This document shows, one piece after another, positions 1 to 64,000 of a stretch of DNA of 64,000 bases. A model generated the notes under the pieces. The model did no database searches. It was not told where the DNA came from and worked only from the letters and a program-made list of their open reading frames with translations. The stretch spans positions 1 through 64,000 of the IMG/VR virus record IMGVR_UViG_3300028196_000007; one strand, given 5' to 3'. Origin of the DNA: a virus. The translations under genes were made by a program, and so were the position numbers. Each line of letters begins with the position of its first letter. The first letter of the stretch is position 1.

Positions 1-118
1 TAATATCCCAACTTGTCTCAGACGGATAATTATCAGTCATCAATTGGATATGAATCCAGCTTCCTTGACTAAATAATAATGTTGGTACTAATGCTAATAA
101 TACTAATAACTTTTTCAT
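1..118 (-). CDS. Secreted protein, N-terminus only (continues off the window)
   Basis: Read by eye: MKKLLVLLALVPTLLFSQGSWIHIQLMTDNYPSETSWDI. Sec signal peptide followed by a TDxYPxETSW motif typical of Bacteroidota secreted proteins. Confidence 0.7.
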   Translation of the reverse strand, partial: MKKLLVLLALVPTLLFSQGSWIHIQLMTDNYPSETSWDI

Positions 119-288
119 ATCTCAAACCCTACATTCAATACCATAAATCTAAATTTTCTGTTACTGCAGTTAGAATCACAGAGCAAACATGCTTTTAATT
201 CTAATACTGTGAATGTACCTAGTCTAAATGTCAAACTATATTTCTGTTTTTTATTTCCTGCTTTAAATCCGTTTATCCAATTTACCAT
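115..288 (-). CDS. Small hypothetical protein
   Basis: ORF; likely ATG at 288 (MVNWING) rather than 339; overlaps the next start (ATGA-type coupling). Confidence 0.55.
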   Translation of the reverse strand: MVNWINGFKAGNKKQKYSLTFRLGTFTVLELKACLLCDSNCSNRKFRFMVLNVGFEI

Positions 289-292
289 GAGT

Positions 293-682
293 TTACCCCT
301 TAAATATCTGCTTTTTACCTCCGAAGTATCTATATGCATGACCCTCGATTTGTAATTGTTCGTTTATATTGTACTGTTTTCCTTCTGCATCCTGTATAAA
401 GATTTCTCCTAATACTCTTCCGTATTTTCCTACACCGTGAGATTTTAATCTAAAATATCCAGGTTTTCCACTTACCTTTTCAAGTAATTCTTTATTGCGT
501 TCTTTAGCTGCAAGACCTTTTTTCTTTTCTTCCAAATCTCTCGTACGAGATTCCCAAGTATCGATACCCATGTACCGAATCCTTTTTTTAACCCATATGT
601 CGAAACCAACATCAATAAGAGCATCAATAGTATCACCATCTACAACTCTCTCCAGCTTTGCTCTGTAAATGTATTTATCCAT
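293..682 (-). CDS. Thermonuclease (SNase-like) family nuclease
   Basis: VVDGDT, RIRxxGIDTxE and GKYGRVLG motifs. Confidence 0.85.
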   Translation of the reverse strand: MDKYIYRAKLERVVDGDTIDALIDVGFDIWVKKRIRYMGIDTWESRTRDLEEKKKGLAAKERNKELLEKVSGKPGYFRLKSHGVGKYGRVLGEIFIQDAEGKQYNINEQLQIEGHAYRYFGGKKQIFKG

Positions 683-683
683 T

Positions 684-1013
684 TTAGAATCTAGTTTTCT
701 TGATTACATTGTTGAATAATGTTCTATCAAACCAACCTCTAATATCATAAGCTTCATAGCCTTCGTCAGCAAACTCTTCTGATATCTTTGCAGCATTTAT
801 TTCTATCTGCTTCATAAGTTTTATGTTTACAAAACCATCCATTCTTCTCCACGTATTAGGTGATTCATTAAGCTTTTCAGCTTCTTCATCTTCTTGTAAA
901 TGTTTTTTAGCTTCATAAGCTTTTTGTACATCATCAAGTGTAGGTAAAGCTTTACCTGAGGTGTGGTCCCAAGCAGCTTCTTCTAATATTTTCTTAAATT
1001 TAATTTTTGACAT
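684..1013 (-). CDS. Putative internal head protein
   Basis: KKILEE, HLQE, KLNE protease-type sites; late operon. Confidence 0.45.
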   Translation of the reverse strand: MSKIKFKKILEEAAWDHTSGKALPTLDDVQKAYEAKKHLQEDEEAEKLNESPNTWRRMDGFVNIKLMKQIEINAAKISEEFADEGYEAYDIRGWFDRTLFNNVIKKTRF

Positions 1014-2662
1014 TAGTATTGCTCCATTTTATCTATTTTAGCGCTGACCTTTTTAAATTCAGCTTTTCGTTTTTTATACATCTTTTCATATTTTTCAATT
1101 TCCCTACCATATCTATCAGCTACTTTACCACCTTCTGGTTCAGCTTCTTGTTCCATATTTTTATGTAGTTGCTTGATGGTTAATGTGATGTTTCTTAGAT
1201 CGTTTTCTATATCCATTGATTCGTCATACAATTTCCATTTTGCATCTAATGCTTTCCAAATAGATGAAGCTTCATTATATAAATCCTTCCCTTTGTGTTT
1301 ACCTTTATATGTAATTTCTGCAGCTTCAATAGGGTGAAAACTTCCAGGCATTGAGTCAAGTTTTATATATGCTACTCTACCTTTAACTTTATTGACTACA
1401 CCAATTTCTCCGTCTTTCATTTTGATAGCATCACCTTTTTTAACTCTAACTTCATTTACTGATTCCTTAGCCATCATGACTTTAAGTCTTAAAGCATCTA
1501 TAATCTTCATAGCTTCCTTGTAGTATTTCTTGTCCAATTTTAATGCTGTTAGTGTCACAGATAATCTATTCATCTGAAAACCTTTGATTCCAGCTCGTTC
1601 CAATGCGCCTTTAAGCTGTAAAGGTTTAAAGTTTGCTTTGGTTTGTATACCAATCATACTTTCAGTTAATTTGCCTTCAATAATAAAATCATCAACAGAT
1701 TCATAATAAGGTCTTTTTTCAAATTTATTTAGTTTTTTGACATCGCCTTTAATGTTTCCATACACCTGGCCGAGGTCAGCTCCCCATTTCTTAAAATCTG
1801 CATATTTTTGTATATTTCCTTTTTTAGTTAAGGTAATGTCTACTTTCTTATTATTCTTATCTATTGCTGTAAATATAGGCTGTTTACCAATCAATTTTAT
1901 AAATTTAGCGTTTTTCATTCCCTGTTTAAGATTTTTATCAACTATCTTTGCAAGTTTATTATCTTCGTTTAATTTACCTTCTTTCAATCTACTGATTGTT
2001 TTCTTAGCATTTTTTATAAATGTCTTCATATGTTTATCAGCTGATTTAATATACATGCGATATTCTTTATCATCTTCAACATCATTTACACCAGGAACAC
2101 CTGCATCTTGTACAAGTTCAAGTGCTGCATATAGTGGGTCAACTACTTCATTATATTCATCATCTGCTAATCTGTCAAGCTCCTCTGCATAATCATACAA
2201 CTTATCTTCACCATCTTTAACAGATAGTCTTAGACCTTTTTTCAAGAAAAGTTTTAGCTTAAATTGTGCAGCTTTCTCTTCTTTACTAATTTCAGTTAAT
2301 TTATCGTATTCTTCTGAAACTATTTCTTTTATGCCTTCAAGTGAAAGCTCTACGTCTCTGTCTAATTGAGCAATTAAACTGTTTGCTTCAGACTCTGCAG
2401 CTTTCTTCTTTTTTGTGAGGTCGCCAGCAATCTTAGTGTGTTTTGCAATTGCGTTTTCATCGCCACTTGACTTTGCTGATTTATATTTTTCAAGGTTGGT
2501 TATCATCAACTTTGAAATTTCAGCTACCTTTGTAAATGCCTTTGAAACTTTTGCTGGTGTGACTTTCGATTCATCTAAGTCGTGTAATATTTTTCGTTTT
2601 TGTTCTTCTGTTAAATGTGATAGCTCCTCGCGAACTATTTTCTGAATATGAATTTTACCCAT
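1013..2662 (-). CDS. Putative modular internal head polyprotein
   Basis: N-terminal KIVREE; repeated EGKLNE/EGKLTE/KESVNE linkers; GATATTTATA motif upstream. Confidence 0.5.
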   Translation of the reverse strand: MGKIHIQKIVREELSHLTEEQKRKILHDLDESKVTPAKVSKAFTKVAEISKLMITNLEKYKSAKSSGDENAIAKHTKIAGDLTKKKKAAESEANSLIAQLDRDVELSLEGIKEIVSEEYDKLTEISKEEKAAQFKLKLFLKKGLRLSVKDGEDKLYDYAEELDRLADDEYNEVVDPLYAALELVQDAGVPGVNDVEDDKEYRMYIKSADKHMKTFIKNAKKTISRLKEGKLNEDNKLAKIVDKNLKQGMKNAKFIKLIGKQPIFTAIDKNNKKVDITLTKKGNIQKYADFKKWGADLGQVYGNIKGDVKKLNKFEKRPYYESVDDFIIEGKLTESMIGIQTKANFKPLQLKGALERAGIKGFQMNRLSVTLTALKLDKKYYKEAMKIIDALRLKVMMAKESVNEVRVKKGDAIKMKDGEIGVVNKVKGRVAYIKLDSMPGSFHPIEAAEITYKGKHKGKDLYNEASSIWKALDAKWKLYDESMDIENDLRNITLTIKQLHKNMEQEAEPEGGKVADRYGREIEKYEKMYKKRKAEFKKVSAKIDKMEQY

Positions 2663-2700
2663 AAGGAGCTTCTCCTATTTAATTAGTTGTTCTATTATGA

Positions 2701-2710
2701 TATAAATATC
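2701..2710 (-). promoter_or_regulatory. Putative late promoter GATATTTATA (class B)
   Basis: TATAAATA on + strand recurring at 3188, 13793, 29126, 32077, 39497, 49406, 50545, 51154, 53455, 56347, 57060, 59838, 62751, each upstream of a minus-strand gene. Confidence 0.7.
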
Positions 2711-2713
2711 AAA

Positions 2714-2902
2714 CTATTTTATTAAAATGTCATCATTTTCGACCCAATATCGCCTTCCTGATTGTTCAACAGCTATGTTTTTAGAAGTCTTACATGTGCA
2801 CACTTTATCTCGTACCAAAACCGTAGAGCCTTTATAAAGCATACCAGATGGTGTCTGTATATCCTTTACGACTGTTGCCTTTTTGCCTATTATAACTTTC
2901 AT
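2714..2902 (-). CDS. Small hypothetical protein (beta-rich)
   Basis: 62 aa ORF tiling with neighbours. Confidence 0.55.
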   Translation of the reverse strand: MKVIIGKKATVVKDIQTPSGMLYKGSTVLVRDKVCTCKTSKNIAVEQSGRRYWVENDDILIK

Positions 2903-3157
2903 TTATTTTCTTCTGAATTTGTCGAACTTATATCCTTCACCCATCAATTCTTGAGCACTGATTATTGCCTGCTCATGGGACTTAAAAGGACCACCTACTT
3001 TATTTTTTGAGTGATATACAAACACTTCAACTTTTCCTGGAATTGTTTGTATATCTCCATTCTGTAGCTTTCTACTTCTAGGCATTTCGATTTTTTGTCT
3101 TATATCAAAATAACCTACTTTGCATATATAACTTCCATATTTTTCTTTTTTACCCAA
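2903..3157 (-). CDS. Hypothetical protein
   Basis: 84 aa ORF, TTG start, class B motif at 3188. Confidence 0.55.
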   Translation of the reverse strand: MGKKEKYGSYICKVGYFDIRQKIEMPRSRKLQNGDIQTIPGKVEVFVYHSKNKVGGPFKSHEQAIISAQELMGEGYKFDKFRRK

Positions 3158-3200
3158 AATATCTATCTTCCTTGTTTTTAGTTCGTATATAAATATATAT

Positions 3201-3335
3201 TTATTTGATTTTTACAGCTTTTTTCAATAGTCGTTCAAGTTCTTTTCTAAGACCCTCGACAACCCAGCCGTCCTGTCTGTCTCTTGCTGCTAGTTCTTGC
3301 TTTAGATACTTGATTCTATTTTCTAAATCTTTCAT
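3201..3335 (-). CDS. Small coiled-coil hypothetical protein (44 aa, absent from ORF track)
   Basis: MKDLENRIKYLKQELAARDRQDGWVVEGLRKELERLLKKAVKIK; start overlaps the upstream stop (TAATG). Confidence 0.55.
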   Translation of the reverse strand: MKDLENRIKYLKQELAARDRQDGWVVEGLRKELERLLKKAVKIK

Positions 3336-3580
3336 TAGTTTACTCTTACTTTAAGTTTTTTTATTTCAGTTAAAAATTCTTCCACTGTCAATGTCTTTCC
3401 TTTTTCGGTTTTTATTTTTATATCTGGTAATACCTCAGGTGTTTTGTCCACAATCGACATTAAAACTTTTAATCCAGAACCTGCCCAGAATACTCCAAAT
3501 CCTGTATTTTCACCTAAAAGATTAGAATCGAAATAAACTTCTTTCTCTGTATCACCTGGCATCATTATAAAATATGTCAT
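3335..3580 (-). CDS. Hypothetical protein
   Basis: 81 aa ORF, translationally coupled. Confidence 0.6.
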   Translation of the reverse strand: MTYFIMMPGDTEKEVYFDSNLLGENTGFGVFWAGSGLKVLMSIVDKTPEVLPDIKIKTEKGKTLTVEEFLTEIKKLKVRVN

Positions 3581-4299
3581 TTTTTATACTCCATAATTAA
3601 ATCCAGTGCTTTACTTTCAAACTGTTCCATAAGTAATTCTACATTAGGTATTACACAGTGACCTCCTATTCCGTCTTCTGGTGGATATAAATTAGGTCTT
3701 ACAACGTTCTGCATATCAAGCCCCATATAACCTATATTATATGAGAGCGTCCATTTGTTAATGACATCAAAATCTATACCATGTTTATCGCACATCTTTT
3801 TCATTTCACCATGCCAAGCTATACACAAGCCATAGTATGTTGTACTTGTTAACTTTGCTAACTCTGTAGCATCTGAGTTTTCAACAGGATAAAATGTTAT
3901 TTTTAAATCTTCATAATGCTCCTTTGCCAAAGCTAAATCAACTGGATTGTTATATCCTATAAACTTAACAAATTTTTCTATGCCTTCTTTTAGATTAGGA
4001 TGTATACCTCTTACAGGTGAATGTACACAAGGTCGAGATATTTCTTTTGTAGTACCAACAGGTACAGTTGAATGTATTATTGTTAATTTTGGTAAATACA
4101 GGTCGATATAACTATTGACTGTACTTATAAAGTTTTCGCCATAAGGCAGACATATATCTAAAATATCTATGTCTCCGTGTATTGTATTGAAGTTCAAGTC
4201 TCTAATCATAGGTACATGGCCTCTTTCTTGGTATACCTTTGCTAATGAGGAACCTATCTCACCAAAACCTATTATTGCTACCTTTGTTTTATATTCCAT
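3577..4299 (-). CDS. Nucleotide-sugar dehydrogenase (UDP-Glc/GDP-Man/UDP-ManNAc DH family, lacking C-terminal domain)
   Basis: GFGEIG Rossmann motif, HSTVPVGTT, SPVR, ELAKL, GIGGHC catalytic Cys. Confidence 0.8.
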   Translation of the reverse strand: MEYKTKVAIIGFGEIGSSLAKVYQERGHVPMIRDLNFNTIHGDIDILDICLPYGENFISTVNSYIDLYLPKLTIIHSTVPVGTTKEISRPCVHSPVRGIHPNLKEGIEKFVKFIGYNNPVDLALAKEHYEDLKITFYPVENSDATELAKLTSTTYYGLCIAWHGEMKKMCDKHGIDFDVINKWTLSYNIGYMGLDMQNVVRPNLYPPEDGIGGHCVIPNVELLMEQFESKALDLIMEYKK

Positions 4300-4338
4300 T
4301 TAATGTCTCCGTTGTTGAATATCCTTTTGTCCAGATTA

Positions 4339-5082
4339 TCATGTCGTAGTTACACCTCTTTCTTGTACAACTTTACTTGCGCATGAGTTTGCAAAGTCAA
4401 TAGCTTCTTCAATTATATTACCAGAATCTATATATTTGTAAACCAAACCTGCCATGAATGTATCTCCTGCACCTGATACATCTGATACCTTAACTTTATT
4501 TTTTACTTTAAAAATATTGTTTTTATACAATGCACCTTCTGAACCATCTGTTACTATAATATTATCATAAGTATAATCTTTGTTGTTATTCCACTCAGGA
4601 TTATTTATTTTAATAAAATCTATATTTTTACACCAATCACCTAATTTCTTCTTTGTATCTAAAAACGTAGGACACTTTGCTGTTTTACCTATATGAGCTA
4701 TATCATGAATTGTAAGAAAACCTTTATTATAGTCTGATATTACTATTGCATCATAACCTAAATCAAAATCTGAGTCTATACATTTTTGCCATTCTTTATT
4801 AAAGTCAATCGGCATGCAGGTGTCGTTTTCATCTAATCTCATAATCATCTGGCCAGATTTATCATCTACATATCTGGTCTTTTTAATAAAATCATCATTA
4901 GTTATCAAATCAACTTCTGCACCTAATGATTCTAAATTTGCAACTACATTTCCTGCCATTCCAGGATTTTCTGTTTTATTAACAGGATTAAGTACTGGTA
5001 CTGGCGCTTCAGGACAGAGTCTGCTTATATCGCAATAAACAAATTTATCAATACAACTATCACCTATAACTAAAACTCTCAT
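4339..5082 (-). CDS. Heptose-7-phosphate kinase (HldE kinase domain/HldA, PfkB family)
   Basis: VIGDxxxD, PEAPVPV, GMAGNV, ISDYNKG, DVSGAGDT. Confidence 0.88.
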   Translation of the reverse strand: MRVLVIGDSCIDKFVYCDISRLCPEAPVPVLNPVNKTENPGMAGNVVANLESLGAEVDLITNDDFIKKTRYVDDKSGQMIMRLDENDTCMPIDFNKEWQKCIDSDFDLGYDAIVISDYNKGFLTIHDIAHIGKTAKCPTFLDTKKKLGDWCKNIDFIKINNPEWNNNKDYTYDNIIVTDGSEGALYKNNIFKVKNKVKVSDVSGAGDTFMAGLVYKYIDSGNIIEEAIDFANSCASKVVQERGVTTT

Positions 5083-5441
5083 TGACTATCTCCTTTTTTA
5101 ATTCTATAACTATCAAGGTCAAAATGTTGAGTTGAGACTTCAAATATTTCTGAATTATCCTCCAATGCAACAAGCTGGTGAGGCTGGCCTCTTTCTATTG
5201 TAATACACGTACCAATTTCTATAATTGTAGAATGTTCTTCTGCAGTCTCTGTGTTAATCCATTTATATTCAAAACTTCCTCTTCCTACATACCAAGATTC
5301 TTTCTTGATTATGTGATAGTGCATTGAAAATTTATTTCCTTTTTTATTGAATCTTAAAAGCTTTCCGCAATATTCTTCATCGTTATGAATCCAGATTTCT
5401 TGTCCCCAAGCCTTGTCTACTGTTTTAGGTTTTACTATCAT
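5079..5441 (-). CDS. Cupin sugar isomerase-like protein
   Basis: KAWGxE, SMHYHxxKxESW, PHQL, EVST cupin motifs. Confidence 0.75.
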   Translation of the reverse strand: MIVKPKTVDKAWGQEIWIHNDEEYCGKLLRFNKKGNKFSMHYHIIKKESWYVGRGSFEYKWINTETAEEHSTIIEIGTCITIERGQPHQLVALEDNSEIFEVSTQHFDLDSYRIKKGDSQ

Positions 5442-6217
5442 AATAAAATTTCCATTTTCTGTATTACATCCTTAGCAGATGGATTCCAGTTATTATCTAC
5501 AATATATTCTACGTCAGTATTGTGAGGGTTCCAGTCCGTACTGTATCTGTTGATATTTTTTACCTCACCCCAAGCAACTTGATTTAAACCACATAAAGAT
5601 GCCAAATGCATTGGTCCTGAAGATGGCCCTATTATTAGTTTAGAACTAGCCATATAATCACATAATTCTTTTAACTCTATGCCTCTTAAGTCCTCTGTGT
5701 CTTTTATATGGTGTGCTGCAGATTTAAGACCTATACTAGCAAATTTATAACCGCTAAAACTTTTTACTATCTCATCGAACTTAATAGTATCCCAATTTCG
5801 TACTTGAGTACCTGCCTTGTTTGTATTTCTTGCATGTATAAGAATATAATTTTCGTATTTATTTTTGCCATATTTTATAAAGCTCTGCTCTAATTTAGGC
5901 CTCCAAATAGGCTCTCCCTGTGTTGGAGTATAGTGAGTGACACAATGATTTGGTGGAATATATTCACTGCCTTTTTCAGGTTTAGGATATTCTGTTATTG
6001 GCGTTCTATTAAAATATGAATCAGGTTGATAATCACTAGGCTCATAAGGAATATATTCATCACAAAAATCTTCATACAAGAATTTGTTAATACCTCTACC
6101 TGATATAATAACTTTATCGAACTTCTTGACTTCAGCATATCGTCTTAAAACTCCTTGCCAGCAAAATAATTCCCATCCAAACTCTCCAACCCAAGGTCCT
6201 GCAAATAATGTTTTCAT
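5438..6217 (-). CDS. GT9-like glycosyltransferase
   Basis: GEFGWE, RNW, DLRG, GPSSGPMHLA. Confidence 0.7.
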   Translation of the reverse strand: MKTLFAGPWVGEFGWELFCWQGVLRRYAEVKKFDKVIISGRGINKFLYEDFCDEYIPYEPSDYQPDSYFNRTPITEYPKPEKGSEYIPPNHCVTHYTPTQGEPIWRPKLEQSFIKYGKNKYENYILIHARNTNKAGTQVRNWDTIKFDEIVKSFSGYKFASIGLKSAAHHIKDTEDLRGIELKELCDYMASSKLIIGPSSGPMHLASLCGLNQVAWGEVKNINRYSTDWNPHNTDVEYIVDNNWNPSAKDVIQKMEILL

Positions 6218-6237
6218 ATCTTTAATATAACAAATTT

Positions 6238-7020
6238 TTATGAATTAAGTAAATAATTTCGGTACTTTTTTGTTCCTAACTGCACATTGTTTTTTGGTTC
6301 CCAGCCTGGCATAAACTTTTCTCTATCAGCTTGTGTAAAGTATTGGTACCATCCAGGTATCTTATCTGGTGTGTGGTATTCATAATCTACACCTATGCCT
6401 CCGACAAGACTTTCAAATGTTTCTGCATTTCCTGAGCCCACATCGAACAAGCCTCTTTCAAGAGTTGCAGCGTGCATATTAGCATCTATTATGTCTTCAA
6501 TATATACAAAGTCTCTTTTTATATCACCTGGGAATAATTTGAACTCTCCTGCTTTCCAAGCTTGATATGCAACTGATGCCATTTTGCCTTTGTGTTCTTC
6601 ACCTGGCCCATATACGTTAAAATACCTTAACGCAACAAATCTTTCACATGCTTTCAATCCATAGTCTTCTGCAAGTAGTTTTGACCAACCATAAATATTG
6701 TTAGGTATACCATCGCCATCGCCATAATTTGCAGCTGAACTTGAATATACAACCTTGACATTATATTTTCTTGCCAAATCAAATATTCTTTTACTCAATG
6801 TGTAATTATAGTAAAGCATTTCATTGGCATCCTGTAATGTTGTATCAGATATTGCACCTACATGAAATATCACGTCGCATTGTTTTATTATAGATTCTAG
6901 ATTATACTCTTCAAAGTTTCCATCTCTTTCTAGACAATAAGCATAGTGCCCTAACTGTTTTAATTTTTTTAATAAATTAGAACCTACAAATCCTTTATGT
7001 CCTGTTAGTAATACTTTCAT
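6238..7020 (-). CDS. hldD: ADP-L-glycero-D-manno-heptose 6-epimerase
   Basis: GxxGFVG, GAISDTT, YSSSAAxYG, YGWSK, LRYFNVYGPGEEHKGKMAS, RDFVY. Confidence 0.85.
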   Translation of the reverse strand: MKVLLTGHKGFVGSNLLKKLKQLGHYAYCLERDGNFEEYNLESIIKQCDVIFHVGAISDTTLQDANEMLYYNYTLSKRIFDLARKYNVKVVYSSSAANYGDGDGIPNNIYGWSKLLAEDYGLKACERFVALRYFNVYGPGEEHKGKMASVAYQAWKAGEFKLFPGDIKRDFVYIEDIIDANMHAATLERGLFDVGSGNAETFESLVGGIGVDYEYHTPDKIPGWYQYFTQADREKFMPGWEPKNNVQLGTKKYRNYLLNS

Positions 7021-7784
7021 TATATACTCTCCAAATCATATACAACATTTTCATTTACGCTGTGTAAGGGTTTTACTCTTTCCCAAATATCTCTACCTCT
7101 TCCAAAATATACAAAATCTACATCTTTATCTATTGCATGACACGCGTGATAAAAAACCGAGTCAGGTATACACACAGCCTTTGCACGTCTCATTATCTCA
7201 AATTGAACATTTATATTATATTCCAAATAATCTATTTCAACTCCTATTTCAATAAAGTGCTTGATATTTTTATTTTTATCTAGCCATTTTCTACCAAAAT
7301 ATATAGGCAAGTCTTTTGAAGGTACACCAGTGTTTGTCTGTATAAAACCAAAATCGTTGTAGCCTACAATATCTTTAATTATATTTTCTGCCTGTATTAC
7401 GTCTTCATGATTTGTGTGTATTTCTGTAAGTGGATTTTTCAAATCTATATTTAGATACTTTGAATTTAGCAATATCTTGCTTTCATTTATAGAGTGCATT
7501 GGCATACACATAAAATTATATCCGTTTTCTATTGCAAACTGTTTCCACTGTTTTTGTAGTGATTGAAAGCCAATATTAGAATTGTCAAAGTCATGCCAAG
7601 CATCTTTACAATAATATATTTTGTCCACGTCAGGATTATTATCAAAAAACTTTGCAGACTTAAACCTTTCAAGTGTAACTACTGATATATGATTACCTGT
7701 TTGTTTTTTATATTCTCTTAATGCAGGTGTAAGTAATACGCAATCACCTAAACCGTGGGGGTATAATATTAAATTCTTTTTCAT
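7020..7784 (-). CDS. GT9 heptosyltransferase-like protein
   Basis: GLGDxVLxTPALR, NNPxVD, DSxxxHxxxA. Confidence 0.75.
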   Translation of the reverse strand: MKKNLILYPHGLGDCVLLTPALREYKKQTGNHISVVTLERFKSAKFFDNNPDVDKIYYCKDAWHDFDNSNIGFQSLQKQWKQFAIENGYNFMCMPMHSINESKILLNSKYLNIDLKNPLTEIHTNHEDVIQAENIIKDIVGYNDFGFIQTNTGVPSKDLPIYFGRKWLDKNKNIKHFIEIGVEIDYLEYNINVQFEIMRRAKAVCIPDSVFYHACHAIDKDVDFVYFGRGRDIWERVKPLHSVNENVVYDLESI

Positions 7785-8359
7785 ATTTTATCTATAATTA
7801 TTAAATAGTCAGCCTGACCCATCTGAATATCTCGTTCTTTTGTCAGAATTTTCACTATTTTAGTTTTGTGATTTGTAAAGTTTCTGAATTCATTTATATC
7901 TGTATACTTGCCAGGAACTTCTGTATCATCCCACCAATTAGCGTGTCCCATAGGTGGTGGTGATGGTTCATCATAAGAATGTTTCCAGGGCACTGTTATT
8001 ATCAATCTTTTGTTTGTTAATAGCATTAAATTATCAAAAGCTTTTTTATATTCTACCAAATGTTCTAAAGTTTCAGAGCATATAACAACATCAGCCGATT
8101 TAATTGGAAATGTTGATAAGTCGAATATATCCGAATTGTAATAATCTATTATGTCTTTAAAACTCTCCATTTCTTTTATGAATTTTTTATTGTCGTCAAA
8201 TCCAAAATAATCTGTTGAATAAACCTTAAAGCCTAAATGATTTAGATGAGCATCAGGCTTGCAATGTCCTGAACCAACATTGAGTATTGTTTTAGGTTCT
8301 AATTCTATAGCCTCTTTTATTATTCGCTCGTGCCTAATATCTATTATTGGTAACTTCAT
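7781..8359 (-). CDS. Class I SAM-dependent methyltransferase
   Basis: LNVGSG, DVVICSETLEHL, ITVP. Confidence 0.85.
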   Translation of the reverse strand: MKLPIIDIRHERIIKEAIELEPKTILNVGSGHCKPDAHLNHLGFKVYSTDYFGFDDNKKFIKEMESFKDIIDYYNSDIFDLSTFPIKSADVVICSETLEHLVEYKKAFDNLMLLTNKRLIITVPWKHSYDEPSPPPMGHANWWDDTEVPGKYTDINEFRNFTNHKTKIVKILTKERDIQMGQADYLIIIDKI

Positions 8360-9152
8360 TTGCCCACTTCATTCTTGTTAATTTTTTTACATTTTTCATA
8401 CCGCTTTTAGATATTTTATTTCTTAAATCTTCATTATTAAGATAATAAATAATCTTTTCTTGCAAGTCTGAAATATCTTTATATACAACCAAGTCCTCTC
8501 CATCTACAAGGCCAGTTAATTCTCTACCATACCATTCGTCTGTCAGCAGAAACCCTCCTGCTGCAAGTATTTTATATACTCTATCGGATGCACAACTATC
8601 TGTACATATATTCAGATTTATCCTTGATTTTCCTACCTCTATTGAATGCTGCAAACCATAGGCTGATGAAATTATCTTAACGTCATTTAAGCGTCCTAAC
8701 ACAGTGCTTCTATTACCATACACATTACCAATAAATGAAATATCGTATTCTTTTTTTACATTTTGCACAAAATCAACAGATTCATCGTATCCTTCACAAA
8801 TATACCTGCCTAGCTTTGCTTTTTCAAGAGAACTCTTTTTGTCAAAAAATGCTATGTCGCTTAGCATTGCTTTTTCTGCCATTTCCATAGTAAATGTTGT
8901 TGCAGGGTCTGGAAACCAATATACAATTTTTTTATTATTGTGTTTTAGCTTGCCCATTGTATATTTACTTGTTCCATTTCCTTTAGCTATAAGTACAATA
9001 TCATACCCTGTTTTTTCTTGTAAAACAATATTGAAGTTGCTTATAGATCTGTATGGGAATTCTTCTACGTCATGCCCAAGATTTCTTAAACAATCTCTTT
9101 GAGAATTATTTGTTGAGCCTTCAGTAAAAACTCCTACAAATAATATTCTCAT
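8334..9152 (-). CDS. CgeB-family glycosyltransferase
   Basis: DISFIG, SRINLN, RVYKILAAGGFLLT, YYLNNEDLR. Confidence 0.8.
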   Translation of the reverse strand: MRILFVGVFTEGSTNNSQRDCLRNLGHDVEEFPYRSISNFNIVLQEKTGYDIVLIAKGNGTSKYTMGKLKHNNKKIVYWFPDPATTFTMEMAEKAMLSDIAFFDKKSSLEKAKLGRYICEGYDESVDFVQNVKKEYDISFIGNVYGNRSTVLGRLNDVKIISSAYGLQHSIEVGKSRINLNICTDSCASDRVYKILAAGGFLLTDEWYGRELTGLVDGEDLVVYKDISDLQEKIIYYLNNEDLRNKISKSGMKNVKKLTRMKWANEVTNNRY

Positions 9153-9973
9153 ATCTGGCCTTCAATAATTTCAAGTGATGAATGAACTTTTTTCTCTAAA
9201 AAGTCTATAAGCTCAATTCCTTTGTATTTGTCAAACCAATCTTCATATGTACATCCAACTCTATTATCTGTCTTTACTTTCAGACCTAGCATTCTAGCTT
9301 CTACAACTAGCCTGCAGCATGTTTCTACTGCGTGTGAGAAAAATACCAAACCTTCGTATTCTGACATCGTCTCCATTAACTCTTTCCATTGACAGTTTTT
9401 AAGATAGTCATAATCTATTTTTTGTATTTCACAAAGCTGTATTCCTTTATTACTTCTTTTACCTGGTACAACACACCACTTGCCATTTTTAGATTCTTTA
9501 TACATTTTTCTTATATAGTCAAACTGCTCTTGTGAAAATTGCGTACAGCCAAGAGATTCGACGTTTGTTAAGTCAATATGTTTTAGTAATAAATCTGCAG
9601 AGTGATTTGTTAGACAGAAAACCTTTTGAGCACCTCGATAAAATGTTTGGTTAACAACTTCAGACTCTGGTGCAGCAAAATCTTTATACATTGCAGTGTT
9701 TCTAGACCTAACATATTTTTGGTCGCGTTCAATAATAATATAATTTACCCCTGATGAAAAGAACCAGTTCTTATTTACCCCTGATAAACCAACAAAGTTA
9801 GAAATGATAAAAGTATCAGCCTTATGTATGGTCGGGTCAAACTTTTCACTTTTGACAGTTTTTATATTATGTCCTTCTTTAGCCAAATAATCGATTAAAA
9901 CTCCATCGGAAATTTCAGCCCCTCCTAGTACCTCAGCTTCAAAGAAGTCTGAAATGTATATTAAATTCTTCAT
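9149..9973 (-). CDS. GT-B glycosyltransferase
   Basis: GGAE near N-terminus; ETxxRxxVEARMLG. Confidence 0.7.
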   Translation of the reverse strand: MKNLIYISDFFEAEVLGGAEISDGVLIDYLAKEGHNIKTVKSEKFDPTIHKADTFIISNFVGLSGVNKNWFFSSGVNYIIIERDQKYVRSRNTAMYKDFAAPESEVVNQTFYRGAQKVFCLTNHSADLLLKHIDLTNVESLGCTQFSQEQFDYIRKMYKESKNGKWCVVPGKRSNKGIQLCEIQKIDYDYLKNCQWKELMETMSEYEGLVFFSHAVETCCRLVVEARMLGLKVKTDNRVGCTYEDWFDKYKGIELIDFLEKKVHSSLEIIEGQI

Positions 9974-9975
9974 AT

Positions 9976-10428
9976 CTATTTACTCATTAAAACGTCATCA
10001 TCGAACTGATAGTCTATAAGCTGTAATAAGCCCATTTTCTGTAAAAACAATGTTCTGTAACTATTATTATAAAACCTGGCTAAGTCTTGTTTCAGTGTTC
10101 TAATATAAAATCTGTTCGAAGACTCTTCCATTATAAGCTTAGGTATATCCAAAGCTCTTCTTTTGTATTTTGGTATCATACGAATACCAGTATCTCTTGC
10201 AACATTATTGAATACAATAGTACTAATCTCATTTAGATTGAGTACATGAACCATATTTCTAAATCCTGGATTTAGTATCAAGAACATATATTGCTTTTTC
10301 TCACCTTGTCTATTTTCATAAAGATTAGAGACTACCATCCCTTTTTGCAAATCATTTTTTGGTATAATTAACCTTGATTGCATTTTCATCAAGTGCATGT
10401 TATAATAATTTGTAGAAGGTCTTTTCAT
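9976..10428 (-). CDS. Hypothetical protein
   Basis: 150 aa ORF within the operon. Confidence 0.65.
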   Translation of the reverse strand: MKRPSTNYYNMHLMKMQSRLIIPKNDLQKGMVVSNLYENRQGEKKQYMFLILNPGFRNMVHVLNLNEISTIVFNNVARDTGIRMIPKYKRRALDIPKLIMEESSNRFYIRTLKQDLARFYNNSYRTLFLQKMGLLQLIDYQFDDDVLMSK

Positions 10429-10913
10429 TATATATCGCCTAAAGCAAAGCCTTTAACTTTTTTACAAGCTTCTAAATAACTTATAAAGTATTCAGCTTCT
10501 TCCATGTTTACTTTAGATTCATAAGTGTCAGTTACAAGTCTAGACTTTTCTTCAACTGTAAGTGGCTGTATTGGTGCGTAACACCATTTTATTAGTTCGT
10601 CACCTACGCTTTCTCCATCCTTTACAGCTTGAACTTTACCTACAGGGAAAACCATTGCTGTTGCTGTTTCTATTGTTGCTGGGTACCAATATGATTCTCC
10701 ATCATCGTACCTTAAGTCTTTTAATAAATCTGGCATCCCTTCTTCAAATTTTTTCATATCAAAATCTGGATGCTTTTTATAATTTAAAGGATATTCATTA
10801 GTATAATATCCTGTACTTAAATCCATTTTAGATGCTCCATTTTTTTCATCAAATTCTTGAAGGACCATATTTTTTCCTGTTATCGGGCTTTTGCCCCAAT
10901 TTTCTTTATTCAT
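10428..10913 (-). CDS. Hypothetical protein
   Basis: 161 aa ORF, coupled to both neighbours. Confidence 0.65.
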   Translation of the reverse strand: MNKENWGKSPITGKNMVLQEFDEKNGASKMDLSTGYYTNEYPLNYKKHPDFDMKKFEEGMPDLLKDLRYDDGESYWYPATIETATAMVFPVGKVQAVKDGESVGDELIKWCYAPIQPLTVEEKSRLVTDTYESKVNMEEAEYFISYLEACKKVKGFALGDI

Positions 10914-12186
10914 AAGTCTGTAACTCCTCTAATTTAGGTATTTCAACATCAAAGCTTGGTAAGTATTTTTCAAGTATCTCACCAAATTTAACAGTCATGG
11001 TATTAAGTGAAAAATTATCTTTCATGTGTTTTGTTTGTTTTCTAGATTTTTCTAAGTATTTTTTATAATTTTTATGCAAGTCCTTAAGGATGCTTGAAGC
11101 AAATCCATAGTTTACATAAAACCATTGTGAATCCTTCATGATAACATTTTCCCATTCAACTGACTTGTGTATTTGCTTCATCTCGCCTTGAAGTAGTATA
11201 CCATATTCATTTAAAAAGTCAACATGACCTGACCACCCAGGTGCTATAGTTGGTTTTCCTGTGATTGAAAATTCAGCAAGAGGTCTGCCATATCCTTCAC
11301 CATGCGTAAAGCTAAGCATCGCTTTAATCTTAGGGTGATTGTATAAAGAATTCATTTCATTATCTGCTAAGTCTCCCCAAACAATATAAATACTAGGAAG
11401 TTTTTTGCCTTCAGATTTAAAGCCAGATTTGATATTATTTATCTTGCTTTTTAACTGAACTTCTTCAGGTACAGAAAAAGCTATTCCTGTCTTTATTACC
11501 AAAGCAGGTTGGTTTCTTTCTGCAAGTGGTGAAAAAGTACTTAAGAATGTGTGTATTGTACCACCTATATCTTTTCTATCGTGTAGAAAGTCACCGTTCA
11601 TCCAATGTCCACATAGAAGGAAGCAGAAGTCTTCTTTTATACCGCTCATAGTTTCAGAAACAGTTTTTTCAATATCACTTGTTTTATTATATACATTAGT
11701 GTCAACTCCTTCGAACAACACTTCTAATGGCTTCACTGAACTTAATGTTTCAACTGCTTGTTTTGTTCTTGAGTCCATTTTGTCATATGTACATGTAAAC
11801 CCTCTAGCTGAATGCTGTGAAGGTACGATGTTCATGTCCATTCTATTCATTCCTTCTATCCATGTAGGTGAAACCCTGTCAGTTTCAATTCCTGCAGTTA
11901 TTCCAATATTGTATTTACCTACAGGCTGAAACTCATTTGGAACTGTTACTTGAATCCAAATATCAGGTTGTTCTTTCATGTCGCCTTGTAATGCAAGCTT
12001 TGCCAAATCAGAATTCTCTTCTCTATTCAGCTCTGTTCTAGGACAGTTTCCCCATCTCTGGTCAATAATATTTATGTCAAATTTATTCAAATCAATTAAA
12101 CTTCTTATTAAGTCTCTTGAGTGATTTCCGTAACCACTTCTGCTTGATGCAGGACAGCTAATTACTATTTTTGGTTTGTTATTCAT
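10906..12186 (-). CDS. GT4-like glycosyltransferase
   Basis: SGYG, RKDI, GEGYGRPLAE, WSGHVDF. Confidence 0.82.
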   Translation of the reverse strand: MNNKPKIVISCPASSRSGYGNHSRDLIRSLIDLNKFDINIIDQRWGNCPRTELNREENSDLAKLALQGDMKEQPDIWIQVTVPNEFQPVGKYNIGITAGIETDRVSPTWIEGMNRMDMNIVPSQHSARGFTCTYDKMDSRTKQAVETLSSVKPLEVLFEGVDTNVYNKTSDIEKTVSETMSGIKEDFCFLLCGHWMNGDFLHDRKDIGGTIHTFLSTFSPLAERNQPALVIKTGIAFSVPEEVQLKSKINNIKSGFKSEGKKLPSIYIVWGDLADNEMNSLYNHPKIKAMLSFTHGEGYGRPLAEFSITGKPTIAPGWSGHVDFLNEYGILLQGEMKQIHKSVEWENVIMKDSQWFYVNYGFASSILKDLHKNYKKYLEKSRKQTKHMKDNFSLNTMTVKFGEILEKYLPSFDVEIPKLEELQTYE

Positions 12187-13601
12187 TATGATAATACTCC
12201 TGTTGGATAAGTAGGTTCTTCTTCGTTCATATCTATTAGTTTAAATCTTTTTAGCGGCTTCCATGTGTTGAATAGACTTTCGAAAGAATTTATAACAGCG
12301 TTACACATACCTTCTCTATTGAATCCGTTTTCTATTGCCCAAGCTCTACCTTCTTTTCCGCATAATTCTCTTTTTTCTTTCTCCATATCATACCAGTATT
12401 TTAGTCCTTTTTCAATATCGCATATTGTAGGTCTGCTATCATATATATATGGTGTCACCGGCGAACCCTGAATACTTTGATTTGGCCAAAGAGGGTATGT
12501 CCACTTTCCATAATCTTTAGATATTAAACCTGTACTGTTACTAGGCTTATCTTCTGTAAAGTGTTTTACAGACAGCTCTTCGCCGTCAACCTTAAAGCCC
12601 ATCTGGTCCTGCAGACCACCAAGTACGGTTGCTATAGTAGGTGTTCCAGACATAAGAGATTCCATATGAGATAATCCAAAACCTTCTGCTGAAGATGGAT
12701 TACAAGTGACATCTGCTATATTATATAACACGTTTAGCTGAGTGTGTGGTAATTTAGAAGTACTAAATATTAAATTCATTTTAGGGTATAATCTATTTGC
12801 CACTTCTTGAAGATGAGTACCGTGTTCATCTACAACATCAGTGTGCATTATTAAAAACGCCTTGCTTCTATCTTCTTCACTAAGCTTAGAAGAAAACTGG
12901 CCAAATGCCTGTATTAAATCAGAACAGCCTTTTCTTCTAATATTTCTACTGTTATAAAAAGCAACGAATTCAGGTTCAACGTCTCCAAACAGATTTGTTG
13001 ATGTTCCAATAAGCTCAGGTGACATATCATCTAAAGGGAAGTATTTCTTGTCATCAATTCCATGCTGCACATAGTGTAAATCTTGCCCTTCTACTCTTGG
13101 TTTTCTTTGGCACACATGCTTGTTTATATTGTATGTCTGTTTAGATATACCCATAAGCAAGTCGCATGATTCGTAGAAAGGTTCATTCCAATGAGGGAAT
13201 GGAAGGTCATCCCATATATTATAGTATGCTATTGGCGTATGCTCTCTTAATTCATGACACATATCATATAGCCATCCCCAGAACCTAGGGTCTGTAAAGT
13301 GCATGATAGCGTCTGGTTTTTCTAAAGATATAACATCTCTTAATACATCTGGATTACCATATCCAGAAAATGGTAGTATCTTTATATAACCATCAGTTAC
13401 GCCGCCTGACTCTTGAATTGTTTCAGGTGCTTGTGATAAGTCTACAAATCCTTTTCCTTCGTCAGGGTGTTTGATAGCACCACCAATTTGTACCCAATCA
13501 TATTTGTGCAATGTTCCCATTACAATTTCTCTTGACATTGTACCTACACCGGAATGTAGCCTCATGTCATCTCCTAATAATAGTATCTTCTTTTTTGCCA
13601 T
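12186..13601 (-). CDS. GT4-like glycosyltransferase
   Basis: HGID, RNIRRK, EGFGLSxxESL, GGLQDQ. Confidence 0.85.
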   Translation of the reverse strand: MAKKKILLLGDDMRLHSGVGTMSREIVMGTLHKYDWVQIGGAIKHPDEGKGFVDLSQAPETIQESGGVTDGYIKILPFSGYGNPDVLRDVISLEKPDAIMHFTDPRFWGWLYDMCHELREHTPIAYYNIWDDLPFPHWNEPFYESCDLLMGISKQTYNINKHVCQRKPRVEGQDLHYVQHGIDDKKYFPLDDMSPELIGTSTNLFGDVEPEFVAFYNSRNIRRKGCSDLIQAFGQFSSKLSEEDRSKAFLIMHTDVVDEHGTHLQEVANRLYPKMNLIFSTSKLPHTQLNVLYNIADVTCNPSSAEGFGLSHMESLMSGTPTIATVLGGLQDQMGFKVDGEELSVKHFTEDKPSNSTGLISKDYGKWTYPLWPNQSIQGSPVTPYIYDSRPTICDIEKGLKYWYDMEKEKRELCGKEGRAWAIENGFNREGMCNAVINSFESLFNTWKPLKRFKLIDMNEEEPTYPTGVLS

Positions 13602-13770
13602 TGTTTATAACCTTTTCTTTTATTGTGTTTCTATAACCTTTGTTGTTAATAAACTCCATAAGAGATATTTGTACTAATTCTCTAAATGTAATTTTCTCAT
13701 CTATAGAAAGTTTTCTAAAACTATCCCATGATTCTATGTCTACTTTAACTGATGTTAATTTTTGTTTCAT
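13567..13770 (-). CDS. Ribbon-helix-helix-like small DNA-binding protein
   Basis: LTSVKV beta-ribbon plus two helices; start at MKQKL with AGGAG upstream. Confidence 0.5.
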   Translation of the reverse strand: MKQKLTSVKVDIESWDSFRKLSIDEKITFRELVQISLMEFINNKGYRNTIKEKVINNGKKEDTIIRR

Positions 13771-13816
13771 AACTAATCTCCTTGAATGCATATATAAATA
13801 TATACCTATATATGTT

Positions 13817-14215
13817 TTATGAGATAATCACAACACTTTTTTTTAATTTTTTTGCCTCTTTTATTGTATTTTCACTACCACTAGACTTTGCACCTTCTGG
13901 TATAAATGCTATTAAGTAGTCTACATAATTTGCTATCATCTTGTTTCTATGAAAGAAATTTTTTGGTTGGTATTTCTTACCATAATAATTTTCGTGCAAT
14001 GCTGAATATAAATTTTTTGGAGTATGAGCTGGATTAAATTCGATATATTTGCAGTTTAATTCTATTGCATATTTCTTTGCAAATTTATCTGCACCATCTC
14101 TACAGCCACCGGAAACTATTGTTATATCGTCAAATCTACCTTTTAAAGAAAATATAGTATCTTTTATTTTTCTAAAATTTTGATATTCTCTACTTCCTAT
14201 TACCCCTATTTTCAT
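13817..14215 (-). CDS. SLOG family protein (DUF2493/YspA-like)
   Basis: IGSR, VSGGxxxGAD, RNxxI, LIAF, SSGSxxT. Confidence 0.8.
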   Translation of the reverse strand: MKIGVIGSREYQNFRKIKDTIFSLKGRFDDITIVSGGCRDGADKFAKKYAIELNCKYIEFNPAHTPKNLYSALHENYYGKKYQPKNFFHRNKMIANYVDYLIAFIPEGAKSSGSENTIKEAKKLKKSVVIIS

Positions 14216-15126
14216 ACAGCCAACCTTTGTTTAGGATTACATAAGTCATGTCGTTTTTTGAAAGGACAATATGTACAGCCAGATTTTAGTGCAGGGTATT
14301 CGCCATCCGGATTTCGCTTGCCGTTTACAAATGCTTTTTCTACAAATTCCTTAAGTATCTTATCTGTTTTATTCATAGAAGGCTTACCAGCTGGTGGTCT
14401 ATATTGCTGTATACGTTTTTGTGGGAAGTCTAGGTTTTCATATAACTTACGCTTGACAATAAAGTATTCTATGTCTATGTCTGATTCGTCTACACCGTAT
14501 TGTTTTGCAAAATACTTTTTGTATATACGAAGCTGGTCACCTTCGCCTTTTTTCTTCTTTGCTTTCCAGCCAAACATAGATGTTTTTATATCTACAATCT
14601 TTATCCTGTCACCTTCTTTCATTACAAGGTCGACAAAACCCATAACCATTATTTTATCTGAACCATCTACAGGACACAGTATAGGTATTTCTACACCTAA
14701 TAACTCTGTATTTTTTTTAGAAAAATAAGCACCTCTACGCCTTTTGAATTCTTCGATAATTTCTACACCATCGTTATAAAAGTCATTGATTTCTTCTGAA
14801 AATGAAAAGTGTTTACCGTCCTGTTCATCGACTGCTTTTTTGTATTCTAGCTTCATTGTGTCTGATAGCTGTTTGTGCAGGTCAAGCTTATTAGCATTTA
14901 CAATAGAATCCTTATACATTGTGTCTAAATATGTTTGAAGAACCTCGTGCATTGCAGTACCAAAAACCAAAAACATACTAGGTTCGAAGTCTCTTATTCT
15001 GTCTACGTATGTTAACTTCCATTGTAGTGGGCAGTTTTTGTACATGTTGATTTGACTATAAGAAATGGTAGTCTTACCTTGTTTTCTTGCGGCTATTGCC
15101 AAGTCTTTTGGTGTCTTGATGTTCAT
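14212..15126 (-). CDS. PD-(D/E)XK exonuclease, Cas4/AddB-like with Fe-S cysteines
   Basis: SYSQ..CP, GTAMH, GFVD, IVDIKT, QLxxY, CTYC...C. Confidence 0.85.
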   Translation of the reverse strand: MNIKTPKDLAIAARKQGKTTISYSQINMYKNCPLQWKLTYVDRIRDFEPSMFLVFGTAMHEVLQTYLDTMYKDSIVNANKLDLHKQLSDTMKLEYKKAVDEQDGKHFSFSEEINDFYNDGVEIIEEFKRRRGAYFSKKNTELLGVEIPILCPVDGSDKIMVMGFVDLVMKEGDRIKIVDIKTSMFGWKAKKKKGEGDQLRIYKKYFAKQYGVDESDIDIEYFIVKRKLYENLDFPQKRIQQYRPPAGKPSMNKTDKILKEFVEKAFVNGKRNPDGEYPALKSGCTYCPFKKRHDLCNPKQRLAV

Positions 15127-15145
15127 AATGATTTATTTATATATC

Positions 15146-15176
15146 TAATATACGCAAAATAACCGAGATAAAAAAA
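15146..15176 (-). promoter_or_regulatory. Putative early/middle promoter (class A)
   Basis: Coding-strand consensus TTTTATATnTCGG-n6-7-TTTGTTATATTA; copies near 6223, 19093, 22503, 27141, 31530, 35518, 36564, 36976, 40526, 60288. Confidence 0.7.
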
Positions 15177-15180
15177 TTTT

Positions 15181-15381
15181 TTAGCGATTATTTTTAATAA
15201 GTTTGTCAAGATATTGCTTTGCTTTCAGTAGGTCTTCAATACCATTTTTGTGCTGCCATCTTGTTACGTACTTTATTATATTACCTTCGAAGAAGTCGAG
15301 CTTGTGAGAATAAGCATAATCCCACATCTCGATTCCTTGAGTGTAATGTTTAGGATGTTTTATAATATCATCCTTAGCCAT
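15181..15381 (-). CDS. DUF3310 family protein
   Basis: HPKHY, GNIIKYVTR, KNGIEDLLKAxxYL. Confidence 0.85.
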   Translation of the reverse strand: MAKDDIIKHPKHYTQGIEMWDYAYSHKLDFFEGNIIKYVTRWQHKNGIEDLLKAKQYLDKLIKNNR

Positions 15382-15633
15382 TTGGCTGGTCCTTAGGTAA
15401 AAATCCTTCGTTTATATGACCACAGTCTGTACACTTATATATCTGTAAAGGTATAAGAGTATCTTTTCCTGATGGTGACATTACAGCTGAAAGCTTTTTA
15501 AATAAAAATGCTGGTGCAAATGTTTGGCATTCACATTTTTCGCATAGCATGTCTTCTAAATCATTAGGATTTATATTTAGCTGTTGCTGGGCCTGCTGAC
15601 CTTGATTTGGATTTAAGTTTATTGTTTTTGACA

Positions 15634-15634
<1 letters not shown>
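15374..15634 (-). CDS. Small zinc-ribbon protein
   Basis: CEKC ... CTDCGH. Confidence 0.7.
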
Positions 15635-17540
<1,906 letters not shown>

Positions 17541-17551
<11 letters not shown>

Positions 17552-18266
17552 GTTTATCCTCTTTTTCTAATTCATACTCTGATTTTGTACACACAACGCC
17601 TGTCTGCTCTTTTACAAGTTCAGGTGTTGTACATGATTGATTAAAACTTGCAAACTCTGTGTGTGATTTCCATCTTCCACATCCAGCAAATAAACAGCCA
17701 AACGCGTTAGATAAATAATCTGCTTTAGCATATTCACATTTTTTTGTAATGTCACACATAGGTTTAAAACCTTCAGCCAAACCTATACCTGCTTCTATCA
17801 TCTTTTCTCTTAATAGCCAGTGTAAACCAACAATAAATTCTTCTTCACAAAATTGAAGTCTTCTTGTCATTTGACCTCGAAGCGAACCTATATTTTGCTC
17901 TACAACATAACTACATTCTCTTGACATAAGATTTAGTGCAGACATTTCTACTTGAGAAAACATGTTTACTTCACGCTCTTCTCTAATCTCCTCAAGCTGT
18001 TCCAATGTTTCTATAACCTCTTGTTTAAATTTAGGGTCTTTCTGCATTGTATCCCATACTTGTGTATATACAACATAGTTTGGTTTTTCGCTTACCTTAT
18101 AGTCTTTAAATTTAATTCCAACTCTAGCTCTTGAATGCTGATCGTATTGACATACTGGTGTTCCTGTTACTTTATATGTTATCATTTGAGAATCAGGATT
18201 CCACATTAGTATTTCAACGTCTAGACATTCGATGCCTTTTTTAATTTTAATATTACTCATTTTCAA
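17541..18266 (-). CDS. Divergent ThyX-fold protein B
   Basis: TYKVTG..CQYDQHSRAR (cf. TFxIxGVSR..HQxxRHR); NIGSLRGQMTRR; Cys-rich PMC..KC tail. Confidence 0.55.
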
Positions 18267-19068
18267 ATAACTTTTTATCAGATTCTTTCAAATCCTCATA
18301 TTTAATATTTTTAATAAACTCTAATACATTTTCTGTATCTTCTGATATCACTCTTAAGTATTCACCTATTAAAGGGAATTTTTCTGTAACTGATTCCACA
18401 ACCTTTTTATATAATTCATTTAATGCCCAGTCTTTATTGTCCATTAGATTGAAAGTGCCTGACGCATTAAAACCTCTCATGCTCACAAGTGAAAGTAGAT
18501 TCTGTCCAAAATGATATGAGTGCTGGTATGATTGTGGTAAAAATGACCTTGCAGACTGCCAAGAAGCTTGGTCTGTATCTAAAGCTTTTGAATAAAGAGC
18601 CTTAAGTCTCTCCATAACTTTTATCTCCTTCTCCTCTAAAGAAGAAAGAGTTACGATGTCTACATCTGATTTATTGTTATCACGGCAGCCTATACTCATA
18701 AAGCTAGTAAATGGTGTTTGTGTGTGATAGTCGAATAGCCATCTTGGTACACCTCTTACACGAAATATAAACTGTATCATTTCTCTTGCTTGAGGCAGTG
18801 TGTTGTGAGTCATTACAGCCTTTACAACTTCAAGCTTTCCTTCTGGTGAAGTTAATGGCCATTTTCTTTTAAATTCATTATCACCCCATGTCGATGTGCT
18901 AGTAACAAACATAGACTTATAAGGATTTGACATGTGGTCTTCTAATGTGACCTCAACCTCATCTGATAATATTTTGAATTCTGTTTTTAGTAGTGGCTGT
19001 TCCTCAGGTAATGTTCCCATTACAATTCTCAGGTTTTCTACCACGTCGTAACTTAATTTATCTTGCAT
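18253..19068 (-). CDS. Divergent ThyX-fold protein A
   Basis: H...E..QFIFRVRGVPRW, AxWQSARSFLPQS, GQNLLSL, FP; RHR motif absent. Confidence 0.65.
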   Translation of the reverse strand: MQDKLSYDVVENLRIVMGTLPEEQPLLKTEFKILSDEVEVTLEDHMSNPYKSMFVTSTSTWGDNEFKRKWPLTSPEGKLEVVKAVMTHNTLPQAREMIQFIFRVRGVPRWLFDYHTQTPFTSFMSIGCRDNNKSDVDIVTLSSLEEKEIKVMERLKALYSKALDTDQASWQSARSFLPQSYQHSYHFGQNLLSLVSMRGFNASGTFNLMDNKDWALNELYKKVVESVTEKFPLIGEYLRVISEDTENVLEFIKNIKYEDLKESDKKLFENE

Positions 19069-19123
19069 TTCTATAACCTTTTTATTTAATATAAATATAA
19101 CAAAACTTTCCGATATATTAAAA

Positions 19124-22100
19124 TTATATCAACTTTTTTATCGAAGAGTTTTTGCTTTTTGTGAAACCAAATTTGTTTTTTGATGAAGGTATTAAAACAA
19201 ACTCACCTTCGTTAAGACCTGATATATCTCTAGTATTAAATATGGTTATAAACAACTGTTTGACGTCATCTTCTAACACAATTTTATAAAATTCCCTACC
19301 TGTCTTTTTAGATTTTTTAATAATTATTTTGTTTATAATACCATATAGTTGGAACTGACCTTTATCCAAGTCATCAGGTATTTGCTTAGGACTTGTTAAC
19401 TGTGCAATAATATCAGGTGCGTGGTCGTAGAAAAACTCCTTATATTTTGCAAAAGGGTGTTCGTTAAAATAAAAATCAAAGTATTTCTTTTCCCATTCAA
19501 ACTTTTGTGTTTTGTCCCAGTCTTTTTCACCTGTAGTTTCCTGTAAGATTTCTTGAATTATTGCATCGATTGTCTGCGACTTCTTTTTGTTTCTACAGGC
19601 ATTTACTATTTCCTCTAACACTCTAGAGTTTTTAAGTATAGAGTTAAAATAACCTAGTCTACAAAGAGGTTCGTATGTACGCTTTGTAACTTTTTTACTA
19701 AGTATAAATTCTATAAGTTCTTTAATTGTATTGATATCACTTTTTTTGATAGAGTTTATAAGTGCAGCATCTTTATCTGGTATACCTTTTACAAGGTTTA
19801 ATCCAAATTTTATAGAATCATTTTCATAGTCTATTTCAAAACTATTACCTGTCTGTCCTATTTCGAAGTCATTAAACTTTATACCTTTACTTTTTATCTG
19901 TTTAACAAACCAGCTTAACTCTGCATTTGTTGAATGGTTAAGAAGCGAAGCGTAATACTCTTTTGGAAAATGTACCTTTTGCCACATTGATATATAAGCG
20001 TTCATAGCATATGCTAGCGAGTGAGACTTATTAAATGAGTATTCTGAATATTTACCTAGTACGTCTAGTAACTCATCTATATCTCTATCCTTCATGCCAT
20101 TTGCTTTTGCGCCTTTTTTGAATCTATCAAGCATATCATAGAAATTACCTTTCTTTTCTTGATTACCTTTATGTAGTAATTTAAGAATTTTTCTACCACC
20201 ATCTGCTTCAGCAAGTGTAAAGCCACCAATTTTTTGTAGAATAAACATAATCTGCTCTTGAAATATTGGAACACCAAATGATTCTCCTAATATATCCCAC
20301 AGCAGTGGTGATTTTTCGTCTAGCAAAAATTTTGCCTCTTCCGGATTTTGTCGGTTTTTGATATACTCGTCAATTCCTCCGGCCTGAATTATTGCAGGTC
20401 TAAACATGGCATTGATGGATGATAAGTCAACAATGTTTTTAGGTTTTATTGTCCTAATTAAATTTATCATATTATCAGAGCCAAATTGAAATATGTCTTT
20501 ACAGTTACCTGTTTCGAACTCATCATAAACCATTTTGTCATCGAAGTCAGATTTTAGAATTCGTTGTTCTAAACCTTTTTCTCCATGCTTGCTTTCTATA
20601 AGTTTGAATGTATCATTTATTACTGATGCTGCTTTAAGACCAAGAATATCTAGCTTACAATAACCAAGTTCACTAACCTCTCGTTCATCACCACCTTCTT
20701 GTACACCAGTTACTGTTTCGCCTTTTAATCTTAACAAAGGTATTTCTGAACAGTCTAAATCTTTATTACTTACTAATATACCTGAAGCGTGTCTACCTGT
20801 TTGTCTTACCATACCTACCATTTTAGGTGCAACTTTCAAGAACAGTTCTTTGTTGTCCTTTATAAACGCCATTAAGTCTTTTTCACCTTTTTTCTGTGCA
20901 ATGCTAAAAGCGTTTTTCATTTCTATATCTATAGGTGAGTTTGGGTCATCGCTAAAATATCCTGTAAGTTTGTTTGATAATACAAAGTCAAGTTCATGTA
21001 TTCTACATAAATCCTTTACAGTTGTTTTAGCACCAAATTTTCCAAAGTTTGCAATGTGACATACACGTTCAGTACCAAACTTTTCTTTAAGATAACCTTC
21101 GCACAACTTTTGTGTATCGGAATCAATGTCCAAATCCACATCGGCAGGGTCAATTCTAGCAGGGTTTAAGAACCTTTCAAAAATTAAATTATGTCTTATC
21201 GGATCGATTTTTGTAATATCTAGTACAAATAGTACAAGTGAACCACCAGCAGAACCTCTACCAGCACCAGTTGCACCACCTACTTTGTATACAAAATTAT
21301 TTAATAAGTCATCTAGAATTAAAAAATAATCGATAAATCCTTTGTCTTTTATAATGTCTAATTCGTATTTAAGTCTGTCTGTATATCGTTTGTCGTTTTC
21401 AGGTAGTAAGCCATTACCTATTTTTTCAACCCATTTAACTTTTAGCTTATCCATAAATTCAGTTTCACTTTGCTTTTTGTCTTCATGATACTTAGGGAAG
21501 TTGTCAGGATATTTTGGCAATTCAATATTTACCTTGTCGTTTATTTCAAAAGTAGAATCTATTGCAAGTTCAAGAAAGTTTTTATCCATTCCATATTTTT
21601 CTGCTTCAGCATATATTTCATCTATCTCTTTAATATAAAGTGAGTGTACTGTATAAAACCAATCATCTGGAGTGTAAGACTGTACAGTTTCTCTTTGACG
21701 TATTACATATAAAAGATATTGAATGTACCAATCATCTTTATTTGCATAGTGATAATCAAGAGAGAACACAGGCTTTATTCCTGTTTTCTGATATACTTTA
21801 TGATAGAAATTATTACATTGCATTTGTATATCTAGATTGTTTAGCTGTATCTCCAAATAAAAATCATCACCAAACTTATCTCTATATTTTTTTATAAGTT
21901 CTAATGCTGCAACTTCATTTCCTGCAAGTATATATTGATTCCATTTTGATTGTAAACAACCTGTTGTAATTATATTATTCTCATCTAGTGTATTGTATAC
22001 TTTATCCATACTTGAAAGAGGCTTTCTATAAAACGTATCGAAACTTGCATTAGATACTTTTAATATATTCTTTACACCTTCATAGTTTTTTGAATAAACT

Positions 22101-22477
22101 AAAGTGTGATTGTTTGCAGCAGCAGTCTTATCAAGGTGTTCACCAGCATCACCAATTACATCTGTAGAACCTTTTTTAAGTTCAAGGAACTTTTCATTAT
22201 CTGAGTGGTATAAGTCATTTGTATATAGTTCACAACCTACGATTGGATTTATATTACTTTCCTTTGCATGTTTATAAAACTTGTAGAAAGACGACATATT
22301 TCCATGTTCGGTTAGTGATATACCAGGTGCACCAACCTCTTTTGCACGCGTCATTATATCTTCAATTTTTGTTACGCCATCCCCTTGTGAGTAAGTAGAA
22401 TGGCCATGCAAAGGAACGTAATTTGTAAATTTATTTCCTGTTTTGTATTTTAGTTTTAAGTCACACTTTTGACACAT
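19124..22477 (-). CDS. dnaE: DNA polymerase III alpha subunit (family C)
   Basis: PHP motifs HxHSxYS, EHG, GCE, DYHY; GRGSAGGS, FERFLNPAR, DVDLD, KLDILGL, FNKSH. Confidence 0.95.
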   Translation of the reverse strand: MCQKCDLKLKYKTGNKFTNYVPLHGHSTYSQGDGVTKIEDIMTRAKEVGAPGISLTEHGNMSSFYKFYKHAKESNINPIVGCELYTNDLYHSDNEKFLELKKGSTDVIGDAGEHLDKTAAANNHTLVYSKNYEGVKNILKVSNASFDTFYRKPLSSMDKVYNTLDENNIITTGCLQSKWNQYILAGNEVAALELIKKYRDKFGDDFYLEIQLNNLDIQMQCNNFYHKVYQKTGIKPVFSLDYHYANKDDWYIQYLLYVIRQRETVQSYTPDDWFYTVHSLYIKEIDEIYAEAEKYGMDKNFLELAIDSTFEINDKVNIELPKYPDNFPKYHEDKKQSETEFMDKLKVKWVEKIGNGLLPENDKRYTDRLKYELDIIKDKGFIDYFLILDDLLNNFVYKVGGATGAGRGSAGGSLVLFVLDITKIDPIRHNLIFERFLNPARIDPADVDLDIDSDTQKLCEGYLKEKFGTERVCHIANFGKFGAKTTVKDLCRIHELDFVLSNKLTGYFSDDPNSPIDIEMKNAFSIAQKKGEKDLMAFIKDNKELFLKVAPKMVGMVRQTGRHASGILVSNKDLDCSEIPLLRLKGETVTGVQEGGDEREVSELGYCKLDILGLKAASVINDTFKLIESKHGEKGLEQRILKSDFDDKMVYDEFETGNCKDIFQFGSDNMINLIRTIKPKNIVDLSSINAMFRPAIIQAGGIDEYIKNRQNPEEAKFLLDEKSPLLWDILGESFGVPIFQEQIMFILQKIGGFTLAEADGGRKILKLLHKGNQEKKGNFYDMLDRFKKGAKANGMKDRDIDELLDVLGKYSEYSFNKSHSLAYAMNAYISMWQKVHFPKEYYASLLNHSTNAELSWFVKQIKSKGIKFNDFEIGQTGNSFEIDYENDSIKFGLNLVKGIPDKDAALINSIKKSDINTIKELIEFILSKKVTKRTYEPLCRLGYFNSILKNSRVLEEIVNACRNKKKSQTIDAIIQEILQETTGEKDWDKTQKFEWEKKYFDFYFNEHPFAKYKEFFYDHAPDIIAQLTSPKQIPDDLDKGQFQLYGIINKIIIKKSKKTGREFYKIVLEDDVKQLFITIFNTRDISGLNEGEFVLIPSSKNKFGFTKSKNSSIKKLI

Positions 22478-22561
22478 AGATTACCTTTTTTATATTATAC
22501 TATAATATAACAAATTTATGGGAGATATGAAAGGATTTGAGGAAGTATTTTTTGAAAGTTA

Positions 22562-23053
22562 TTAACAATAAGTCCACGGCTTATTTCCATTCTCCATAAA
22601 CCTATGAAGAGATGTTATCTTAACATATATTTTTCCAGGCCTATATTTTGGCCAACAAGCTATAAGTGCAGACATAACCATCATATAAGTCTGGTTGTCA
22701 TAGCAGAAATTGTTATCGAAGTTTTGACTTCTTACAAAAACATGCAGGTCTATCTTTCCATCTCTTGCTATTGCCTGTATTGTAGAAAGACATGCTGCTA
22801 AATCTGGATTATCTTGATAAGCTTTATGAAGTACACACTGTCTAGACTCTATGCCTTTTGTTTCGCATATCTGAAGTATGTCTTCTATAATCTCGTTTCT
22901 TTCAATCTCATCGCCTTCTAAAGCAGGAGGTATTTTTTTATCCATAAAGTCTGAATCGACCTCTACCTCGTAATTAAAATTGTATACTTCTCTATACGTG
23001 CCACTGTCTTGTTTGCTTAACAGGCTTTCTATTTTCTGTGCTATTTTCTTCAT
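22562..23053 (-). CDS. Minimal thymidylate-synthase-fold enzyme, dCMP-modifying type
   Basis: LAACLSTIQ (catalytic Cys), L...RSQN.......D, SLH; Asp at the Asn177-equivalent position. Confidence 0.72.
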   Translation of the reverse strand: MKKIAQKIESLLSKQDSGTYREVYNFNYEVEVDSDFMDKKIPPALEGDEIERNEIIEDILQICETKGIESRQCVLHKAYQDNPDLAACLSTIQAIARDGKIDLHVFVRSQNFDNNFCYDNQTYMMVMSALIACWPKYRPGKIYVKITSLHRFMENGNKPWTYC

Positions 23054-24056
23054 AATGCTTTGCTATCGATAAATATGTTTTTGTTATACCTTCTGCTGAA
23101 TTCATTGCATTTGCAGACAGATTGTAATGTTGATATAATTTATAAAAGTTTTCTGATTTCCCATTGTGTCTTGCAAGATAGTCACCTTCTGGAATTAAAT
23201 TTATGTGTTCTGTTAAATCGTTGCATTGTGTAATTTCTTGAATAAGGTATAAGTAATTTTCAAATGGCATTGGCTTATCTTTACTTATAATAAAGTCTTT
23301 ACCCCAACCATTATCCATCATAAGTATAGTCAAAAACATATCAGCGAAATATTCATATCTCATATAGTCTTTTTCTATTGAAGGGTCAAGTAATACATCA
23401 AGTTTGCCATTTTTGTTAAGTGGAGACAATGTATAAGGTATGTTGTTCTTACTACAATATACTTTTTCTGTTATCTTTCTTATCATAGACGAGTTATCGA
23501 ATGGTGCGTCACCATAAATAAACACAGGCTTTATTACCATCATTTTTTCGAAGTCCATAGCCTGTTTTACAGCAAGCTCACCTGAATACTTTGAAAGACC
23601 ATATAGTGTTTTTGGGTCTATAGGTGCTGTTTCATTAAACTCTCCATTGTTCTTCATGTATTCATCAGGATTGAATACGGCTGTAGTAGAAAAGTATATC
23701 ATTTTACAACCAACACTGCTTGCTATGTTAATAAGATTTTGAGTACTTATAATATTTGAGTTAACAGCTTCGTATGAAAAGTCATCGCACTTATCTGTAT
23801 TCACATAAGCAGCAGTGTGAATTATAATATCGTCTTCAGTAAGTCTTGATGCTACCTTGTCTAGTACATCAGTATCTGTAACATCTACCTCTTTTGATTT
23901 CACAAGCTTTCCGTTTAAATAACTAAAGTCATTTGTATATTCTGCTAAATCAGAATTGTCCATTACCTCAAATCTTTCTGTCCCGCTTTCTTCCAACGCT
24001 TTAATTATAGAGGTTGCTAGCATTCCACTTTCACCTGTTATAAATAATTTTCTCAT
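22992..24056 (-). CDS. RmlD-like NAD(P)-dependent NDP-sugar reductase/epimerase (extended SDR)
   Basis: ITGxxGML, IHTAAYVNTDKC, YFST..VF, YGLSK..GE. Confidence 0.82.
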   Translation of the reverse strand: MRKLFITGESGMLATSIIKALEESGTERFEVMDNSDLAEYTNDFSYLNGKLVKSKEVDVTDTDVLDKVASRLTEDDIIIHTAAYVNTDKCDDFSYEAVNSNIISTQNLINIASSVGCKMIYFSTTAVFNPDEYMKNNGEFNETAPIDPKTLYGLSKYSGELAVKQAMDFEKMMVIKPVFIYGDAPFDNSSMIRKITEKVYCSKNNIPYTLSPLNKNGKLDVLLDPSIEKDYMRYEYFADMFLTILMMDNGWGKDFIISKDKPMPFENYLYLIQEITQCNDLTEHINLIPEGDYLARHNGKSENFYKLYQHYNLSANAMNSAEGITKTYLSIAKHYEENSTENRKPVKQTRQWHV

Positions 24057-24475
24057 AATTTCTCCTGTATTTTTTCTGCTGATTGTGACACTGTATCTTT
24101 TGTCGTATCTATTCTTTTTATATCCATTCCATAGAAATTTTCTGCAATTTCAAGTACATGGTAAAACACTCTTCTGTGTTCTTTCCAATCTCTTATATCC
24201 AAATCTTTTTCATCGTGCTTTACAAATCTTTCTTTAACAAGCTCAAAAGAACAGTCGATAAAATAAAACTCTTCACCTCTACTGTAAGCTTCTTTCCACA
24301 ATGAAAACCACTTGTCTTCATCTATGTCTCTATTATATAATCTAGAGTACACTATTTGTGATAAAAAAGACCTGACATAAACTAGCGCGTTTCCTTCTGC
24401 GTTGCTTACAACCTGTCTTCTTATAGAATCTTTTCCTGTTTTATCAGGTCCATCTATGTGTATTATTTTTGCCAT
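24053..24475 (-). CDS. dNMP/thymidylate kinase-like protein
   Basis: IDGPDKTGKD P-loop, RSFLSQIVY, IDT. Confidence 0.78.
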   Translation of the reverse strand: MAKIIHIDGPDKTGKDSIRRQVVSNAEGNALVYVRSFLSQIVYSRLYNRDIDEDKWFSLWKEAYSRGEEFYFIDCSFELVKERFVKHDEKDLDIRDWKEHRRVFYHVLEIAENFYGMDIKRIDTTKDTVSQSAEKIQEKL

Positions 24476-24843
24476 ATTTTCATTTTAGTTGATATATAAG
24501 TTAGCTGTTCTGTTTCTACCTTTCCAAATATAAGTACTTTGTTATATACAAGTATATCGAATTCATTTTCTCTATGTAAACCAAATACATCATCTGCAAC
24601 TTTAGTAGGTTCGAAATCTCTGTTTAAATCTTGTAGAGGTATGCAGCATAAGAATTCTCGTTCGTCATCTTTTTCTAATGAATATCCCCAATTGTCTCCT
24701 ATAAAAGACTTTGTTTTTATTCTATCCTCTACCAAAGATTCCCAAAACTTAATTTCTTGTTTTGCAGCTGGATTCTCGTAGAAGCAATAAGTTAACTTAA
24801 CTTCCTGTACTACCAAATCCTCCATCTCCTCTACTTGTATCAC
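24463..24843 (-). CDS. Hypothetical protein (start uncertain)
   Basis: ORF filling the gap between dUTPase and kinase. Confidence 0.55.
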   Translation of the reverse strand: MIQVEEMEDLVVQEVKLTYCFYENPAAKQEIKFWESLVEDRIKTKSFIGDNWGYSLEKDDEREFLCCIPLQDLNRDFEPTKVADDVFGLHRENEFDILVYNKVLIFGKVETEQLTYISTKMKIWQK

Positions 24844-25258
24844 TTAACTCATCAACTTCTTTAAATTCAAAATTAGGCACAGGCATGATAATAATCTGAC
24901 CTACTCTATCACCTGGTGAATATCTTGAAATGTCTGTTGAACAACCTGATTTTTTAAATCTTAACTTTACAGGGCCTCTGTAACCTGAGTCAACTACTCC
25001 GACACAGTTTGCTAGCATTAGATCTGTTTTTGATACAGAGCTTCGCGGGAATAGATAACCTACATATCCTTCAGGTATTTCCATAGCCAAGCCTGTATCG
25101 TATTCGATATACTTAACTTCTTTTGATGTATAACCTTCTTTATCGTCACTATATTTTATCTTCATTGACACTGATGTTAAATCCATACCTGCATCGCCTT
25201 GCTTTGCATATTTTGGTATTACCGCTGTTGGGTCTAATTTTTTTATATTAATCTTCAT
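24797..25258 (-). CDS. dut: Trimeric dUTPase
   Basis: AGMDL, PRSS, GVVDSGYRG, GDRVGQ, RGDGGFGSTG. Confidence 0.95.
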   Translation of the reverse strand: MKINIKKLDPTAVIPKYAKQGDAGMDLTSVSMKIKYSDDKEGYTSKEVKYIEYDTGLAMEIPEGYVGYLFPRSSVSKTDLMLANCVGVVDSGYRGPVKLRFKKSGCSTDISRYSPGDRVGQIIIMPVPNFEFKEVDELSDTSRGDGGFGSTGS

Positions 25259-26186
25259 TGTGAATAACCTCTATTATATTTCCGTTAATTGTTTTAATTC
25301 CTTCGTTTAGTTTTCTATCAAGTGTTTTCTGTGAGTATATACCTAAGTTCTTTCTTAGGAACACTTTGAATCCACTGTCATGAAGCTTGTTTGCATTTTG
25401 TATATCATCATCTATACAGAAAGCTACTTTATCTGTATCAAAGTTATTGATAATATATTTTTCTTTTTCTTCATCAAATACAATAGCATCATAACAAATA
25501 TTGTTATCAGCCAACCACTTTATTGTATCTGAATATATTCTAAAGTATTTCTTGTATGGTCTTGCTGTAAGCAATACTACATTATATTCTTCACATGTCT
25601 TCTTCATAAAAGATTCTACACCTGACAATACTTTAAGTTTAGCTTTAATACCGCAAGTTCTATATTCAGACTTAATTTTGTATTGCTCTTTTTTGTCAAC
25701 CTGACTTTTGAATTCAGCAAGAGATTTATACCCTGCCCATTCTAAAAAACCACCTGGCCAATCGGCAAGTACTCCATCGATATCAATAAAAGCTATTTGC
25801 TTATCTGAAGCCTTAATTCTATCCATTACTTCTTCTTGATTGAACTTTGCTTCAACAACTTTTGATTTATCTATAAATTTTTCATACAAATCATCTACAC
25901 CAAAACCATTTAATTGTATAATACCAAATAAGTATTTTAGTACATCAACACATTCTTCTAATACATTGTCGTTAATATCTTCTGTATTTTTAGAAGTGTG
26001 CATTTTCCAATCTATCTCATCGAGTACTTCATATACCTCTTTAGACAGCGCTAGAACGTACTCCTTGTTCCATTTAATCTTAAGTTCTTTATCCTCCATC
26101 ACCTCATTTAACGATAAACCTTGTTTTTCGAAAAATTTATTAGTAAATTCTTTTTGTATCTTAAATACTTCTTTTAATCTATCCAT
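25248..26186 (-). CDS. Fusion: all-alpha NTP pyrophosphatase (dCTPase/dUTPase, MazG-like) plus HAD 5'(3')-deoxyribonucleotidase
   Basis: ExxEVLDEIDWK..EECVD; IDIDGVLAD, LTAR, IDDD. Confidence 0.82.
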   Translation of the reverse strand: MDRLKEVFKIQKEFTNKFFEKQGLSLNEVMEDKELKIKWNKEYVLALSKEVYEVLDEIDWKMHTSKNTEDINDNVLEECVDVLKYLFGIIQLNGFGVDDLYEKFIDKSKVVEAKFNQEEVMDRIKASDKQIAFIDIDGVLADWPGGFLEWAGYKSLAEFKSQVDKKEQYKIKSEYRTCGIKAKLKVLSGVESFMKKTCEEYNVVLLTARPYKKYFRIYSDTIKWLADNNICYDAIVFDEEKEKYIINNFDTDKVAFCIDDDIQNANKLHDSGFKVFLRKNLGIYSQKTLDRKLNEGIKTINGNIIEVIHNED

Positions 26187-27118
26187 TCTTTCACCCTGTC
26201 TAATACTTCGTTAGCTTTTATTTTATGATTCCATTCTGCAAATCTACCTAACAAAGTGATTCCTTTTATTTCATTGATTTTTTGGCTTTTCTCTATCTGT
26301 ATAGGTAAATCCTCAAACTTCATTTCTATTTTATTTCCTTCGATGCTGTCACCTTCTATAGGCTTAACAGATTCGTATACAATATAATCTTTAAAATATG
26401 TACATCTTGTCCAGTCTGCATGTATTGAATATATGTAGTCATATGTTAATGAAGGATGCTTACTATCCATAGCCTCAGGTACTGTAAATCCATAACTACA
26501 TTTATAAAAAGATTTTTTGCTTGTTGAAAAATCAAATCCTAGTTTTGTACATTCGTTATCAACATCTGCGCATATCTTTCTTAATATGTTTATATTTAAA
26601 GTATTTATTATATTACCATATTCTAATGTTGAGCCATTTGCTAACTCTAATTGGCTCAAGGTTGTGTCAATTGATTTTACAGATGTTTTTATTAACTGAC
26701 CTCTTTCTTCTATAATACTAAGTAGTCTCGTAAATATTTCTTTATAGCTATCTTCACCCAACTCATCAACTTCGCAATGCATGATTTCTGTCTTACCTTC
26801 TGACAAATGACTGCCTTCGCCTTCATTGCCTCTTGTTCTCATGCTGTATTTCTTTTTAAAGTTTTCGTCAGGTGAATCATACACACCTTCTTTTTCATGA
26901 TAACCTATAACACACTTTTCAATTTTTAATTCTAAATCATTTGCAACTTCCTTTACAAACCATTTCATGTTTGGATTTGACTGCAAAAGTCTAGGGCCTG
27001 GTATAAACGGCATGTTTAATTGACCTAAAGGTTTTTCGTCTATAACCTTATAGTCTTTATTAAAATATGCAGCTATCAAACCTGCTGGTCCTGCTCCTAA
27101 TATGTAATTTTGTTTCAT
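26174..27118 (-). CDS. FAD-dependent oxidoreductase, UDP-galactopyranose-mutase/PPO-like
   Basis: ILGAGPAGL, GPR, C-terminal LLGRFAEW. Confidence 0.72.
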   Translation of the reverse strand: MKQNYILGAGPAGLIAAYFNKDYKVIDEKPLGQLNMPFIPGPRLLQSNPNMKWFVKEVANDLELKIEKCVIGYHEKEGVYDSPDENFKKKYSMRTRGNEGEGSHLSEGKTEIMHCEVDELGEDSYKEIFTRLLSIIEERGQLIKTSVKSIDTTLSQLELANGSTLEYGNIINTLNINILRKICADVDNECTKLGFDFSTSKKSFYKCSYGFTVPEAMDSKHPSLTYDYIYSIHADWTRCTYFKDYIVYESVKPIEGDSIEGNKIEMKFEDLPIQIEKSQKINEIKGITLLGRFAEWNHKIKANEVLDRVKEWID

Positions 27119-27204
27119 CTGTAACCTTTTTATTTATATATAATATAACAAATTTTTACGACATATAATACATTTTATAGTATAATTGTTGTATCCAATC
27201 TTCT

Positions 27205-29064
27205 CTAATTGATTTCACAACTACCTCCTGCACATGCTAGCTCACCAGATAGATTTGTATTATCTTCAATTTCTATAACATTTGATAAATCTACATCTGT
27301 TAGTACCTTCATCATCTCGTTGTATTTTTCTTTAGTAATATCTTCGAATGGAGCTTGAGTATATGTTCCGCCATCATAAGGTAGAACTGATAGGCCATTG
27401 TAGTATTTTCTATTAAGCCACATCCATTCTCCTGCTAAATCCCATTCGTTTTCTTTCAAGCTAATCGTTGCAGAAACGTTATGTGTGTTACTGCCATTTC
27501 TATGTCCTGGTACTACCCATTCAGTTGCAACTTTCTTAACTCTTTCAAGTGTGTTAAATGGAGATTCTGTTCTTAATATCGAACCTTCAGGTGATTTTTG
27601 AGGTACTTGAATAACTGCAGTATCATGTGGTCTAAAATATTCATCTTCAACTAACTCTGGATGGTTTGTTTTTAGATGTTGGTATATTGACTCGTTTTTG
27701 CCAACTCGAATTCTACGTACATAGTATTCATTGTGCCATGCATGAATACCTGAACTTGTACCTAAAACTAAACTTGTAGTACCTGCTGGCTTTACAGTCG
27801 TTGTTCTAGCTGATTTGTTTATTCCGATAATTTTAGCAACTCGAGTATTCTCTCTCTTAACTAAACTTGCTGCTTTTTTCATATCATATCCAAGTACTAC
27901 ACCTGAACCAATACCTGTCATACTTACACCAATCAACGCATCCTTTTCTGTTGTTTCTCTCCAAACATCTCGCAAATAATGAAAATCTGTATACCCTGCC
28001 TGTAAAGTTCCAACAAACGCAGCAGCCTTAACTCTTTCGTTTAAATCTTCTTGTGATTCTATATTAGAAACATTTACTTCACAAAGATTACAGAACTGAT
28101 TTGGTCTTAATGCTATTTCACAACAAGGATTGGTTCCCCAATCTTTATCGTTATTAAAGTATATACCTGGTTCACCAGCACCTGAAAGCTCTACTCTTTT
28201 CCATAGGTCCATAAAGAATTCTTGAGTTATTTTATGTCTCATTAGACAAGCTGAATTGTTCGCTCTACCTCTTTGTGGATTTGTTTCCCACCAGTTACCG
28301 CTTTTACAACTAATCATTTCGTCATCATCAGCATTGAATAAACTAATAAGTGCGGCTCTTCTAATACCGCCAGCCAATACAGCATCAGCAATGTGGCAAA
28401 TAATATCATGAGCTTCCAATGTAGTTAGTCTTTCTCCAGCCTGCTTAGTCTCCAATATTCCTGTAAGTTTAAGAATACATTCTTTTAATGGCTGAGGTCC
28501 TGGAGCTTTACCACCAGAAGTAACTAGCATAGAACCTTTAGGTCTTACATCTGAATAATCAAATTCTATATTACTTCCACCACCATTCATATATGATTTC
28601 ATAAGAACTTTGATAGCGTCAGCCCAACCTTCAATAGAATCACCTACTAAAAATCTTCTCTTTCTTTTCGGCCAAGGTTTTTGTATTACAGGTAGCTTGT
28701 TTACGTGATGTCTTTGTACTGAGTATCCAACTCCAGTACCACCTAGTAATAAAAACATAGTTTCACTAAAAGCGTCAACGCAATCGATTGGAAGATACGC
28801 ACAGTTGTAAATTCTGTTTGGAGATATCTCAATAGGTTTTCCACCAAATTGTAAACTACGCATTGACGGTAGTATTTTTTTATCATACACTAATTTATAT
28901 TTTTCTTCAATCTCATCTTTTAACATCGGGAATTTCTTTTGGTGCATTTTTTTATTACGAGTCACCAACTCTTCCCACGTCTCTCTTCTGTTTAAATCTG
29001 TCGCATACTTTGCGTATTTCATATAAACTGTAATTTCCGATAATATTTGATTTGATATTTCCAT
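27205..29064 (-). CDS. nrdJ: Class II (B12-dependent, monomeric RTPR-type) ribonucleotide reductase
   Basis: RETWEE, YNC, GGTGVG, RRAALI, TNPCCEI, VKPAGT, C-terminal CAGGSC. Confidence 0.92.
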   Translation of the reverse strand: MEISNQILSEITVYMKYAKYATDLNRRETWEELVTRNKKMHQKKFPMLKDEIEEKYKLVYDKKILPSMRSLQFGGKPIEISPNRIYNCAYLPIDCVDAFSETMFLLLGGTGVGYSVQRHHVNKLPVIQKPWPKRKRRFLVGDSIEGWADAIKVLMKSYMNGGGSNIEFDYSDVRPKGSMLVTSGGKAPGPQPLKECILKLTGILETKQAGERLTTLEAHDIICHIADAVLAGGIRRAALISLFNADDDEMISCKSGNWWETNPQRGRANNSACLMRHKITQEFFMDLWKRVELSGAGEPGIYFNNDKDWGTNPCCEIALRPNQFCNLCEVNVSNIESQEDLNERVKAAAFVGTLQAGYTDFHYLRDVWRETTEKDALIGVSMTGIGSGVVLGYDMKKAASLVKRENTRVAKIIGINKSARTTTVKPAGTTSLVLGTSSGIHAWHNEYYVRRIRVGKNESIYQHLKTNHPELVEDEYFRPHDTAVIQVPQKSPEGSILRTESPFNTLERVKKVATEWVVPGHRNGSNTHNVSATISLKENEWDLAGEWMWLNRKYYNGLSVLPYDGGTYTQAPFEDITKEKYNEMMKVLTDVDLSNVIEIEDNTNLSGELACAGGSCEIN

Positions 29065-29098
29065 TTTCTTCCCTTTATTTTTAAGTGTTCTGACTTAT

Positions 29099-29120
29099 AA
29101 TGCCAACAGCTGTTGGCATT
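29099..29120. repeat. Perfect 22-bp palindrome in the nrdJ leader
   Basis: AATGCCAACAGCTGTTGGCATT is self-complementary. Confidence 0.9.
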
Positions 29121-29135
29121 GCTAGTATAAATATA

Positions 29136-30485
29136 TTAGTCATCAAGTTCTTCGAACCTCTTTTTCATTTCTTTTCTTAAATATTCTTGATGGTTACTCA
29201 TCTGAGTTGTTAGCTCTTTACCTGTAACTGAGTTTTCATCAAATATGTTAAAGTTACCGTTGTTTGTATTTATCTGACTTGGAAAAGTTATACCATCAGG
29301 CCCAAATCTATTTTTGATAACATGTATTCTACCTGTGCCTCCAACTTTATCTTCTATCTTTCTAGATAATGACATTACAAAATCTGCTGTCATAATCTTT
29401 GAATATGATTCTGCAATCTTGTCTGCCTGGATTACATCTTCCTGAAGTGCAGATCTGTTTGCTTGTGATGCTGTCCAAACTGGCACATCTAAAGTACCTG
29501 CAAGACCTCTTAGTTCTTCATAAATATTACCTAGCTCTAACCTATAGTCTTTTTGTCCGCCGTTACCTCTTAATAAATCTGCATAATCCAAAATTACCAT
29601 ATCAGGTTCTTTACCTAGCATTCTGTACCTTTCGACATGAGAAGCTATTGTTGATATAGCAGCTGTTTTTGTTGGATAGTATTTTACAATTAAATTACCT
29701 GGTATCTTTTCAACTGTTTCCTTTACAGAATCGATATTATATTTAAGCTCTTGGTTTGCAATTCCTGTTATAACTGAATCGTATCTTAATCCAACATAAG
29801 CTTCGTTTAATTCGAGTGTATAGTGTAGTACATTCTTACCTTGTTTGATAACATTTGCACCTAAGTTAACAAGCAGAAACGATTTACCAATTCCAGCTGG
29901 TGCAACAACAACTCCAAGCTCGCCTTTACCTAACCCGCCGTCCATAAGATTATCAATCACATCCCAGCCTGTAGGTAATATGTGTCTTGTTGCTTGGTTA
30001 TATCTTTCTTCTACCATTGCAACGTAATCATGGCCTACATTTCTTTCTGTACCTGCTGTCATTGCAGCATCAACCTTAGCTTTTATTGCGTCATATTTTC
30101 CTGATTTTAGTAATTCGACAGAGTCAATTATTGCATTCTTTAAAACTTTATTTTTACAAAAGTCCAATGTTTGCTTCATTACAAAATCTAGGTCTTGTGA
30201 GTCTACATATTTAAAAGTGTCCTTTACGTTAGCAACTATACTTTTCTTAAACACATCGTCAGTAATTTCAGATATCTTTACCTTTAATACCTCTGCTGTT
30301 GGCTGAGATTTATATTCCTTAAAATATTCTTTTATAACTGAAACCAAAAATTGATTTGATTCATTCTCAAAATATTCAGGTTGAAGTATATCGTCAATCT
30401 GTTGAAGAAACTGTTTGTCTTTTAGTAGACATGTTATAATTTTTATCTGGAATGTATAACCAAACTCGCTTAATCTATCACTCAT
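29136..30485 (-). CDS. Replicative helicase (DnaB/T4 gp41-like)
   Basis: APAGIGKS, TLE, LDYADL, TASQANR, KNRFG. Confidence 0.92.
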   Translation of the reverse strand: MSDRLSEFGYTFQIKIITCLLKDKQFLQQIDDILQPEYFENESNQFLVSVIKEYFKEYKSQPTAEVLKVKISEITDDVFKKSIVANVKDTFKYVDSQDLDFVMKQTLDFCKNKVLKNAIIDSVELLKSGKYDAIKAKVDAAMTAGTERNVGHDYVAMVEERYNQATRHILPTGWDVIDNLMDGGLGKGELGVVVAPAGIGKSFLLVNLGANVIKQGKNVLHYTLELNEAYVGLRYDSVITGIANQELKYNIDSVKETVEKIPGNLIVKYYPTKTAAISTIASHVERYRMLGKEPDMVILDYADLLRGNGGQKDYRLELGNIYEELRGLAGTLDVPVWTASQANRSALQEDVIQADKIAESYSKIMTADFVMSLSRKIEDKVGGTGRIHVIKNRFGPDGITFPSQINTNNGNFNIFDENSVTGKELTTQMSNHQEYLRKEMKKRFEELDD

Positions 30486-31524
30486 AACTTTTTGATGCCA
30501 TTGCTTCTAGGTGAGAAAAACATGTTTTTAGCCAAAGGTCTGGATTTCTAATTGCAGAGTTTGTCTTATCCTCTAACATGAGTTTCTGGAATTTATACTT
30601 TACTAATCTATTTATAGGTTTTCTAACTGCATCAATTATTCCTGATTTTATACTACCAGGAATGTCAACGTTGCTTAGTTGCATCAAATCATAGTTTAAC
30701 CTTATCATATCTTCACTATTTTTAATATCTGATATTACTTTTGAAGTGTCGTCTAAATCTTTTACATGACTAATCATTTCGTCCAAAGTAAGTTTTTTAT
30801 CTTCAAATAATATAGGAAGTTTTTTCTTTAATGTCTTTACACCTACACCTCTTATACCAGGAATATTATCCGATGCATCACCTTTCATAGTTCTATAAAG
30901 CAAGAAGTTGTGAGCAGGTATTTCAAAGTCATCATTTACTGTTTCTTTAAAATAGTATTTCTTTTTAGTAGGTGACCAAACTTGTACTCTATCATCAACA
31001 AGTTGTAGAAAGTCTTTGTCAGTTGACATTATATAGAAGTGACTTTCAGGATAAACTTGTTGTGACAAGTACGCCATAGCATCATCAGCTTCTATGTTTT
31101 CTGGTGCTATCACCGTAATTGGTAGAGTGTCAAGATACTGAGTTAATCTACGAATTTGATTTTTCATAGATATACTTTCATCTTCTTGATTGTGGAAGGA
31201 GTCTAGACGGGTTAACCGCTTTCTAACTTTTCTGTTTGCTTTGTACTCGGGAAAGAGTTTTCGCCTTTTACTAGAACCACCTTTACCATCAAAACATACA
31301 ATAACTCTTGTAGGCTTGATGTTTTTTATTGCGTAACCAATAGACTGCAGAAAACCCGTCATCCCTCCAATATGTATACCGTCTTCGTTCATACTAGGGT
31401 TGACGGCAAATGCCCTAATAAATGTGTTTAATCCATCAATCACGAGTATTCTATCGTCTGGTGACTGATTTACTGAATCATCTTTTTTTAGATTTTTCAG
31501 GATTTCTATATAACTTTGTTTCAT
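30478..31524 (-). CDS. 5'-3' exonuclease/flap endonuclease (T4 RNase H/Pol I N-terminal type)
   Basis: IDG, FDG, YKANR, EADD, STDKDFLQL, GDASDNIPG. Confidence 0.93.
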   Translation of the reverse strand: MKQSYIEILKNLKKDDSVNQSPDDRILVIDGLNTFIRAFAVNPSMNEDGIHIGGMTGFLQSIGYAIKNIKPTRVIVCFDGKGGSSKRRKLFPEYKANRKVRKRLTRLDSFHNQEDESISMKNQIRRLTQYLDTLPITVIAPENIEADDAMAYLSQQVYPESHFYIMSTDKDFLQLVDDRVQVWSPTKKKYYFKETVNDDFEIPAHNFLLYRTMKGDASDNIPGIRGVGVKTLKKKLPILFEDKKLTLDEMISHVKDLDDTSKVISDIKNSEDMIRLNYDLMQLSNVDIPGSIKSGIIDAVRKPINRLVKYKFQKLMLEDKTNSAIRNPDLWLKTCFSHLEAMASKSYE

Positions 31525-31563
31525 ATATCTAATATAATAAAAATATCCGACATATAAAAATAA

Positions 31564-31581
31564 TTAACGTACTAAGTAGGC
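31564..31581. repeat. 18-bp inverted repeat arm in the hsp20 3' UTR
   Basis: TTAACGTACTAAGTAGGC is the exact reverse complement of 32055-32072. Confidence 0.92.
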
Positions 31582-31587
31582 TGTTTG

Positions 31588-32022
31588 TTATTTTATTTCT
31601 ATAAACTTGGCTTTTGCCGTTTCGAATTTTGGAACTGTGATTTGTAATAAACCATTTTTCATTTCTGCATCCAGACTTGTTAAGTCAAAGTCCGGACTGA
31701 CCTTCCATCCCATATCAAAACTACGTCTTGCAATTCCTCTATGGATATAAGTTGGTGCTTCTTTATTTGATGGGTTTGATTCGACAGTAGGTTTTTTGTA
31801 GGTAACCTTTAAAGTGTTTCCTTCTACTAAAACGTGTATGTCGTCTTTTTCCAATCCAACACATGCGATATCAAAGCATAGTACTTCGTTGTCAACAAAT
31901 ACGTCAACCGGATAATCAGGCTTTGTATCCATTGCTGAACCAAATCCTACATTTGTGTCGAAAAAATTTTTGAATAATAAATCGGTAGAGAAGAGTCTCT
32001 CACCTAATAAGTGTCTTGTCAT
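31588..32022 (-). CDS. Small heat-shock protein (Hsp20/IbpA-like)
   Basis: YPVD, YIHRGIARRSF, AxMKNGLLxI. Confidence 0.9.
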   Translation of the reverse strand: MTRHLLGERLFSTDLLFKNFFDTNVGFGSAMDTKPDYPVDVFVDNEVLCFDIACVGLEKDDIHVLVEGNTLKVTYKKPTVESNPSNKEAPTYIHRGIARRSFDMGWKVSPDFDLTSLDAEMKNGLLQITVPKFETAKAKFIEIK

Positions 32023-32054
32023 AATAAATCTCCTTAAATAATTTTAATGTTATC

Positions 32055-32072
32055 GCCTACTTAGTACGTTAA
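32055..32072. repeat. 18-bp inverted repeat arm in the hsp20 5' UTR
   Basis: GCCTACTTAGTACGTTAA, 5 nt from the class B motif at 32077. Confidence 0.92.
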
Positions 32073-32099
32073 CATATATAAATATACAGCTGCTCAGTA

Positions 32100-32444
32100 T
32101 TATTTCTGATTCGCTATATGAAACATTTCTTCACCTGCTTTCCAGTAACTCCTTTTAGAGTCTTTGCATATTGCTATTGTATACTTAGACCTAACATCAG
32201 AAAGAGCTGCTTCAACAGCTTTACTATCTTTCAAGTCTCTAACTGTTATTGTAGTATACGTCTTAAATCTTCCTTTAGATTTAGATTTTTTACCATCATC
32301 TGACTCAGCTTGAGCTTTGTCTTTTATACCCTGGTCTATACCTCTTTGATAAGCTGATATTGATGTAGACTTTTTTGTTTTAGCCACTGGCTTTTGAGTG
32401 TCAACTGTTTGTTGGTTCTCTAAATGTACTGTCAATCTTTTCAT
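32100..32444 (-). CDS. Basic hypothetical protein
   Basis: 114 aa Lys-rich ORF. Confidence 0.6.
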   Translation of the reverse strand: MKRLTVHLENQQTVDTQKPVAKTKKSTSISAYQRGIDQGIKDKAQAESDDGKKSKSKGRFKTYTTITVRDLKDSKAVEAALSDVRSKYTIAICKDSKRSYWKAGEEMFHIANQK

Positions 32445-32574
32445 ATAATTTCTTTTTTTAGTTTAAAAATAAAGGCTCTTGGTTGGTTAAATAAATCTTT
32501 ACCATAGTGAGGATTTTTAACTCTTAACATTCTGCACCACGTGAAGGTGGCCTTTGTTAGCAGAACTAGGTGCT

Positions 32575-32772
32575 TTACAACACCTTGATTACATCAGATT
32601 TTTTAACTTCAACAACCTCAAATTCTACTGAGTCATTGGCAAAGTCTTTATTTACTATTGCTTCTGCATCCGTAACTGATACCGCTGAAACTAAATAAGC
32701 TTCTTTTTTCCAAGTAACCTTAGTTCCGTTGTCGGTCGCTACTTTAACTCTTGCTAAATAATACATATCCAT
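32575..32772 (-). CDS. DUF4494-like protein (Bacteroidota-associated)
   Basis: EAYLVSAVSVTDAEA..FEV motif. Confidence 0.75.
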   Translation of the reverse strand: MDMYYLARVKVATDNGTKVTWKKEAYLVSAVSVTDAEAIVNKDFANDSVEFEVVEVKKSDVIKVL

Positions 32773-32783
32773 AATTTTCTCCT

Positions 32784-33323
32784 TTATTTTCTTATATATA
32801 ATTTTTGATTTCTAATATACATTTTACCTGTAGGTATTTCTGTTAACTCTCTACCTAGCATATCGTATATTTTATTACTCATACAACAACTACATCCCAT
32901 TTGACATTCATATTCTAATATTGCAGTTGGTACTCCAATGTTGCTCATTAACATCCAAGCTTGTCCGTCCCATACTTGATTGAAACAACAACTCATTGTG
33001 TCAACATAACCTAATGAATCTGTTAAAGTATAAGATATACACGTTGTTATTGTATCATAAGGCATTCCTGTGGTTGGATTGTAATTGTATACTAAGTGTG
33101 TACAAGGACCACTAAAACAACTGTCTTGACCCAACATTGTTTGACCACCATAAGTTACAGCATACAAAGGTGCCATAGTAGGCAAACTATTTCCAGTTAC
33201 TGGTATTGCTATTTCTAATTGATATTGTGAGCCTATTGTGTAAGTCATGTTTGAATCACATAAGGTTTGTGCTTGTGTTTGTAGTCCAAGCGAAACTAAT
33301 AATACTGCTAATAATCTTTTCAT
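32784..33323 (-). CDS. Secreted protein with T9SS-type C-terminal sorting-like domain
   Basis: Signal peptide ending AQ; C-terminal KIYDMLGREL...G.MYI..K. Confidence 0.65.
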   Translation of the reverse strand: MKRLLAVLLVSLGLQTQAQTLCDSNMTYTIGSQYQLEIAIPVTGNSLPTMAPLYAVTYGGQTMLGQDSCFSGPCTHLVYNYNPTTGMPYDTITTCISYTLTDSLGYVDTMSCCFNQVWDGQAWMLMSNIGVPTAILEYECQMGCSCCMSNKIYDMLGRELTEIPTGKMYIRNQKLYIRK

Positions 33324-33367
33324 ATTTTATTCTTTTATTCTTTTTAAATTAATTTAATATAATAATA

Positions 33368-33587
33368 TCTATGCGGTTGGATTCGAACCAACAGTTTTTC
33401 AAGTACAAATTTGTAGGCTAAAAACTTAAAAAAAGCCTTATAGTTCCTGTACTCTTGAGGAACTCGGGGTCGTTGTTAGCGCCACCATAAACCTTAGTAG
33501 CTACAAGTAGCTTATAAAGGTTGCGTATCTCCAAGCTAATATATTCATGTTTTATATACATGTCAATTAGCATTCCGCCACGCATAG
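33368..33587 (-). ncRNA. Expanded tRNA-like RNA (220 nt)
   Basis: Acceptor CUAUGCG/CGCAUAG, U8-G9, D stem GCG/CGC with GG, T arm GUUGG-UUCGAAU-CCAAC; hairpin insertions in D loop, anticodon loop and variable region. Confidence 0.75.
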
Positions 33588-33593
33588 TTATTA

Positions 33594-34721
33594 TTATCCT
33601 ATTGGCACATCATCATTTCCGATTTCAATATCATCGATACCTAAATCATCTGTTTTGTATGCCATAATCAATGTTTCGCAAATCTTGTTATATATTCTCT
33701 CTTTCCTTTCGGGGTCAGAAAGTACTAACTTTTCAAAGTCTTTTGATAAAAACTTTATTTCTTTGCCTGTTACATCATCAGTATAAGTATACCAAGAACC
33801 GCCTTGTTTAATAAGGCTGTAGTCTTTTAACACCTGAAGCCAACCACCAAAGTCATCGATGCCTGATTCGAAATAAATATTAAATTCTGCTTCTCGTAAA
33901 GGTGGTCCCATTCTGTTCTTGACAACCTTTGCCTTTGTTTTAATACCTATAACTTGTTCTTTACCGTTAACCTTAGCTTTAATCTGTCCTGCTGCTTTCA
34001 ATCTTAATCTACAACTAGCATGAAACTGGATTGCTTTACCGCCTGATGTAGTATATTTGTCACCAAACATAACACCTAGCTTTTCTCTTAGCTGATTTGT
34101 AAATATCAAACATACTCTTTCTCTACCAATTAACTGAGTAATTTTTCTCATACCTTTTGACAACACAATTGCTTTTGACGTAGCCCAACCTTCTTTGTCA
34201 TAGTCTTGAGCCTGTTCAATTTTTGTTGTTGCTGCAGCTACTGAGTCTACTGCAATTGATACCAATCTATTTTTGTCTGATTCTTTTACTTTTAAGATTA
34301 TATTTTCAATAACCTCAAATATATCTTCTACAGCTTCGAGTTGAATATACAACATCTTAGAAATGTCCATTCCTATAGCAGTTAAAAACTCCTCATTCAT
34401 GGCATTTTCTGTATCTATGTATACTGCAAGGCCTCCTTGCTTTTGCGTGTTAGCGAGTAGATGAGCTGCAATGAGTGATTTACCAGAAGCTTCCATTCCA
34501 GTAATTTCTGTAATTCTACCTACCGGTAAACCACCATTAGCTCTATTTGAAATAGCTAGGTCAAGTAAAGATGAACCTGTACTTATCCATTCAGTTAAGT
34601 CAGTTGGTGTTTCATCTGCACCATCTAGAAAGTATGCAACTTTCATTCCTTTAAACTGTTTGTTTAATGAGTCAGCTAATACGCTGGCTAATTCATCTCG
34701 TTTTGTCTTATCCTTTGCCAT
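33594..34721 (-). CDS. recA: RecA/UvsX recombinase
   Basis: ISTGS..LD, GLPVGRI, GMEASGKS, DSVAA, FTNQLR, GGKAI.F, KNR. Confidence 0.93.
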   Translation of the reverse strand: MAKDKTKRDELASVLADSLNKQFKGMKVAYFLDGADETPTDLTEWISTGSSLLDLAISNRANGGLPVGRITEITGMEASGKSLIAAHLLANTQKQGGLAVYIDTENAMNEEFLTAIGMDISKMLYIQLEAVEDIFEVIENIILKVKESDKNRLVSIAVDSVAAATTKIEQAQDYDKEGWATSKAIVLSKGMRKITQLIGRERVCLIFTNQLREKLGVMFGDKYTTSGGKAIQFHASCRLRLKAAGQIKAKVNGKEQVIGIKTKAKVVKNRMGPPLREAEFNIYFESGIDDFGGWLQVLKDYSLIKQGGSWYTYTDDVTGKEIKFLSKDFEKLVLSDPERKERIYNKICETLIMAYKTDDLGIDDIEIGNDDVPIG

Positions 34722-34733
34722 GTTAATTTCCTC

Positions 34734-35486
34734 TTACTCGTTAAATAAATCATCAAATGCTGATTCAACATCTTTTGTTGATGATACGCCTGTTGCTGCA
34801 GCTGTTGATGTTTGAGCTGGAGCTGCTTCACCACCATCTGGGTTCAACCATTCTTCCAATACAGCTTTTAAGTCATCGTATGAATTTTTTCTAAAAATTT
34901 CAAAGATTTCTTTTTGTCCACTAACAATTTTATCTGCAATGTTTGCATCTGTTGTTGCTGGTGTCTGATTTGGTTTTACACGGATTGCAGTTTTAGGATA
35001 GTTCCCTACTCCTTCTGCTGGTGTGAATTCTACAGAGATATCTCTACCAGATTTTACATCTGTGATATCACCATAGTCTGGGTCTGAAATAAATCCTAGC
35101 AATTCAGTATATACCTGCTTACCAAATCCCCAAAATTTAACACCATCAGATTCTTCTCCTCTAACAATAACTGGCACATAACATCTCATTTTCGGTGATA
35201 GTTTTCTTGCCAATTTAAAGTCATCAGATTTACCTGTTGCTCTAAGCTTTTGTGCAAACTCTTCTACTGGGTCTGCTTCGCCATAAGTTACTGGTGATAG
35301 GTAATTCTTTTTACCTAAGTCATAGTGAAAATACATTTCAATAAACGGATTTTCTTTGTTGTGTTGGTAAGGTACAATTCTTACTTGGTTCTTACCTGGT
35401 TCAGGTTTCCACAAGTTGTCTTGTCTTCCTGTTTGTGTTTGTAAGTTATTTAACTTACGTCGGATTGCTTCTAAATCAATAGCCAT
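34734..35486 (-). CDS. T4 gp32-like single-stranded DNA-binding protein
   Basis: LWKP, VRIVP, V.FWGFGK, D.DYGDITD..GRD, acidic tail FDDLF. Confidence 0.8.
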   Translation of the reverse strand: MAIDLEAIRRKLNNLQTQTGRQDNLWKPEPGKNQVRIVPYQHNKENPFIEMYFHYDLGKKNYLSPVTYGEADPVEEFAQKLRATGKSDDFKLARKLSPKMRCYVPVIVRGEESDGVKFWGFGKQVYTELLGFISDPDYGDITDVKSGRDISVEFTPAEGVGNYPKTAIRVKPNQTPATTDANIADKIVSGQKEIFEIFRKNSYDDLKAVLEEWLNPDGGEAAPAQTSTAAATGVSSTKDVESAFDDLFNE

Positions 35487-35540
35487 TTTTTTCTCCTGTT
35501 TTTAATTATTATTTAGTTAATATAACAAAAATATTCCACA

Positions 35541-36557
35541 TTATAAAACTTTATGTAAACTATTTTTGTATTTTTTTAAGTAGCCTATTACAGCTATTTC
35601 CTTATGCTTTGCTTCGACAACCACATCGATGTCTAGACCATAGTCGTTGATTTCGTCTACAACTAAGTCTGAATGTGCTTGTACTTTTATTTTTTGAGAT
35701 TCCTTGTGTAGCTTTTCCATAGTAGGATATTCGGATAACTTTTCCATTGGTATATTACTGTTTTTAAGAAAAGTTTCAACTATGAGTCCTTGTTCTCGCC
35801 TACGTGATTCGGAATAATGAGTACAAGGTTTTACATCACCCCATGTAGATGCTGCTAGTTTTAGTGCTTGTTCTTCGGTAAGACCACCTGTACAGAATTT
35901 GTGGTGGTGATAATCGAATACAATAGGTATACCTGTATTTTGGAATACACCTGTATATAAATCTTGAACTGAATACATGCTAGCTTTGTCGTCGTTTTCC
36001 ACTGTTAACCTGGATTTTGCTGATTCTGATAATTTGTCGAAATTATTGCAAAACCTAACAAGAGCTGTTTCCTTGTTGCCATAAGCACCGCCAACATGTA
36101 TATTGATTTTTGCCATACGTGTTCGTGGTAAACCCATAAGGTCCATAATTTGAGCAGACTTATTAAGTTCGTTCCAAGCACCTTCTACTGTTTTTTGAGT
36201 TGGTGAAGCTAGCACTGTAAACTGGCCTGGGTGGAATGACAACCTTTGGCCATAACCTTGAGCCAAGTCGCCAGCTTGCTTTAATAGCACACATAATTCA
36301 TCGTAGCCAGGCAGGTCTGTAAATTCATATTCAGACATCCACGGATATATGTCACTAGACATACGGAATACTTTTATTCCATTGTCCTCATTCCATTGAA
36401 TAATCTTGATTAAGTCTTTGGTATTTGCTATACACAATTCTGACACATAGTCTAGACCTTTTGCATCGAATGTTCGCCTAATCATTGAGCGGCCTGTGTA
36501 TATACCTTGTTTTCGTAAGTGCATGTTTATACATGCGTATCCTAATTGCTTTGCCAT
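35541..36557 (-). CDS. uvsE: UV damage endonuclease
   Basis: LGYACIN, FRMSS, RLSFHPGQF, IHVGG, ENDD, FDYHHH, HYS, HSD, EAKxKE. Confidence 0.92.
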   Translation of the reverse strand: MAKQLGYACINMHLRKQGIYTGRSMIRRTFDAKGLDYVSELCIANTKDLIKIIQWNEDNGIKVFRMSSDIYPWMSEYEFTDLPGYDELCVLLKQAGDLAQGYGQRLSFHPGQFTVLASPTQKTVEGAWNELNKSAQIMDLMGLPRTRMAKINIHVGGAYGNKETALVRFCNNFDKLSESAKSRLTVENDDKASMYSVQDLYTGVFQNTGIPIVFDYHHHKFCTGGLTEEQALKLAASTWGDVKPCTHYSESRRREQGLIVETFLKNSNIPMEKLSEYPTMEKLHKESQKIKVQAHSDLVVDEINDYGLDIDVVVEAKHKEIAVIGYLKKYKNSLHKVL

Positions 36558-36594
36558 ATTCTATAATATAATAAATTTTTCCGACATATAAAAA

Positions 36595-36939
36595 TTATTT
36601 CCATAATATTTGTATACAAACTAGTGTCGTTGCTAATACAAGTGAAACTGCAGTTTTTGTTGTTATACCTTCTCCCATAAAAATCCATGTTAATACAACA
36701 AACGATATCATTCCTGTGCCAAAGCCTATAAATCTGCCTGGCCAAAGCAAGCCATCAAAGTGAGCTACAACATGTTTGGTAGCAAATATAAACATATAGG
36801 ATATTATACTTCCCATGCCTATTGATAAAATTATTGGATTTTTTTCGAACCATTTCCATATGAATTGGCCGTTTGTCTGGAACCAGATTAGAGACTGGCC
36901 CGCGAAGAATAGTACTATTGCTAGTGTCAATTGTTTCAT
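36595..36939 (-). CDS. Small 4-TM membrane protein (DMT/SMR-like topology)
   Basis: Four hydrophobic segments; GE-x-TTK near the C-terminus. Confidence 0.55.
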   Translation of the reverse strand: MKQLTLAIVLFFAGQSLIWFQTNGQFIWKWFEKNPIILSIGMGSIISYMFIFATKHVVAHFDGLLWPGRFIGFGTGMISFVVLTWIFMGEGITTKTAVSLVLATTLVCIQILWK

Positions 36940-37041
36940 TCGTTAATTATTATTCGTTATTACTTATTTATATATAAATATACACAAATTATCCGAGATA
37001 TAAAAATTTTTTGATGTTTTTTTTATAAAGTTATTAACAAT

Positions 37042-37443
37042 TTATTTTTTAACTTTTATGTATATAACTTCTTTTACTGATGTATCTATTCTTCTCAAGC
37101 CTTCATCATTTGTTACAAGTATTGAGTTTCTATAGTTATCCCATTCTAATTGAAAGCGAGTATCTAAAACACCATTGTTGCATATTTTTATACATTCATT
37201 TAATGCGTTTATTGTATATAAAGTGTTTGTCTGCTTTTTTCTATGTAAAGAAATAGTATCAGGTATTATCTCTATTTTGTTTGTCGAGTCTATATTATAT
37301 GTACACATCAACTCAGACTTGTTCTCTTCGTTATTAAGTATAAACAACTTGTTATATAATATGTCGTATGTGTCGACAATTCTATCTATAGTTTTTGTAA
37401 GAAACTTTGATTTTGTAAATGTGCATAGTAATTGTGATTTCAT
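37042..37443 (-). CDS. Conserved-looking phage hypothetical protein
   Basis: LLCTF, HRKKQTNTLYTINALN. Confidence 0.65.
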   Translation of the reverse strand: MKSQLLCTFTKSKFLTKTIDRIVDTYDILYNKLFILNNEENKSELMCTYNIDSTNKIEIIPDTISLHRKKQTNTLYTINALNECIKICNNGVLDTRFQLEWDNYRNSILVTNDEGLRRIDTSVKEVIYIKVKK

Positions 37444-39479
37444 TATATCTTTCCTAATACTCTTCTTCCAGGTATTATACTACCACCACTTACTGAAAAT
37501 GATAGTGTTGATTCAGAGCCTGAACGGAAGTCTACTTGTGTATATTTTGTTCCATTTTCTGATATTGAATGTAATATCCATGCTTTAACAGAGCAATGCC
37601 CTGCTCCTTGAATAGAAGAGTCAACAACAACGCCTGGAATATATTTGCCATCTTTAACAGCATCATTCATTGTCATAGCTTTTAATCTGTCTTCTCTAAA
37701 TTCTTTACCACTTTTAAGAAATTCGTAAGCTTTTCCACTAGGGTCTGCTCCATAAACTTTAAATAAAGGTAGTTCGGTTCTACCAAAATACATTTCTTTT
37801 TCTAGCTCAACAAATTCTTCTAATACTTTTGATACGTCTTTTATACTTCCTTTAGAGCTTTTTAACATAGCATTAAGATGCTGATACCCCATTACGTTTA
37901 TCATAATTTTTAGCACATATTTTCTGCCTTCATCTACACTTGATATTGACATTTTTTTAGGACCTGCTGATTGTGATGTTCTGTCTATTCCATCATCTGG
38001 AGCATCTAACATCTTTGACAACGTACTCCATTCACTGTTAGCAAGACTTAACAACATATCGATTTCTTTGTAGTTATTCTGCATTGCAAGTTTAGAACAC
38101 ATTTCAGCATAAGCGTTATATGAATATTTCTGCTTTGCCTCTTTAATTAGTTTTGATGAAGTGTTAAATCTTTTTTTCATAAAAGAATTTAATTTAGGTG
38201 TAGGCTTTGTTGTTTTCATACTTAGTTTTTTAACAATTCCACCACTAAAGTTTTTAATTTTATCTTTTGCCTTTACTATCAAATCTGTAAATGTATCTTT
38301 AATAAATTTTAATCCCTGCTTAAAGTAATCTCCTAGGCCTTCGCTTAGAATAAATTTTGATTCTTCGTATTTAAGTATTTCGTTTGTAAGCTGGAGTCTC
38401 CACGTATCACCTGGTGATTTTGTACCATACATATCTCTAAAGCTTCCAACAATTCTACCTAGTTGTGCGCCACCATCAGATTTTTTATTACTTATCTGAT
38501 AGAATTCATCACCTGATTCTGTGGTACATTTACCATTACTATCAAACGTAACTTTATCTTTTGCAATATTTGCAATTAGTGTTGCTGGCTGTGATTTTGT
38601 AATAATTGTGTCTGCTGTATTATCTTTAAATCCTTTTGAATCTAGATTTTCATTTCCATATCCTGAACTATAAAACTTATTTATACTTTTATGTATAAAA
38701 TTCCAGCCTTTACATCCGTGAGCCTCTGCAAATTTTTGTACGCCTATTGCTAATTGTAGAGCTTGTAATAAATCTGGTATAGCTGTTAGCTTGCCTTTTA
38801 ACTCACTGCCTCCTGCAGATTCACTTCCTAGTGCGCCTTCAAATGCAGATATTGCAGCTTGTTGGTCCGCGAGTGTCACATTAGGATTCATTATTTTATT
38901 ATAGTGAGATACAGCATCGAAATACAGACCTGTACATGCAGCTGACTCTAGTGTTTTTTCGTTCCAGCTTACGTTAGATGAGCTCTTACCTTTGCCAACT
39001 TTACCAAACATTTGTTTAGCTGCAGCCTTTGATGCTGTAATTTTATATACATCGCTACCTGATTTTACATAAAATGTAATACCTGAACTTATATTAACTT
39101 CGATTGCATTGTCAACAGGTGGTGATTTGAAGAACGGTCCTTTAGGTGCAGTAACTCCGCCTTTTGCAAATAAAGAATCTGTATTTTTAATTGAAACAAA
39201 TTCAGTTCCAACAGAGTATTTATCTTCATATACAGAAGCTTCAGTTAGTAAGCTTTCTTTACTTACTATTTTTCCAACCTCTACACAAAATTGTTGGAAT
39301 CTCTTTTCATCTCTATATGGATTTTTTATACTATCAATATACGCGGATATAAAATCGTCGGAATATTTGTAGTCTCGTAAGACCGCTTCAAGTAACTCAA
39401 GATGATTTCTATTTTTTGGGTCAGGCATTCCGTCATTTACTCTATATGCCCAATCTGTAATTAAATGATTTATATTCAT
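37443..39479 (-). CDS. Large late protein, possible virion-packaged nuclease-fold effector
   Basis: N-terminal WAYRVxxGxPD segment, LLTE site, DNTAD...ISNK; class B promoter. Confidence 0.4.
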   Translation of the reverse strand: MNINHLITDWAYRVNDGMPDPKNRNHLELLEAVLRDYKYSDDFISAYIDSIKNPYRDEKRFQQFCVEVGKIVSKESLLTEASVYEDKYSVGTEFVSIKNTDSLFAKGGVTAPKGPFFKSPPVDNAIEVNISSGITFYVKSGSDVYKITASKAAAKQMFGKVGKGKSSSNVSWNEKTLESAACTGLYFDAVSHYNKIMNPNVTLADQQAAISAFEGALGSESAGGSELKGKLTAIPDLLQALQLAIGVQKFAEAHGCKGWNFIHKSINKFYSSGYGNENLDSKGFKDNTADTIITKSQPATLIANIAKDKVTFDSNGKCTTESGDEFYQISNKKSDGGAQLGRIVGSFRDMYGTKSPGDTWRLQLTNEILKYEESKFILSEGLGDYFKQGLKFIKDTFTDLIVKAKDKIKNFSGGIVKKLSMKTTKPTPKLNSFMKKRFNTSSKLIKEAKQKYSYNAYAEMCSKLAMQNNYKEIDMLLSLANSEWSTLSKMLDAPDDGIDRTSQSAGPKKMSISSVDEGRKYVLKIMINVMGYQHLNAMLKSSKGSIKDVSKVLEEFVELEKEMYFGRTELPLFKVYGADPSGKAYEFLKSGKEFREDRLKAMTMNDAVKDGKYIPGVVVDSSIQGAGHCSVKAWILHSISENGTKYTQVDFRSGSESTLSFSVSGGSIIPGRRVLGKI

Positions 39480-39509
39480 AGTTATCCCTTTATCTATATA
39501 AATATCAAA

Positions 39510-40520
39510 TTAGAGGTCCAAAGACCTCATATTGTGATAGTCTCTACCTATTTTAAGCTTAGTAGGAAAAACCATTAGTTTCTTTATTTCCTTTAAAATT
39601 TCTTTTCCATCATCTGAACTAATATCAAATACAAAAGCATCGTATACATAAAGAATCATCTTGCTAAATTTATTTTCTAACATATCTAAAATATTTTTTA
39701 GATTTTCAGAATTCTTTTCTGTTTCGAATGCTTGTATAAAATAGTTAAATAATTTTTGAGGATTCATATCCTTAAAATTTCTTTTATAAAACCTTCGCTT
39801 TAAAATTGGTGTTTCTATATAACCTTTACTATTATAAATATCCCACAACTTAAAAATATAATCATTAGTCTTGCTGAAATATTCTATATGTAAAAACTCT
39901 TTTGGAATACCTCCATATAGTATTTGAAAACTTATTTTTTTAGAGTCATTATATTGCTCATCGGTTAGGTTATCTGTGTCGAAATAAAGTTTACCTAGAT
40001 ATTTGTGGAAACTACCTTCTGGCTGTTCTATGCCTATAAGCTCTGCAATTAGTCTAAGATGATACGCGTCATAGTCAAGCTCTGCAATAATACCACCTTG
40101 ATGCCTGCTTATGTATTTCATTCTTGTGCCGTCTTCTTTATTAAGAGCAGCATAGTTTATACCATTTTTAGAGTTGGAAGGTCTGCCTGTAGTTGTGAAT
40201 ACGTTGTATTTTGTATACTCAAATCCATCTTCAGTCCACAAGCCGCTTTCTTCAATTTTTCTAAAAGTATTAACAACATTATCATTATAAGATTGAAATA
40301 TGCTATCAGACACATCAGGAATCGCATGCGATATAGCGTTTAAATGGTCTTTTTCTTCTCTAATCTTGTTAGAAGGTATAATGTCATATATGTTATATCG
40401 ATCACCGTAAAGCCTTTTATAAAAAGTGTTTATAGGCAAATCTAGACTATGAATATCTATAGACTTGTTATTGTGTAGATAGTGTTTTATTTGTATTTTA
40501 TTTCGAAGTTCAGATAACAT
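39510..40520 (-). CDS. Short, divergent family A DNA polymerase domain
   Basis: TTGRPS..N, DYDAYHLR (motif A), KxxxFxxLYG (B), NYxIQ, VYDA (C). Confidence 0.8.
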   Translation of the reverse strand: MLSELRNKIQIKHYLHNNKSIDIHSLDLPINTFYKRLYGDRYNIYDIIPSNKIREEKDHLNAISHAIPDVSDSIFQSYNDNVVNTFRKIEESGLWTEDGFEYTKYNVFTTTGRPSNSKNGINYAALNKEDGTRMKYISRHQGGIIAELDYDAYHLRLIAELIGIEQPEGSFHKYLGKLYFDTDNLTDEQYNDSKKISFQILYGGIPKEFLHIEYFSKTNDYIFKLWDIYNSKGYIETPILKRRFYKRNFKDMNPQKLFNYFIQAFETEKNSENLKNILDMLENKFSKMILYVYDAFVFDISSDDGKEILKEIKKLMVFPTKLKIGRDYHNMRSLDL

Positions 40521-40555
40521 GTATCTAATATAACAAAATTATCTGAAATATAAAA

Positions 40556-41386
40556 TTATTTAGGTAGTTTTATTTTTGGCCTGTAATATGGGTCGTCGTT
40601 TACATCATATATATATTTTGCGCACCAATAATTATCTCTAACTTCTGCGTCAAATTTTTCACAAACTCCATTTTCATAAAAAAAGCAATTTGCACAATTT
40701 TGATTAGGAGGCACCAAAGCGTTAACTTGTTCAGTTCCTAAGTTGCCTATCTGAAATGCTGCTGGTAAATTTGTAGGTACTAGCATTTCCCCTCCTTCGT
40801 ATATTCTTCTACCATCAGGACTTGTAGATACGCCTTTAGGGTTTGCTGGCCAATTCATATAGTCTGTAGGTAGTACAAATTTATGAATATTTTTTATTGT
40901 CTGCTTCGCTTCCAATATTGCCTCATAATTAAGCCCTACAGCTTTTGTAGAAATTTTTAATTTTATTTCTACCCATAATAAGTTTTTATGATAAGGTGTG
41001 CTGTCTTTTTTAAAGTACTTATACTGCTCTTTGTCAACCTCGCATATTGCGCCTGTATTTTGTACTTCTGTAAAATATCTAGTATACTCACCTTTTTCTA
41101 TTTCTTTTTCTGTAAGTTTGTGTTTATAAGGAACAGGTTCCCTAAAGTTTCTATTATACTCAGGCTTTATCTCGTCATATAAAATGTTGTTTTTAGATGC
41201 CTGAAATGGATACAGCCGCATATTTTTCTGTACTTCTTTTGTCATTGACTCACCACCAAAAGGGTTGCCAGCATAGAATACTATCGGACCTATATATTCT
41301 GCAATTCGACCTTTTTTATCTTTTGTCATCCACTCTTTACCTGGAGTAAATCCTTTCGTAATATATTTCTTTTTATATACTCTCAT
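40556..41386 (-). CDS. Hypothetical protein with C-terminal HiPIP-like 4-Cys domain
   Basis: QNCANCFFY...CEKF...V...YWC. Confidence 0.55.
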   Translation of the reverse strand: MRVYKKKYITKGFTPGKEWMTKDKKGRIAEYIGPIVFYAGNPFGGESMTKEVQKNMRLYPFQASKNNILYDEIKPEYNRNFREPVPYKHKLTEKEIEKGEYTRYFTEVQNTGAICEVDKEQYKYFKKDSTPYHKNLLWVEIKLKISTKAVGLNYEAILEAKQTIKNIHKFVLPTDYMNWPANPKGVSTSPDGRRIYEGGEMLVPTNLPAAFQIGNLGTEQVNALVPPNQNCANCFFYENGVCEKFDAEVRDNYWCAKYIYDVNDDPYYRPKIKLPK

Positions 41387-41393
41387 GATAAAC

Positions 41394-43418
41394 CTATTCT
41401 GCTATTCTTAATGCAGTTTCTATACTTGTTGTCCAGTCTTGTTGAGATACAGAATGTTTTATACTTGTCACTTGAAACTGGTGCTTTACGGCAAGTACAG
41501 ATGACGTTTGGTCTGTTGTAAACATCATCCCCCAGTGCAGCCCTCCTATTCCATCAAACGTTCCATCAAAACCAATAGGTACTACAGTACCACCTACATC
41601 AGTTGGTGGTTTTATTTTATTCCAATATGCTTTCATAGCTCCTTTAACTTCATCAACAGCTTCATCGTCTCTATTATCAGCTAGCGTTGCCATTGCATCT
41701 TCAAGTGCTTTTTTAGGGTCTGCAGCTTCACCATCTCCACTTTTTGAAGTACCTCCTGAATCCGGACGGCATTTTTCACCAAAATTAAGAGTATTGTCAA
41801 GCTGCTGGTTTCCCATCATTGTATCTTTTATACCTTCAGCATAATCGAAGTACGCTCCTTGTGGTTCATCTGTATTTTTAGCTCCTTTTTTAGTTTTTCT
41901 TTGGGTTCCCATCATTATAGAATGTCGAAGTGCTTGAGGTATTTCAGTACTCATTCCCCAATTTCTACAAGACGTGTTACCATATATATTTAAGTTAGGA
42001 TAGGTTGTTATATTTGGTACATAGTTCTTGTCTATTATTCTCATTGTTGAAGGGTCTGACGGGTCGTCTACTAGTTCTATATTCCAAAAACCACCACACA
42101 CGTCGTTAACTTTTCTTGCAACTTTAAGTACATACTCATCTATTGTTTTAGAATCCTGAAATGTTTTCCAAAGAAAGAATGTGTTTAGAAGTACTCTTCC
42201 TAAGTACAAGTAACCGTTAGAATGAACTGCAGGTTTGGCTCCTTGCAGACCTTGTGCTTTTTTAATACCAAATGATGAACCATTATCACCGCCTGTTGCA
42301 TTTCCGCTATACCAGTGAAACCTACCTGGAATTAAACAAACCCATGGGTCAGCTGACGCATAAGGCAGACCTGCAGGACATTTCATTCTAGATTCTGAAC
42401 TATCAAGTCTCCATACAAAACCTTTGTTCCATTTTATCATATGTGATTCAATACCTACTGATTTAAGTACTTTACTTTTTGCGTGGCCTGGAGTTACTGG
42501 TGCCATACCTGAAACTATAGTTGACTCCCACCAGTTCCATGTCACATAATAATTCATAGTTGGAGAACCAAAAAATCCTGTTACGTTATCCCACCACGAT
42601 GTGTCTTCTTTTGCATCTTCATCTAGATTTACCGAACCTCCGGCATAAATCGTTTGTATTTTCCACGGATGGTTTTCTCTTATATTTCTTTCAGCAATAT
42701 CTTTTAGTGCAACTTTCATCCAATTTCCATTACCATCACCTTTGTCATCTTCTTCTTTACCAGCACAGCCTGCAGCTCCTTTATTTGAAACATCAATAGG
42801 TCCACTTATGTAAGCTTTACCTGGTGAATCTATTGTAATATCACACGAATAAGATTTTGTTGCAGGATCGAACGACCAATTGAAGTCTGATATAACACCT
42901 AGCATAGCATCCATACATCCTTTTTCTGCTTTAATCTTATCCTGTATATCTATCTGTCCTTGATTCCAACTTTCAAAACTTGTTGCAGAAAGCTTTGTTA
43001 TTGTTCCACCAGCAGAATCCATGTTCCAACCCCATTGAGCAAAAGCTGTAAGTCCTGGTACGAAGTAAGCACGCTGAGCTTTTTTAAGCTGGTCTAAAGA
43101 ATATAGCGTAAATTTAACTGTAGATTTTTTCATAGAACCGTTAGTACCTGTTGTATTAACTTCTATAGATTGTAATACAGGTGATGCAACAAGTCTTCCA
43201 CTAGCTGCTTTATCATAAAAATCTGATTGTTTTCTTTTTTCGTACCCTGCTATAGGCATTGGTTCGCTTGAAAAAGATGTTAGATGCATCCAGGGTTTCT
43301 TTGAAACTTTCCATTTAGATGCAGGATTTGCTTTACCTCTTGCATTTATTTCATCTGCCACTGCATCTGGAATAGTAGCATTATTCAAATAAAAAGATGA
43401 TGGTTTTTGCATTGCCAT
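41394..43418 (-). CDS. Putative baseplate hub protein
   Basis: Position after TMP; QWGW, G.IS.F.W, FQVTSIKHSV...W.T.I. Confidence 0.55.
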   Translation of the reverse strand: MAMQKPSSFYLNNATIPDAVADEINARGKANPASKWKVSKKPWMHLTSFSSEPMPIAGYEKRKQSDFYDKAASGRLVASPVLQSIEVNTTGTNGSMKKSTVKFTLYSLDQLKKAQRAYFVPGLTAFAQWGWNMDSAGGTITKLSATSFESWNQGQIDIQDKIKAEKGCMDAMLGVISDFNWSFDPATKSYSCDITIDSPGKAYISGPIDVSNKGAAGCAGKEEDDKGDGNGNWMKVALKDIAERNIRENHPWKIQTIYAGGSVNLDEDAKEDTSWWDNVTGFFGSPTMNYYVTWNWWESTIVSGMAPVTPGHAKSKVLKSVGIESHMIKWNKGFVWRLDSSESRMKCPAGLPYASADPWVCLIPGRFHWYSGNATGGDNGSSFGIKKAQGLQGAKPAVHSNGYLYLGRVLLNTFFLWKTFQDSKTIDEYVLKVARKVNDVCGGFWNIELVDDPSDPSTMRIIDKNYVPNITTYPNLNIYGNTSCRNWGMSTEIPQALRHSIMMGTQRKTKKGAKNTDEPQGAYFDYAEGIKDTMMGNQQLDNTLNFGEKCRPDSGGTSKSGDGEAADPKKALEDAMATLADNRDDEAVDEVKGAMKAYWNKIKPPTDVGGTVVPIGFDGTFDGIGGLHWGMMFTTDQTSSVLAVKHQFQVTSIKHSVSQQDWTTSIETALRIAE

Positions 43419-43420
43419 AA

Positions 43421-43825
43421 TTATTCCTCTTCTGTTTCAGGCTGCGGTGCCTGATATAACCTTTCTTTTAACATTGCTTGATATTCATCTATTATTTTAG
43501 GTAGTCTATCAGGATGAGGTATTCTAATTCTCTGTCCTGGTTTAACATACATTGAACCTTTACCTATTCCTTCTTTCATACTTGTTGTAATACCATAATT
43601 AGTAGATCTGTCAAGCTTATTTCCATTAGCTATAATCCACCACAGCGTTACGTCATCATAATATTGGTATGCTAAATTATCAAGTCTATCCTCTTGTAAC
43701 ACATCGATATAATAATCATCTACGTGTCGTTCTATTTTAGGATATATTATTGTTGCATAAACCTTTTTAGGTTTTAAATTAAATTTGTCAGTTCTTTTAG
43801 TTTTATTAGACTCATATCTTTTCAT
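43421..43825 (-). CDS. LysM/tail-X-like baseplate protein (gp53-like)
   Basis: DRLDNLAYQYY.D..LWWIIA..N; G..IRIP. Confidence 0.75.
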   Translation of the reverse strand: MKRYESNKTKRTDKFNLKPKKVYATIIYPKIERHVDDYYIDVLQEDRLDNLAYQYYDDVTLWWIIANGNKLDRSTNYGITTSMKEGIGKGSMYVKPGQRIRIPHPDRLPKIIDEYQAMLKERLYQAPQPETEEE

Positions 43826-43827
43826 TG

Positions 43828-46167
43828 TTAGCTCCAGATTTCAGATTTAAAGAATTGTCCACCAGATTGCCATATTGTACCATCTGCATTAACCAAGAAT
43901 TTACCACTCATTTTTATGTCAAATAACATAGGCAATTCTTTTCCTGAAGTTTCTTTACCTTCTCCATGATTTATATCCCAGCCTGCATCTAAATTTACAG
44001 TATAGTCAAAGCTGTCAACTATACAAGGTATATTATCCCAAAGATGTCCTACAGTTATTTTTTGGATTCTACCACCACCAACTTCGCTATACATTTTTGG
44101 TGATATATAACCCATAATACTGTTAAGTGTTTTGTAATTCTGCTTTAGTTCTTCAGATGTAAATGCGGGCATTGTTAAACCTAAGCTCCATTCTCTAGAT
44201 ATTTTATCGAACATATAAGCATTAACAGGATTACCTGCATATGATATCTCTGAGTATGATGGGCTAAGCTTGTCACTTATTTCTGTTATATAAGCACGTA
44301 ATTTAATATCATCGTTGAATCTTATTTTTACGTAATCTTTTCCATAATCTAAGTCAGATTCTGACTCACCTGGTTTTGTTGCGCCATAATCTTTTATTCC
44401 AATTCGTTTAACAGAATTATTTTCATAACTATCTGTATCATCTTTCTTTCTAAAATCTCTAAAAGATTTAGGGTTTCTTCTATGATTACCTAAGTCTATA
44501 TAACTAAATACTGAAAATTCTTTATCTCCACTTCCTGGATAAATCTCTCCACTGTTAGCAGGTGATTGTACATATAAGTTCTTATCTGTATTCTTTGTAG
44601 CTTTAGGTGCGCCTTGAGTATCTTCATCTATACCAAATTTAGATTGTTCGAAAGTTTCAAGGTCTGGGTTTCCATATTTATTATCACCTGCATCGTTTCC
44701 AAACTTGTCATGTATTCCAGAATAATCTTTTGTTTTGTACTTACCTTGATTAACTCCTGTTGGGTCGATGTCTCCTTCATGTTTTGGAAAGCCTTTCCAG
44801 CTATCAGTTGAATCCTGCACATAAGGTTCATATCCATTGTCGCCTTTAAAAGTAAGAATACCTAAAGATAAATCTTCATTGTCTTCACCTTTAGAAGCTT
44901 CTGATATTTTTCCGTCATCATAGTGAGTTGTAGCTTTCTGCTTGTAATAAGGTTCATCAGGTGTATACAGAAAAGTACTTTCTAATCTTCTACCAGATGT
45001 ATGTTTATATATTGTAGATTGTCCTATTCCAAAGAAAGAATGAGGTCCCATAATTCCTGATAGTCTTTTTATAGGTTGACCTACTCCTCTCATTTTTGCA
45101 AGCATTGTTGTAAATTTAGTGTAAAGCTTTTCTAGACCTTTTAGCTTTTGAGGCATTAAGCCTTTACGAGGATTTTTAAAAAACCCAACTTCCATATCTT
45201 CACCTAGCTTCACAAGTCTATTATCTCCACCAGGACTTCCAGGGTTTTTATTTTCTATTGCAGATACTATTCTTTCATATGTAATATCTCTAGGATTTAA
45301 TTGACCTAGTGAATGTCTGTCTCCGTGTATACCTAAAGCGCTTAATGGTACTTGAAGTGCTAAAGCTAGTGGATTGTATATTCTGTCAGCATTAGGTAAG
45401 CCTAGCTGCCAAAACTGTTTTTTAGGATTTGTTGCCTGAAGACCGAACTGTTTTAAGTTAAACAACAAGCCATCAGGGCTTACCATGTATTTAGCAATTC
45501 TAGCAGTATCTATTACTGGAGCTGTTAACATGTTTATTCTTTCAAATAATCCTGATGGATTATCTTTACCTCTCTGTATACCTCTCTGCATAAATGGTGA
45601 TTTTAGCCAAAGTGGAGACCTAGGGTTATTTCTTTCTGCTTCAGTTCTTATATCGACAAAATCATTTTTACCTACTTTTTTATAAAACTGGTCTACCTGG
45701 TCATTCTTAACCCTCATCTTTCTAATGTTGCCAGCAACTCCTGCAGGAATAGAATCATTACCATCCCAAGGTTCATCAGTTGGTCTAACTCTTGCGAAAT
45801 AGTTATTGTATTGCAATCTAGTAAATGTATTTGATGAACCACCTATAGGAAGTTTTTCATTAAACTTAAATTTTGTAGTACCATCTCTTTTATCAGGCTG
45901 TGAGTCTATTTTTAAAAAACCTGACGTCATATTATTCATGTGAGTTATTTTAGGTGTGCCTTGAGCTGCAAATATAGGCACTCTATCACCTGGCGTTAGT
46001 CCAGCAAATAATTGTAATAATGCGCTTTGCTTAGGTTTTACTTTAGCCATAGGTGATATAGGGTTTGTTGTAGAATGAGCATCACCAATTATTTTAGGAC
46101 TAATAATATCGTTCCTATTCTTTCCACTTAAGTAGTATTCTTCTAGATTTTTAAAATTAAATGCCAT
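43828..46167 (-). CDS. Putative baseplate/tail-tube initiator protein
   Basis: Position; C-terminal tube-like domain (LRAYIT.ISD, R.WS, ITVG, WDI, LP). Confidence 0.5.
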   Translation of the reverse strand: MAFNFKNLEEYYLSGKNRNDIISPKIIGDAHSTTNPISPMAKVKPKQSALLQLFAGLTPGDRVPIFAAQGTPKITHMNNMTSGFLKIDSQPDKRDGTTKFKFNEKLPIGGSSNTFTRLQYNNYFARVRPTDEPWDGNDSIPAGVAGNIRKMRVKNDQVDQFYKKVGKNDFVDIRTEAERNNPRSPLWLKSPFMQRGIQRGKDNPSGLFERINMLTAPVIDTARIAKYMVSPDGLLFNLKQFGLQATNPKKQFWQLGLPNADRIYNPLALALQVPLSALGIHGDRHSLGQLNPRDITYERIVSAIENKNPGSPGGDNRLVKLGEDMEVGFFKNPRKGLMPQKLKGLEKLYTKFTTMLAKMRGVGQPIKRLSGIMGPHSFFGIGQSTIYKHTSGRRLESTFLYTPDEPYYKQKATTHYDDGKISEASKGEDNEDLSLGILTFKGDNGYEPYVQDSTDSWKGFPKHEGDIDPTGVNQGKYKTKDYSGIHDKFGNDAGDNKYGNPDLETFEQSKFGIDEDTQGAPKATKNTDKNLYVQSPANSGEIYPGSGDKEFSVFSYIDLGNHRRNPKSFRDFRKKDDTDSYENNSVKRIGIKDYGATKPGESESDLDYGKDYVKIRFNDDIKLRAYITEISDKLSPSYSEISYAGNPVNAYMFDKISREWSLGLTMPAFTSEELKQNYKTLNSIMGYISPKMYSEVGGGRIQKITVGHLWDNIPCIVDSFDYTVNLDAGWDINHGEGKETSGKELPMLFDIKMSGKFLVNADGTIWQSGGQFFKSEIWS

Positions 46168-46168
46168 G

Positions 46169-49078
46169 TTATGCTCCTATAGGTCCTGATGCTAATTGAA
46201 TTACTTTACCTACTTCTTTTCCGTCCATAACCACTTTACCACCAGCTTGAATAACTGATATAAGTTCATCTAATTTCTTGATGATTTCATCGGAACCACC
46301 TGCGTTTTTAGTTTCTGATTGTGATTCTCCACCACCTTCTCCCATACCAAATAAACCAAGTGAACCTAGTTTTTCCATTACAGGCAAGAGAGGTACAAGT
46401 AATAATAATGATGCTGCAAATAAAGTTAAAGCTCCAGCCATCATAACAAATCCTAGTGAACCTGGAACTAAAGTTATACCTGCTAAACCTAATGCTGCTG
46501 TTCCTGCAGCGAAGCCTATCATATCTAAACCTAGAGGTATTGAGCCTAGAGCTGCACCATATCCTGGTAGTGCAAGTGATATAGCTGATAAACCTATTGT
46601 ACCTAATAGTATCGCAGGTAAGAATGCCCCTATTCCACCAACTGCTGCTCCTATGAGTCCTAGTCCTACACCGAATCCAATTATACCTTTAGGGTCTATT
46701 CCTGATAATCCTGATAGTGCTTCAACGGCTGGTTCTATTGCAAAGCCTAAAGCGTGTGCAGATAAAGCGCCTAATAGTATTGCAGGTAATAAGAAACCCA
46801 TCCCTGCTACTGCTGCAGCCATTAAACCAAGACCTACAGCAAATCCAGTAATTGCTGCAGGGTCAACTCCTGCTAGATTACTCATTGCCATTGCTGCAGG
46901 TATAATTGCAACACCTAATATTGCTAATGCCGCCGAACCTAGTGCAACCATAGGGAATATAAATCCTAAACCTGCAGCTGCAAGTCCTAGTATTGCTAGT
47001 GAACCTGAAAATGCAATCATAGCCATTGGGTCAACACCTTCCAATAATCCAAATGCTAATGCTGCAGGTATCATTGCAACACCTAATAATCCTAATACAA
47101 GTAATCCTTTTAAGATACTTGAAAATCCTTTCCCGAGTGATTTAAGACCTTGAGCTAAAAACTTAAAGTTTGTTGCCAACATAGCAAGTGGTACTAACCC
47201 CATAAACATTAAGAACGGTATCGATGGTAAAGCCAATAATAGTGCAGGTCCTGCTAATGCTAATGCTGCAATACCTTTAAATGTACCTTTACCCATCGAT
47301 CTAAGTCCAGCAGCAAGGTCTTGCATTTTCTTTTTAATGCCACCTTTTTTACCGCCAGCTCCTAATTTGTCTGATGAGCCTAGTTCTTTTTTACCCATGT
47401 CAGCCATATCTGCTGATTTGTCTTTACCGTGGCCTAACATCGAACCAAGCTTTGTAGATTTTAATTTATCTCCAACTTTACCGCCAAGTCCTTTTAATGC
47501 TGGAGCGAAAGAGCCTATACCTTTTGCCATAGAACCTAAAAGATTTCCTGTTGCTGCAAGTGTTGTTGCGTTTTCTTTTAGATATCCGCCATATCTTGCT
47601 GTAGCTTCTGCAATTGCAGCTGAGGTTGCTGATTGTTTTTCTCCTGTCTCTGTCAGACCTGCTGCTTTATTTAATTGCTTTTCAAGTTCTCCAGTAGTTA
47701 CACCCATTAACTCTGCAGCTTGTTTCTTCTGGTAATAATCCATTTGATTAAAGCCTTGTATGCCACCAAGCTGTCCTAGCATTTCTTTATATGCGCCTGA
47801 TATATCGCCTTCGTATATAAGTTGTTGTGCTTTATCTACATTTACTTGTCTACCAAGCATCACACTTAGCTCCATTGCGCTAGCCCTTGCATTGTCTATA
47901 TCCATTAACTTGTCGCCTAAAGCACTCATTTGGCTAAGTGAAGTTCCTAACTTTCCAGCCTCTACTGCCATATCACCTAATTGTGATACTGATATATTAC
48001 CGAACTTGGATGTGAGCTCCATGTTTTCTGCAACGTCTGACATTACTTTTCCTATAGGGAGGTTTGCACCACGTGCTAGATTTGAAACTGTTTTTAGTGT
48101 TTCTTTAGATTGAGCTATAGATGAACCTTCAACAAGACTCATATGACCAACAAGCTTACCTGCATTTATTTCTGATAAACCTGTCTGCCTTGCTATATTT
48201 CCAACTTGTACAACAGCACTTGCAGAAATATCTTTAAGACTTCCCATACCTTCAACAAGTCCTGCCATAGAATCAGCATTTTGCTTTGCTGATAATCCGA
48301 ATAGTGCACCTTGTATATTAGCACCTAACATTTCATCGGCCATTCCTGCCGTTTGTGTTCTAGACATACCAATAGCATCACCAGCACTCGACATAGTATC
48401 TGTAAACTTACTTGCCTGTCTTCCCATCTCTACAAGAAATAATCCTCTAGCTACTTTAGGGTCTGATATTATATCTTTAAAATCTTCAAATCTATCTCTG
48501 AATCCAGAAAAAGTCTTGTCAATTTCTTCATGTCTAGCTTTTTGTTTTTTAAGAGATTCTAATATTTTTGTATTTGGGTCTTGCAGTGCTTCTTTTTCCA
48601 GCCTCTGCTGTAATACAAAGTTAGATATTGCTTCTTCACTAGTAGCTCTTTGTTCATTTAACTTAGATGATAACAAATCATCTTGATATGCTTGATTTTT
48701 TGAAAGTGCTATTCTCTTTTGAGAATCATATGCAGATGCTATTGAAGCAACCTTAGCATTGTCTATATCTAGCTCCATTTGCATTTTCTGCAACCTGGAG
48801 TTTTGTATCATTTTTATCTTATTTTCATTTTCAGATAGAGCATCTACAATCTGACTTCGCTTCTCATACATTTGAGTAAGAAGCTCTTCTTTTTTAACCT
48901 GTTTATTTGCAGCTGCTAATATATTGTCCTTAGCATTTTCTTGTCTAGTAAGTATTGCAGATAGAGAAGTTTGTATACCTTGTTCTTTTTTGGCAGCTTC
49001 TATTCTAGCCTTCTCTCGCTTTTCTTGCGCCTCATAAAAGCGCTTCATGTTATCTCTATCTCTATCGTTCATTGCCAT
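46169..49078 (-). CDS. Tape measure protein
   Basis: 969 aa helical, Ala/Gly/Leu hydrophobic repeats, C-terminal VVMDGKEVG; follows tail chaperones. Confidence 0.85.
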   Translation of the reverse strand: MAMNDRDRDNMKRFYEAQEKREKARIEAAKKEQGIQTSLSAILTRQENAKDNILAAANKQVKKEELLTQMYEKRSQIVDALSENENKIKMIQNSRLQKMQMELDIDNAKVASIASAYDSQKRIALSKNQAYQDDLLSSKLNEQRATSEEAISNFVLQQRLEKEALQDPNTKILESLKKQKARHEEIDKTFSGFRDRFEDFKDIISDPKVARGLFLVEMGRQASKFTDTMSSAGDAIGMSRTQTAGMADEMLGANIQGALFGLSAKQNADSMAGLVEGMGSLKDISASAVVQVGNIARQTGLSEINAGKLVGHMSLVEGSSIAQSKETLKTVSNLARGANLPIGKVMSDVAENMELTSKFGNISVSQLGDMAVEAGKLGTSLSQMSALGDKLMDIDNARASAMELSVMLGRQVNVDKAQQLIYEGDISGAYKEMLGQLGGIQGFNQMDYYQKKQAAELMGVTTGELEKQLNKAAGLTETGEKQSATSAAIAEATARYGGYLKENATTLAATGNLLGSMAKGIGSFAPALKGLGGKVGDKLKSTKLGSMLGHGKDKSADMADMGKKELGSSDKLGAGGKKGGIKKKMQDLAAGLRSMGKGTFKGIAALALAGPALLLALPSIPFLMFMGLVPLAMLATNFKFLAQGLKSLGKGFSSILKGLLVLGLLGVAMIPAALAFGLLEGVDPMAMIAFSGSLAILGLAAAGLGFIFPMVALGSAALAILGVAIIPAAMAMSNLAGVDPAAITGFAVGLGLMAAAVAGMGFLLPAILLGALSAHALGFAIEPAVEALSGLSGIDPKGIIGFGVGLGLIGAAVGGIGAFLPAILLGTIGLSAISLALPGYGAALGSIPLGLDMIGFAAGTAALGLAGITLVPGSLGFVMMAGALTLFAASLLLLVPLLPVMEKLGSLGLFGMGEGGGESQSETKNAGGSDEIIKKLDELISVIQAGGKVVMDGKEVGKVIQLASGPIGA

Positions 49079-49084
49079 AATTTA

Positions 49085-49372
49085 TTAACTAAATATATCT
49101 GCCTTTGCCATTAAATCATCTGCTTTCTTAACAGCATCATCTGTAGCTTCTATTTTTTTTATTAAATCTTCAACAGCCTTTTTGCCTTTAGGTCCTGATG
49201 CAGCAATCTTTTCTAGATTAGCTTTAAATCTTTTGTCGTTTGATTTCTTAAGTATTCCTGATATGTGGTTCAAAACGCCATCAACTATACCTTCACGTGT
49301 AAGCTCACTGTTTTCTGAAAGTTTTTTAGAAATTATGTTTTTGATGTATTCTCGAAGTTCTTTGTTCTTCAT
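49085..49372 (-). CDS. Small late hypothetical protein
   Basis: KLSE/LTRE sites; class B motif at 49406. Confidence 0.55.
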   Translation of the reverse strand: MKNKELREYIKNIISKKLSENSELTREGIVDGVLNHISGILKKSNDKRFKANLEKIAASGPKGKKAVEDLIKKIEATDDAVKKADDLMAKADIFS

Positions 49373-49413
49373 GTATACTCTCCGTATTACGCTTAATTAG
49401 TTTTATATAAATA

Positions 49414-49656
49414 TCAACGTTTTCCGGATTTCGAGAAGCTTGGACGCTTAATAGATGTGTTACTTGAACTACCTTTTTTAGCTTTATCCATCTCCTCTCT
49501 TTCAGTTTTATGCTGATCGTTTAGTTTTCGTAAATAAAATAACCTAAGATATACAGGCATTTTATAAACGTCATCATGACTAAACCCACCATTAGAGAAA
49601 TACAGTAACTGAAATATCTGTTCGTGTAGAATGGCCTTATAATTAAGACCTAGGCC
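49414..49656 (-). CDS. Frameshift extension of the tail/baseplate chaperone (absent from ORF track)
   Basis: Open frame GLGLNYKAILHEQIFQLLYFSNGGFSHDDVYKMPVYLRLFYLRKL...; no proper start, begins at a T7 run. Confidence 0.65.
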   Translation of the reverse strand, partial: GLGLNYKAILHEQIFQLLYFSNGGFSHDDVYKMPVYLRLFYLRKLNDQHKTEREEMDKAKKGSSSNTSIKRPSFSKSGKR

Positions 49657-50503
49657 AAAAAAACTCTACGGTCATAGGTATAGATACTGAAGTTTCATGT
49701 CCGCATTCTTCGCATTCGAAATATATGTTCATATCAACATCAGGTGTTACCTTGTCAAGATTGTTTCTGAACGCTAATGAATCTCTAGATATAAACTCAT
49801 TTTCTACAAAATTGTTTATTGTCTTTCTAGTTTCATCACCATCAACTGCTACAATAAGCTGCTTTAATCTACTTGTTAAATCATAAGATATTGTAGATTG
49901 ATGCGTTTTCTTCTTCATTCTTTTTACCTCTGCTTGTATTTTTTCTTCATCAGCATGAGATAATAACTTAAATGTTAAAGTCTTTTTACTTAAAGGTAAT
50001 TCGAATTCAAATCTGTTTCCATTATCTACTATCTCTACATCTTTATTTTCTAATGTAGCAAGATCGATAGTCTCTTTTTGTTTATGACCACAAGCAGGAC
50101 AAGGTATTTCTACAGGATATTCTGCACCATAACCTAATACTCTGGCTGCAATCATTACTGCATTTTTATCACCTAGTAATAGGTCATCATAGTTTACTCT
50201 TTTGCCTTCACCGTTACCCATAATTAAAGAGCGTAAAAGCATATCAATAACCACACCTTTCTGTATAAGGTTTTGAGAAGTCAAGATGTCTTCTTCTTTT
50301 GCGGTCATGTACTTCATTTCTATCTTACCTGTTCTTAAAGGATGTCCTTCAGGATATAATAAACCTTTTGTTGGTAAGTCTATAATCTCAGTAGGGAATT
50401 TAGAGTCAGAAATATTCTTAATCTGAGTCTCTTCTATTAACTGTTCTTTTAAATCGTCTGTTGATAGTTCCTTTCCAGGATAATTGTCTGTCATTTTTGC
50501 CAT
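49643..50503 (-). CDS. Tail/baseplate hub assembly chaperone (T4 gp26-like)
   Basis: IDLPTKGLLYP, MTAKEEDIL, CPACG, CEECG, ends FFWP. Confidence 0.75.
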   Translation of the reverse strand: MAKMTDNYPGKELSTDDLKEQLIEETQIKNISDSKFPTEIIDLPTKGLLYPEGHPLRTGKIEMKYMTAKEEDILTSQNLIQKGVVIDMLLRSLIMGNGEGKRVNYDDLLLGDKNAVMIAARVLGYGAEYPVEIPCPACGHKQKETIDLATLENKDVEIVDNGNRFEFELPLSKKTLTFKLLSHADEEKIQAEVKRMKKKTHQSTISYDLTSRLKQLIVAVDGDETRKTINNFVENEFISRDSLAFRNNLDKVTPDVDMNIYFECEECGHETSVSIPMTVEFFWPRS

Positions 50504-50573
50504 AATATATAACTCCTTTTGTATTGTTTTGTATAACTAGTATATATAAATATATATGAACTTAAAAGTTTGC

Positions 50574-50600
50574 AAAAAAATAGCCTGAATTAACAGGCTA
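50574..50600 (-). terminator. Intrinsic terminator after tail tube gene
   Basis: TAGCCTG/CAGGCTA stem plus T7 on the minus strand. Confidence 0.75.
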
Positions 50601-50640
50601 CTTAATTTTAATATATGAAATTTGCCATCTATAAATCTTC

Positions 50641-51132
50641 TTAGTACTGTAGAATCCAGTAGTCACATCTTATAGTTAAAGCGATGATAGCCGGAACACC
50701 GTCATTTTCCCAAGATATTTCACCAAAGTCAGCATCTACAAGGAAAGCACCTTTACCAGTCCATTCTTCTACTTTATCACCTACAGGTCCAAGTACATTG
50801 ATTGTCACATCTTTCTTATAGAAGTCTGCGTAACCATTTCTACCTGTTACTGATTCGTGGTGAAGTCTTGCCCATTCCATAACAGCTTGTGCGCCTGATG
50901 GTACAATTGGGTCATATAACTCTACAGTTATAGCATCCCAATTACTTCTTCCTTTAATAAATCTTGAATTATTGATATGTTTTATTTCAGTTTCACCATT
51001 AACAAGTTTCGGTCTAGCCGCTTTTCTTATTAAGTATGAAGGTATACCATCTACGTAAAATACGAATCTGTTTGTTACCTTTGGCTCAAAGGCCGTGAAC
51101 ATTAGTTCTGTTGGGTCAATTAAATTTGCCAT
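50641..51132 (-). CDS. Tail tube protein (gp19-like)
   Basis: FEPK..NRF, YDPIVPS..Q.VMEW, YKKD, GPVGD.VEEW; follows sheath. Confidence 0.85.
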   Translation of the reverse strand: MANLIDPTELMFTAFEPKVTNRFVFYVDGIPSYLIRKAARPKLVNGETEIKHINNSRFIKGRSNWDAITVELYDPIVPSGAQAVMEWARLHHESVTGRNGYADFYKKDVTINVLGPVGDKVEEWTGKGAFLVDADFGEISWENDGVPAIIALTIRCDYWILQY

Positions 51133-51164
51133 TTTGTTTTATCTCCTATTTAGTATAAATATCA

Positions 51165-53399
51165 CTAATCGTTAAATGTTGCGCCTGTTGGCATTATGTT
51201 AAAGTCAACAACAATGAATTCAGCGGCTTTAGCTGGTTGAATAAATATATCACCTTTCATGATGTTTCTATCAATGATATCTGGTGTATTGTTTGTTTCA
51301 TCCATTACAACCTTGAAAGCATAAAGACCTTGTCTTTGTTGAACTGATTCCATATAAGGATTAACTTGTGATAAGAATCTATTTCTAGTTGCTGTTGTAT
51401 TGTTTTCAAATAATAAGTATTTAGATACTGATGCAATAAATTTCTTAAGATTTATTAGTAATCTTCTTACGTTTACACGGTCAAGAGCAGAAGCTTTCTT
51501 TTGAAGAGTTTTCTGTCCCCATACACAAACACCTTCACCTGGGAATGTTGCAACTGGGTTAACTGAACCTTCATATAATACATCCCTGTTAGCGTGTGTT
51601 AGTTTTCTTTTAGCTTGTACTACTGTTTCCTGTCCACCTCTATTTAAACCAGCAGGAGCAAACCATTCTGCAGATACCTTATCGTTAAATGCATAGATAC
51701 TTGGCATAATTACAGATTGTGGAACCCAGATATATTTACCTGTTTGAGGGTCCGCAATTTGTACCCATGGCCAATACATTGCTGCATATGATGAGTCAAA
51801 GTTTTCTGCTTCTTGAGTTACAGATGCTATTTCGTTAGTTGAATAATCTACTGGATCGATTATAGTCATCACATCACCACGTTCTTCACATACAGTAACC
51901 ATTTTATTAGCTAGTCCTGTCATAGATTGAGCTGTAATTCCTGGAGCGATTAGTAAGTTAATATCGAATTCATCTTGATTAGCTAATAGATTGAATGCAC
52001 ATTCGTATGCAATATATCCAGTATCTGTTACTGCTGCTACATCCAACCCTTGGAAGTTTCCAGCAGTTGCGTTTTCATAGTAATTAGCTGCACCTGGAGT
52101 TGATGAACCTAATGGAGAATCTACAATAAAGTTTGTACCATCAGCACCACCAAAGAATGAACCAGAACCTATTTGAGGTAACGATGCAGTTGCATTAGTA
52201 TCTCTAATGTTTCCGTTTTCATCTAAATAATCTACTGTATTTAATATTGAAGCTTCATCGATGTAAACGTATTGTGAACGGTTTTTAAAATTACCGCTTG
52301 GTTGTATATATGGATTTGCAGATGTTGCGTCTCCAATTGTCGATCTTTGAGTACCTATTACCGAACCAACATAATTTTTTTCGTTAGGGTCAAGTGAGCA
52401 ATTATTCCATGTTTCAAGAATAACTTTTCTCTTTTTAGAATCATCACCTCTACGAATAGCTAAAGTAAATGTACCTTTCTTTTCGTTAACGTTTGATATT
52501 TCCCATCTAAGATTATTTCTTGTTCCAAATTTAGTTCCTGTTCCATTAAGAGATGCAGATACGTGTACTTGGTTAGCAGCAACCTTAAGATTAGTTGTAG
52601 TTGAACCAGGTAAGCTATTCATAAGCTGACCATCAGTATGTGTGTATATTTCGAATGATACAGTGTTTGAAGAATATGTTGAACCAGATGAAACTACACC
52701 TGTTACTGCAGCTAATGAGCTAGTTGATGCAACAGCGTTAGTTGATAGTGTTGTTGTTGAACCAGATATAAATTGAATTTCTGCACCATCTGCTGTAGCT
52801 GAACCAGATACCGAGAATGTACCATCAGAATGTGATACTGCAGTTCCAGCACCAACAACTGTATTCATTTCAGCTGCAAGATTTGTCATTGTCTCACCAA
52901 CAAGAGTTGCTATATCATAGTAGTAAATACCAGCAGCTGTGTTATCAGCTGGAATAGTACCTGTTTCTCCAATGAATTGATATGCAGTACCATCAGAATG
53001 AGTATACTGAATCATAACTCCATCGGCAAGAATTTTGAATGTACCAGCTGAAGCAGAAGGAGCAATACCAGCATTAGCCGTTTGGTCTAAATGAGTATAT
53101 GAATTTGCATTTCCAGAATCAGTAGGCATTATCCTTACGATAGTAGCAGGGCCACCATGCTTTAAGTATTCTTTTGCAGTGATTGATGTTAAGTATTGAT
53201 AGTAATTACTACCTGATTTAAAAGAGTCTCCATATAGAGCTTGATACTCTGAATATGAAAATACTTGTGTCGGTACTAGTGCCTGTCCTTTTACAGTTGG
53301 TCCTACGATCGCAGCACCAATTTGAGCGACGCCTTGCTGTACAAATGATAAATCATTTTCTCTTGTAAATACACCAGGGCTAATTATTTTTTCAGCCAT
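51165..53399 (-). CDS. Contractile tail sheath protein (gp18-like)
   Basis: SPGVFTRE, YWPW, WFAPAG.NRG, WGQKTL, RVNVRRL, DETNNT, AEFI. Confidence 0.95.
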   Translation of the reverse strand: MAEKIISPGVFTRENDLSFVQQGVAQIGAAIVGPTVKGQALVPTQVFSYSEYQALYGDSFKSGSNYYQYLTSITAKEYLKHGGPATIVRIMPTDSGNANSYTHLDQTANAGIAPSASAGTFKILADGVMIQYTHSDGTAYQFIGETGTIPADNTAAGIYYYDIATLVGETMTNLAAEMNTVVGAGTAVSHSDGTFSVSGSATADGAEIQFISGSTTTLSTNAVASTSSLAAVTGVVSSGSTYSSNTVSFEIYTHTDGQLMNSLPGSTTTNLKVAANQVHVSASLNGTGTKFGTRNNLRWEISNVNEKKGTFTLAIRRGDDSKKRKVILETWNNCSLDPNEKNYVGSVIGTQRSTIGDATSANPYIQPSGNFKNRSQYVYIDEASILNTVDYLDENGNIRDTNATASLPQIGSGSFFGGADGTNFIVDSPLGSSTPGAANYYENATAGNFQGLDVAAVTDTGYIAYECAFNLLANQDEFDINLLIAPGITAQSMTGLANKMVTVCEERGDVMTIIDPVDYSTNEIASVTQEAENFDSSYAAMYWPWVQIADPQTGKYIWVPQSVIMPSIYAFNDKVSAEWFAPAGLNRGGQETVVQAKRKLTHANRDVLYEGSVNPVATFPGEGVCVWGQKTLQKKASALDRVNVRRLLINLKKFIASVSKYLLFENNTTATRNRFLSQVNPYMESVQQRQGLYAFKVVMDETNNTPDIIDRNIMKGDIFIQPAKAAEFIVVDFNIMPTGATFND

Positions 53400-53487
53400 T
53401 TATTTGTCTCCTATTATTGTAAGAATTAACCTTTTTGGGTCATGTTATTTCTAATATAAATATAATGTTACAGTCTCAAAAATATTT

Positions 53488-53748
53488 TTATTCAGGCATA
53501 AATACGCCTGTTTCAAGATTTAATTGACCAACTCCATACTTTTTAGAAAGCTCTTGTACAAAAGCTTTTTCTTCTGCTCGTGTTTTATTATATTCTTTTC
53601 TTATTTGGTTTTCCGATTCGTCCAAAACTAATCTATCCATTGCAACTTGTCCATAACTAACTGTTATAGTATCATATTTGTTTTTGAATCCTTCAACCTT
53701 TTTCATTTCTTCTTCTGTAAATTTTGTGCCTTCTTTAATCTCAGCCAT
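53488..53748 (-). CDS. Small coiled-coil hypothetical protein
   Basis: Start MAEIKEG with AGGAG; C-terminal KYG.G.LNLETG.F.P. Confidence 0.65.
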   Translation of the reverse strand: MAEIKEGTKFTEEEMKKVEGFKNKYDTITVSYGQVAMDRLVLDESENQIRKEYNKTRAEEKAFVQELSKKYGVGQLNLETGVFMPE

Positions 53749-53764
53749 TTTGTTCTCCTTATAA

Positions 53765-54589
53765 CTATTTATCGAAACCTTTTTTCTTTTTAAATTCAGC
53801 CTCATCTGGAGCGAGGTTTCTGTTTATATCCTCCATCGTTGAAACTGTTTCGTTGTTAACTGTTATCTTTACTTTACCATAATCTTTAGGATTATAGTTG
53901 CTCATAGCTTTTTGTATATTATCAGGTATAACAAATCCGCTCATACCTATTGAAAAACTAGCTTTTGCAATTCTATCTTCTCCCTGTGCTGCAGCTGATT
54001 CGATATCAAAACTATCTATTTTAGAAAGAAACTTAAATGTATTATCCTGTCCCCAATATTGACCTTCAGCATAATTTATATCTTCTACTATCTTATTTAG
54101 CTGCTCCAAGTACTCTGCATATATTACGCATTCGTATGTGAGTTTTACATAATCAGGTATTACTATGTTGTGGAATTCTGTTTCAGGTTTTCTTCCTATG
54201 AGTATATCAAATCTATCGTATCTATTTCTTTTAGAATATTTTTTTTGAAAGCCGTAGTATAAAGGATTGTTTGTATCAACTTTACTTCCTAAGTCTCTAC
54301 GTTTTTCTACACTAGTTCTTTTGTAAACAATTGCAGGATATTGTACCTTTCCTTTCTTGTCTCTATATATTCCTGTTTTCTGTATAGACTTCCATCTTTC
54401 AGGTGAACCATATACTACAGGTACATTAACTCTTTCTCCATCTTCCATTACACTTGGCTGTATTACATTGTCAAAATAGTATTTAATTACAGAGTCAACA
54501 TCATATAGATTTACAGACAAATCTTTTACATTATCATCTCTTCTGATTTGATTTGCTCTGTCAACGTTTTTATAATTAGGATTATCCAT
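53765..54589 (-). CDS. Tail sheath stabilizer/completion protein (gp15-like)
   Basis: VPVVYG.PERW, P.I, position. Confidence 0.65.
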   Translation of the reverse strand: MDNPNYKNVDRANQIRRDDNVKDLSVNLYDVDSVIKYYFDNVIQPSVMEDGERVNVPVVYGSPERWKSIQKTGIYRDKKGKVQYPAIVYKRTSVEKRRDLGSKVDTNNPLYYGFQKKYSKRNRYDRFDILIGRKPETEFHNIVIPDYVKLTYECVIYAEYLEQLNKIVEDINYAEGQYWGQDNTFKFLSKIDSFDIESAAAQGEDRIAKASFSIGMSGFVIPDNIQKAMSNYNPKDYGKVKITVNNETVSTMEDINRNLAPDEAEFKKKKGFDK

Positions 54590-55184
54590 AAAGTCCTCCT
54601 CTCTGCTCGTCTATTTTTGTCCCGCTAACATACTCATCATATCCAGCTCTTACATTTTCAAGTGTATTTATCTTACTTCTTCTCATTTCGTGTGTTTCTA
54701 TAATAACAGACCAGCTAGCTCCGTGTGTACCACCAAGAGAATCTGTTGCTGGATTTTTGCCAAATAGATATTGGCCTTGTGCTACTGTATCGATTTCACA
54801 GTACATATTATCCCAAAATATTACATCGCCAACTTCTAGGAATATGTCTGCTTCTTGTGCGTTTTCATTAGGGTCTGTAGTATTGTTTGTAGAACCTAAT
54901 TCTAGTGCTGCAAGGTCGTCTCTTAAAAATGAGAATTTTATATTTCTAGTATAATCCGAACCAATATCTTCAGAAGTATATGACTTGGCATCCATTTCTA
55001 TAAGACCTGCAACTCGGACTCCTGGCTTGAATACTTTACTAAGAGCTTCTCCATAAAGATTTTCCTTTGTATCAAATATTGAATACTTAAATATATCACA
55101 TCGAGTATCGATTATTTCGTTTATCAATTCTCTGTTCAAATGTCTAAATAGACTTATATCTCTGCTTCCTCCGAATAGTGCCAT
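54582..55184 (-). CDS. Neck protein (gp14-like)
   Basis: NLYGEA..K.F, VGDVI; position. Confidence 0.65.
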   Translation of the reverse strand: MALFGGSRDISLFRHLNRELINEIIDTRCDIFKYSIFDTKENLYGEALSKVFKPGVRVAGLIEMDAKSYTSEDIGSDYTRNIKFSFLRDDLAALELGSTNNTTDPNENAQEADIFLEVGDVIFWDNMYCEIDTVAQGQYLFGKNPATDSLGGTHGASWSVIIETHEMRRSKINTLENVRAGYDEYVSGTKIDEQRGGLYG

Positions 55185-55185
55185 G

Positions 55186-56322
55186 TTATCCTATGTATAT
55201 GTTAAGCGGTGCTTTGTTAAGCATACCTTGTTGAAAATCTGTTATTTCTTGTTCTTTCTCCATCAAGTTTCTTCTTGATGCAGCTTCTAAGTCTTCTCTT
55301 AATGTGGCTATTAAAGCTTCTGCTTCTGCAATACCTTCAGATCGTAATGTGTCGCCATCTAAAGTTGTATCTGCTCCTGGAATTGGAATTGTACTATATT
55401 TACTTCTAATAGAGCCTAGAATCTGCTTTGTTAGTGCTAATGTATATTTTCTTATCCACTGCAATCCTGGGTCGTTGATATTTGCATATGTCATATTATC
55501 GTATGTCATGTTTGAATAATCAGATATTGAAGCTGAAGTTATTAAAGTGTCTCTATCTGAAGTATGTATATATTCTACATAAAACTTAAAAGACGAATTA
55601 GGTCTAGGGAATATTTTTAGTTTATTATTGACAAGTTCAAAAGTGTAGTGAGATTTACGGATAGTGTCATTGAACTCTGTCTGCTGTATTTTTAGTAAAT
55701 CGTCATAAATTGGCATTGCTAGATATTGAGCTCCACCTAAACTACCTCCCCAACCAAAGTTGTTAAGTGCGTAATCAAAACCTAGTCCCTGATCGTAATG
55801 TCTATCAGCTGCTGGTGATATATGGTGGAATACTCTTTTTACTTCTATGTCTGAAGTTTCAACTACATCAGCTGAAGATGTTAATACCAAGTTTAAATCG
55901 TATTCCTGTACACTTGCTGTTGTATTTATGTATCCTTTTCTCCAGTCAACATTACCTCCACTACCAGCTTCTGAGCCATACTGCTTTGATAGTGCTATTA
56001 GTCTACCTAAATTTGGAGTTATTGCTTTATGTGTAAAATTTGTCGATGTTGAATTACCTTTCGCACTTAATAGATTTTCTCTTATATTGAATCTATTTAC
56101 CTGAGCACTATATTCAGTTACAGATTCTTCAAAACATGCAAAGAATTGATCGTTGCTCATTTCTATATCTGTTATGGGATATCCTAAACGTGATGCGCAC
56201 CATACTGCAGTTTTTGCAGATGCAGTTACGTATGATTGGTCGTTATCATATAAGCCAAATGGTGTACTACCACTTACTGAAGATGATGCTACCGTTCCAT
56301 TATATATTGCTATGTTTGCCAT
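55186..56322 (-). CDS. Neck protein (gp13-like)
   Basis: RLGYP..DIE, WIRKYTLA..K..LG..RSKY, LDG. Confidence 0.78.
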   Translation of the reverse strand: MANIAIYNGTVASSSVSGSTPFGLYDNDQSYVTASAKTAVWCASRLGYPITDIEMSNDQFFACFEESVTEYSAQVNRFNIRENLLSAKGNSTSTNFTHKAITPNLGRLIALSKQYGSEAGSGGNVDWRKGYINTTASVQEYDLNLVLTSSADVVETSDIEVKRVFHHISPAADRHYDQGLGFDYALNNFGWGGSLGGAQYLAMPIYDDLLKIQQTEFNDTIRKSHYTFELVNNKLKIFPRPNSSFKFYVEYIHTSDRDTLITSASISDYSNMTYDNMTYANINDPGLQWIRKYTLALTKQILGSIRSKYSTIPIPGADTTLDGDTLRSEGIAEAEALIATLREDLEAASRRNLMEKEQEITDFQQGMLNKAPLNIYIG

Positions 56323-56374
56323 TATTTATTCCCTATATTAGTTTTATATAAATATCAAGAACTAGTCTCTTTGT

Positions 56375-57037
56375 CTACATACCCATTAGCATTTCAAACA
56401 CATTGTCAATTGCTGGATGTCTGTGGTTATCTAGTAGTATTCTTTTGTATACATAAGGCGATTCTTTTATTTTTGAGACATCTACTATTGCAGAGTAGTT
56501 TATATCTTTTAAATCTATCTGTTGATTGTCACCACAGAATATCATTGTAGAACCTTTACCTAGCCTACCTAATGCCATTCTTAGCTGAGCCCTAGTTAAG
56601 TTCTGGAACTCATCTATAATTACAACTGAATTTTCAAATGTGCGGCCTCTGAAGTGAGCAAGTGATACCAATTCTATATCTTCGCTGCTTTCCATTTTTT
56701 CTAATATCTGAGGTTTGTTATATACCTTTCGCATATTTGAGCGTATAGGTACTAACCACGGCTCCATCTTTTCTTTTTCAGAACCTGGTAAAAAACCGTT
56801 GTCTTCTGTAGACACTGTAGGTCTTGTTATAATAATCTTGTTTATCATTCTTTTAAAAAACATATCAAGTGCAACCTGGCATGCTAGTAGTGTTTTACCT
56901 GAGCCGGCTTTTCCTACAATAAAATTATAGGGATGGTGCAGCATTGCTTGCTTTGCTGACTTCTGTTCTTCTGATAGTGATATTGAAAATTTTACGTTTC
57001 CTTTGGGCGGTGTTTTTTCAATGTTTTGTTTAGCCAT
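56375..57037 (-). CDS. phoH: PhoH-like ATPase
   Basis: GKAGSGKT, RP, GFLPG, RGRTF, DEFQN, GD..QIDL, NHRH. Confidence 0.92.
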   Translation of the reverse strand: MAKQNIEKTPPKGNVKFSISLSEEQKSAKQAMLHHPYNFIVGKAGSGKTLLACQVALDMFFKRMINKIIITRPTVSTEDNGFLPGSEKEKMEPWLVPIRSNMRKVYNKPQILEKMESSEDIELVSLAHFRGRTFENSVVIIDEFQNLTRAQLRMALGRLGKGSTMIFCGDNQQIDLKDINYSAIVDVSKIKESPYVYKRILLDNHRHPAIDNVFEMLMGM

Positions 57038-57076
57038 AATTAACCTCCATTGTATTTACTATAAATATCACTATAC

Positions 57077-57103
57077 AAAAAAAGACCCCTCCGAAGAGGG
57101 GTC
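57077..57103 (-). terminator. Intrinsic terminator after major capsid gene
   Basis: GACCCCTC-TTCG-GAGGGGTC plus T7. Confidence 0.88.
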
Positions 57104-57137
57104 CTTAAATAAAATATAATCTGTTTCTTAACTAATA

Positions 57138-58736
57138 TTAGCTATTGAAAGAACCAGAAATTGAACCAAATGAAGATACCCAAGCAGCATCGTCGACAGT
57201 GATTTTACCGTAGAAGTCGTTTCTTACAACTTTCTTAGCGTATCTTGTCATCACACCTTTTCTTGGAGTAAAGTTAGTTGGGTCATATACTAGTGGAGTC
57301 ATGATTAACGGAATGTATGGAGCAAATACAGCACCAGTTTCAAGGAATTGTGTTCCTCTAAATCCTGTTAAAATTTCTTGTCCTGTCCAGTAAGGGTTTT
57401 TGTAAATTGTAAATCTGTTCGAAAGTGAACCGATTGCAGTTACACCCATTGCAAAGCTTCCTGCAGTACCATCAGTATTTGCAGAGTAACCAGCGATAGA
57501 CTCTAAGTATGTAGCGATTTGTGGAGAACAAACAGCGAAGTTAGCTCCTCCTCTCATCGTTGATTGGTGGATAGTGTTCGACATTACTTGCATTGTGATT
57601 CCTAGTTGAGCAAAAGCATCACCATAAGTTTCACCAGCTTGTGGTACGTCAGCAGTGAATGTTGCAGAGAATCCAGCAGCTTTTGAAAGCATTGCTAAAA
57701 TTTCCATGTCGATTTCCATTGAAATGTATTCAGATAGCATAGATGTTAATTCTGCTTCAGCATCAATTGAATGATAAGCATTTAAATCTTGTGCGAATTC
57801 TGGTGACCATTTAACTTTAAGTTTTCTAGTCTTAGCAACTAAAGCTTCTTGAGTTAATTGAACATCAATTTCTGGAATTTCTAAATCTGAACCAACTCCA
57901 GTACTAGCACCTCCCATTTCAATACCTACTGAATCTTCAAAGTCACCTCTTAAGGTAGCAGTTTGAGTATTTCTGTAGTAGAATAAGTTTCCACCTGTTC
58001 CAGGTAAAGCCATGTTAGAACCAGCTAATGTAGCAGCACTTCCAAGTCCTTTAAATGTTACAGATGTAGTACCATTATAAGCAGATGCAGTAAATACCGT
58101 ATCTCCTGCAGCACCACCAGTTGAACCAGATACAACATAAAATGCTGAAGCTAAATCGTAGTCTACGTCAGTTGGAGCATCTCCGAAAGATAAAGTACCT
58201 GCAAGGTTTAATACACCAGCAGCTAAATCAGCTGAGTTAGATACAGCAACTTTTACTTTTCCTAATGAATATCCAGCAGGACGTCCACCCATATCTGAAT
58301 CCCAGTTTCCGTATAATCCATCGTTCATGTTTGGTTTGTTTTTACCAGAACCACCGTATAAAGAATTGCCATCTTCATGACGTCCTTTAGCTGTTCCGTA
58401 TTTGAAATCTAACCAGAAAACTAGACCTGAAGGTAAGTTCATTGGTTGTACGCTGACAAATTCCTTTGCAGAAATTTCAGCAAAGATTCTTCTAACTAAT
58501 GGTAAAGCTACACCATTCCAGTCCTCACGACCACCAGCATCGGTAGCGTTAGCTTCTGAAATAAGTTGTTTAGCTTGATTTTCTAAAAGGATTGCAGTAT
58601 TGTGTTTGTTATACTCCTCAGTAACTCCTTCTAAAAGACCAGTTTTTTCCCATTTAGTTACAAGACCTTTAGTTTGGTTTCTCTGAGCAGCAAATTGTGC
58701 TTGAGAATCTTGTAATAAATCGTTAATTTGTGACAT
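57138..58736 (-). CDS. Major capsid protein (T4 gp23-like)
   Basis: LLENQ, LVRR, VQPM..PSGL.F, AKTRKLK, E.AQDL, APYIPL, F.P..G..TRY. Confidence 0.95.
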   Translation of the reverse strand: MSQINDLLQDSQAQFAAQRNQTKGLVTKWEKTGLLEGVTEEYNKHNTAILLENQAKQLISEANATDAGGREDWNGVALPLVRRIFAEISAKEFVSVQPMNLPSGLVFWLDFKYGTAKGRHEDGNSLYGGSGKNKPNMNDGLYGNWDSDMGGRPAGYSLGKVKVAVSNSADLAAGVLNLAGTLSFGDAPTDVDYDLASAFYVVSGSTGGAAGDTVFTASAYNGTTSVTFKGLGSAATLAGSNMALPGTGGNLFYYRNTQTATLRGDFEDSVGIEMGGASTGVGSDLEIPEIDVQLTQEALVAKTRKLKVKWSPEFAQDLNAYHSIDAEAELTSMLSEYISMEIDMEILAMLSKAAGFSATFTADVPQAGETYGDAFAQLGITMQVMSNTIHQSTMRGGANFAVCSPQIATYLESIAGYSANTDGTAGSFAMGVTAIGSLSNRFTIYKNPYWTGQEILTGFRGTQFLETGAVFAPYIPLIMTPLVYDPTNFTPRKGVMTRYAKKVVRNDFYGKITVDDAAWVSSFGSISGSFNS

Positions 58737-58767
58737 TTTTTAAGTCTCCTATTTTTTAAAAATTAAA

Positions 58768-59715
58768 TTATTTTAATCCTGCTAACCTTTGCATTCTAGC
58801 TGCAAAAGTATTTGATTCAACAATTACATCTTTCGATGGCTTTGTAGAACCGATTGTTTTTGATGCGAAGCTTTCGTTAACTTTCTTCTTTGGAACATAG
58901 TTCGTGATTGATTCAGCTAATGTAGAATAAACTAATTTAACTTCTCTTACAGAATTTGCTCTATCGAATGTTTCGATAACTTTCATCTTTTGTGATTCTG
59001 ATAAACTGTTTCCTCTGAATAATTTGTTTGAATAAAGTAATTTAGAGTTTAGTAAGTTTACTTCGTTAATTTTAGATTTTAAAAATCTAATAACTTTGTA
59101 AGCTTCTTCTAATTCATCTTCTTCTTCAAGTTCTTCAGTTTCTTCTAATTCATCTTCTTCTCTTAGTGCAGAAATAATCTCTTCTAAGTCCATTTCTTCC
59201 TCAACTTCATCTTCTTCAGATAGGGCTTTGGCGTCGTTATCAGGTTCAGCATCAAGTGACTTTTCGTTAGCAGCTGGGTCTTCAGTATCGGCTTTTAATT
59301 CGCCTTCTTCTAAATCCTCATCTTCTTCAAGTTCCTTAATGATTTCTTCCAATTCCATTTCGTCTTCGTCCATTTCTTCTGTTTCTTCGATTTCCTCAGT
59401 CTCATTGTATGATTCATCAGCAGGCATATCTGCACCTGTTTCGTCTGTTTCATCATCAGCAGAGCCAGTGTCAGCAGCATCAGCAGTAGTGTCAGCGATA
59501 GCAACTTCTTCGTCCTCAATTGAGGTATCAGTAGCAGCTAATTCATCTTCTTCTTCTAATTCTTCATCCATTTCTTCGGCAATCTTATTAGATAACATAG
59601 ATTGTAGTTTGGGAGTAAATGCTTCTTCAAGAGCTAATTTCGCGTTTGCTATTGCAGTTGAACGAACCGCTTTAGCGTCGGCAATTGCCTCTTTTAATAA
59701 GTCGTTTTTTGACAT
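58768..59715 (-). CDS. Prohead scaffold/core protein
   Basis: Very acidic, many LEE sites, directly upstream of MCP; start MSKN fits AGGAG spacing. Confidence 0.75.
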   Translation of the reverse strand: MSKNDLLKEAIADAKAVRSTAIANAKLALEEAFTPKLQSMLSNKIAEEMDEELEEEDELAATDTSIEDEEVAIADTTADAADTGSADDETDETGADMPADESYNETEEIEETEEMDEDEMELEEIIKELEEDEDLEEGELKADTEDPAANEKSLDAEPDNDAKALSEEDEVEEEMDLEEIISALREEDELEETEELEEEDELEEAYKVIRFLKSKINEVNLLNSKLLYSNKLFRGNSLSESQKMKVIETFDRANSVREVKLVYSTLAESITNYVPKKKVNESFASKTIGSTKPSKDVIVESNTFAARMQRLAGLK

Positions 59716-59867
59716 TATCATTCTCCTTTAATTTTTGTTCTGGAAATAAGGTTATTAGGAACCTTAATAGGGTAGTTATAGTTTGTGTATTGTATTATAT
59801 AGAGATAATACATTTTGTATACACGTAATTTTTCCTATATAAATATATATGTAAAACCTGAAAAACT

Positions 59868-59891
59868 AAAAAAGAGCTTAAAAAAGCTCTT
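59868..59891 (-). terminator. Possible terminator after bS21
   Basis: AAGAGCT/AGCTCTT stem plus T-run. Confidence 0.55.
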
Positions 59892-59910
59892 CTTTATAAA
59901 AATATTTTAT

Positions 59911-60255
59911 TTATTTTGCCCTGCCTTCTTCTATGGCGACCCAAACATATCCCTTTTCATTTCTTTTAGCAATTCTTTCTTTATATTGCTGGGACCTTAT
60001 TGCCTCCTCTTTCTTCTTTCTTCTAACTTGTGCAGGTTTAATATATTCGTTTTTAGCTCTATACTTAGATATCTTATCTGAATCTTTTAATTGACGCTTA
60101 AGATATTTCAGTGCTCGTTCCAGTGTATATGTATTAGTGTCTGGAACTTTTACTCCTTCGGGATTTCCTTCTAGATAGAAGTCATGTCTTCCAAAGCTTT
60201 TCTTTTTAAAAGGCTTTTTCTTAAAGTCCTTTTTGTAATTGGGTTTGTGTTTCAT
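59911..60255 (-). CDS. rpsU: Ribosomal protein bS21 homolog with basic N-terminal extension
   Basis: VKV...LERALKYLKR......I......YIKPxxxRR. Confidence 0.8.
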   Translation of the reverse strand: MKHKPNYKKDFKKKPFKKKSFGRHDFYLEGNPEGVKVPDTNTYTLERALKYLKRQLKDSDKISKYRAKNEYIKPAQVRRKKKEEAIRSQQYKERIAKRNEKGYVWVAIEEGRAK

Positions 60256-60358
60256 TTGTATTATTTACGTTAAACTTAATTTATATCTAATATAACAAAA
60301 AAATCCGATATATAAAACATATACCGGACTTTTTTAAATATACTATTTTTATTGTATT

Positions 60359-61765
60359 TTATCGCTGCTTGCTTTCATTTGCCATGTTATATCTTACATC
60401 TTCTAACCAATCAGATACATCGAAATCTCCATAGTCTTTTACAAAATCCATTGGTTTTTTTCTTGCAATTTGCTCAATAGACTTTAGATAATCTTTAACA
60501 TAATTTTTATCTAATTTTCTACCACCTGTTGTTTTCATCAAAGCTTTAACTGCATTAGTTAAAGTGTCTTTTGCTGTTGCTTCATTTAATTTGCCTTCAT
60601 ATAACAAATCAAACATTGTGTTTTGTACTTTAGTTGAACTAGCTCTACCACCAGCTTTTTCAATTGCTCTTCTAGCTTTTAGAGCATTTTTCTTAAGTAC
60701 CATATAATATCCATTTCTAGGACCACCCATTTTCTTAATATATTGTGCACCTTGTATTTTAGAACCAACAGGTCTTGAATTACCTCTAGGGTCTATTATT
60801 ACAAATTCTCTAGATTCATTTATAGATTCTTTAACTATGTCTCTGTATTCGCCTTGATTAACTATCTTAGCTTTCTGTAGCATGTCAGTATAATAATCTT
60901 TGATTTCTTTCATATAGTTTGCAACGTAATCAGTTCTCCAAGATGTATCAACATCTTTTCCTTTCATTGCTGCCTTTTCTTTTTCTGCAGCAGCAAATTC
61001 TTGTTTGTATCTTACGTACGAGTCAACCATTCTAGAATATCTATCAGTAACAGTTTTATATGTATCCCACGATGTTTGGTATTTACCTTTTTTAAGCATC
61101 TGAGTATTTTTATCTATTACCTGTTGAACTACCTTAGCAGCTTGAGCCATAAGCTTTTCCATACCTTCTGCGCCTGTTGCTGCAACTTTCATAGTTAAAG
61201 CTTTTTTATATCTCTTATGATTTGCGTTAGCAACATCTCTAGCTTGCATTAATGCCGTAGCACCTTTTTGAGCTTCTGCTCTAGCAGCTTGTTTTTCTTT
61301 TGCTGAAGGTATATCTGATAAAGCAATGCTGATTACTCTGTCGGCTACTTCAGAATATCTTTTGTAATTGTCAACTGACTTCTGTTGATTACCTACCATA
61401 CTAGGTGTAGATGAATATCTTTGCTTTGGCCAATACATAGATTTTTTACCTATAGTAATTCCTATAATACCTTTTCTAAGTCTTCCGTATTCACTAGTTC
61501 GTTGGAATGGATTTTCTTTATCGTTATCTAATACAAAGATATTCATATAATCATTTGAAGGGTTAGCACTTGCTCCTACGTTTTTATCTTCTACATCAGA
61601 CCAAGCGAAGCCTCTAGTTTTAGCAGTAGAGCCAAAAAATCTCTGGTCTGTTGAATCCATCATTTTAAATAATTGAGTTATCTTGCTGGAAGCAAACTTT
61701 TCTGTAATTAGAGATTTCATTATTTCTTCTCTAATTATTTTTCTTAATTTTTCTTCTTTATTCAT
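60359..61765 (-). CDS. Putative modular internal head polyprotein
   Basis: KIIREE, LITE, KESINE, EGKLNE, ANE. Confidence 0.5.
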   Translation of the reverse strand: MNKEEKLRKIIREEIMKSLITEKFASSKITQLFKMMDSTDQRFFGSTAKTRGFAWSDVEDKNVGASANPSNDYMNIFVLDNDKENPFQRTSEYGRLRKGIIGITIGKKSMYWPKQRYSSTPSMVGNQQKSVDNYKRYSEVADRVISIALSDIPSAKEKQAARAEAQKGATALMQARDVANANHKRYKKALTMKVAATGAEGMEKLMAQAAKVVQQVIDKNTQMLKKGKYQTSWDTYKTVTDRYSRMVDSYVRYKQEFAAAEKEKAAMKGKDVDTSWRTDYVANYMKEIKDYYTDMLQKAKIVNQGEYRDIVKESINESREFVIIDPRGNSRPVGSKIQGAQYIKKMGGPRNGYYMVLKKNALKARRAIEKAGGRASSTKVQNTMFDLLYEGKLNEATAKDTLTNAVKALMKTTGGRKLDKNYVKDYLKSIEQIARKKPMDFVKDYGDFDVSDWLEDVRYNMANESKQR

Positions 61766-61769
61766 TGTA

Positions 61770-62660
61770 TTACCCTATCTTTGTTAGTTTGTGAGTTTGA
61801 GTTGACATCCAATAGTCACCGCTTAACCCTGCCATTTTTGATGCTTTTTTAATAGCTTCAACTGTTGAGCGTGCTTTAACTTTATATTTCTTCTTAGGGT
61901 CTAAATCTACACCACCTAGCTTCATTGGAGCAAATTGCATTTCCCATGTTGCGAATCCTTCATTTATATTTTTATTACTTCTCATATTTACTGCAATGCC
62001 TGGAGCAGATACTACATTTGATAAACCTTCGAATGCTTCGTTAACCAATTTTTGGTAAGATTTTTTACCTTCGTTCTTTCCTTTGTGCATCTTGTCAACT
62101 TTGTTAAAGAAGTCTTTCTTTTCTTCGTCGTCCAATTCTGCTGGAGAATCTACTCCTTCATCATCTAATGCAGCTTTGAATTTAGCTTGATATTTGTCTT
62201 GAGCCTCTGATTCTTCTACTGAATCACAAGTGCAATTGCCTGTAGGACATCCGCAGTCATCTTCGTTTAACTCTGCTATTTCGTAGTATTTACCAAGCTT
62301 ACCACCAATGTCTTCGAATACAGATTCCAATCTTTGTTGCAGTGTAGAGATTTCCTTGAATGTTCCTTCAAACACCTTTATAGATTCTCCTATAGCTTTA
62401 GTATCTCTTTTTACAGATACTGCATCGAACCAATCAGCTGTTTCTTCTATTGCCATTCTGCTAGCATTTTCAGCCATCATCTTGATATTTTCTACCAATT
62501 CGCTTATTTCGTTTGTTTTGTATATGTTTTGACCAAGCTCGTTAAATCTTTTAACAGCTTCTAAAGTCTGCTTCTTTTCTTGCTCTGTCATTCTTTTTTG
62601 AGACGAAGACTCGTTTAAGTAGTTTTTGTTTCTCCAATCTCTGATGTTGAATTTACTCAT
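61770..62660 (-). CDS. Putative prohead-associated protein
   Basis: YLNE, ELNE, LVNE, NINE sites; next to protease. Confidence 0.5.
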   Translation of the reverse strand: MSKFNIRDWRNKNYLNESSSQKRMTEQEKKQTLEAVKRFNELGQNIYKTNEISELVENIKMMAENASRMAIEETADWFDAVSVKRDTKAIGESIKVFEGTFKEISTLQQRLESVFEDIGGKLGKYYEIAELNEDDCGCPTGNCTCDSVEESEAQDKYQAKFKAALDDEGVDSPAELDDEEKKDFFNKVDKMHKGKNEGKKSYQKLVNEAFEGLSNVVSAPGIAVNMRSNKNINEGFATWEMQFAPMKLGGVDLDPKKKYKVKARSTVEAIKKASKMAGLSGDYWMSTQTHKLTKIG

Positions 62661-62661
62661 T

Positions 62662-63294
62662 TTATTTGCTCCTTGTTGGTAGTGCGCATTTGCAAGTTAA
62701 ATCGCAAAGCATTTCGTTTATTATATTGTTTACCTTATCGTATTTATTTATATAAATATCATTTACTGATTCCTTAATAGGTGCCATGAACGCTCCATGT
62801 GTCGATGGGTTAGATACAAAATCCCAGCATACTAATTCGAAGTCAGGTTGTACTTCAAGTGTTCCATCTTCAGAAAGTTGTTTTACTGAACCTAGTCCTC
62901 TTGATGATATTCCTAGTTTCACACCAGCTTTTAAAAGCTCTTTGAGAATGTTACCAGAAGGTGTACCTAGTACTTCTACCTGGCCTAACAAATCATCGCC
63001 TTTCCACCATATTTTTTTTATATTATGTGATACGTTCTGTAAATTTACAACTGAAGATTCTGGATGGTCTAATTCTCCAAGTGCTCTATTCTCTGCAATT
63101 TGTTCATTAGAATACTTTGATGCTTCACGCATAAGTGTTTCTTTAGGATATACTCTGCCATTCTGGTTTTTAGCTCCAGCTCTTTGAAGTACACCGGTTA
63201 CTATAACACGGCCTTCATTTCTTTCTTCTGATTCTTTAATCATCTGAGGTGTTATTTCAAATGATGTATAATCTATTAACACTTCTTTTGACAT
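62662..63294 (-). CDS. Prohead protease (T4 gp21-like)
   Basis: NQNGRVYP, GELDHP, VSH, TPSG, GISSRGLGS, DFVSNPS. Confidence 0.95.
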   Translation of the reverse strand: MSKEVLIDYTSFEITPQMIKESEERNEGRVIVTGVLQRAGAKNQNGRVYPKETLMREASKYSNEQIAENRALGELDHPESSVVNLQNVSHNIKKIWWKGDDLLGQVEVLGTPSGNILKELLKAGVKLGISSRGLGSVKQLSEDGTLEVQPDFELVCWDFVSNPSTHGAFMAPIKESVNDIYINKYDKVNNIINEMLCDLTCKCALPTRSK

Positions 63295-63758
63295 TAGAAT
63301 CTCCTTAGTTTTTCAGACAGCCGCTCCATTTTACCAGAAATTTTTTCTAGATTCTCTCTAGTTGATTTCCAATATTTAGCCTCATCTATTCCTGTTTCTG
63401 TCTTGAGTTTGATATTTTGGTTTATTATTCTTTCTATCTTGAACAATTTGCTATTAACTTCCTTTATAGCTCTATTTACTTTTTGCTTTGACGTTGCTGA
63501 TTCATCTTTCTTATAATCATTGTAGTTAGCTTCATTCATTAACGTAAGCTTAGCCATCTTCATAAAAGTTGATTCTTTTACTTGCTTCATGCCTTTGAGA
63601 CCTACAGTTGCATCTTTCTTCTTTTTGTTACTAAATGCGTATTTTGTATCATATTCTCCACCTGCATCAGCTGTTGAGTTTGATTCTTCTATTTCAGATT
63701 CAAATGTCTTTTTGAAGTCTTCTTTAAACATTTTATCTAATTTATCATTTAATGACAT
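63294..63758 (-). CDS. Head-region hypothetical protein
   Basis: IEE, VKE, MNE sites; coupled to the protease gene. Confidence 0.6.
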   Translation of the reverse strand: MSLNDKLDKMFKEDFKKTFESEIEESNSTADAGGEYDTKYAFSNKKKKDATVGLKGMKQVKESTFMKMAKLTLMNEANYNDYKKDESATSKQKVNRAIKEVNSKLFKIERIINQNIKLKTETGIDEAKYWKSTRENLEKISGKMERLSEKLRRF

Positions 63759-63999
63759 TGTTTATCTCCTTTATAAGGTCGTAAGCTCTTAGAACAGAAA
63801 GCATATGCTTATCTTGAATTTTTCTTTCTTTCTTTATAAGTCTTAACTGTGTTACAACTTCATTTAGCTTTATTGAAACTACATCATCTTTAACTTTTTT
63901 AGAAAGTGATTTTAAAGAAGATGCAGTTTTATTTATCTCTGAATGTAAATAAGTTTTAAGCTTTTCTGTATTTGATATATTGTTTATGTATTCTCGTAA
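63745..63999 (-). CDS. C-terminal part of a head-region protein (truncated by window)
   Basis: Open frame LREYINNIS...IKLNEV...YDLIKEINNVIK*. Confidence 0.65.
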   Translation of the reverse strand, partial: LREYINNISNTEKLKTYLHSEINKTASSLKSLSKKVKDDVVSIKLNEVVTQLRLIKKERKIQDKHMLSVLRAYDLIKEINNVIK

Positions 64000-64000
64000 A

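Follow-up and report, generated by a model that had tools for sequence, protein, structure and literature searches.

The eleven contiguous ORFs at positions 17541-29064, all on the minus strand, hold a mobile pyrimidine-nucleotide module of two linked parts set among replication genes. Positions are those of the window, a stretch of 64,000 nt from one uncultured marine phage. We give about an even chance to the explanation that one part modifies dCMP before replication and the other is a ThyX-type core; the substrates, products and order of steps are what we infer from the genes. The block and family calls of the first-pass annotation, including its second "ThyX fold", were borne out by ORFs, profiles and structure matches (Table 1); no module member reached an NCBIfam equivalog cut-off. 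The promoter-like motif described with the block, TTTGTTATATT, is real as well. It is located at 27142, 22504 and 19094, and altogether seven copies, all on the minus strand, were seen in the window against 0.41 expected. It is thus a genome-wide motif and no speciality of the block.

Table 1. Features of the block and the glycosyltransferase-like genes in the window.
Feature	Position	Strand	Basis
RNR, probably class II, 619 aa	27205..29064	-	phrog_367, PF02867
Small FAD Rossmann protein, UGM-like fold, 314 aa	26174..27118	-	AlphaFold model, Foldseek, VIA
All-alpha pyrophosphatase (dimeric-dUTPase/MazG-like)-HAD phosphatase fusion (MazG-HAD), 312 aa	25248..26186	-	PF08761, PF03819, PF06941
Trimeric dUTPase, 153 aa	24797..25258	-	PF00692
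Conserved small protein without family, 126 aa	24463..24843	-	orthologues only
Minimal Tmk-like P-loop nucleotide kinase, 140 aa	24053..24475	-	PF02223
Extended SDR, RmlD-like, 354 aa	22992..24056	-	PF04321
Mini-TS (minimal thymidylate-synthase fold), 163 aa, RSQN...D signature	22562..23053	-	profile alignment
DnaE-type replicative polymerase, 1117 aa	19124..22477	-	phrog_405
ThyXa, diverged ThyX paralogue	18253..19068	-	PF02511
ThyXb, diverged ThyX paralogue	17541..18266	-	Foldseek, profile
Three glycosyltransferase-like genes, 471, 426 and 272 aa	8334..13601	-	PF00534, phrog_2170, PF13524

The co-occurrence check showed that phages of very different kinds carry the module genes as a set. The genomes G001 and G004 each share only 11 of 98 ORFs with this phage, namely the eight module genes, DnaE, DnaB and either UvsX or an exonuclease. 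Among 38 distant loci the ThyX, FAD protein, MazG-HAD and kinase genes were each found in 36 and the SDR gene in 23. The mini-TS could be detected in just 20 of these loci, which speaks against the two-part explanation. Four components make up the invariant core: the FAD protein, MazG-HAD, the kinase and a ThyX subfamily whose tail is rich in Cys.

The part that most likely acts before replication consists of the mini-TS, the Tmk-like kinase and the SDR. The mini-TS matches the Pfam TS family only with E = 0.008; profile alignment gave E = 2.5e-4 for RB69 gp48 and E = 5.3e-4 for E. coli ThyA. R126, C146, R166, S167 and H207 (ThyA numbering) are invariant among the three proteins and correspond to R71, C88, R108, S109 and H150 of the mini-TS (alignment A5). 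In the same alignment N111 of the mini-TS stands at D169 of ThyA and D119 at N177; Asp at the latter position is the dCMP type, and the RSQN motif (Q168-N169) is identical to that of RB69 gp48. This residue signature supports the assignment as a cytosine-type enzyme. A recent paper shows that TS homologs with D169N make 5-hydroxy-dCMP and that Asn169 is the hallmark of 5-hydroxy-dCMP synthases that depend on flavin (Lee et al., NAR 2026, PMC13326640). Because the mini-TS carries their Asn169/Asp177 signature, its product in this phage would most probably be 5-hydroxy-dCMP; since its profile is no nearer to gp48 than to ThyA, this call rests on two residues. Flavin binding is putative, because the N-terminal 85 or so residues of gp48 (238 aa) are absent from the mini-TS. 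Position 143 is Leu as in ThyA, whereas gp48 has Glu (PMC13326640).

Altogether, 38 mini-TS homologues were found. Of 29 ORFs, 17 have Asn at position 169 and at least 7 have Asp, and the product therefore probably differs by lineage. The catalytic Cys, R166/S167 and Asp at 177 are kept in all members read by eye. Two other lineages encode the mini-TS and the kinase as a single fusion protein (that of G003, with hhalign E = 7.4e-6, and L104; loci listed as L050/L046 and L104), which makes a nucleotide-level, pre-replicative route likely.

The glycosylated 5-hydroxycytosine pathway of RB69, DLP3 and RL38JI (PMC13326640) is similar in the catalytic Cys, Asn169 and Asp177 of the synthase, the missing C-terminal folate-closing segment and an all-alpha dCTPase-type pyrophosphatase. 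A Tmk-like kinase adjoins the synthase in RB69 and RL38JI as it does here, and RL38JI encodes a UGM; glycosyltransferases are encoded in the window too. In contrast, the mini-TS has no conserved glycosyltransferase genes beside it, some members retain Asp169, and MazG-HAD, a ThyX-type enzyme and a small FAD protein, none of which the available text describes, always accompany it. The claim that the pathway is new has to be qualified, since dCMP C5 hydroxylation by D169N enzymes and subsequent glycosylation were published in 2026 (PMC13326640). The T4 system (gp42, gp56, gp1) follows the same logic of a dCTPase, a TS-fold dCMP enzyme, a kinase and a polymerase. The mini-TS differs from it in lacking folate-binding parts and in the replacement of Asp169, and matches the dCMP hydroxymethylase chain 6l18 weakly in sequence (E = 0.5); the kinase here is Tmk-like.

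In the proposed route the MazG-like pyrophosphatase would convert dCTP to dCMP, Cys88 of the mini-TS would attack C6 of dCMP with modification at C5, and the kinase would phosphorylate the modified dCMP to the diphosphate; the remaining steps would fall to host enzymes and the phage polymerase. The N-terminal domain of MazG-HAD is of the dUTPase_2/MazG type (PF08761, E = 3e-5; PF03819, E = 4e-4) and the C-terminal domain is an NT5C-like HAD (PF06941, E = 1e-3). The best solved relatives of the MazG domain are Leishmania dimeric dUTPases (profile match, E = 0.002), and RB69 gp56, a dCTPase, is matched weakly (hhalign E = 0.002). A HAD nucleotidase joined to a dCTPase would waste dCMP, a point against the two-part explanation. 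The kinase matches dTMP kinase models only (Thymidylate_kin PF02223, E = 3.8e-6; TIGR00041, E = 2.7e-5, below cut-off). In L014 it carries a fused UDG domain (PF03167, E = 2.7e-15), and in L016 the UDG motif is degenerate. The trimeric dUTPase (PF00692, E = 9e-20) was found in one of the 38 distant loci and is confined to the window's own lineage.

The other part would comprise the ThyX-type flavoenzyme, here split into ThyXa and ThyXb, the UGM-like FAD protein and MazG-HAD, and would work on a pyrimidine dNMP to yield dTMP or a second non-canonical base. ThyXa matches Thy1 (PF02511) above the cut-off (E = 3e-7; Atlas feature score 0.97 to Thy1 clusters); it retains S-x-G-x-R-D-N-N and ARxxLP, whereas R-x-R is gone (alignment A9). 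ThyXb keeps R-x-R (HSRAR) and carries the Cys-rich C-terminal tail. A Pfam match was not obtained for ThyXb, and hhalign against ThyXa was negative; the top Foldseek matches of its model (pLDDT 63) are all ThyX (E from 8e-4), and its profile retrieves single-chain Thy1-family proteins of about 330 aa bearing the same tail. The single-chain ThyX of G007 (Thy1, E = 4e-18) has both halves and the Cys tail in one protein, stays below the thyX equivalog cut-off (47.7 vs 87.9 bits) and is adjoined by a gene for an IscA-type Fe-S carrier (PF01521, E = 1.7e-17). The Cys-rich tail is probably an Fe-S site. The complex model of ThyXa and ThyXb scored 0.66 and the best control 0.00; 58 of 80 solved complexes attain the mark for this score, as do 2 of 110 mismatched pairs. 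At least 84% of contacts are the same from run to run, with a partner pLDDT of at least 80. The two proteins are thus predicted to form an obligate heteromer with complementary active-site halves; the score may reflect resemblance to solved ThyX tetramers. Both share the fold of the canonical homotetrameric ThyX (Thy1, PF02511), whose Arg and Ser motifs for nucleotide binding can be recognised when ThyXa and ThyXb are taken together. Unlike the canonical enzyme, there are two complementary paralogues here, and the subfamily has R-x-R for RHR, two extra residues ahead of the second Arg, the Cys-rich tail and an accompanying UGM-like FAD protein.

The ThyX-type enzyme, and with it the FAD, MazG-HAD and kinase genes, may just supply dTMP, because G001, G003, G004 and G007 yielded no further thymidylate synthase; this too counts against the two-part explanation. 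Ordinary thymidylate supply or pool balancing for an AT-rich genome, with canonical virion DNA, is conceivable for the whole block, if on the unlikely side. The MazG-like and trimeric dUTPases would then yield dUMP (and dCMP), the ThyX heteromer dTMP with electrons from the FAD protein via the Fe-S tail, and the kinase dTDP; the UDG fusions would exclude uracil from DNA, and the mini-TS would be a dCMP-binding or dCMP-deaminating helper, or inactive. The invariant core, the relatives of the kinase and of the MazG domain, a GC content of 32-36%, a dCMP deaminase near the module in L014 and DNA that was sequenced without trouble in 15 studies all fit this. However, the RmlD-like SDR and the UGM-like fold are left without a role, and the residues kept in the mini-TS (Cys, R166/S167, Asp177) and its fusion to the kinase point to a functional dCMP enzyme with a phosphorylated product. 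Furthermore, G005 has a canonical full ThyA (E = 1.6e-80) besides the module, the window has a trimeric dUTPase separate from MazG-HAD, and the G007 ThyX is under the equivalog cut-off.

The altered motifs of the ThyX subfamily (R-x-R, S-x-G-x-R-D-N-N) and its added tail would also suit a replacement of thymine, which we regard as improbable. The heteromer would make a C5-modified dUMP, e.g., 5-hydroxymethyl- or 5-hydroxy-dUMP, MazG-HAD would destroy dTTP and dTMP, the kinase would phosphorylate the new nucleotide, and the UDG fusions would remove uracil misincorporated from a swollen dUMP/dUTP pool. In thymine-replacing Bacillus phages a dTTPase and a dTMP phosphatase take the dNTP to the nucleoside, and the pyrophosphatase-NT5C-like nucleotidase fusion would degrade a canonical dNTP equally far. 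Active UDG joined to replication proteins goes with T-modified phages (PMC13697223). The additional ThyA of G005 fits as well, yet with dTTP destroyed it would serve no purpose. The UDG motif of L016 is degenerate, and a literature search found no ThyX-derived hydroxymethylase or hydroxylase. In addition, ordinary shotgun runs from 15 studies sufficed to assemble the DNA with ease; this makes very bulky thymine adducts less likely and counts against the two-part explanation as well.

The FAD protein has no Pfam match, GLF included, and its sequence-profile match to UGM has an E-value of only 0.18. The best Foldseek matches of its AlphaFold model (pLDDT 86) are eukaryotic UDP-galactopyranose mutases (E about 1e-12), with VIA Z of 20-21 over 295-302 residues, nearly the whole length. 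R238 aligns near R327 of the A. fumigatus enzyme (AfUGM), and a GR...W motif lies close to the C-terminus. Protoporphyrinogen oxidases are the next best VIA matches (Z 17-18), these and amine oxidases being only 3-4 Z units below. Eukaryotic UGMs are longer (about 510 aa), and the genomic partner of the FAD protein is ThyX, not sugar genes. The SDR matches RmlD_sub_bind (PF04321, E = 5.7e-26) and, far below the equivalog cut-off, TIGR01214 (E = 7e-25); its best PDB sequence matches are dTDP-4-dehydrorhamnose reductases, with 3sc6 (RmlD) on top (E = 7.5e-12).

The first-pass annotation had combined these two as a sugar-activating pair in a T-even-like hydroxymethyl-cytosine pathway, the sugar being attached through some new chemistry of the ThyX pair or the 126-aa protein. 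Both the fold and the SDR are real, the 5hoC phage RL38JI has its UGM (PMC13326640), and the glycosyltransferase families PF00534, PF00535 and PF20706 are absent from the unrelated module-bearing genomes G001, G004, G005 and G007. This scheme is nevertheless very improbable: Asn at position 169 speaks against a hydroxymethylation that uses folate in this phage, and ThyX folds are not known to have a link to glycosyl transfer. The pair itself does not hold, as the FAD gene goes with ThyX and MazG-HAD (36 of 38) and the SDR with the kinase and mini-TS (23 of 38); in G003 the FAD gene is present and the SDR is missing. What stands of the proposed pre-replicative cytosine modification is the conserved module, the cytosine-type mini-TS, the kinase fusion and the pyrimidine dNTP pyrophosphatase.

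A dedicated DnaE does not stand either. The DnaE (phrog_405, E = 1e-242) is 25-28% identical to those beside the module in L014, L016 and L052, compared with 50-58% for ThyXa and ThyXb between this genome, G001 and G004; G007 has PolA in its place, and DnaE lies inside the flank in 21 of the 38 distant loci. The RNR (phrog_367, E = 4e-134; PF02867, E = 1e-10; class II insertion domain, E = 4.5e-5, below the Pfam cut-off) is of a different kind in G003 and is a neighbour of the module, not a conserved member. Glycosyltransferases had been reported as lacking, but three such genes, though not conserved with the module, are present 4-9 kb downstream of the block inside a sugar-metabolism cluster at 3577-13601 (PF00534, E = 1e-12; phrog_2170, E = 3e-24 and E = 4e-14; PF13524, E = 5e-15). 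They are possibly a lineage-specific add-on and could decorate the modified cytosine with sugar in this lineage, not as a conserved module output. The 126-aa protein has no Pfam, PHROG or NCBIfam match; it was detected in 6 of the 38 distant loci, and orthologues are present in L014, L016, L050, L052 and L054.

The IMG/VR virus record is 86 kb long with an estimated completeness of 50%, and the window comprises its first 64 kb. The GC content of the window is 31-40% and every gene is located on the minus strand. The eleven contiguous ORFs reported in the first-pass annotation are present, and the block has genes for DnaB helicase, an exonuclease, Hsp20, UvsX, gp32, GroEL/GroES and T4-like structural proteins as neighbours. 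Profile and structure searches bore out ten of the eleven family assignments; the remaining ORF codes for a 126-aa protein, which had been listed as unknown and stays without a family. The block DNA had no match in GenBank phages. Likewise, tblastn against these phages (E<=0.01) retrieved nothing for the small TS-fold protein (mini-TS), the FAD protein (314 aa) or ThyXa, and no usable cultured relative was found. The phage is present in 20 run rows, which belong to 15 marine, seawater and estuary studies, two of them possible sources; all 22 rows listed were Logan contigs. The genes for GroEL and GroES lie directly downstream of ThyXb and are kept in relatives down to 57% identity.

Location and assignment of the block genes and of further features. 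Positions refer to the window or to the locus named.
Feature	Sequence	Position	Strand	Match or assignment
Block of eleven ORFs	window	17541-29064	minus	
Ribonucleotide reductase	block		minus	family match; class II insertion domain sub-threshold
MazG-HAD fusion (312 aa)	block		minus	dUTPase_2/MazG and HAD matches
Trimeric dUTPase, Tmk-like kinase (140 aa), RmlD-like SDR (354 aa), DnaE	block		minus	family matches
mini-TS (163 aa)	block		minus	weak TS match
ThyXa (271 aa)	block	18253..19068	minus	Thy1 match
ThyXb (241 aa)	block	17541..18266	minus	no family match; ThyX by model and intermediate sequences
GroEL (540 aa) and GroES (97 aa)	window	15634-17551	minus	
SLOG/DprA-like protein	window	13817-14215	minus	PF02481, E=1e-10; YAcAr, E=5.5e-9
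Sugar cluster	window	3577-13601	minus	
Four further TTTGTTATATT copies	window	6224, 35519, 40527, 60289	coding	
Kinase-UDG fusion	L014	8170-9078		PF03167, E=2.7e-15; motifs GINPS and HPA
Kinase-UDG fusion	L016	8116-8964		UDG motifs apparently degenerate
Kinase-UDG fusion	L061 (G007)	6852-7751		
IscA/HesB-type Fe-S carrier	L061 (G007)	9441-9836		
PLP-dependent fold-type II enzyme	L050 (G003)	2226-3173		PALP, E=7e-68
Two sugar-nucleotide-type genes (309 and 331 aa)	L078 (G004)	3221-5142		

The whole block is collinear in twelve close relatives, which says little because their genomes are collinear throughout. The co-occurrence across phage genomes that was to be expected from the first-pass annotation is found at greater distance: the module, the gene set travelling with the ThyX-type gene, recurs in the unrelated phages G001, G004, G005 and G007. 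G001 (90.6 kb, 82% complete) and G004 (97 kb, 96% complete) are related to one another, and each has only 11 of 98 ORFs in common with the window genome, namely the eight module genes, DnaE, DnaB and either UvsX or an exonuclease. Identity to these two genomes is 50-58% for ThyXa and ThyXb versus 25-28% for DnaE. The module set is also present in G005 (391 kb, complete) and on several more contigs, with varying gene order, and it lies beside PolA in G007 (91 kb, complete, GC 50%). The order in G007 is a kinase fused to a UDG-like domain (assigned by eye), a 259-aa FAD protein, MazG-HAD, an IscA-type Fe-S carrier, a 346-aa single-chain ThyX with a Cys-rich tail, a 139-aa mini-TS, SDR and a second small kinase. 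The polymerases beside the module in distant phages are strongly diverged DnaEs or, in G007, PolA, and the dedicated DnaE proposed initially was rejected on these grounds. G003 (145 kb, complete) belongs to the lineage of the window, with 63 of 98 ORFs in common; here the SDR is missing, and mini-TS and kinase form a single fusion protein.

Using iterated local HMMs, we counted the module genes within 8-10 kb of the ThyX-type gene at 38 distant loci. The FAD protein and MazG-HAD were each found at 36 of these, the two exceptions being cut by a contig edge. The kinase likewise reached 36/38, a count in which the iterated HMM may include other P-loop proteins. SDR (23/38), DnaE (21/38) and mini-TS (20/38) were less frequent; the 126-aa protein (6/38) and a GT4 glycosyltransferase (2/38) were rare. 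According to these counts, the core of the module is invariant, whereas mini-TS, small kinase and SDR make up an accessory trio that is often present. The genes of the trio are adjacent in the window, in G007 and at two further loci (L055 and L097). A second kinase::mini-TS fusion is encoded at L104; a candidate ORF at L092 was left out because its N-terminal half overlaps the SDR gene. At three loci the kinase is fused to a UDG-superfamily domain. In G003, a gene for a PLP-dependent enzyme is located immediately upstream of the FAD gene.

Sixteen members of the mini-TS family share the invariant residues R71, C88, R108-S109-Q110, D119 and S148-L149-H150. A MAFFT alignment of mini-TS with E. 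coli ThyA and RB69 gp48, a 5-hydroxy-dCMP synthase, equates the residues with ThyA R126, C146, R166, S167, Q/C168, N/D169, D/N177 and H207. The catalytic cysteine (ThyA-146, here C88) and the phosphate-binding pair R166/S167 (R108/S109) are all present. The position equivalent to ThyA-169 is an asparagine, N111, within an RSQN motif identical to that of gp48, and the position that confers dCMP specificity (ThyA-177) is the invariant D119. According to Lee et al. (2026; PMC13326640), TS homologs with N177D and D169N make 5-hydroxy-dCMP using flavin and O2, D169N is diagnostic of these synthases, and the product is later O-glycosylated on DNA; nine IMG/VR enzymes were among those tested. The mini-TS carries this published signature, with both equivalents present. 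The same paper gives L143E for gp48 and gp80 and does not use this position as a diagnostic residue; in the alignment, mini-TS has the ThyA-like Leu85 here and no acidic residue.

The enzyme is strongly reduced, as approximately ThyA residues 20-105 and 210-264 are absent. The C-terminal part is missing from gp48 as well, whereas gp48 retains the N-terminal region; mini-TS is 75 residues shorter than gp48. In profile comparisons, gp48 (E=2.5e-4) was no nearer to mini-TS than ThyA (E=5.3e-4). No Atlas structure was found for mini-TS or ThyXa. Of 29 ORFs of the mini-TS family, 17 have Asn at position 169 and at least 7 have Asp, with other residues in the remainder, a tally made partly by regular expression in which the motif was not found in L107; the motif in L111 is RSCD. 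An Asp is located at or beside position 177 in every member read.

The mechanism with most support is that mini-TS modifies dCMP at C5 at the nucleotide level and that phosphorylation follows. The MazG-like pyrophosphatase would feed mini-TS, which would alter dCMP at C5, and phosphorylation of the modified dCMP would come next. Judged by its residues, the product of mini-TS in this phage is probably 5-hydroxy-dCMP. A Tmk-like "nucleotide kinase" adjoins the synthase in RB69 and RL38JI, and RL38JI also has a UGM, as stated in PMC13326640. If the mechanism is true, many uncultured phages of diverse kinds (more than 60 IMG/VR loci and 56 ThyXb-family clusters) would have modified cytosine made by the smallest known TS-fold enzyme. 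Mini-TS would then reveal the minimum of the fold that C5 chemistry requires, and the origin of the flavin. This would bear on restriction and CRISPR evasion by marine phages and on biases in metagenome sequencing.

The two ThyX paralogues differ from canonical enzymes. The signature of ThyX is RHRx7S, and it is absent as a motif within one chain: ThyXa has YHTQ...S-I-G-C-R, and ThyXb has HSRAR but lacks the Ser-Arg part. Against Thy1 (PF02511; Pfam cut-off 24.8), ThyXa scores 30.8 bits and ThyXb has no match; the single-chain ThyX of G007 scores 47.7 bits against the equivalog TIGR02170 (cut-off 87.9). The motif of the Cys-tail subfamily is R-x-R ... S-x-G-x-R-D-N. Alignment with single-chain forms showed complementary loss in the pair. 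ThyXa retains the N-terminal motifs together with S-x-G-x-R-D-N-N and SWQxARxxLP; ThyXb retains DQxxRxR(V/I)G, RRLxFCEEE and the Cys-rich tail. A direct hhalign comparison of the two was negative (Prob 0.1), and PDB sequence searches with ThyXb, ThyXa or the ThyXa profile gave nothing useful. Foldseek with the ThyXb model (pLDDT 63) returned only ThyX-family chains at the top, and the ThyXb profile retrieves proteins of approximately 330 aa that match Thy1. Kinship of ThyXa and ThyXb is thus established only through structure and intermediate sequences.

A model of the ThyXa-ThyXb complex scored 0.66 versus 0.00 for the best control; among reference cases, 58 of 80 solved complexes attain this mark, as do 2 of 110 mismatched pairs. 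Contact agreement between runs was at least 84% and partner pLDDT at least 80, with the HSRAR segment of ThyXb placed against the R129 and R174 loops of ThyXa. The model supports binding between the two predicted partners; its pass may also mirror likeness to solved ThyX tetramers.

The ThyXb profile retrieved 56 cluster representatives out of 1.84 billion at E<=1e-3. Thy1 was found in nine of ten matches scanned. Six of the ten (P0048, P0057, P0062, P0084, P0073 and P0056) have a Thy1 domain interrupted by inteins (Hint and LAGLIDADG domains). A second ThyX was found in none of five module genomes, and canonical ThyA only in G005. Two outputs are considered for the ThyX-type core, which would provide dTMP or else a second modified pyrimidine. 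In G007, the single-chain ThyX has the IscA-type gene immediately upstream; this adjacency hints that the Cys-rich tail might bind an Fe-S cluster. A bolder reading, which we consider improbable, is that the Fe-S-tail ThyX-type enzyme, the UGM-like flavoprotein and MazG-HAD form a self-contained flavin/Fe-S machine for a second non-canonical pyrimidine dNMP and not for dTMP, so that these widespread marine phages would exchange thymine as well as cytosine (the latter through mini-TS) ahead of replication. The classic enzymes in which flavin N5 serves as a covalent carrier are two, ThyX and UGM. Because both classes do so, the ThyX/UGM-like pair could even pass a carbon unit derived from a sugar on to C5 with no glycosyltransferase involved. 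Our literature search, including passages of PMC8989533, found no report of a ThyX bearing such a Cys-rich tail or of ThyX-derived base modification in phages. The strictly linked subfamily, with its Cys-rich tail, FAD partner and split into A and B, would represent a new way to power thymidylate synthesis or a new base-modifying enzyme, if true.

The FAD protein has a UGM fold with an FAD Rossmann domain and a GAGPAG motif. Eukaryotic UDP-galactopyranose mutases are nearest to its model (pLDDT 86; Foldseek E about 1e-12), and VIA aligned 295-302 residues with them (Z 20-21, rmsd 3.2-3.4 A), followed by protoporphyrinogen oxidases (Z 17-18) and bacterial UGMs (Z 15.6-16.8). By profile it reached no Pfam (GLF) or NCBIfam family and matched AfUGM at E=0.18, and the PDB sequence search gave nothing useful. 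The SDR has GxxGxxA and YxxxK motifs and scores 87.7 bits against the RmlD equivalog TIGR01214 (cut-off 224); since the equivalog-level match is missed, we assign it by sequence as an RmlD-like extended SDR only. The first-pass annotation had regarded SDR and the UGM-like enzyme as a sugar-activating pair. Linkage over the 38 distant loci, with 13 fewer loci for SDR than for the FAD protein, speaks against this, and the reading as a UDP-galactofuranose pair was rejected. The 126-aa protein was also considered as the half that the TS fold lacks; this idea was dropped, the profile of the protein being without TS-like motifs by eye.

Copies of the motif TTTGTTATATT stand ahead of the FAD gene, dnaE and ThyXa. 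The window has seven in total (0.41 expected), always on the coding strand, and the motif is a general phage promoter-like element. The other four copies are located upstream of a sugar-cluster ORF, gp32 and others.

The sugar cluster encodes a GT4-like protein (471 aa), a phrog_2170 GT (426 aa) and a Glyco_trans_1_2 protein (272 aa), together with a methyltransferase, a second epimerase (260 aa), a cupin, a PfkB-like kinase and a UDP-glucose-dehydrogenase-like gene. In G003, L057 and L062, the GT4 gene and the one next to it are again located downstream of the module, but PF00534, PF00535 and PF20706, three families that divergent DNA glycosyltransferases could escape, are absent from G001, G004, G005 and G007. 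Glycosylation would thus be at most a lineage-specific addition. A SLOG/DprA-like protein is encoded between the exonuclease and GT genes and is kept with them in G003, L057 and L062. G004 has two sugar-nucleotide-type genes despite the absence of the tested GT families; both have similar genes in G003, and one shows weak similarity to the 260-aa epimerase of the window.

Follow-up and report, generated by a model that had tools for sequence, protein, structure and literature searches.

A tandem pair of ThyX-like genes in an uncultured marine phage divides the substrate-binding residues of ThyX and may encode a heteromeric enzyme

Background

ThyX (EC 2.1.1.148) is a drug target and a textbook example of three subunits sharing one active site. 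In the canonical site, the RHR motif and a late arginine come from one subunit, and an early arginine and the S-x-R loop come from its neighbor. The structural literature describes canonical ThyX active sites as shared between subunits. According to a review of the Mycobacterium tuberculosis (Mtb) and H. pylori structures, Arg95-His96-Arg97 and Arg199 belong to one subunit and a different subunit contributes Arg87, Ser105, Arg107, and Tyr108. In the structure paper on PBCV-1 ThyX, one monomer carries Gln75 and Arg182, and Ser88/Gln89 come from its partner. Mtb Arg87 is described as a dUMP contact from the neighboring subunit and the late arginine of Thermotoga maritima ThyX (Arg174) as activating dUMP.

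Several described systems resemble in part the gene pair reported here. The tandem-domain ThyX proteins of Chloroflexi and other bacteria also result from a duplication that gave two unlike halves, a duplicated form that was noted as uncharacterised in a 2009 paper; however, their copies are fused and cellular, whereas the present pair consists of two overlapping phage genes of independent origin, nested within a viral single-chain clade. PolB, a single Streptomyces protein of polyoxin biosynthesis (a UMP/dUMP C5 methylase), is an earlier example of a ThyX paralogue whose substrate has changed. The archaeal tRNA-splicing endonuclease, which is described as existing in alpha4 and (alpha-beta)2 forms, offers an analogy for the evolutionary route alone, from a homotetramer to a heterotetramer with divided roles; its fold and chemistry are unrelated. 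No description of a heteromeric ThyX was found in the searchable literature, as judged mainly by titles and listings and by some passages.

The DNA analyzed here, referred to as the window, comprises 64,000 nt of an uncultured marine phage (IMG/VR record IMGVR_UViG_3300028196_000007, positions 1 to 64,000). It carries two overlapping genes, A and B, that belong to the same Thy1 fold family as the canonical homotetrameric enzymes (M. tuberculosis 2AF6/3GWC, T. maritima, PBCV-1).

Results and discussion

Gene layout and source

A sequence-only reading of the window had pointed to two overlapping ThyX-like genes, and both ORFs are present on the minus strand as it described (Table 1). The strings that it quoted are all present as well (FIFRVRGVPRWLFDYHTQTPFTSFMSIGCRD and ARSFLP in A; HSRAR, NIGSLRGQMTRR, and PMCDITKKC... 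in B), and the likeness to ThyX is backed by Pfam, profile, and structure matches. Gene B could alternatively begin at a TTG at 18266 (17541-18266, 241 aa). The ATG is the more likely start, and the ESM Atlas record of B begins at the same residue. The stop/start overlap ATGAGTAA is an arrangement typical of translational coupling, and in 36 of 37 contigs the two genes either adjoin or overlap each other. Such overlapping codons would be expected to match the expression of A to that of B.

Table 1. Coordinates of the ThyX-like pair, its motifs and neighboring genes in the window
Feature	Position	Strand	Remarks
Gene A	18253..19068	(-)	271-aa ORF; ThyX-like paralogue
A Arg109 (GVPR)	18742..18744	(-)	Counterpart of M. 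tuberculosis ThyX Arg87
A YHTQTPF	18709..18729	(-)	Degenerate site at ThyX Q..RHR; neither Arg kept
A GCRDNNK	18670..18690	(-)	Counterpart of ThyX S-Q-R-Y loop (Mtb Ser105-Tyr108); Arg retained
A SWQSAR(SFLP)	18547..18564	(-)	Counterpart of ThyX ARxxLP motif (Mtb Arg172)
ATGAGTAA	18253..18260	(-)	B start codon overlapping A stop codon
Gene B	17541..18260	(-)	239 aa from ATG 18260; ThyX-like paralogue
B QHSRARVG	18117..18140	(-)	Counterpart of Q..RHR (Mtb Arg95-His96-Arg97; PBCV-1 Gln75)
B RRLQFCEEEF	17835..17864	(-)	Late Arg (Mtb Arg199, T. maritima Arg174), then family-specific acidic/Cys motif
B Cys-rich tail, C-x5-C-x13-C-x4-C-x15-C	17631..17756	(-)	Absent from A
groES	17258..17551	(-)	11-nt overlap with B; context only
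groEL	15634..17256	(-)	Context only (groES and groEL together 15634..17551)
Nucleotide cassette	22562..27118	(-)	Context only; Pfam, PHROG, and NCBIfam matches

It had also been proposed that the pair is co-transcribed with groES/groEL. This is plausible in the present genome, given the overlap of B with groES and the lack of any terminator-like site on the minus strand between A and groEL, but groES/groEL adjoin B in only 26 of the 40 contigs that carry B. Since the other 14 lack them at this place, we reject a functional link and regard the neighborhood as a lineage-specific feature. A scan for promoters and terminators gave sites no commoner than in shuffled sequence (38 versus 35.1 and 4 versus 3.1). 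Contigs from RNA libraries, with 0-1 differences, span both the A/B and the B/groES junctions; because DNA carry-over is possible, these are weak evidence and show presence only. The depth peaks that such contigs produce within groEL stem from the groEL of other organisms.

The phage lineage is common in seawater metagenomes: in 15 public runs, half or more of the words sampled from the stretch are present. It is regarded as uncultured because tblastn against cultured phages gave no match for A, B, or a mini ThyA-like protein encoded in the window, and because the relatives of its DnaE-like polymerase are distant (none at 60% identity or above; the 12 listed are at 27-29%).

Homology of the two genes to ThyX

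Gene A matches the Pfam Thy1 profile (PF02511) at 30.8 bits (cut-off 24.8, E 3e-7), with residues 42-200 aligned to positions 2-164 of 191, and has 118 relatives. Gene B alone has no match in Pfam, PHROG, or NCBIfam; it is tied to ThyX by its Thy1-bearing single-chain relatives, by profile comparison, and by the predicted structure of a homologue. B has 122 relatives, and 16 of the 120 listed are proteins of 319-356 aa that carry PF02511 and share 37-44% identity over about 80% of B. When compared in hhalign with a profile of canonical-like viral ThyX, the A-only family profile reached a probability of 98.4% (E 9.4e-15) and the B-only profile 96.6% (E 6.7e-10). A search with a predicted structure also recovers a ThyX-like fold: the ESM Atlas model of P0126, a homologue 85% identical to B (pLDDT 0.66), matches a 336-aa Thy1 cluster with a TM score of 0.75 over 215 residues. 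The language-model features of B score 0.94 against Thy1-bearing clusters.

The link between the two genes is provided by an uncharacterised, metagenomic family of single-chain viral ThyX-like proteins (317-360 aa; P0222-P0238, P0115, P0117, P0118), in which a Thy1 domain is followed by a Cys-rich tail. All seven members examined match Thy1, with 27.5-74.5 bits over profile positions 1-190. Both A and B align full-length with this family (identity 36-42% for A, and 37-44% for B with P0222-P0238), and they are linked only through it, direct likeness between A and B being non-significant (BLASTP E 0.07, hhalign E 0.2). The single-chain family appears as the direct parent, with the same motifs but all in one gene, and is presumably homotetrameric. 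Relative to it, A retains the N-terminal helical module and the 'dUMP-side' residues and has lost the whole Cys-rich tail. B lacks about 55 residues of the helical module and retains the Q-H-x-R-A-R motif, the late Arg pair, FCEEEF, and the tail. A single ThyX gene split by a frameshift is ruled out, as A and B both contain a first strand and a core of their own and align to the same parent core, not to consecutive parts of it.

Phylogenetic reconstruction was done by a quick method, with SH-aLRT support only, on 96 rows: A with 18 of 108 relatives and B with 18 of 102, spread over the identity range, plus 46 single-chain and 12 canonical-like rows, with other rows left out. The 19 A rows and the 19 B rows each form one clade (SH-aLRT 100 each) on long stems (0.99 for A and 0.86 for B), and both clades are nested in the same single-chain subclade (60 rows, support 99). 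This 96-row tree does not group A and B as resolved sisters. On these alignments and this tree, A and B are diverged copies of one flavin-type thymidylate-synthase-like gene. They would have originated when a single-chain viral gene, with its Thy1 domain and Cys-rich tail, was duplicated in tandem and both copies then shed complementary parts. No second copy was seen within the locus in 14 contigs carrying single-chain genes.

A fused A-B form was likewise not found among longer proteins, which is weak evidence; the six long matches with two stretches (480-717 aa) inspected among the 150 best are all intein-bearing single-chain proteins. The pair itself is not a polypeptide with two Thy1 domains, A and B being separate genes with their own stop and start. 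In the single-chain relatives the inteins lie within conserved motifs (the six long matches and L052), a placement also seen in essential replication enzymes.

Neither A nor B matches the thyX equivalog model (NCBIfam TIGR02170, cut-off 87.9 bits), and the single-chain protein P0222 scores only 39.8. Searches of A and B against PDB sequences with phmmer gave chance-level matches only, and a comparison of the single-chain profile with solved structures gave Mtb ThyX at no better than E 0.03. The single-chain family is present in no phage of the cultured-phage collection, where the best tblastn matches of a single-chain protein are only ordinary phage ThyX at 23-30% identity. A graded series joins the family to canonical RHR...SQR proteins with the same Cys pattern.

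Active-site residues are divided between A and B

Canonical ThyX carries RHR...S.R in one chain. The absence of the RHRxxxxxxxS signature that had been noted from the sequence holds for both proteins: neither has an RHRx7-8S(x)R signature in one chain, A reading YHTQTPF...GCRD without Arg-x-Arg and B reading QHSRARVG...KVSE without the Arg of S-x-R. When residues are mapped to Mtb ThyX through a profile alignment based on the single-chain family, all of the dUMP-contact arginines are present and divided between the two proteins: the Arg87 and Arg107 equivalents are in A, and the Arg95 and Arg199 equivalents are in B. The Ser105 column reads Gly, with Cys/Ser beside it. The catalytic-type arginines are Arg109 and Arg129 in A and Arg46, Arg48, and Arg136 in B. 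Taken together, A and B hold counterparts of the dUMP-binding arginines of canonical ThyX, which may come together in one site.

This division is conserved throughout both families. The neighbor-subunit set is kept by A, with the Arg87 equivalent and the Arg107 equivalent (the Arg of S-x-R) in 109/109 rows each; the column of the former, Arg109, holds Ile, Val, or Leu in 103/103 B-family rows. In GCRDNNK, the G, R, D, and N are each present in 109/109 A-family rows, and the B family has no Arg there, while in SWQSAR the W, Q, and R are each present in 109/109, the column being gapped or variable in B. At both RHR Arg columns the Arg of the single-chain family is not retained in A at the 90% level; the commonest residues are Gln (84), Thr (15), and His (5) of 109 at the first and Pro (60), Gln (18), and Lys (18) of 109 at the second. 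The one-subunit set (Gln, the Arg-x-Arg of RHR, and the late Arg) is kept by B in 103/103 rows each. QHSRARVG retains the Gln and both Args with a change of His to Ala, and its Q, R, A, R, and G are each invariant (103/103), as is the second Arg of RRLQFCEEEF, where the following C, E, E, and E are found in 99, 103, 103, and 95 of 103. It should be noted that the loss of the late Arg in A is not clean, since in the MAFFT alignment that column holds a conserved basic residue in the A family (Arg 52, Lys 49 of 109).

The same pattern emerges from the 63 columns that are invariant in the single-chain family. With retention of at least 90% counted as kept, 26 columns are kept only in A, 26 only in B, one in both, and 10 in neither, where much of the 26/26 complementarity is supplied by two block deletions; the single column kept in both compares with 11.6 expected under independent retention (Fisher p 1.6e-8). 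Restricted to the shared core (P0222 positions 89-240, sorted by hand from the column lists), the counts are 13 only in A, 9 only in B, one in both, and three in neither. As judged from the mapped positions, the split between A and B matches the published division of labor between ThyX subunits. Hence the two proteins most likely work only as a mixed complex, each retaining active-site residues that the other has lost.

Could only one of the two be an enzyme, with the other a pseudoenzyme serving as scaffold or regulator, or could A and B form separate homo-oligomers? The long tree stems and mutual undetectability of A and B would fit such independence, as would the missing 55-residue helical segment in B and the missing tail in A. 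On the other hand, the residues kept by each are invariant in more than 100 relatives and are exactly the set that the other lacks, and the genes are never apart where this could be checked (37/37). Because neither protein has the full substrate-binding set, so that neither is a normal flavin-dependent thymidylate synthase, neither homo-oligomer could form a canonical site. We therefore consider this alternative improbable.

B also differs from canonical ThyX in adding a Cys-rich tail of about 70 residues. Its C171, C177, C196, and C212 are present in 103/103 B-family rows and C191 in 97/103, and canonical-like viral ThyX has a C-x5-C...CG tail with which this tail aligns. The tail is a probable metal site. 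These four to five invariant cysteines would probably hold a structural metal that ties the late-Arg helix to the tail.

Linkage and selection

Strict linkage is observed between the two genes. B lies directly downstream of A in 37/37 distinct contigs with an A gene, with a GIY-YIG-like ORF between them in one case. These 37 contigs do not represent 37 independent lineages, as several are near-copies (e.g., L017/L018/L019, L033/L034/L064, and L058/L059/L062). Median dN/dS is 0.158 for A (112 pairs) and 0.169 for B (151 pairs), and both genes are under purifying selection and functional. These data bear on the suspicion, raised by the overlap of the ORFs and by the failure of either alone to resemble a complete ThyX, that a frameshift or an assembly error has split one ThyX gene or that two pseudogenes are decaying. 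An artifact or decay would hardly leave 37 contigs, drawn from many samples and with identities as low as about 47%, in the same two-gene form, with dN/dS near 0.16 for both genes and with the stretch recurring in the 15 public runs mentioned above; we attach practically no probability to it.

Paralogues that are always co-encoded and that retain complementary residues are what would be expected of an obligate heteromer born by duplication, and A and B have both features. The earlier proposal of ThyX-derived paralogues with complementary losses, and hence of a heteromer, is thus strengthened by the column counts (26/26/1), the linkage (37/37), and the split along subunit roles, which together argue for a mixed complex.

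Genomic context and the likely reaction

The pair departs from canonical ThyX at its cofactor positions. FAD-contact and lid positions (the His of RHR, Ser71, Arg190, and Tyr108) read Ala, Gln, Leu, and Asp, both in the single-chain family and in whichever subunit keeps the segment, and the H..S..EH motif of ThyX reads TLPQALE in the single-chain family and hence in the pair. All of these canonical features are thus replaced in A/B, and the pair departs at these positions because the whole single-chain family departs there.

The window also encodes a nucleotide cassette (Table 1) consisting of orf314, a MazG-type NTP pyrophosphatase fused to a HAD-like domain, a dUTPase, orf126, a Tmk-like kinase, an RmlD-like SDR, and the mini ThyA-like protein (163 aa). 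In related loci, relatives of cassette genes lie close to A-B and close to single-chain genes; those near single-chain genes include relatives of the MazG-like gene and orf314. A class II RNR is also encoded nearby, in addition to the dUTPase and the Tmk-like kinase, and in one contig (L041) an ORF called dCMP-deaminase-like from motifs alone follows directly after B. The neighboring dUTPase, Tmk-like kinase, and RNR fit a role in dTMP supply. The record of the window yielded no further Pfam match to Thy1 or ThyA, and neither did two of the three related genomes that are at least 90% complete; a complete 391-kb relative encodes a full-length ThyA alongside A/B.

Parts of the cassette could point to another function. 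The mini ThyA-like protein reads Asn at the Asp169 position (RSQN), and a 2026 paper on 5-hydroxycytosine (PMC13326640) treats this Asp169-to-Asn change as a mark of FMN-dependent 5-hydroxy-dCMP synthases. The cassette linked to the pair looks like a cytosine-modification-type pathway. A and B might accordingly form a heteromer in which the pair and its single-chain parents have been repurposed as a flavin- and/or metal-dependent enzyme other than a thymidylate synthase, which would either use a different pyrimidine nucleotide as substrate (dCMP, 5-hydroxy-dCMP, or a sugar-linked form) or deliver reduced flavin to the mini ThyA-like enzyme. This possibility, which we judge unlikely although deserving of real weight, draws on the family-wide loss of FAD and lid residues (His96 to Ala, Tyr108 to Asp, Arg190 to Leu, and the missing H..S..EH), the gain of an invariant acidic FCEEEF motif and extra Cys residues, the scores under the thyX equivalog cut-off, the proximity of orf314, MazG-like, Tmk-like, RmlD-like SDR, and mini ThyA-like relatives to A-B in related loci, the Asn of the mini ThyA, and the precedent of PolB as a neofunctionalised ThyX paralogue. 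It is opposed by the retention across the pair of every dUMP-binding Arg of ThyX, including the uracil-activating late Arg, and by the graded series leading to canonical RHR...SQR proteins with the same Cys pattern. Moreover, the dUTPase in the window and the dCMP-deaminase-like ORF after B in L041 are ordinary partners of thymidylate synthase, two complete or near-complete relatives have no other thymidylate synthase candidate, and the 5-hydroxycytosine paper contains no mention of ThyX (0 occurrences).

A more far-reaching version, in which the pair and its parents would be a new ThyX-derived class bearing Cys and metal that acts with the mini ThyA-like, SDR, and sugar enzymes to make a modified pyrimidine for phage DNA, seems to us a little more doubtful still. 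If this modified-pyrimidine version were true, division of the enzyme between two subunits would have cut the number of sites by half and let each copy specialise.

For the A-B heteromer, the reaction that we consider most likely is a flavin-dependent methylation that converts dUMP to dTMP. It would supply phage DNA synthesis together with the dUTPase, Tmk-like kinase, and ribonucleotide reductase that the phage itself encodes.

Conclusions

We propose, with a probability of roughly 60%, that A and B are subunits of an obligate heteromeric ThyX-type enzyme, most likely an A2B2 assembly on the plan of the ThyX tetramer. B would fill only the role that supplies RHR and the late Arg, and A only the role that supplies the early Arg and the S-x-R loop. 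The third role, the flavin-phosphate contacts, would probably fall to A, since the helix segment with the residue concerned is missing from B. Since each subunit fits only one of the first two roles, an A-B tetramer is predicted to have two complete composite sites, in contrast to the four of canonical ThyX with its four identical subunits.

If this proposal is true, the sorting of site residues onto two polypeptides would independently confirm the inter-subunit model of ThyX. It would also provide a clean case of a homomer becoming an obligate heteromer through duplication and complementary loss, in fast-evolving phage genomes, and the A/B pair would serve for asking which subunit role requires which residue. 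Finally, the pair would draw attention to an uncharacterised viral branch of ThyX in which a Cys cluster is invariant, the flavin contacts are altered, and inteins have hot spots.

Two ThyX-like paralogues in tandem

The IMG/VR record holding the window is 86,139 bp long (CheckV completeness ~50%; GC ~33%), and its long ORFs lie almost all on the minus strand. Upstream of gene A, 55 nt away, is the end of a DnaE-type polymerase gene; the 3' end of gene B overlaps groES by 11 nt, with groEL next. B is 241 aa long when counted from a TTG; its start is most likely not this codon but the ATG at 18260, which overlaps the stop codon of A as ATGAGTAA and lies at the residue where the ESM Atlas record of B starts. 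Conserved groEL segments attract a very high summed depth of RNA-library contigs, derived from groEL of other organisms.

A matches the Pfam Thy1 profile (PF02511) of flavin-dependent thymidylate synthases (FDTS, ThyX) at 30.8 bits (cut-off 24.8; E 3e-7; profile positions 2-164 of 191), and B has no match in Pfam, PHROGs or NCBIfam. Protein searches retained 118 relatives of A (out of 814 candidates) and 122 of B (out of 361), mostly metagenomic proteins of 230-290 aa. The most distant matches (16 of the 120 listed for B, 3 for A) are PF02511-bearing viral proteins of 317-360 aa, here called the single-chain family; all seven scanned pass Thy1 (27.5-74.5 bits), mostly across the whole profile, and carry ~90 extra Cys-rich residues. 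Both A and B align to these proteins end to end. In hhalign, family profiles built with single-chain rows left out matched a profile of ten canonical-like viral ThyX bearing RHR...SQSQR, NxR and ARxxLP, at 98.4% for A (E 9.4e-15, 199 columns) and 96.6% for B (E 6.7e-10, 136 columns). The structure of P0126, a B homologue (85% identical; Atlas model pLDDT 0.66), matched a 336-aa cluster (TM 0.75 over 215 residues) with Thy1 in 92% of its 153 members, and language-model features of B score 0.94 to Thy1-bearing clusters. Compared directly, A and B have no recognisable likeness (BLASTP E 0.07; hhalign E 0.2), the best hhalign segment being the homologous strand that precedes the RHR site. The sequence-only reading had described a tandem pair of degenerate ThyX proteins. 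This is confirmed by the ORFs, by the strings it quoted, all of which are found in them, and by ThyX homology as seen in the Thy1 match of A, the profile matches and the structure match of the B homologue.

Coordinates and members of the features discussed
Feature	Source	Position	Strand	Remarks
A	window	18253-19068	-	271 aa
B	window	17541-18266	-	ORF counted from TTG
groES + groEL	window	15634-17551	-	phage-encoded, directly after B
Mini ThyA-like protein	window	22562-23053	-	163 aa; Pfam 15.8 bits, below cut-off; phrog_160 E 1e-5
orf126	window	24463-24843	-	
orf314	window	26174-27118	-	
A/B junction-bridging contigs	libraries X11; X17	18037-18381; 17924-18286		
B/groES junction-bridging contigs	libraries X11; X16	16984-17729; 17504-17744		
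GIY-YIG-like ORF	locus L041	6831-7427		198 aa; read by eye
dCMP-deaminase-type ORF	locus L041	8112-8573		read by eye
Two-ORF polymerase	loci L018, L019, L021, L022	~1480-5012		upstream of A
ThyA homologue	G002 (locus L068)	142494-143594		383-aa frame, 267 bits
Intein-bearing single-chain relatives	P0243, P0245, P0246, P0268, P0272, P0278	also locus L052, at 5932-7920		
Canonical-looking viral ThyX branch	P0367, P0368, P0369, P0372, P0375, P0348, P0343, P0361, P0350, P0308			220-260 aa

Linkage, occurrence and gene neighborhood

The 70 loci obtained from two IMG/VR scans lie on 54 distinct contigs. B is directly downstream of A in all 37 contigs that carry A, and the genes abut or overlap in 36; in the exception, locus L041, an ORF with a GIY-YIG-like N-terminus stands between them, and the ORF after B bears HAE...PCxxC motifs that, on motif reading alone, are typical of dCMP deaminase. 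Three further contigs begin within or just ahead of B, and 14 carry a single-chain gene, with a second copy absent from the fetched locus. Since several contigs are near-copies of one another, there are fewer than 37 independent lineages; identity among A/B contigs reaches down to ~47%. The sequence-only reading had also tied the pair to groES/groEL. The adjacency holds in the window, but the association is lineage-specific rather than general, as among 40 contigs with B the 26 in which these genes come next are all closer relatives, and the remaining 14 lack them. Contigs with 0-1 differences from three metatranscriptome libraries bridge the A/B and B/groES junctions and hint that both are transcribed; such contigs are silent on strand and level and may include DNA carry-over. 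Fifteen public runs each contain at least half of the words sampled from 15600-19200; their labels are those of marine, seawater, estuary or marine plankton metagenomes, and one run is probably the source sample.

A recurrent cassette lies near the pair in related loci and partly also near single-chain genes. It comprises orf314, a MazG-type NTP pyrophosphatase fused to a HAD-like domain, orf126, a Tmk-like kinase, an RmlD-like SDR and the mini ThyA-like protein, with members missing in some loci and the order changed or a polymerase gene interposed in some. The lineage of the window also has a dUTPase within the cassette and a class II RNR upstream. Neither orf314 nor orf126 has a significant Pfam, PHROG or NCBIfam match; relatives of the two are found repeatedly next to the MazG-like gene, in A/B as well as single-chain loci. 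In a 72%-identity sub-lineage (L018, L019, L021, L022) the polymerase upstream of A consists of two adjacent ORFs with just 25-29% identity to the DnaE of the window, and blastp found no match for the mini ThyA or RmlD-like gene in the fetched stretch.

Complementary loss of conserved residues

Columns were tabulated on P0222, the reference member of the single-chain family, for 19 single-chain proteins, 109 A-family rows and 103 B-family rows. A retains the N-terminal module (MGTLP, NPYK, TWG, KW, TLPQA.E), Arg105 (P0222 column) of G.PR (109/109), G-x-R-D-N (each residue 109/109), S-W-Q-x-A-R (W, Q and R each 109/109) and the C-terminal DK.LF. It has lost both Args of Arg-x-Arg (mostly Gln/Thr at the first, Pro/Gln/Lys at the second), the Gln ahead of them (now Tyr, Arg or His), FCEEEF and the entire Cys tail. 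From the helical module B is missing ~55 residues; at the column of Arg105 it has Ile, Val or Leu, and it has no Arg in the G-x-R-D-N loop or the ARxxLP motif. It retains Q-H-S-R-A-R-x-G (Q, R, A, R and G each 103/103), the Arg pair preceding FCEEEF (second Arg 103/103), FCEEEF itself, Trp221 and the Cys tail (four Cys at 103/103, a fifth at 97/103). By opening a 3-residue gap, MAFFT brings a conserved basic residue of A (Arg in 52, Lys in 49 of 109) into the late-Arg column; read ungapped, this residue stands three residues earlier. Among 63 columns invariant in the single-chain family, 26 are retained (>=90%) by A only, 26 by B only, 1 by both and 10 by neither, a count for which two block deletions account in part; independent retention would give 11.6 for both and 20.6 for neither (Fisher p 1.6e-8). 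Within the shared core (positions 89-240) the corresponding numbers are 13, 9, 1 and 3.

Partition of ThyX subunit roles

The single-chain profile matches Mycobacterium tuberculosis ThyX weakly (E 0.03) but in register, placing the Arg of G.PR on Arg87, R-A-R on Arg95-His96-Arg97, G-S-R-D on Ser105-Gln106-Arg107-Tyr108, ARxxLP on Arg172 and the late Arg on Arg199; this numbering agrees with that of a review of the M. tuberculosis and Helicobacter pylori structures. According to that review, three subunits form each site: 'A' supplies Arg199 and the RHR motif, which contacts FAD and dUMP; 'C' supplies Arg87, Ser105, Arg107 and the lid Tyr108; and from 'B' come Ser71 and Arg190, which contact the FAD phosphates. 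The PBCV-1 ThyX paper assigns Gln75 and Arg182 to one monomer and Ser88/Gln89 to the other, and in Thermotoga maritima ThyX, as described in a further paper, Arg174 activates dUMP while Ser88, Arg90 and Tyr91 help methylene transfer. When the retained residues are mapped to these roles, phage B holds exactly the role-'A' set and phage A the role-'C' set. The FAD-phosphate role 'B' would more likely fall to phage A, because the segment with the Ser71 counterpart is deleted in phage B. A D2 tetramer of composition A2B2 could contain two complete sites. The proposal that the two paralogues have suffered complementary losses and act as a heteromer is supported, at the level of sequence, by the retention counts, this division of roles and the invariant linkage of the genes.

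Evolutionary history of the family

A quick IQ-TREE run (SH-aLRT support only) on 96 rows (19 A, 19 B, 46 single-chain and 12 canonical-like sequences as outgroup) recovered A as a single clade and B as another, both with support 100 and with long stems of 0.99 and 0.86 changes per column, respectively. The two clades are nested in one single-chain subclade (60 rows, support 99) and are not resolved as sisters. A single tandem duplication, after which the copies diverged fast and in complementary ways, fits this pattern. Pairwise comparison across 29 loci left 112 of 406 pairs with a usable dS for A and 151 of 406 for B, with median dN/dS values of 0.158 and 0.169, respectively.

An exhaustive profile search returned 1112 proteins at E <=1e-3, 251 at 1e-10 and 68 at 1e-30. 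Six long two-stretch matches that were inspected (480-717 aa) are single-chain forms in which inteins have entered conserved motifs: the Cys of FCEEE is one insertion point, and others lie next to the G-x-R-D-N loop or ahead of it. The protein at locus L052 is also of this kind. Farther matches look like ordinary ThyX with a C..R.C and C-x5-C...CG pattern, and intermediates with R-A/T-R and G/S-x-R-D-N are present. The Cys tail of B, a probable metal site, thus elaborates on a Cys motif that this wider viral branch already has. The wider branch itself has four invariant Cys (R-x-C, then C-x5-C-x5-8-C), which suggests a metal site there; such a site is not known from solved ThyX structures.

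Other thymidylate synthases and the likely product

No other Thy1 or ThyA Pfam match was found in the record of the window, in a related 145-kb genome (terminal repeats, 100% complete) or in a 97-kb genome (96% complete). A further relative, G002 (391,061-bp record, terminal repeats, complete), carries the A/B pair along with a full-length ThyA homologue. The mini ThyA-like protein is ~100 aa shorter than ThyA, retains the catalytic-Cys region and reads RSQN...YDN. The RSQN stands where E. coli ThyA has RSCD, which puts Asn at the E. coli Asp169 position; at that of Asn177 there is Asp. The protein has no tblastn match among cultured phages, and in many related loci a relative of it is found near the pair. 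PMC13326640 (2026), in which ThyX is mentioned 0 times, recognizes FMN-dependent 5-hydroxy-dCMP synthases by the Asp169->Asn change; what these enzymes make is glycosylated later, on DNA. Given this Asn, the pair adjoins a probable cytosine-modification cassette.

This neighbor lends some weight to the view that A and B are a repurposed enzyme, as do departures of the whole single-chain family from FDTS: the His of RHR is Ala, the lid Tyr108 is Asp, Arg190 is Leu, TLPQALE replaces the H..S..EH motif, FCEEEF and extra Cys have been gained, and the score is under the NCBIfam thyX equivalog cut-off (39.8 vs 87.9 bits). Repurposing nevertheless seems unlikely to us, since the pair between them retains every dUMP-binding Arg, including the uracil-activating one, and is the sole thymidylate-synthase candidate in two complete or near-complete relatives. 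The pair is also surrounded by dUMP-producing and dNMP-phosphorylating enzymes. On the ordinary reading the product would be dTMP, and we favor a heteromeric thymidylate synthase with a probability of about 0.6.

Comparison with known systems

The nearest characterized family is canonical, homotetrameric ThyX; among relatives, the uncharacterized single-chain viral proteins come closest. In design, the pair most resembles the fused, duplicated ThyX of Chloroflexi, which a 2009 paper described as uncharacterized. No description of a heteromeric ThyX was found in the searchable literature, whose coverage mostly excludes subscription journals. The evidence supports A and B as a natural two-gene ThyX-type enzyme, a putative complex with a split active site. 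Such a pair could be the thymidylate synthase of a phage that also encodes a cytosine-modification cassette, for which T4, with its own thymidylate synthase td, is a precedent, or it could be part of a new chemistry.

Follow-up and report, generated by a model that had tools for sequence, protein, structure and literature searches.

To our knowledge, the mimicry of tRNAs by non-coding RNAs is known from a few families only, namely tmRNA, YrlA, the viral 3' tRNA-like structures, and mascRNA. The plant mitochondrial t-elements and the mascRNA junction of MALAT1 are tRNA-shaped and are cut by RNase P, an enzyme for which an acceptor-T minihelix suffices. Phage T4, in turn, encodes within its tRNA cluster the stable species 1 and 2 RNAs (rnaC and rnaD), which are processed together with the tRNAs and whose function is unknown. 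The bacterial Y RNAs such as YrlA, also present in phages, are non-decoding mimics of the D arm, the T arm, and the acceptor stem, as described by Chen et al. 2014 (PMC4201824). According to the same work, the Y RNA ends in a Ro-binding stem and its "acceptor" is a closed stem-loop. The tRNA-like domain of the YrlA of Mycobacterium smegmatis, whose acceptor stem has 7 bp, is cut in vitro by the RNase P RNA and receives a CCA in vivo; the role of the 7-bp stem for RNase P is also cited there.

Here, we describe a real and conserved RNA gene of uncultured marine phages, which represents a new RNA family missed by tRNA finders and by Rfam. What we call the window is the whole stretch of DNA that was analysed, the first 64,000 nt of the IMG/VR virus record IMGVR_UViG_3300028196_000007. 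On its minus strand, from 33587 to 33368, lies a tRNA-shaped RNA of 220 nt, which starts 6 nt past the recA stop.

Structure of the RNA and comparison with described tRNA-like RNAs

The preliminary description of this locus had placed here an acceptor stem with an A discriminator and no CCA, a D stem, a GG, a T arm, and several insertions, all of which were found in position (Table 1). To this structure we add a second pseudoknot (PKb) and the pairing of the flanks, whose 5' part (33588..33597) overlaps the recA stop codons and which lengthens the closing stem.

Table 1. Positions of the RNA, of its parts, and of the adjoining gene in the window
Feature	Position	Strand	Remarks
Whole tRNA-shaped RNA, acceptor 5' end to discriminator	33368..33587	-	Read directly from the sequence
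Acceptor stem, 5' strand	33581..33587	-	Pairs with 33369-33375, 7/7 pairs
Acceptor stem, 3' strand	33369..33375	-	Unpaired A at 33368; CCA not encoded
D arm	33523..33578	-	Stem 33576-33578 with 33523-33525; G18G19 at 33531-33532
D-loop insert hairpin	33535-33571	-	6-bp outer and 4-bp inner stem; loop rich in A/U
Arm at the anticodon position	33491..33521	-	Two 5-bp stems separated by an internal loop, the second capped by CUUG; without anticodon loop
Variable-region hairpin, conserved GUARC-type loop	33466..33486	-	Covarying pairs
Stem S1	33458-33464 with 33442-33448 (span 33442..33464)	-	Covariation
Pseudoknot PKa	33449-33453 (5' strand, in S1 loop) with 33402..33406 (3' strand)	-	Covariation
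Hairpin H, U-rich loop	33434-33437 with 33416-33419 (span 33416..33437)	-	Covariation
Pseudoknot PKb	33420-33426 (5' strand, 3' part of H loop) with 33393..33399	-	3' strand abuts the T stem
T arm, 5-bp stem and UUCGAAU loop	33376..33392	-	Read directly; covariation
Flank pairing beyond the acceptor stem	33588..33597 with 33358..33367	-	Inverted repeat I2, 17 nt, 94% complementary
recA, adjoining upstream gene, same strand	33594..34721	-	Pfam RecA, 198 bits, E 2e-58

This RNA keeps the core that gives a class II tRNA of leucine-like type its L shape, namely an acceptor stem of 7 bp, U8, a D stem of 3 bp and, after it, G13, A14, A15, G18G19, U48, and a T arm with a UUCGAAU loop; an extra arm leaves the core at the position of the long variable arm. 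In the window copy, U8 is followed by a Leu-like start of the D arm, and this arm, by our reading, resembles that of tRNA-Leu sequences. The features of a canonical tRNA (RF00005) that were found are the acceptor-T stack with its T-loop and the D arm with G18G19, U8, and A14. Contrary to tRNA-Leu, however, the phage RNA lacks the 7-nt anticodon loop, carries a 36-nt hairpin in the D loop and a variable region of ~95 nt with two pseudoknots, and reaches 194-271 nt in the different members of the family.

A canonical 5-bp anticodon stem, with a 7-nt loop that carries U33 and an anticodon, was not found. Instead, 42 of 44 members present at this position a capped stem without a conserved anticodon loop (the other two were mis-extracted), and the caps vary from tetraloop hairpins to two-tier or branched forms, none of them conserved, four members having just 5 bp and a tetraloop. 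The early claim that this RNA cannot decode is supported by this arrangement, and the RNA is tRNA-derived. The hairpin that had been proposed at the anticodon position is present in the window, but the innermost pair of its AGCUAC/GUAGCU helix would leave a 2-nt loop, and the stem is therefore of 5 bp with a CUUG loop.

The variable region consists of a hairpin and a domain of ~75 nt with two interlocked pseudoknots, whose strands follow the order a b a' c d c' b' d', whose joining strands are near-invariant, and whose U-rich loop faces an A-U helix and may form a U-A-U triplex with helix PKb. The fold of the whole 220 nt has an energy of -54.8 kcal/mol (z -2.68), equalled by 1 of 200 shuffles; for the 5' domain, the single-sequence folding energy of the members is close to that of shuffles (median z -0.53, with 5 of 44 below -2). 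The loop of the D insert may contact the U-rich hairpin loop, with CCAA facing UUGG in L033, but this match is not mirrored in the other variants, and pairing between A/U runs is trivial. The D-loop hairpin also contains a sigma-70-like promoter match (11/12), the hexamers of which are kept only in close relatives and which is probably due to chance.

Among the described systems, tmRNA (ssrA) shares with the phage RNA a tRNA-like acceptor-T module joined to pseudoknots and the lack of an anticodon. However, in the phage RNA the D stem is complete and an arm occupies the anticodon position. Its pseudoknots take the place of the variable arm, instead of forming part of a ring that helix P2 closes, and it has neither a conserved tag frame nor a resume codon. 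The tmRNA-like role that had been suggested from a "GANNDPEF" reading of the variable region does not hold, as this stretch is the 5' half of the covarying hairpin with the GUARC-type loop, no frame is conserved, and the G3-U70 pair occurs in 1 of 42 members. ARAGORN returned 0 genes and no tmRNA in the window and, in 47 related loci, called only the adjoining ordinary tRNAs, again with no tmRNA, while the tmRNA models of Rfam were silent. The identity of the RNA as a tmRNA was thus rejected.

With Rfam 15 at the gathering score, the element was unmatched in the window, and 17 related loci gave only ordinary tRNAs. When the region around the element (33200-33750) was searched at E up to 10, the T arm alone was matched by RF00005, with 13.8 bits where the gathering score is 29, and no riboswitch family and no ribozyme family, HDV-like or other, appeared. 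As anticipated in the preliminary description, neither ARAGORN nor Rfam gave a full match in the window, and the Rfam family that would have spoken against its claim was not found. Full-text literature searches returned no described RNA of this kind. In 2023, 10,006 candidate viral RNAs were catalogued (PMC10690425); the main text of that work does not describe such an RNA, but its supplementary tables may list it.

Whereas the Y RNA ends in its Ro-binding stem, the phage RNA ends at the acceptor stem, and it has no Rfam YrlA match. YrlA identity was rejected for this difference in topology and for the lack of a TROVE/Rsr gene (PF05731) in the 86-kb record, which covers about half a genome; control genomes were matched by the same search. 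In addition, a Pfam scan of 38 proteins of the window gave nothing related to RNA, and no candidate partner gene was found. With the t-elements and mascRNA, the phage RNA shares a tRNA shape and a location within a longer transcript, at its 3' end, and the 7-bp acceptor stem with the T arm would provide the shape that RNase P requires in its substrates. Those elements, however, have ~60 nt or less and no added domains, in contrast with the ~150 nt of extra conserved structure of the phage RNA. With T4 species 1 and 2, compared by description only, this RNA shares its co-location with tRNA genes.

Covariation, distribution, and genomic setting of the family

The main covariation alignment comprised 42 distinct relatives, with the 3' domain rechecked separately, and the analysis included 42-46 distinct sequences overall. 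For the 42 relatives, the covariation score was 0.493 versus 0.182 in shuffles, with 0 of 500 shuffles reaching it and slid registers giving 0.131 at most, and 85.5% of the cells were paired, against 66.9% in shuffles. Pairing is found in 94-100% of the cells of the acceptor, D, S1, PKa, PKb, and T helices (93.9%, 99.2%, 100%, 100%, 99.3%, and 100%, respectively), with both-sided changes in 6/7, 3/3, 6/6, 5/5, 3/7, and 2/5 of their pairs, the sequence set not having been selected for PKb. PKa corresponds to the AGUAC/GUACU pairing that had been put forward as a possible pseudoknot, and is hereby confirmed. Hairpin H is paired in 80.8% of the cells and changes on both sides in 2/4 pairs. In the D insert, as aligned crudely with MAFFT, the outer stem is 76.3% and the inner one 83.3% paired, and all pairs change on both sides, as do the 6/6 pairs of the variable-region hairpin, which is 71.7% paired in one fixed register, the register being different between subfamilies. 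The six helices of 94-100% pairing include 40 G-U or U-G cells, which would be A-C mismatches on the opposite strand, so that the structure belongs to the RNA of the sense strand. The positions U8, G13, A14, A15, G18, and G19 are invariant in the 42 sequences. The previous proposal that the added stems are under selection and not in decay is supported by the way in which the acceptor, D, D-insert, S1, pseudoknot, and T helices covary.

At the acceptor end, the discriminator base varies (A in 15, C in 14, U in 11, and G in 4 of 44 members), which argues against a single dedicated synthetase, and CCA is encoded in 0 of 44. Pair 1:72 is U-A in 22, C-G in 9, A-U in 7, and G-C in only 2 of the 44 members, which, together with the variable discriminator, makes this end unlike that of a typical bacterial tRNA. 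Pair 3:70, counted in 42, is A-U in 19, G-C in 17, G-U in 1, U-A in 1, and something else in 4. Beyond the acceptor stem, the paired flanks continue its helix unbroken in most members, and the flank duplex of the family has a median energy of -7.2 kcal/mol for cognate flanks, versus -4.0 for non-cognate and -3.4 for shuffled ones; in 13 of 44 members, including those with a tRNA immediately after the RNA, this pairing is weak (-4.1 kcal/mol or weaker).

The carriers of the RNA are uncultured marine myophages with a T4-type capsid, and the nearest RecA of a cultured phage is that of Microcystis phage Mel-JY01 (54%). The window copy, whose 3' domain scores 128.8 bits with the family model R1, is the only one in the window and in the 86-kb record, and one copy per record was the rule in 6/6 records of 41-116 kb. 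Among the matches listed, the family model detects the RNA in 30 of 80 recA loci from viral contigs, the other 50 being without it, in 27 of 109 metagenome pattern matches, and in 0 of 120 bacterial-genome pattern matches. It was likewise not found in 150 further Bacteroidota genomes sampled, a result that speaks for those genomes and not for absence from the group. One candidate from a Chitinophagaceae MAG (L306, 35.7 bits) was discarded, with pseudoknot strands that are not complementary and no Rfam family match. A blastn search of three family members against 50,697 GenBank phage records gave T-arm-sized or chance matches only.

In all members with enough upstream sequence, the gene that ends just upstream, on the same strand, encodes either RecA (64 loci, with many contigs fetched twice) or a DNA ligase (22 loci), the ligase-adjoining members forming two other subfamilies. 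On the other side, an ordinary tRNA gene follows within ~10 nt in several members, for tRNA-Glu in L030, L033, and L034 and for tRNA-Ala in L134, L167, and L176, and a tRNA-Glu lies ~245 nt further on in L042. The genes downstream of the RNA differ between members. Members carry an HDV-like ribozyme motif at a distance of 250-1100 nt on the downstream side of the RNA, and in L074, L075, L077, and L079, which are without the RNA, this motif immediately follows recA. The replacement of this ribozyme by the tRNA-like RNA at the recA slot was considered and discarded, since the members keep the motif downstream.

Metatranscriptomes of seawater (4 runs, belonging to 4 studies) yielded contigs that cover the element, possibly with DNA carry-over in the libraries. 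One of them, of 2382 nt, spans 33267-35648 and contains recA and the element, colinear and unbroken. Those of runs X2 and X3 end at 33374 and 33372, 4-6 nt short of the predicted 3' end, the end in X2 being joined to Illumina adapter letters, and the recA contig of run X4 ends within the element, at 33577, 10 nt from its 5' end. These ends near those of the element give no more than a hint of RNA ends, Logan contigs being unable to show ends or levels. With both covariation and coverage in RNA libraries, the locus presents neither of the two absences, of covariation and of expression, that together had been named as speaking against it.

Possible functions of the RNA

We tentatively favour a tRNA mimic that is stable, does not decode, and is freed by the enzymes of tRNA processing, and that represents a new phage family. 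The RNA would be transcribed together with the upstream gene, and the tRNA-maturation enzymes of the host would free it as a discrete molecule, with RNase P acting at the 5' end of the acceptor, followed by 3' trimming and perhaps the addition of CCA; the YrlA of M. smegmatis offers a precedent for this processing. The same maturation would serve the ordinary tRNA genes found within ~10 nt downstream in some members. Once freed, the RNA may act in trans, occupying a host or phage factor that reads tRNA by its shape; the conserved surface it would offer is formed by the elbow, the D-loop hairpin, and the pseudoknot domain, and not by the anticodon end or the 3' end.

The main rival, in our view somewhat less likely, is a punctuation element acting in cis, where the tRNA shape would only recruit RNase P, and perhaps RNase III on the long closing stem, to cut the polycistronic mRNA after recA or the ligase gene, thus setting the 3' end and the stability of that mRNA, in the manner of the t-elements or the mascRNA junction, the excised RNA having no job of its own. 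Every assessable member comes immediately behind a same-strand ORF, always that of RecA or DNA ligase, which is the location that a cis element would have, and which counts against a trans-acting mimic. Also against the mimic are the acceptor end, unlike that of a typical bacterial tRNA, the folding energies of the 5' domain, no better than those of shuffles, and the negative search for a partner gene (no TROVE gene in the 86-kb record and nothing RNA-related among the 38 proteins). The closing helix overlaps the stop codons, and the flanks that continue the acceptor helix would hinder RNase P and fit an embedded element with a closing stem. In the same region of these phages there is another RNA-cutting element, the HDV-like ribozyme motif, and a perfect inverted repeat of 18 nt brackets a nearby Hsp20 gene in the window, so that stems closing transcript units seem common here. 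However, an acceptor-T minihelix would suffice for such a role, whereas the D arm, the D-loop hairpin and the variable-region hairpin, both with conserved loops, and the two pseudoknots are strongly constrained; these ~100 nt of conserved loops and pseudoknots beyond the needs of RNase P argue against a bare processing signal. Moreover, the HDV-like motif is still found in the members, which makes the RNA an addition to the locus and not a substitute for the ribozyme, and most of the related recA loci (50/80 among the matches listed) do without it.

Returning to the non-decoding mimic, a more specific and rather unlikely version is that of a phage counter-measure: an abundant tRNA look-alike without an anticodon that would soak up or mislead a host factor reading tRNAs by shape, with the elbow, the class II-type extra domain, and the acceptor stack as the bait. 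Its targets could be, for example, a defence nuclease cutting variable loops or acceptor stems, or a toxin modifying the 3' ends of tRNAs. If true, this would protect the pool of real tRNAs during infection, and an anti-defence gene consisting only of RNA would be a new design.

An aminoacylated RNA is an improbable alternative, where CCA would be added and the RNA charged, most likely by LeuRS, to act much in the spirit of a tmRNA, donating its amino acid or serving as a factor directed to the ribosome. Bacterial LeuRS is not known to read the anticodon, the acceptor-T stack and the elbow are intact, and the window copy has a Leu-like D arm, A15, U48, and an A discriminator. However, that A is present in only 15/44 members and CCA is never encoded, the flanks usually extend the acceptor helix, no tag frame is conserved, G3-U70 is limited to 1/42, and ARAGORN found 0 tmRNAs in the window and the 47 related loci. 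It is very improbable, in turn, that the pseudoknot domain itself is the active part, as a ligand-binding aptamer or as a new ribozyme, self-cleaving or other, with the tRNA body as its scaffold. The interlocked double pseudoknot with its near-invariant joining strands and its U-rich loop facing an A-U helix would fit such an activity, and self-cleaving ribozymes are present in the same genomes; nevertheless, no Rfam ribozyme or riboswitch matched at E up to 10, the strand order is, by our reading, not that of HDV, and the different genes downstream make a shared regulatory target unlikely. Finally, there is practically no chance of a decaying pseudo-tRNA, a chance fold, or a protein-coding gene, the last suggested by an ATG-started ORF of 55 aa that overlaps the element (33418-33585), given the compensatory changes across 42-46 distinct sequences and the lack of a conserved ORF, the longest sense ORF of each member ranging over 17-102 aa (median 41) with length differences that are not kept in frame.

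Meaning for marine phages and their hosts

The RNA described here would add to the known tRNA mimics a large and well-defined phage family, conserved at the elbow and in a double pseudoknot. Since the conserved surface corresponds to these parts rather than to the anticodon or the 3' end, it points to an unknown reader of tRNA shape, either in marine bacteria or in the phages that infect them. The family is not carried by any cultured phage, but its covariation is strong enough for structure determination and for in vitro tests with synthetic RNA. More generally, a class of phage RNA genes escapes both tRNA finders and Rfam in a virus group that is among the most abundant of the sea.

Architecture, ends and presence in RNA libraries

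The recA stop codon (Pfam RecA, 198 bits) lies 6 nt upstream of the RNA on the same strand, with a gp32-like gene and UvdE upstream of recA, and small genes, a 5'-3' exonuclease, and DnaB downstream of the RNA. The source record, an IMG/VR virus fragment of 86 kb, is approximately 50% complete and encodes a Gp23-type capsid protein, a tail sheath, and a T4-type baseplate protein, together with a DnaE-type polymerase, a chaperonin, and sugar-nucleotide enzymes. One region of the window holds a gene mix unusual for a phage with a Gp23-type capsid (see the table).

Direct reading of the sequence agreed with the preliminary description of the element, whose D arm resembles that of bacterial tRNA-Leu in sequence. 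As that description predicted, no full match to a known RNA was obtained: ARAGORN called no tRNA or tmRNA within the window, and Rfam 15 gave no match there at gathering score. With E values up to 10, the Rfam tRNA model matched the T arm only, at 13.8 bits against a gathering score of 29. A sigma-70-like match inside the D-loop hairpin (TTGACA, 17 nt, TATATT; 11 of 12 positions) is probably due to chance, since its hexamers are kept in close relatives only.

Pairing continues past the acceptor stem into the flanks in most members. In the window, flanks and acceptor stem form a 17-nt inverted repeat, 94% complementary, which overlaps the three in-frame stop codons of recA. The median energy of the cognate flank duplex over 44 members is -7.2 kcal/mol, versus -4.0 for non-cognate and -3.4 for shuffled flanks. 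The duplex is weak (-4.1 kcal/mol or weaker) in 13 members, among them loci L030, L033, and L034, where an ordinary tRNA-Glu follows the RNA within about 10 nt, and L042, where it follows at about 245 nt. The same 44 members show a variable discriminator base (A 15, C 14, U 11, G 4) and never encode CCA, and their first acceptor pair is U-A in 22, C-G in nine, A-U in seven, and G-C in only two.

The stretch, or part of it, is listed for 20 sequencing runs, of which 17 are registered as RNA. Contigs compared from four seawater metatranscriptome runs, belonging to four studies, show that the element occurs in RNA libraries, colinear with recA, even though they give no ends or levels and may reflect DNA carry-over.

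Features of the locus, with pairing in the 42-sequence alignment A1
Feature	Position in window	Strand	Description	Paired in A1; pairs changed on both sides
Whole RNA	33587-33368	-	directly 3' of recA
Flank pairing	33588-33597 with 33358-33367	-	part of inverted repeat
Acceptor stem		-	7 bp, perfect	93.9%; 6/7
U8 and D arm		-	3-bp stem, G13, A14, A15, GG at the G18G19 place	99.2%; 3/3 (D stem)
D-loop insert	33546-33562 (loop)	-	36-nt two-tier hairpin	outer stem 76.3%, inner stem 83.3% (crude alignment)
Anticodon-position arm		-	5-bp stem, internal loop, second 5-bp stem with CUUG cap; no anticodon loop	43% (unalignable)
Variable region		-	about 95 nt, between anticodon-position arm and T arm
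S1		-	variable-region stem	100%; 6/6
PKa		-	pseudoknot, S1 loop with strand about 45 nt downstream	100%; 5/5
Hairpin H	33427-33433 (U-rich 5' part of loop)	-
PKb		-	pseudoknot, 3' part of U-rich hairpin loop with 7 nt abutting T stem	99.3%; 3/7
T stem		-		100%; 2/5
3' end		-	canonical T arm, acceptor 3' strand, single unpaired A, CCA not encoded
Sigma-70-like match	33566-33538	-	inside D-loop hairpin
Promoter-like motif	33340-33367	-	A/T-rich, TTRTTATATTA type
RNA-library contig	33267-35648		2382 nt; next gene's start, RNA, recA, gp32
Other RNA-library contigs	33374-33862; 33372-34191; 33577-35493
HDV-like candidate	32471-32566	-	Rfam match at 32515-32566
18-nt inverted repeat	31564-31581 and 32055-32072		perfect; brackets Hsp20 gene (31588-32022)
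Unusual genes	15634-29064	-	DnaE-type polymerase III alpha, family A polymerase fragment, GroEL-like chaperonin, ThyX-like genes, class II RNR, several sugar-nucleotide enzymes and glycosyltransferases

Covariation of the structure

Alignment A1 comprises 42 distinct sequences picked by the 3'-domain pattern plus a loose 5' motif, after removal of three plain non-members (L082, L144, L191), and it was scored against the structure of the preliminary description with added helices. Paired cells amount to 85.5%, versus 66.9% in column shuffles, and cells changed on both sides to 543 versus 204. The covariation score of 0.493 (0.182 in shuffles) was reached by none of 500 shuffles, and sliding the partners by one to three columns lowered it to 0.131 or less. 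The covariation proposed as a check on related loci is thus present, and the pseudoknot suspected in the variable region proves to be PKa. PKb is a new helix beyond the earlier structure, and its strands co-vary (AGUUUUU/AAAAACU, AGUACUU/AAGUACU, AGUGUUU/AAACACU, AGUUUCU/AGAAACU). The 3'-domain alignment, A2, agrees with this picture; 44 of its 46 rows were pre-selected for PKb complementarity, and support for PKb is taken from A1 instead. The bases fixed by the pattern (AAGT, ACTG, and the T loop) are non-independent in pattern-found rows, but count as independent in the 30 loci that the RecA search supplied. The six best-supported helices contain 40 G-U or U-G cells in A1; read on the other strand, these would not pair, which assigns the structure to the coding-strand RNA. 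On its own, the 5' domain folds no more stably than shuffled sequence does (median z -0.53), which counts against this reading.

When segments at the anticodon position were folded singly, 42 of 44 formed a stem closed at its ends, the other two being mis-extracted. Their caps range from 5 bp plus a tetraloop only, in four members, to two-tier or branched forms, and therefore no anticodon loop is conserved. Together with the covariation, this upholds the earlier view of a selected, tRNA-shaped RNA unable to decode. Constraint falls on the elbow, the loop of the D-loop hairpin, the hairpin loop, and the joints of the pseudoknots; variation is free at the anticodon end and at the 3' end. The D-insert loop might also pair with the loop of hairpin H (UAAAA/UUUUA; CCAA/UUGG in L033), an idea that other variants do not follow.

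Members and genomic neighbourhood

A RecA protein search of viral contigs confirmed 243 of 244 candidate stretches, and in the best 80 loci, the DNA after recA was read, revealing the same RNA in many, with obvious compensatory changes. The 3'-domain pattern returned 45 stretches in viral contigs, at least 109 in metagenome contigs, and at least 120 in bacterial and archaeal genomes. By reading and regular-expression filters, 37 of the 45 viral stretches are members, most on contigs already fetched via RecA; the other eight are ordinary tRNAs or unrelated sequence. A covariance model built from relatives, as had been proposed, does find the family: this 3'-domain model, R1 (46 sequences, 129 positions), recognises the RNA in 30 of the best 80 recA loci at 86-131 bits and in none of the other recA loci, one of which, L016, is unscorable because its contig ends 137 nt past recA. 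It also recognises 27 of the 109 metagenome pattern loci, among the matches listed. R1 identified no members among the 120 genome pattern loci listed or in 150 further Bacteroidota genomes. A borderline match in a Chitinophagaceae MAG (L306, 7004-7125, plus strand, 35.7 bits) was judged a non-member; it has a T arm, a 3' acceptor-like strand, and an intrinsic terminator, and neither ARAGORN nor Rfam reported anything there. Searched by blastn in the GenBank phage collection, three members gave T-arm-sized matches at most. Each of six records searched whole (41-116 kb) carries one copy, and the 44 distinct full-length members measure 194-271 nt (median 233).

Three subfamilies appear distinguishable by sequence, one after recA, including the window copy, and two after an ATP-dependent DNA ligase gene (Pfam). 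When the DNA preceding each pattern match was compared by blastx, RecA ended just upstream in 64 loci and ligase in 22, many loci being contigs retrieved more than once; the 75 loci that gave no match, counted likewise, comprise the non-members and three members truncated at the 5' end. Every true member that has upstream sequence belongs to the RecA or the ligase class. A tRNA-Ala lies about 10 nt or less downstream in L134, L167, and L176. Apart from tRNAs, downstream genes differ between members, which argues that the RNA does not serve as leader to any single gene. The A/T-rich motif, found by eye at the same place in L001-L026, stands some 25-35 nt ahead of the start codon in the gene that follows the RNA (in relatives, before the exonuclease gene) and looks like a phage promoter overlapping the 3' strand of the closing helix.

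Possible modes of action

We tentatively favour a freed tRNA mimic that would act in trans, its processing and action being conjectural, because all tRNA core contacts are kept, tRNA genes adjoin in some members, and conservation far exceeds the needs of a processing signal. The main rival, somewhat less probable, is a site at which RNase P or RNase III would cut in cis, favoured by the strict position behind an ORF, the continuous closing helix, and nearby devices for cutting or closing transcripts. One such device is a candidate HDV-like self-cleaving ribozyme, which Rfam HDV-F-prausnitzii matches at 23 bits (E 0.11; gathering score 44). Visual inspection gives a P1 of 7 bp that opens with a G-U pair, a P2 (AAAAGG/CCUUUU in relatives), and a P3 (CCAC/GUGG); P1 covaries between window and relatives. 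The motif gave 36 strand-hits on the coding strand among the loci examined, being found after recA in L074, L075, L077, L079, and L035, and 250-1100 nt 3' of the tRNA-like RNA in L001, L002, L007, L009, L014, L022, L026, L147, and others. In L075 it is followed by a tRNA-Ala; tRNA-linked HDV-like 'theta' ribozymes are described in gut phages (PMC10879173). The other device is the repeat bracketing the Hsp20 gene, which would close that transcript unit as a panhandle, comparable to the paired flanks of the tRNA-like RNA. In L064, L066, L076, and L078, the slot 3' of recA is taken by a third conserved, structured-looking sequence, which contains GCUGAWACCAAUGU, ends in a terminator-like hairpin, and matches no Rfam family at gathering score.

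Aminoacylation of the RNA is improbable, being weakened by the variable discriminator, and a catalytic or ligand-binding pseudoknot domain is slightly more improbable still; a known ribozyme or riboswitch is rejected, as Rfam gave no match. The tmRNA-like reading was not sustained: the supposed tag forms the 5' side of a hairpin that has a conserved loop of GUARC type and whose six pairs all change on both sides (71.7% paired in one fixed register, the register varying between subfamilies), and the defining features of tmRNA fail. YrlA was likewise rejected: RNAs of that family have their ends in the Ro-binding stem, their acceptor-like helix being a closed stem-loop (PMC4201824), whereas the element has its ends at the acceptor stem. 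The 86-kb record contains no TROVE gene.

The literature consulted yielded no description of the element, and the main text of the 2023 IMG/VR candidate-RNA catalogue does not describe it, though the supplements might list it. The element would be an addition to the tRNA-derived mimic RNAs.
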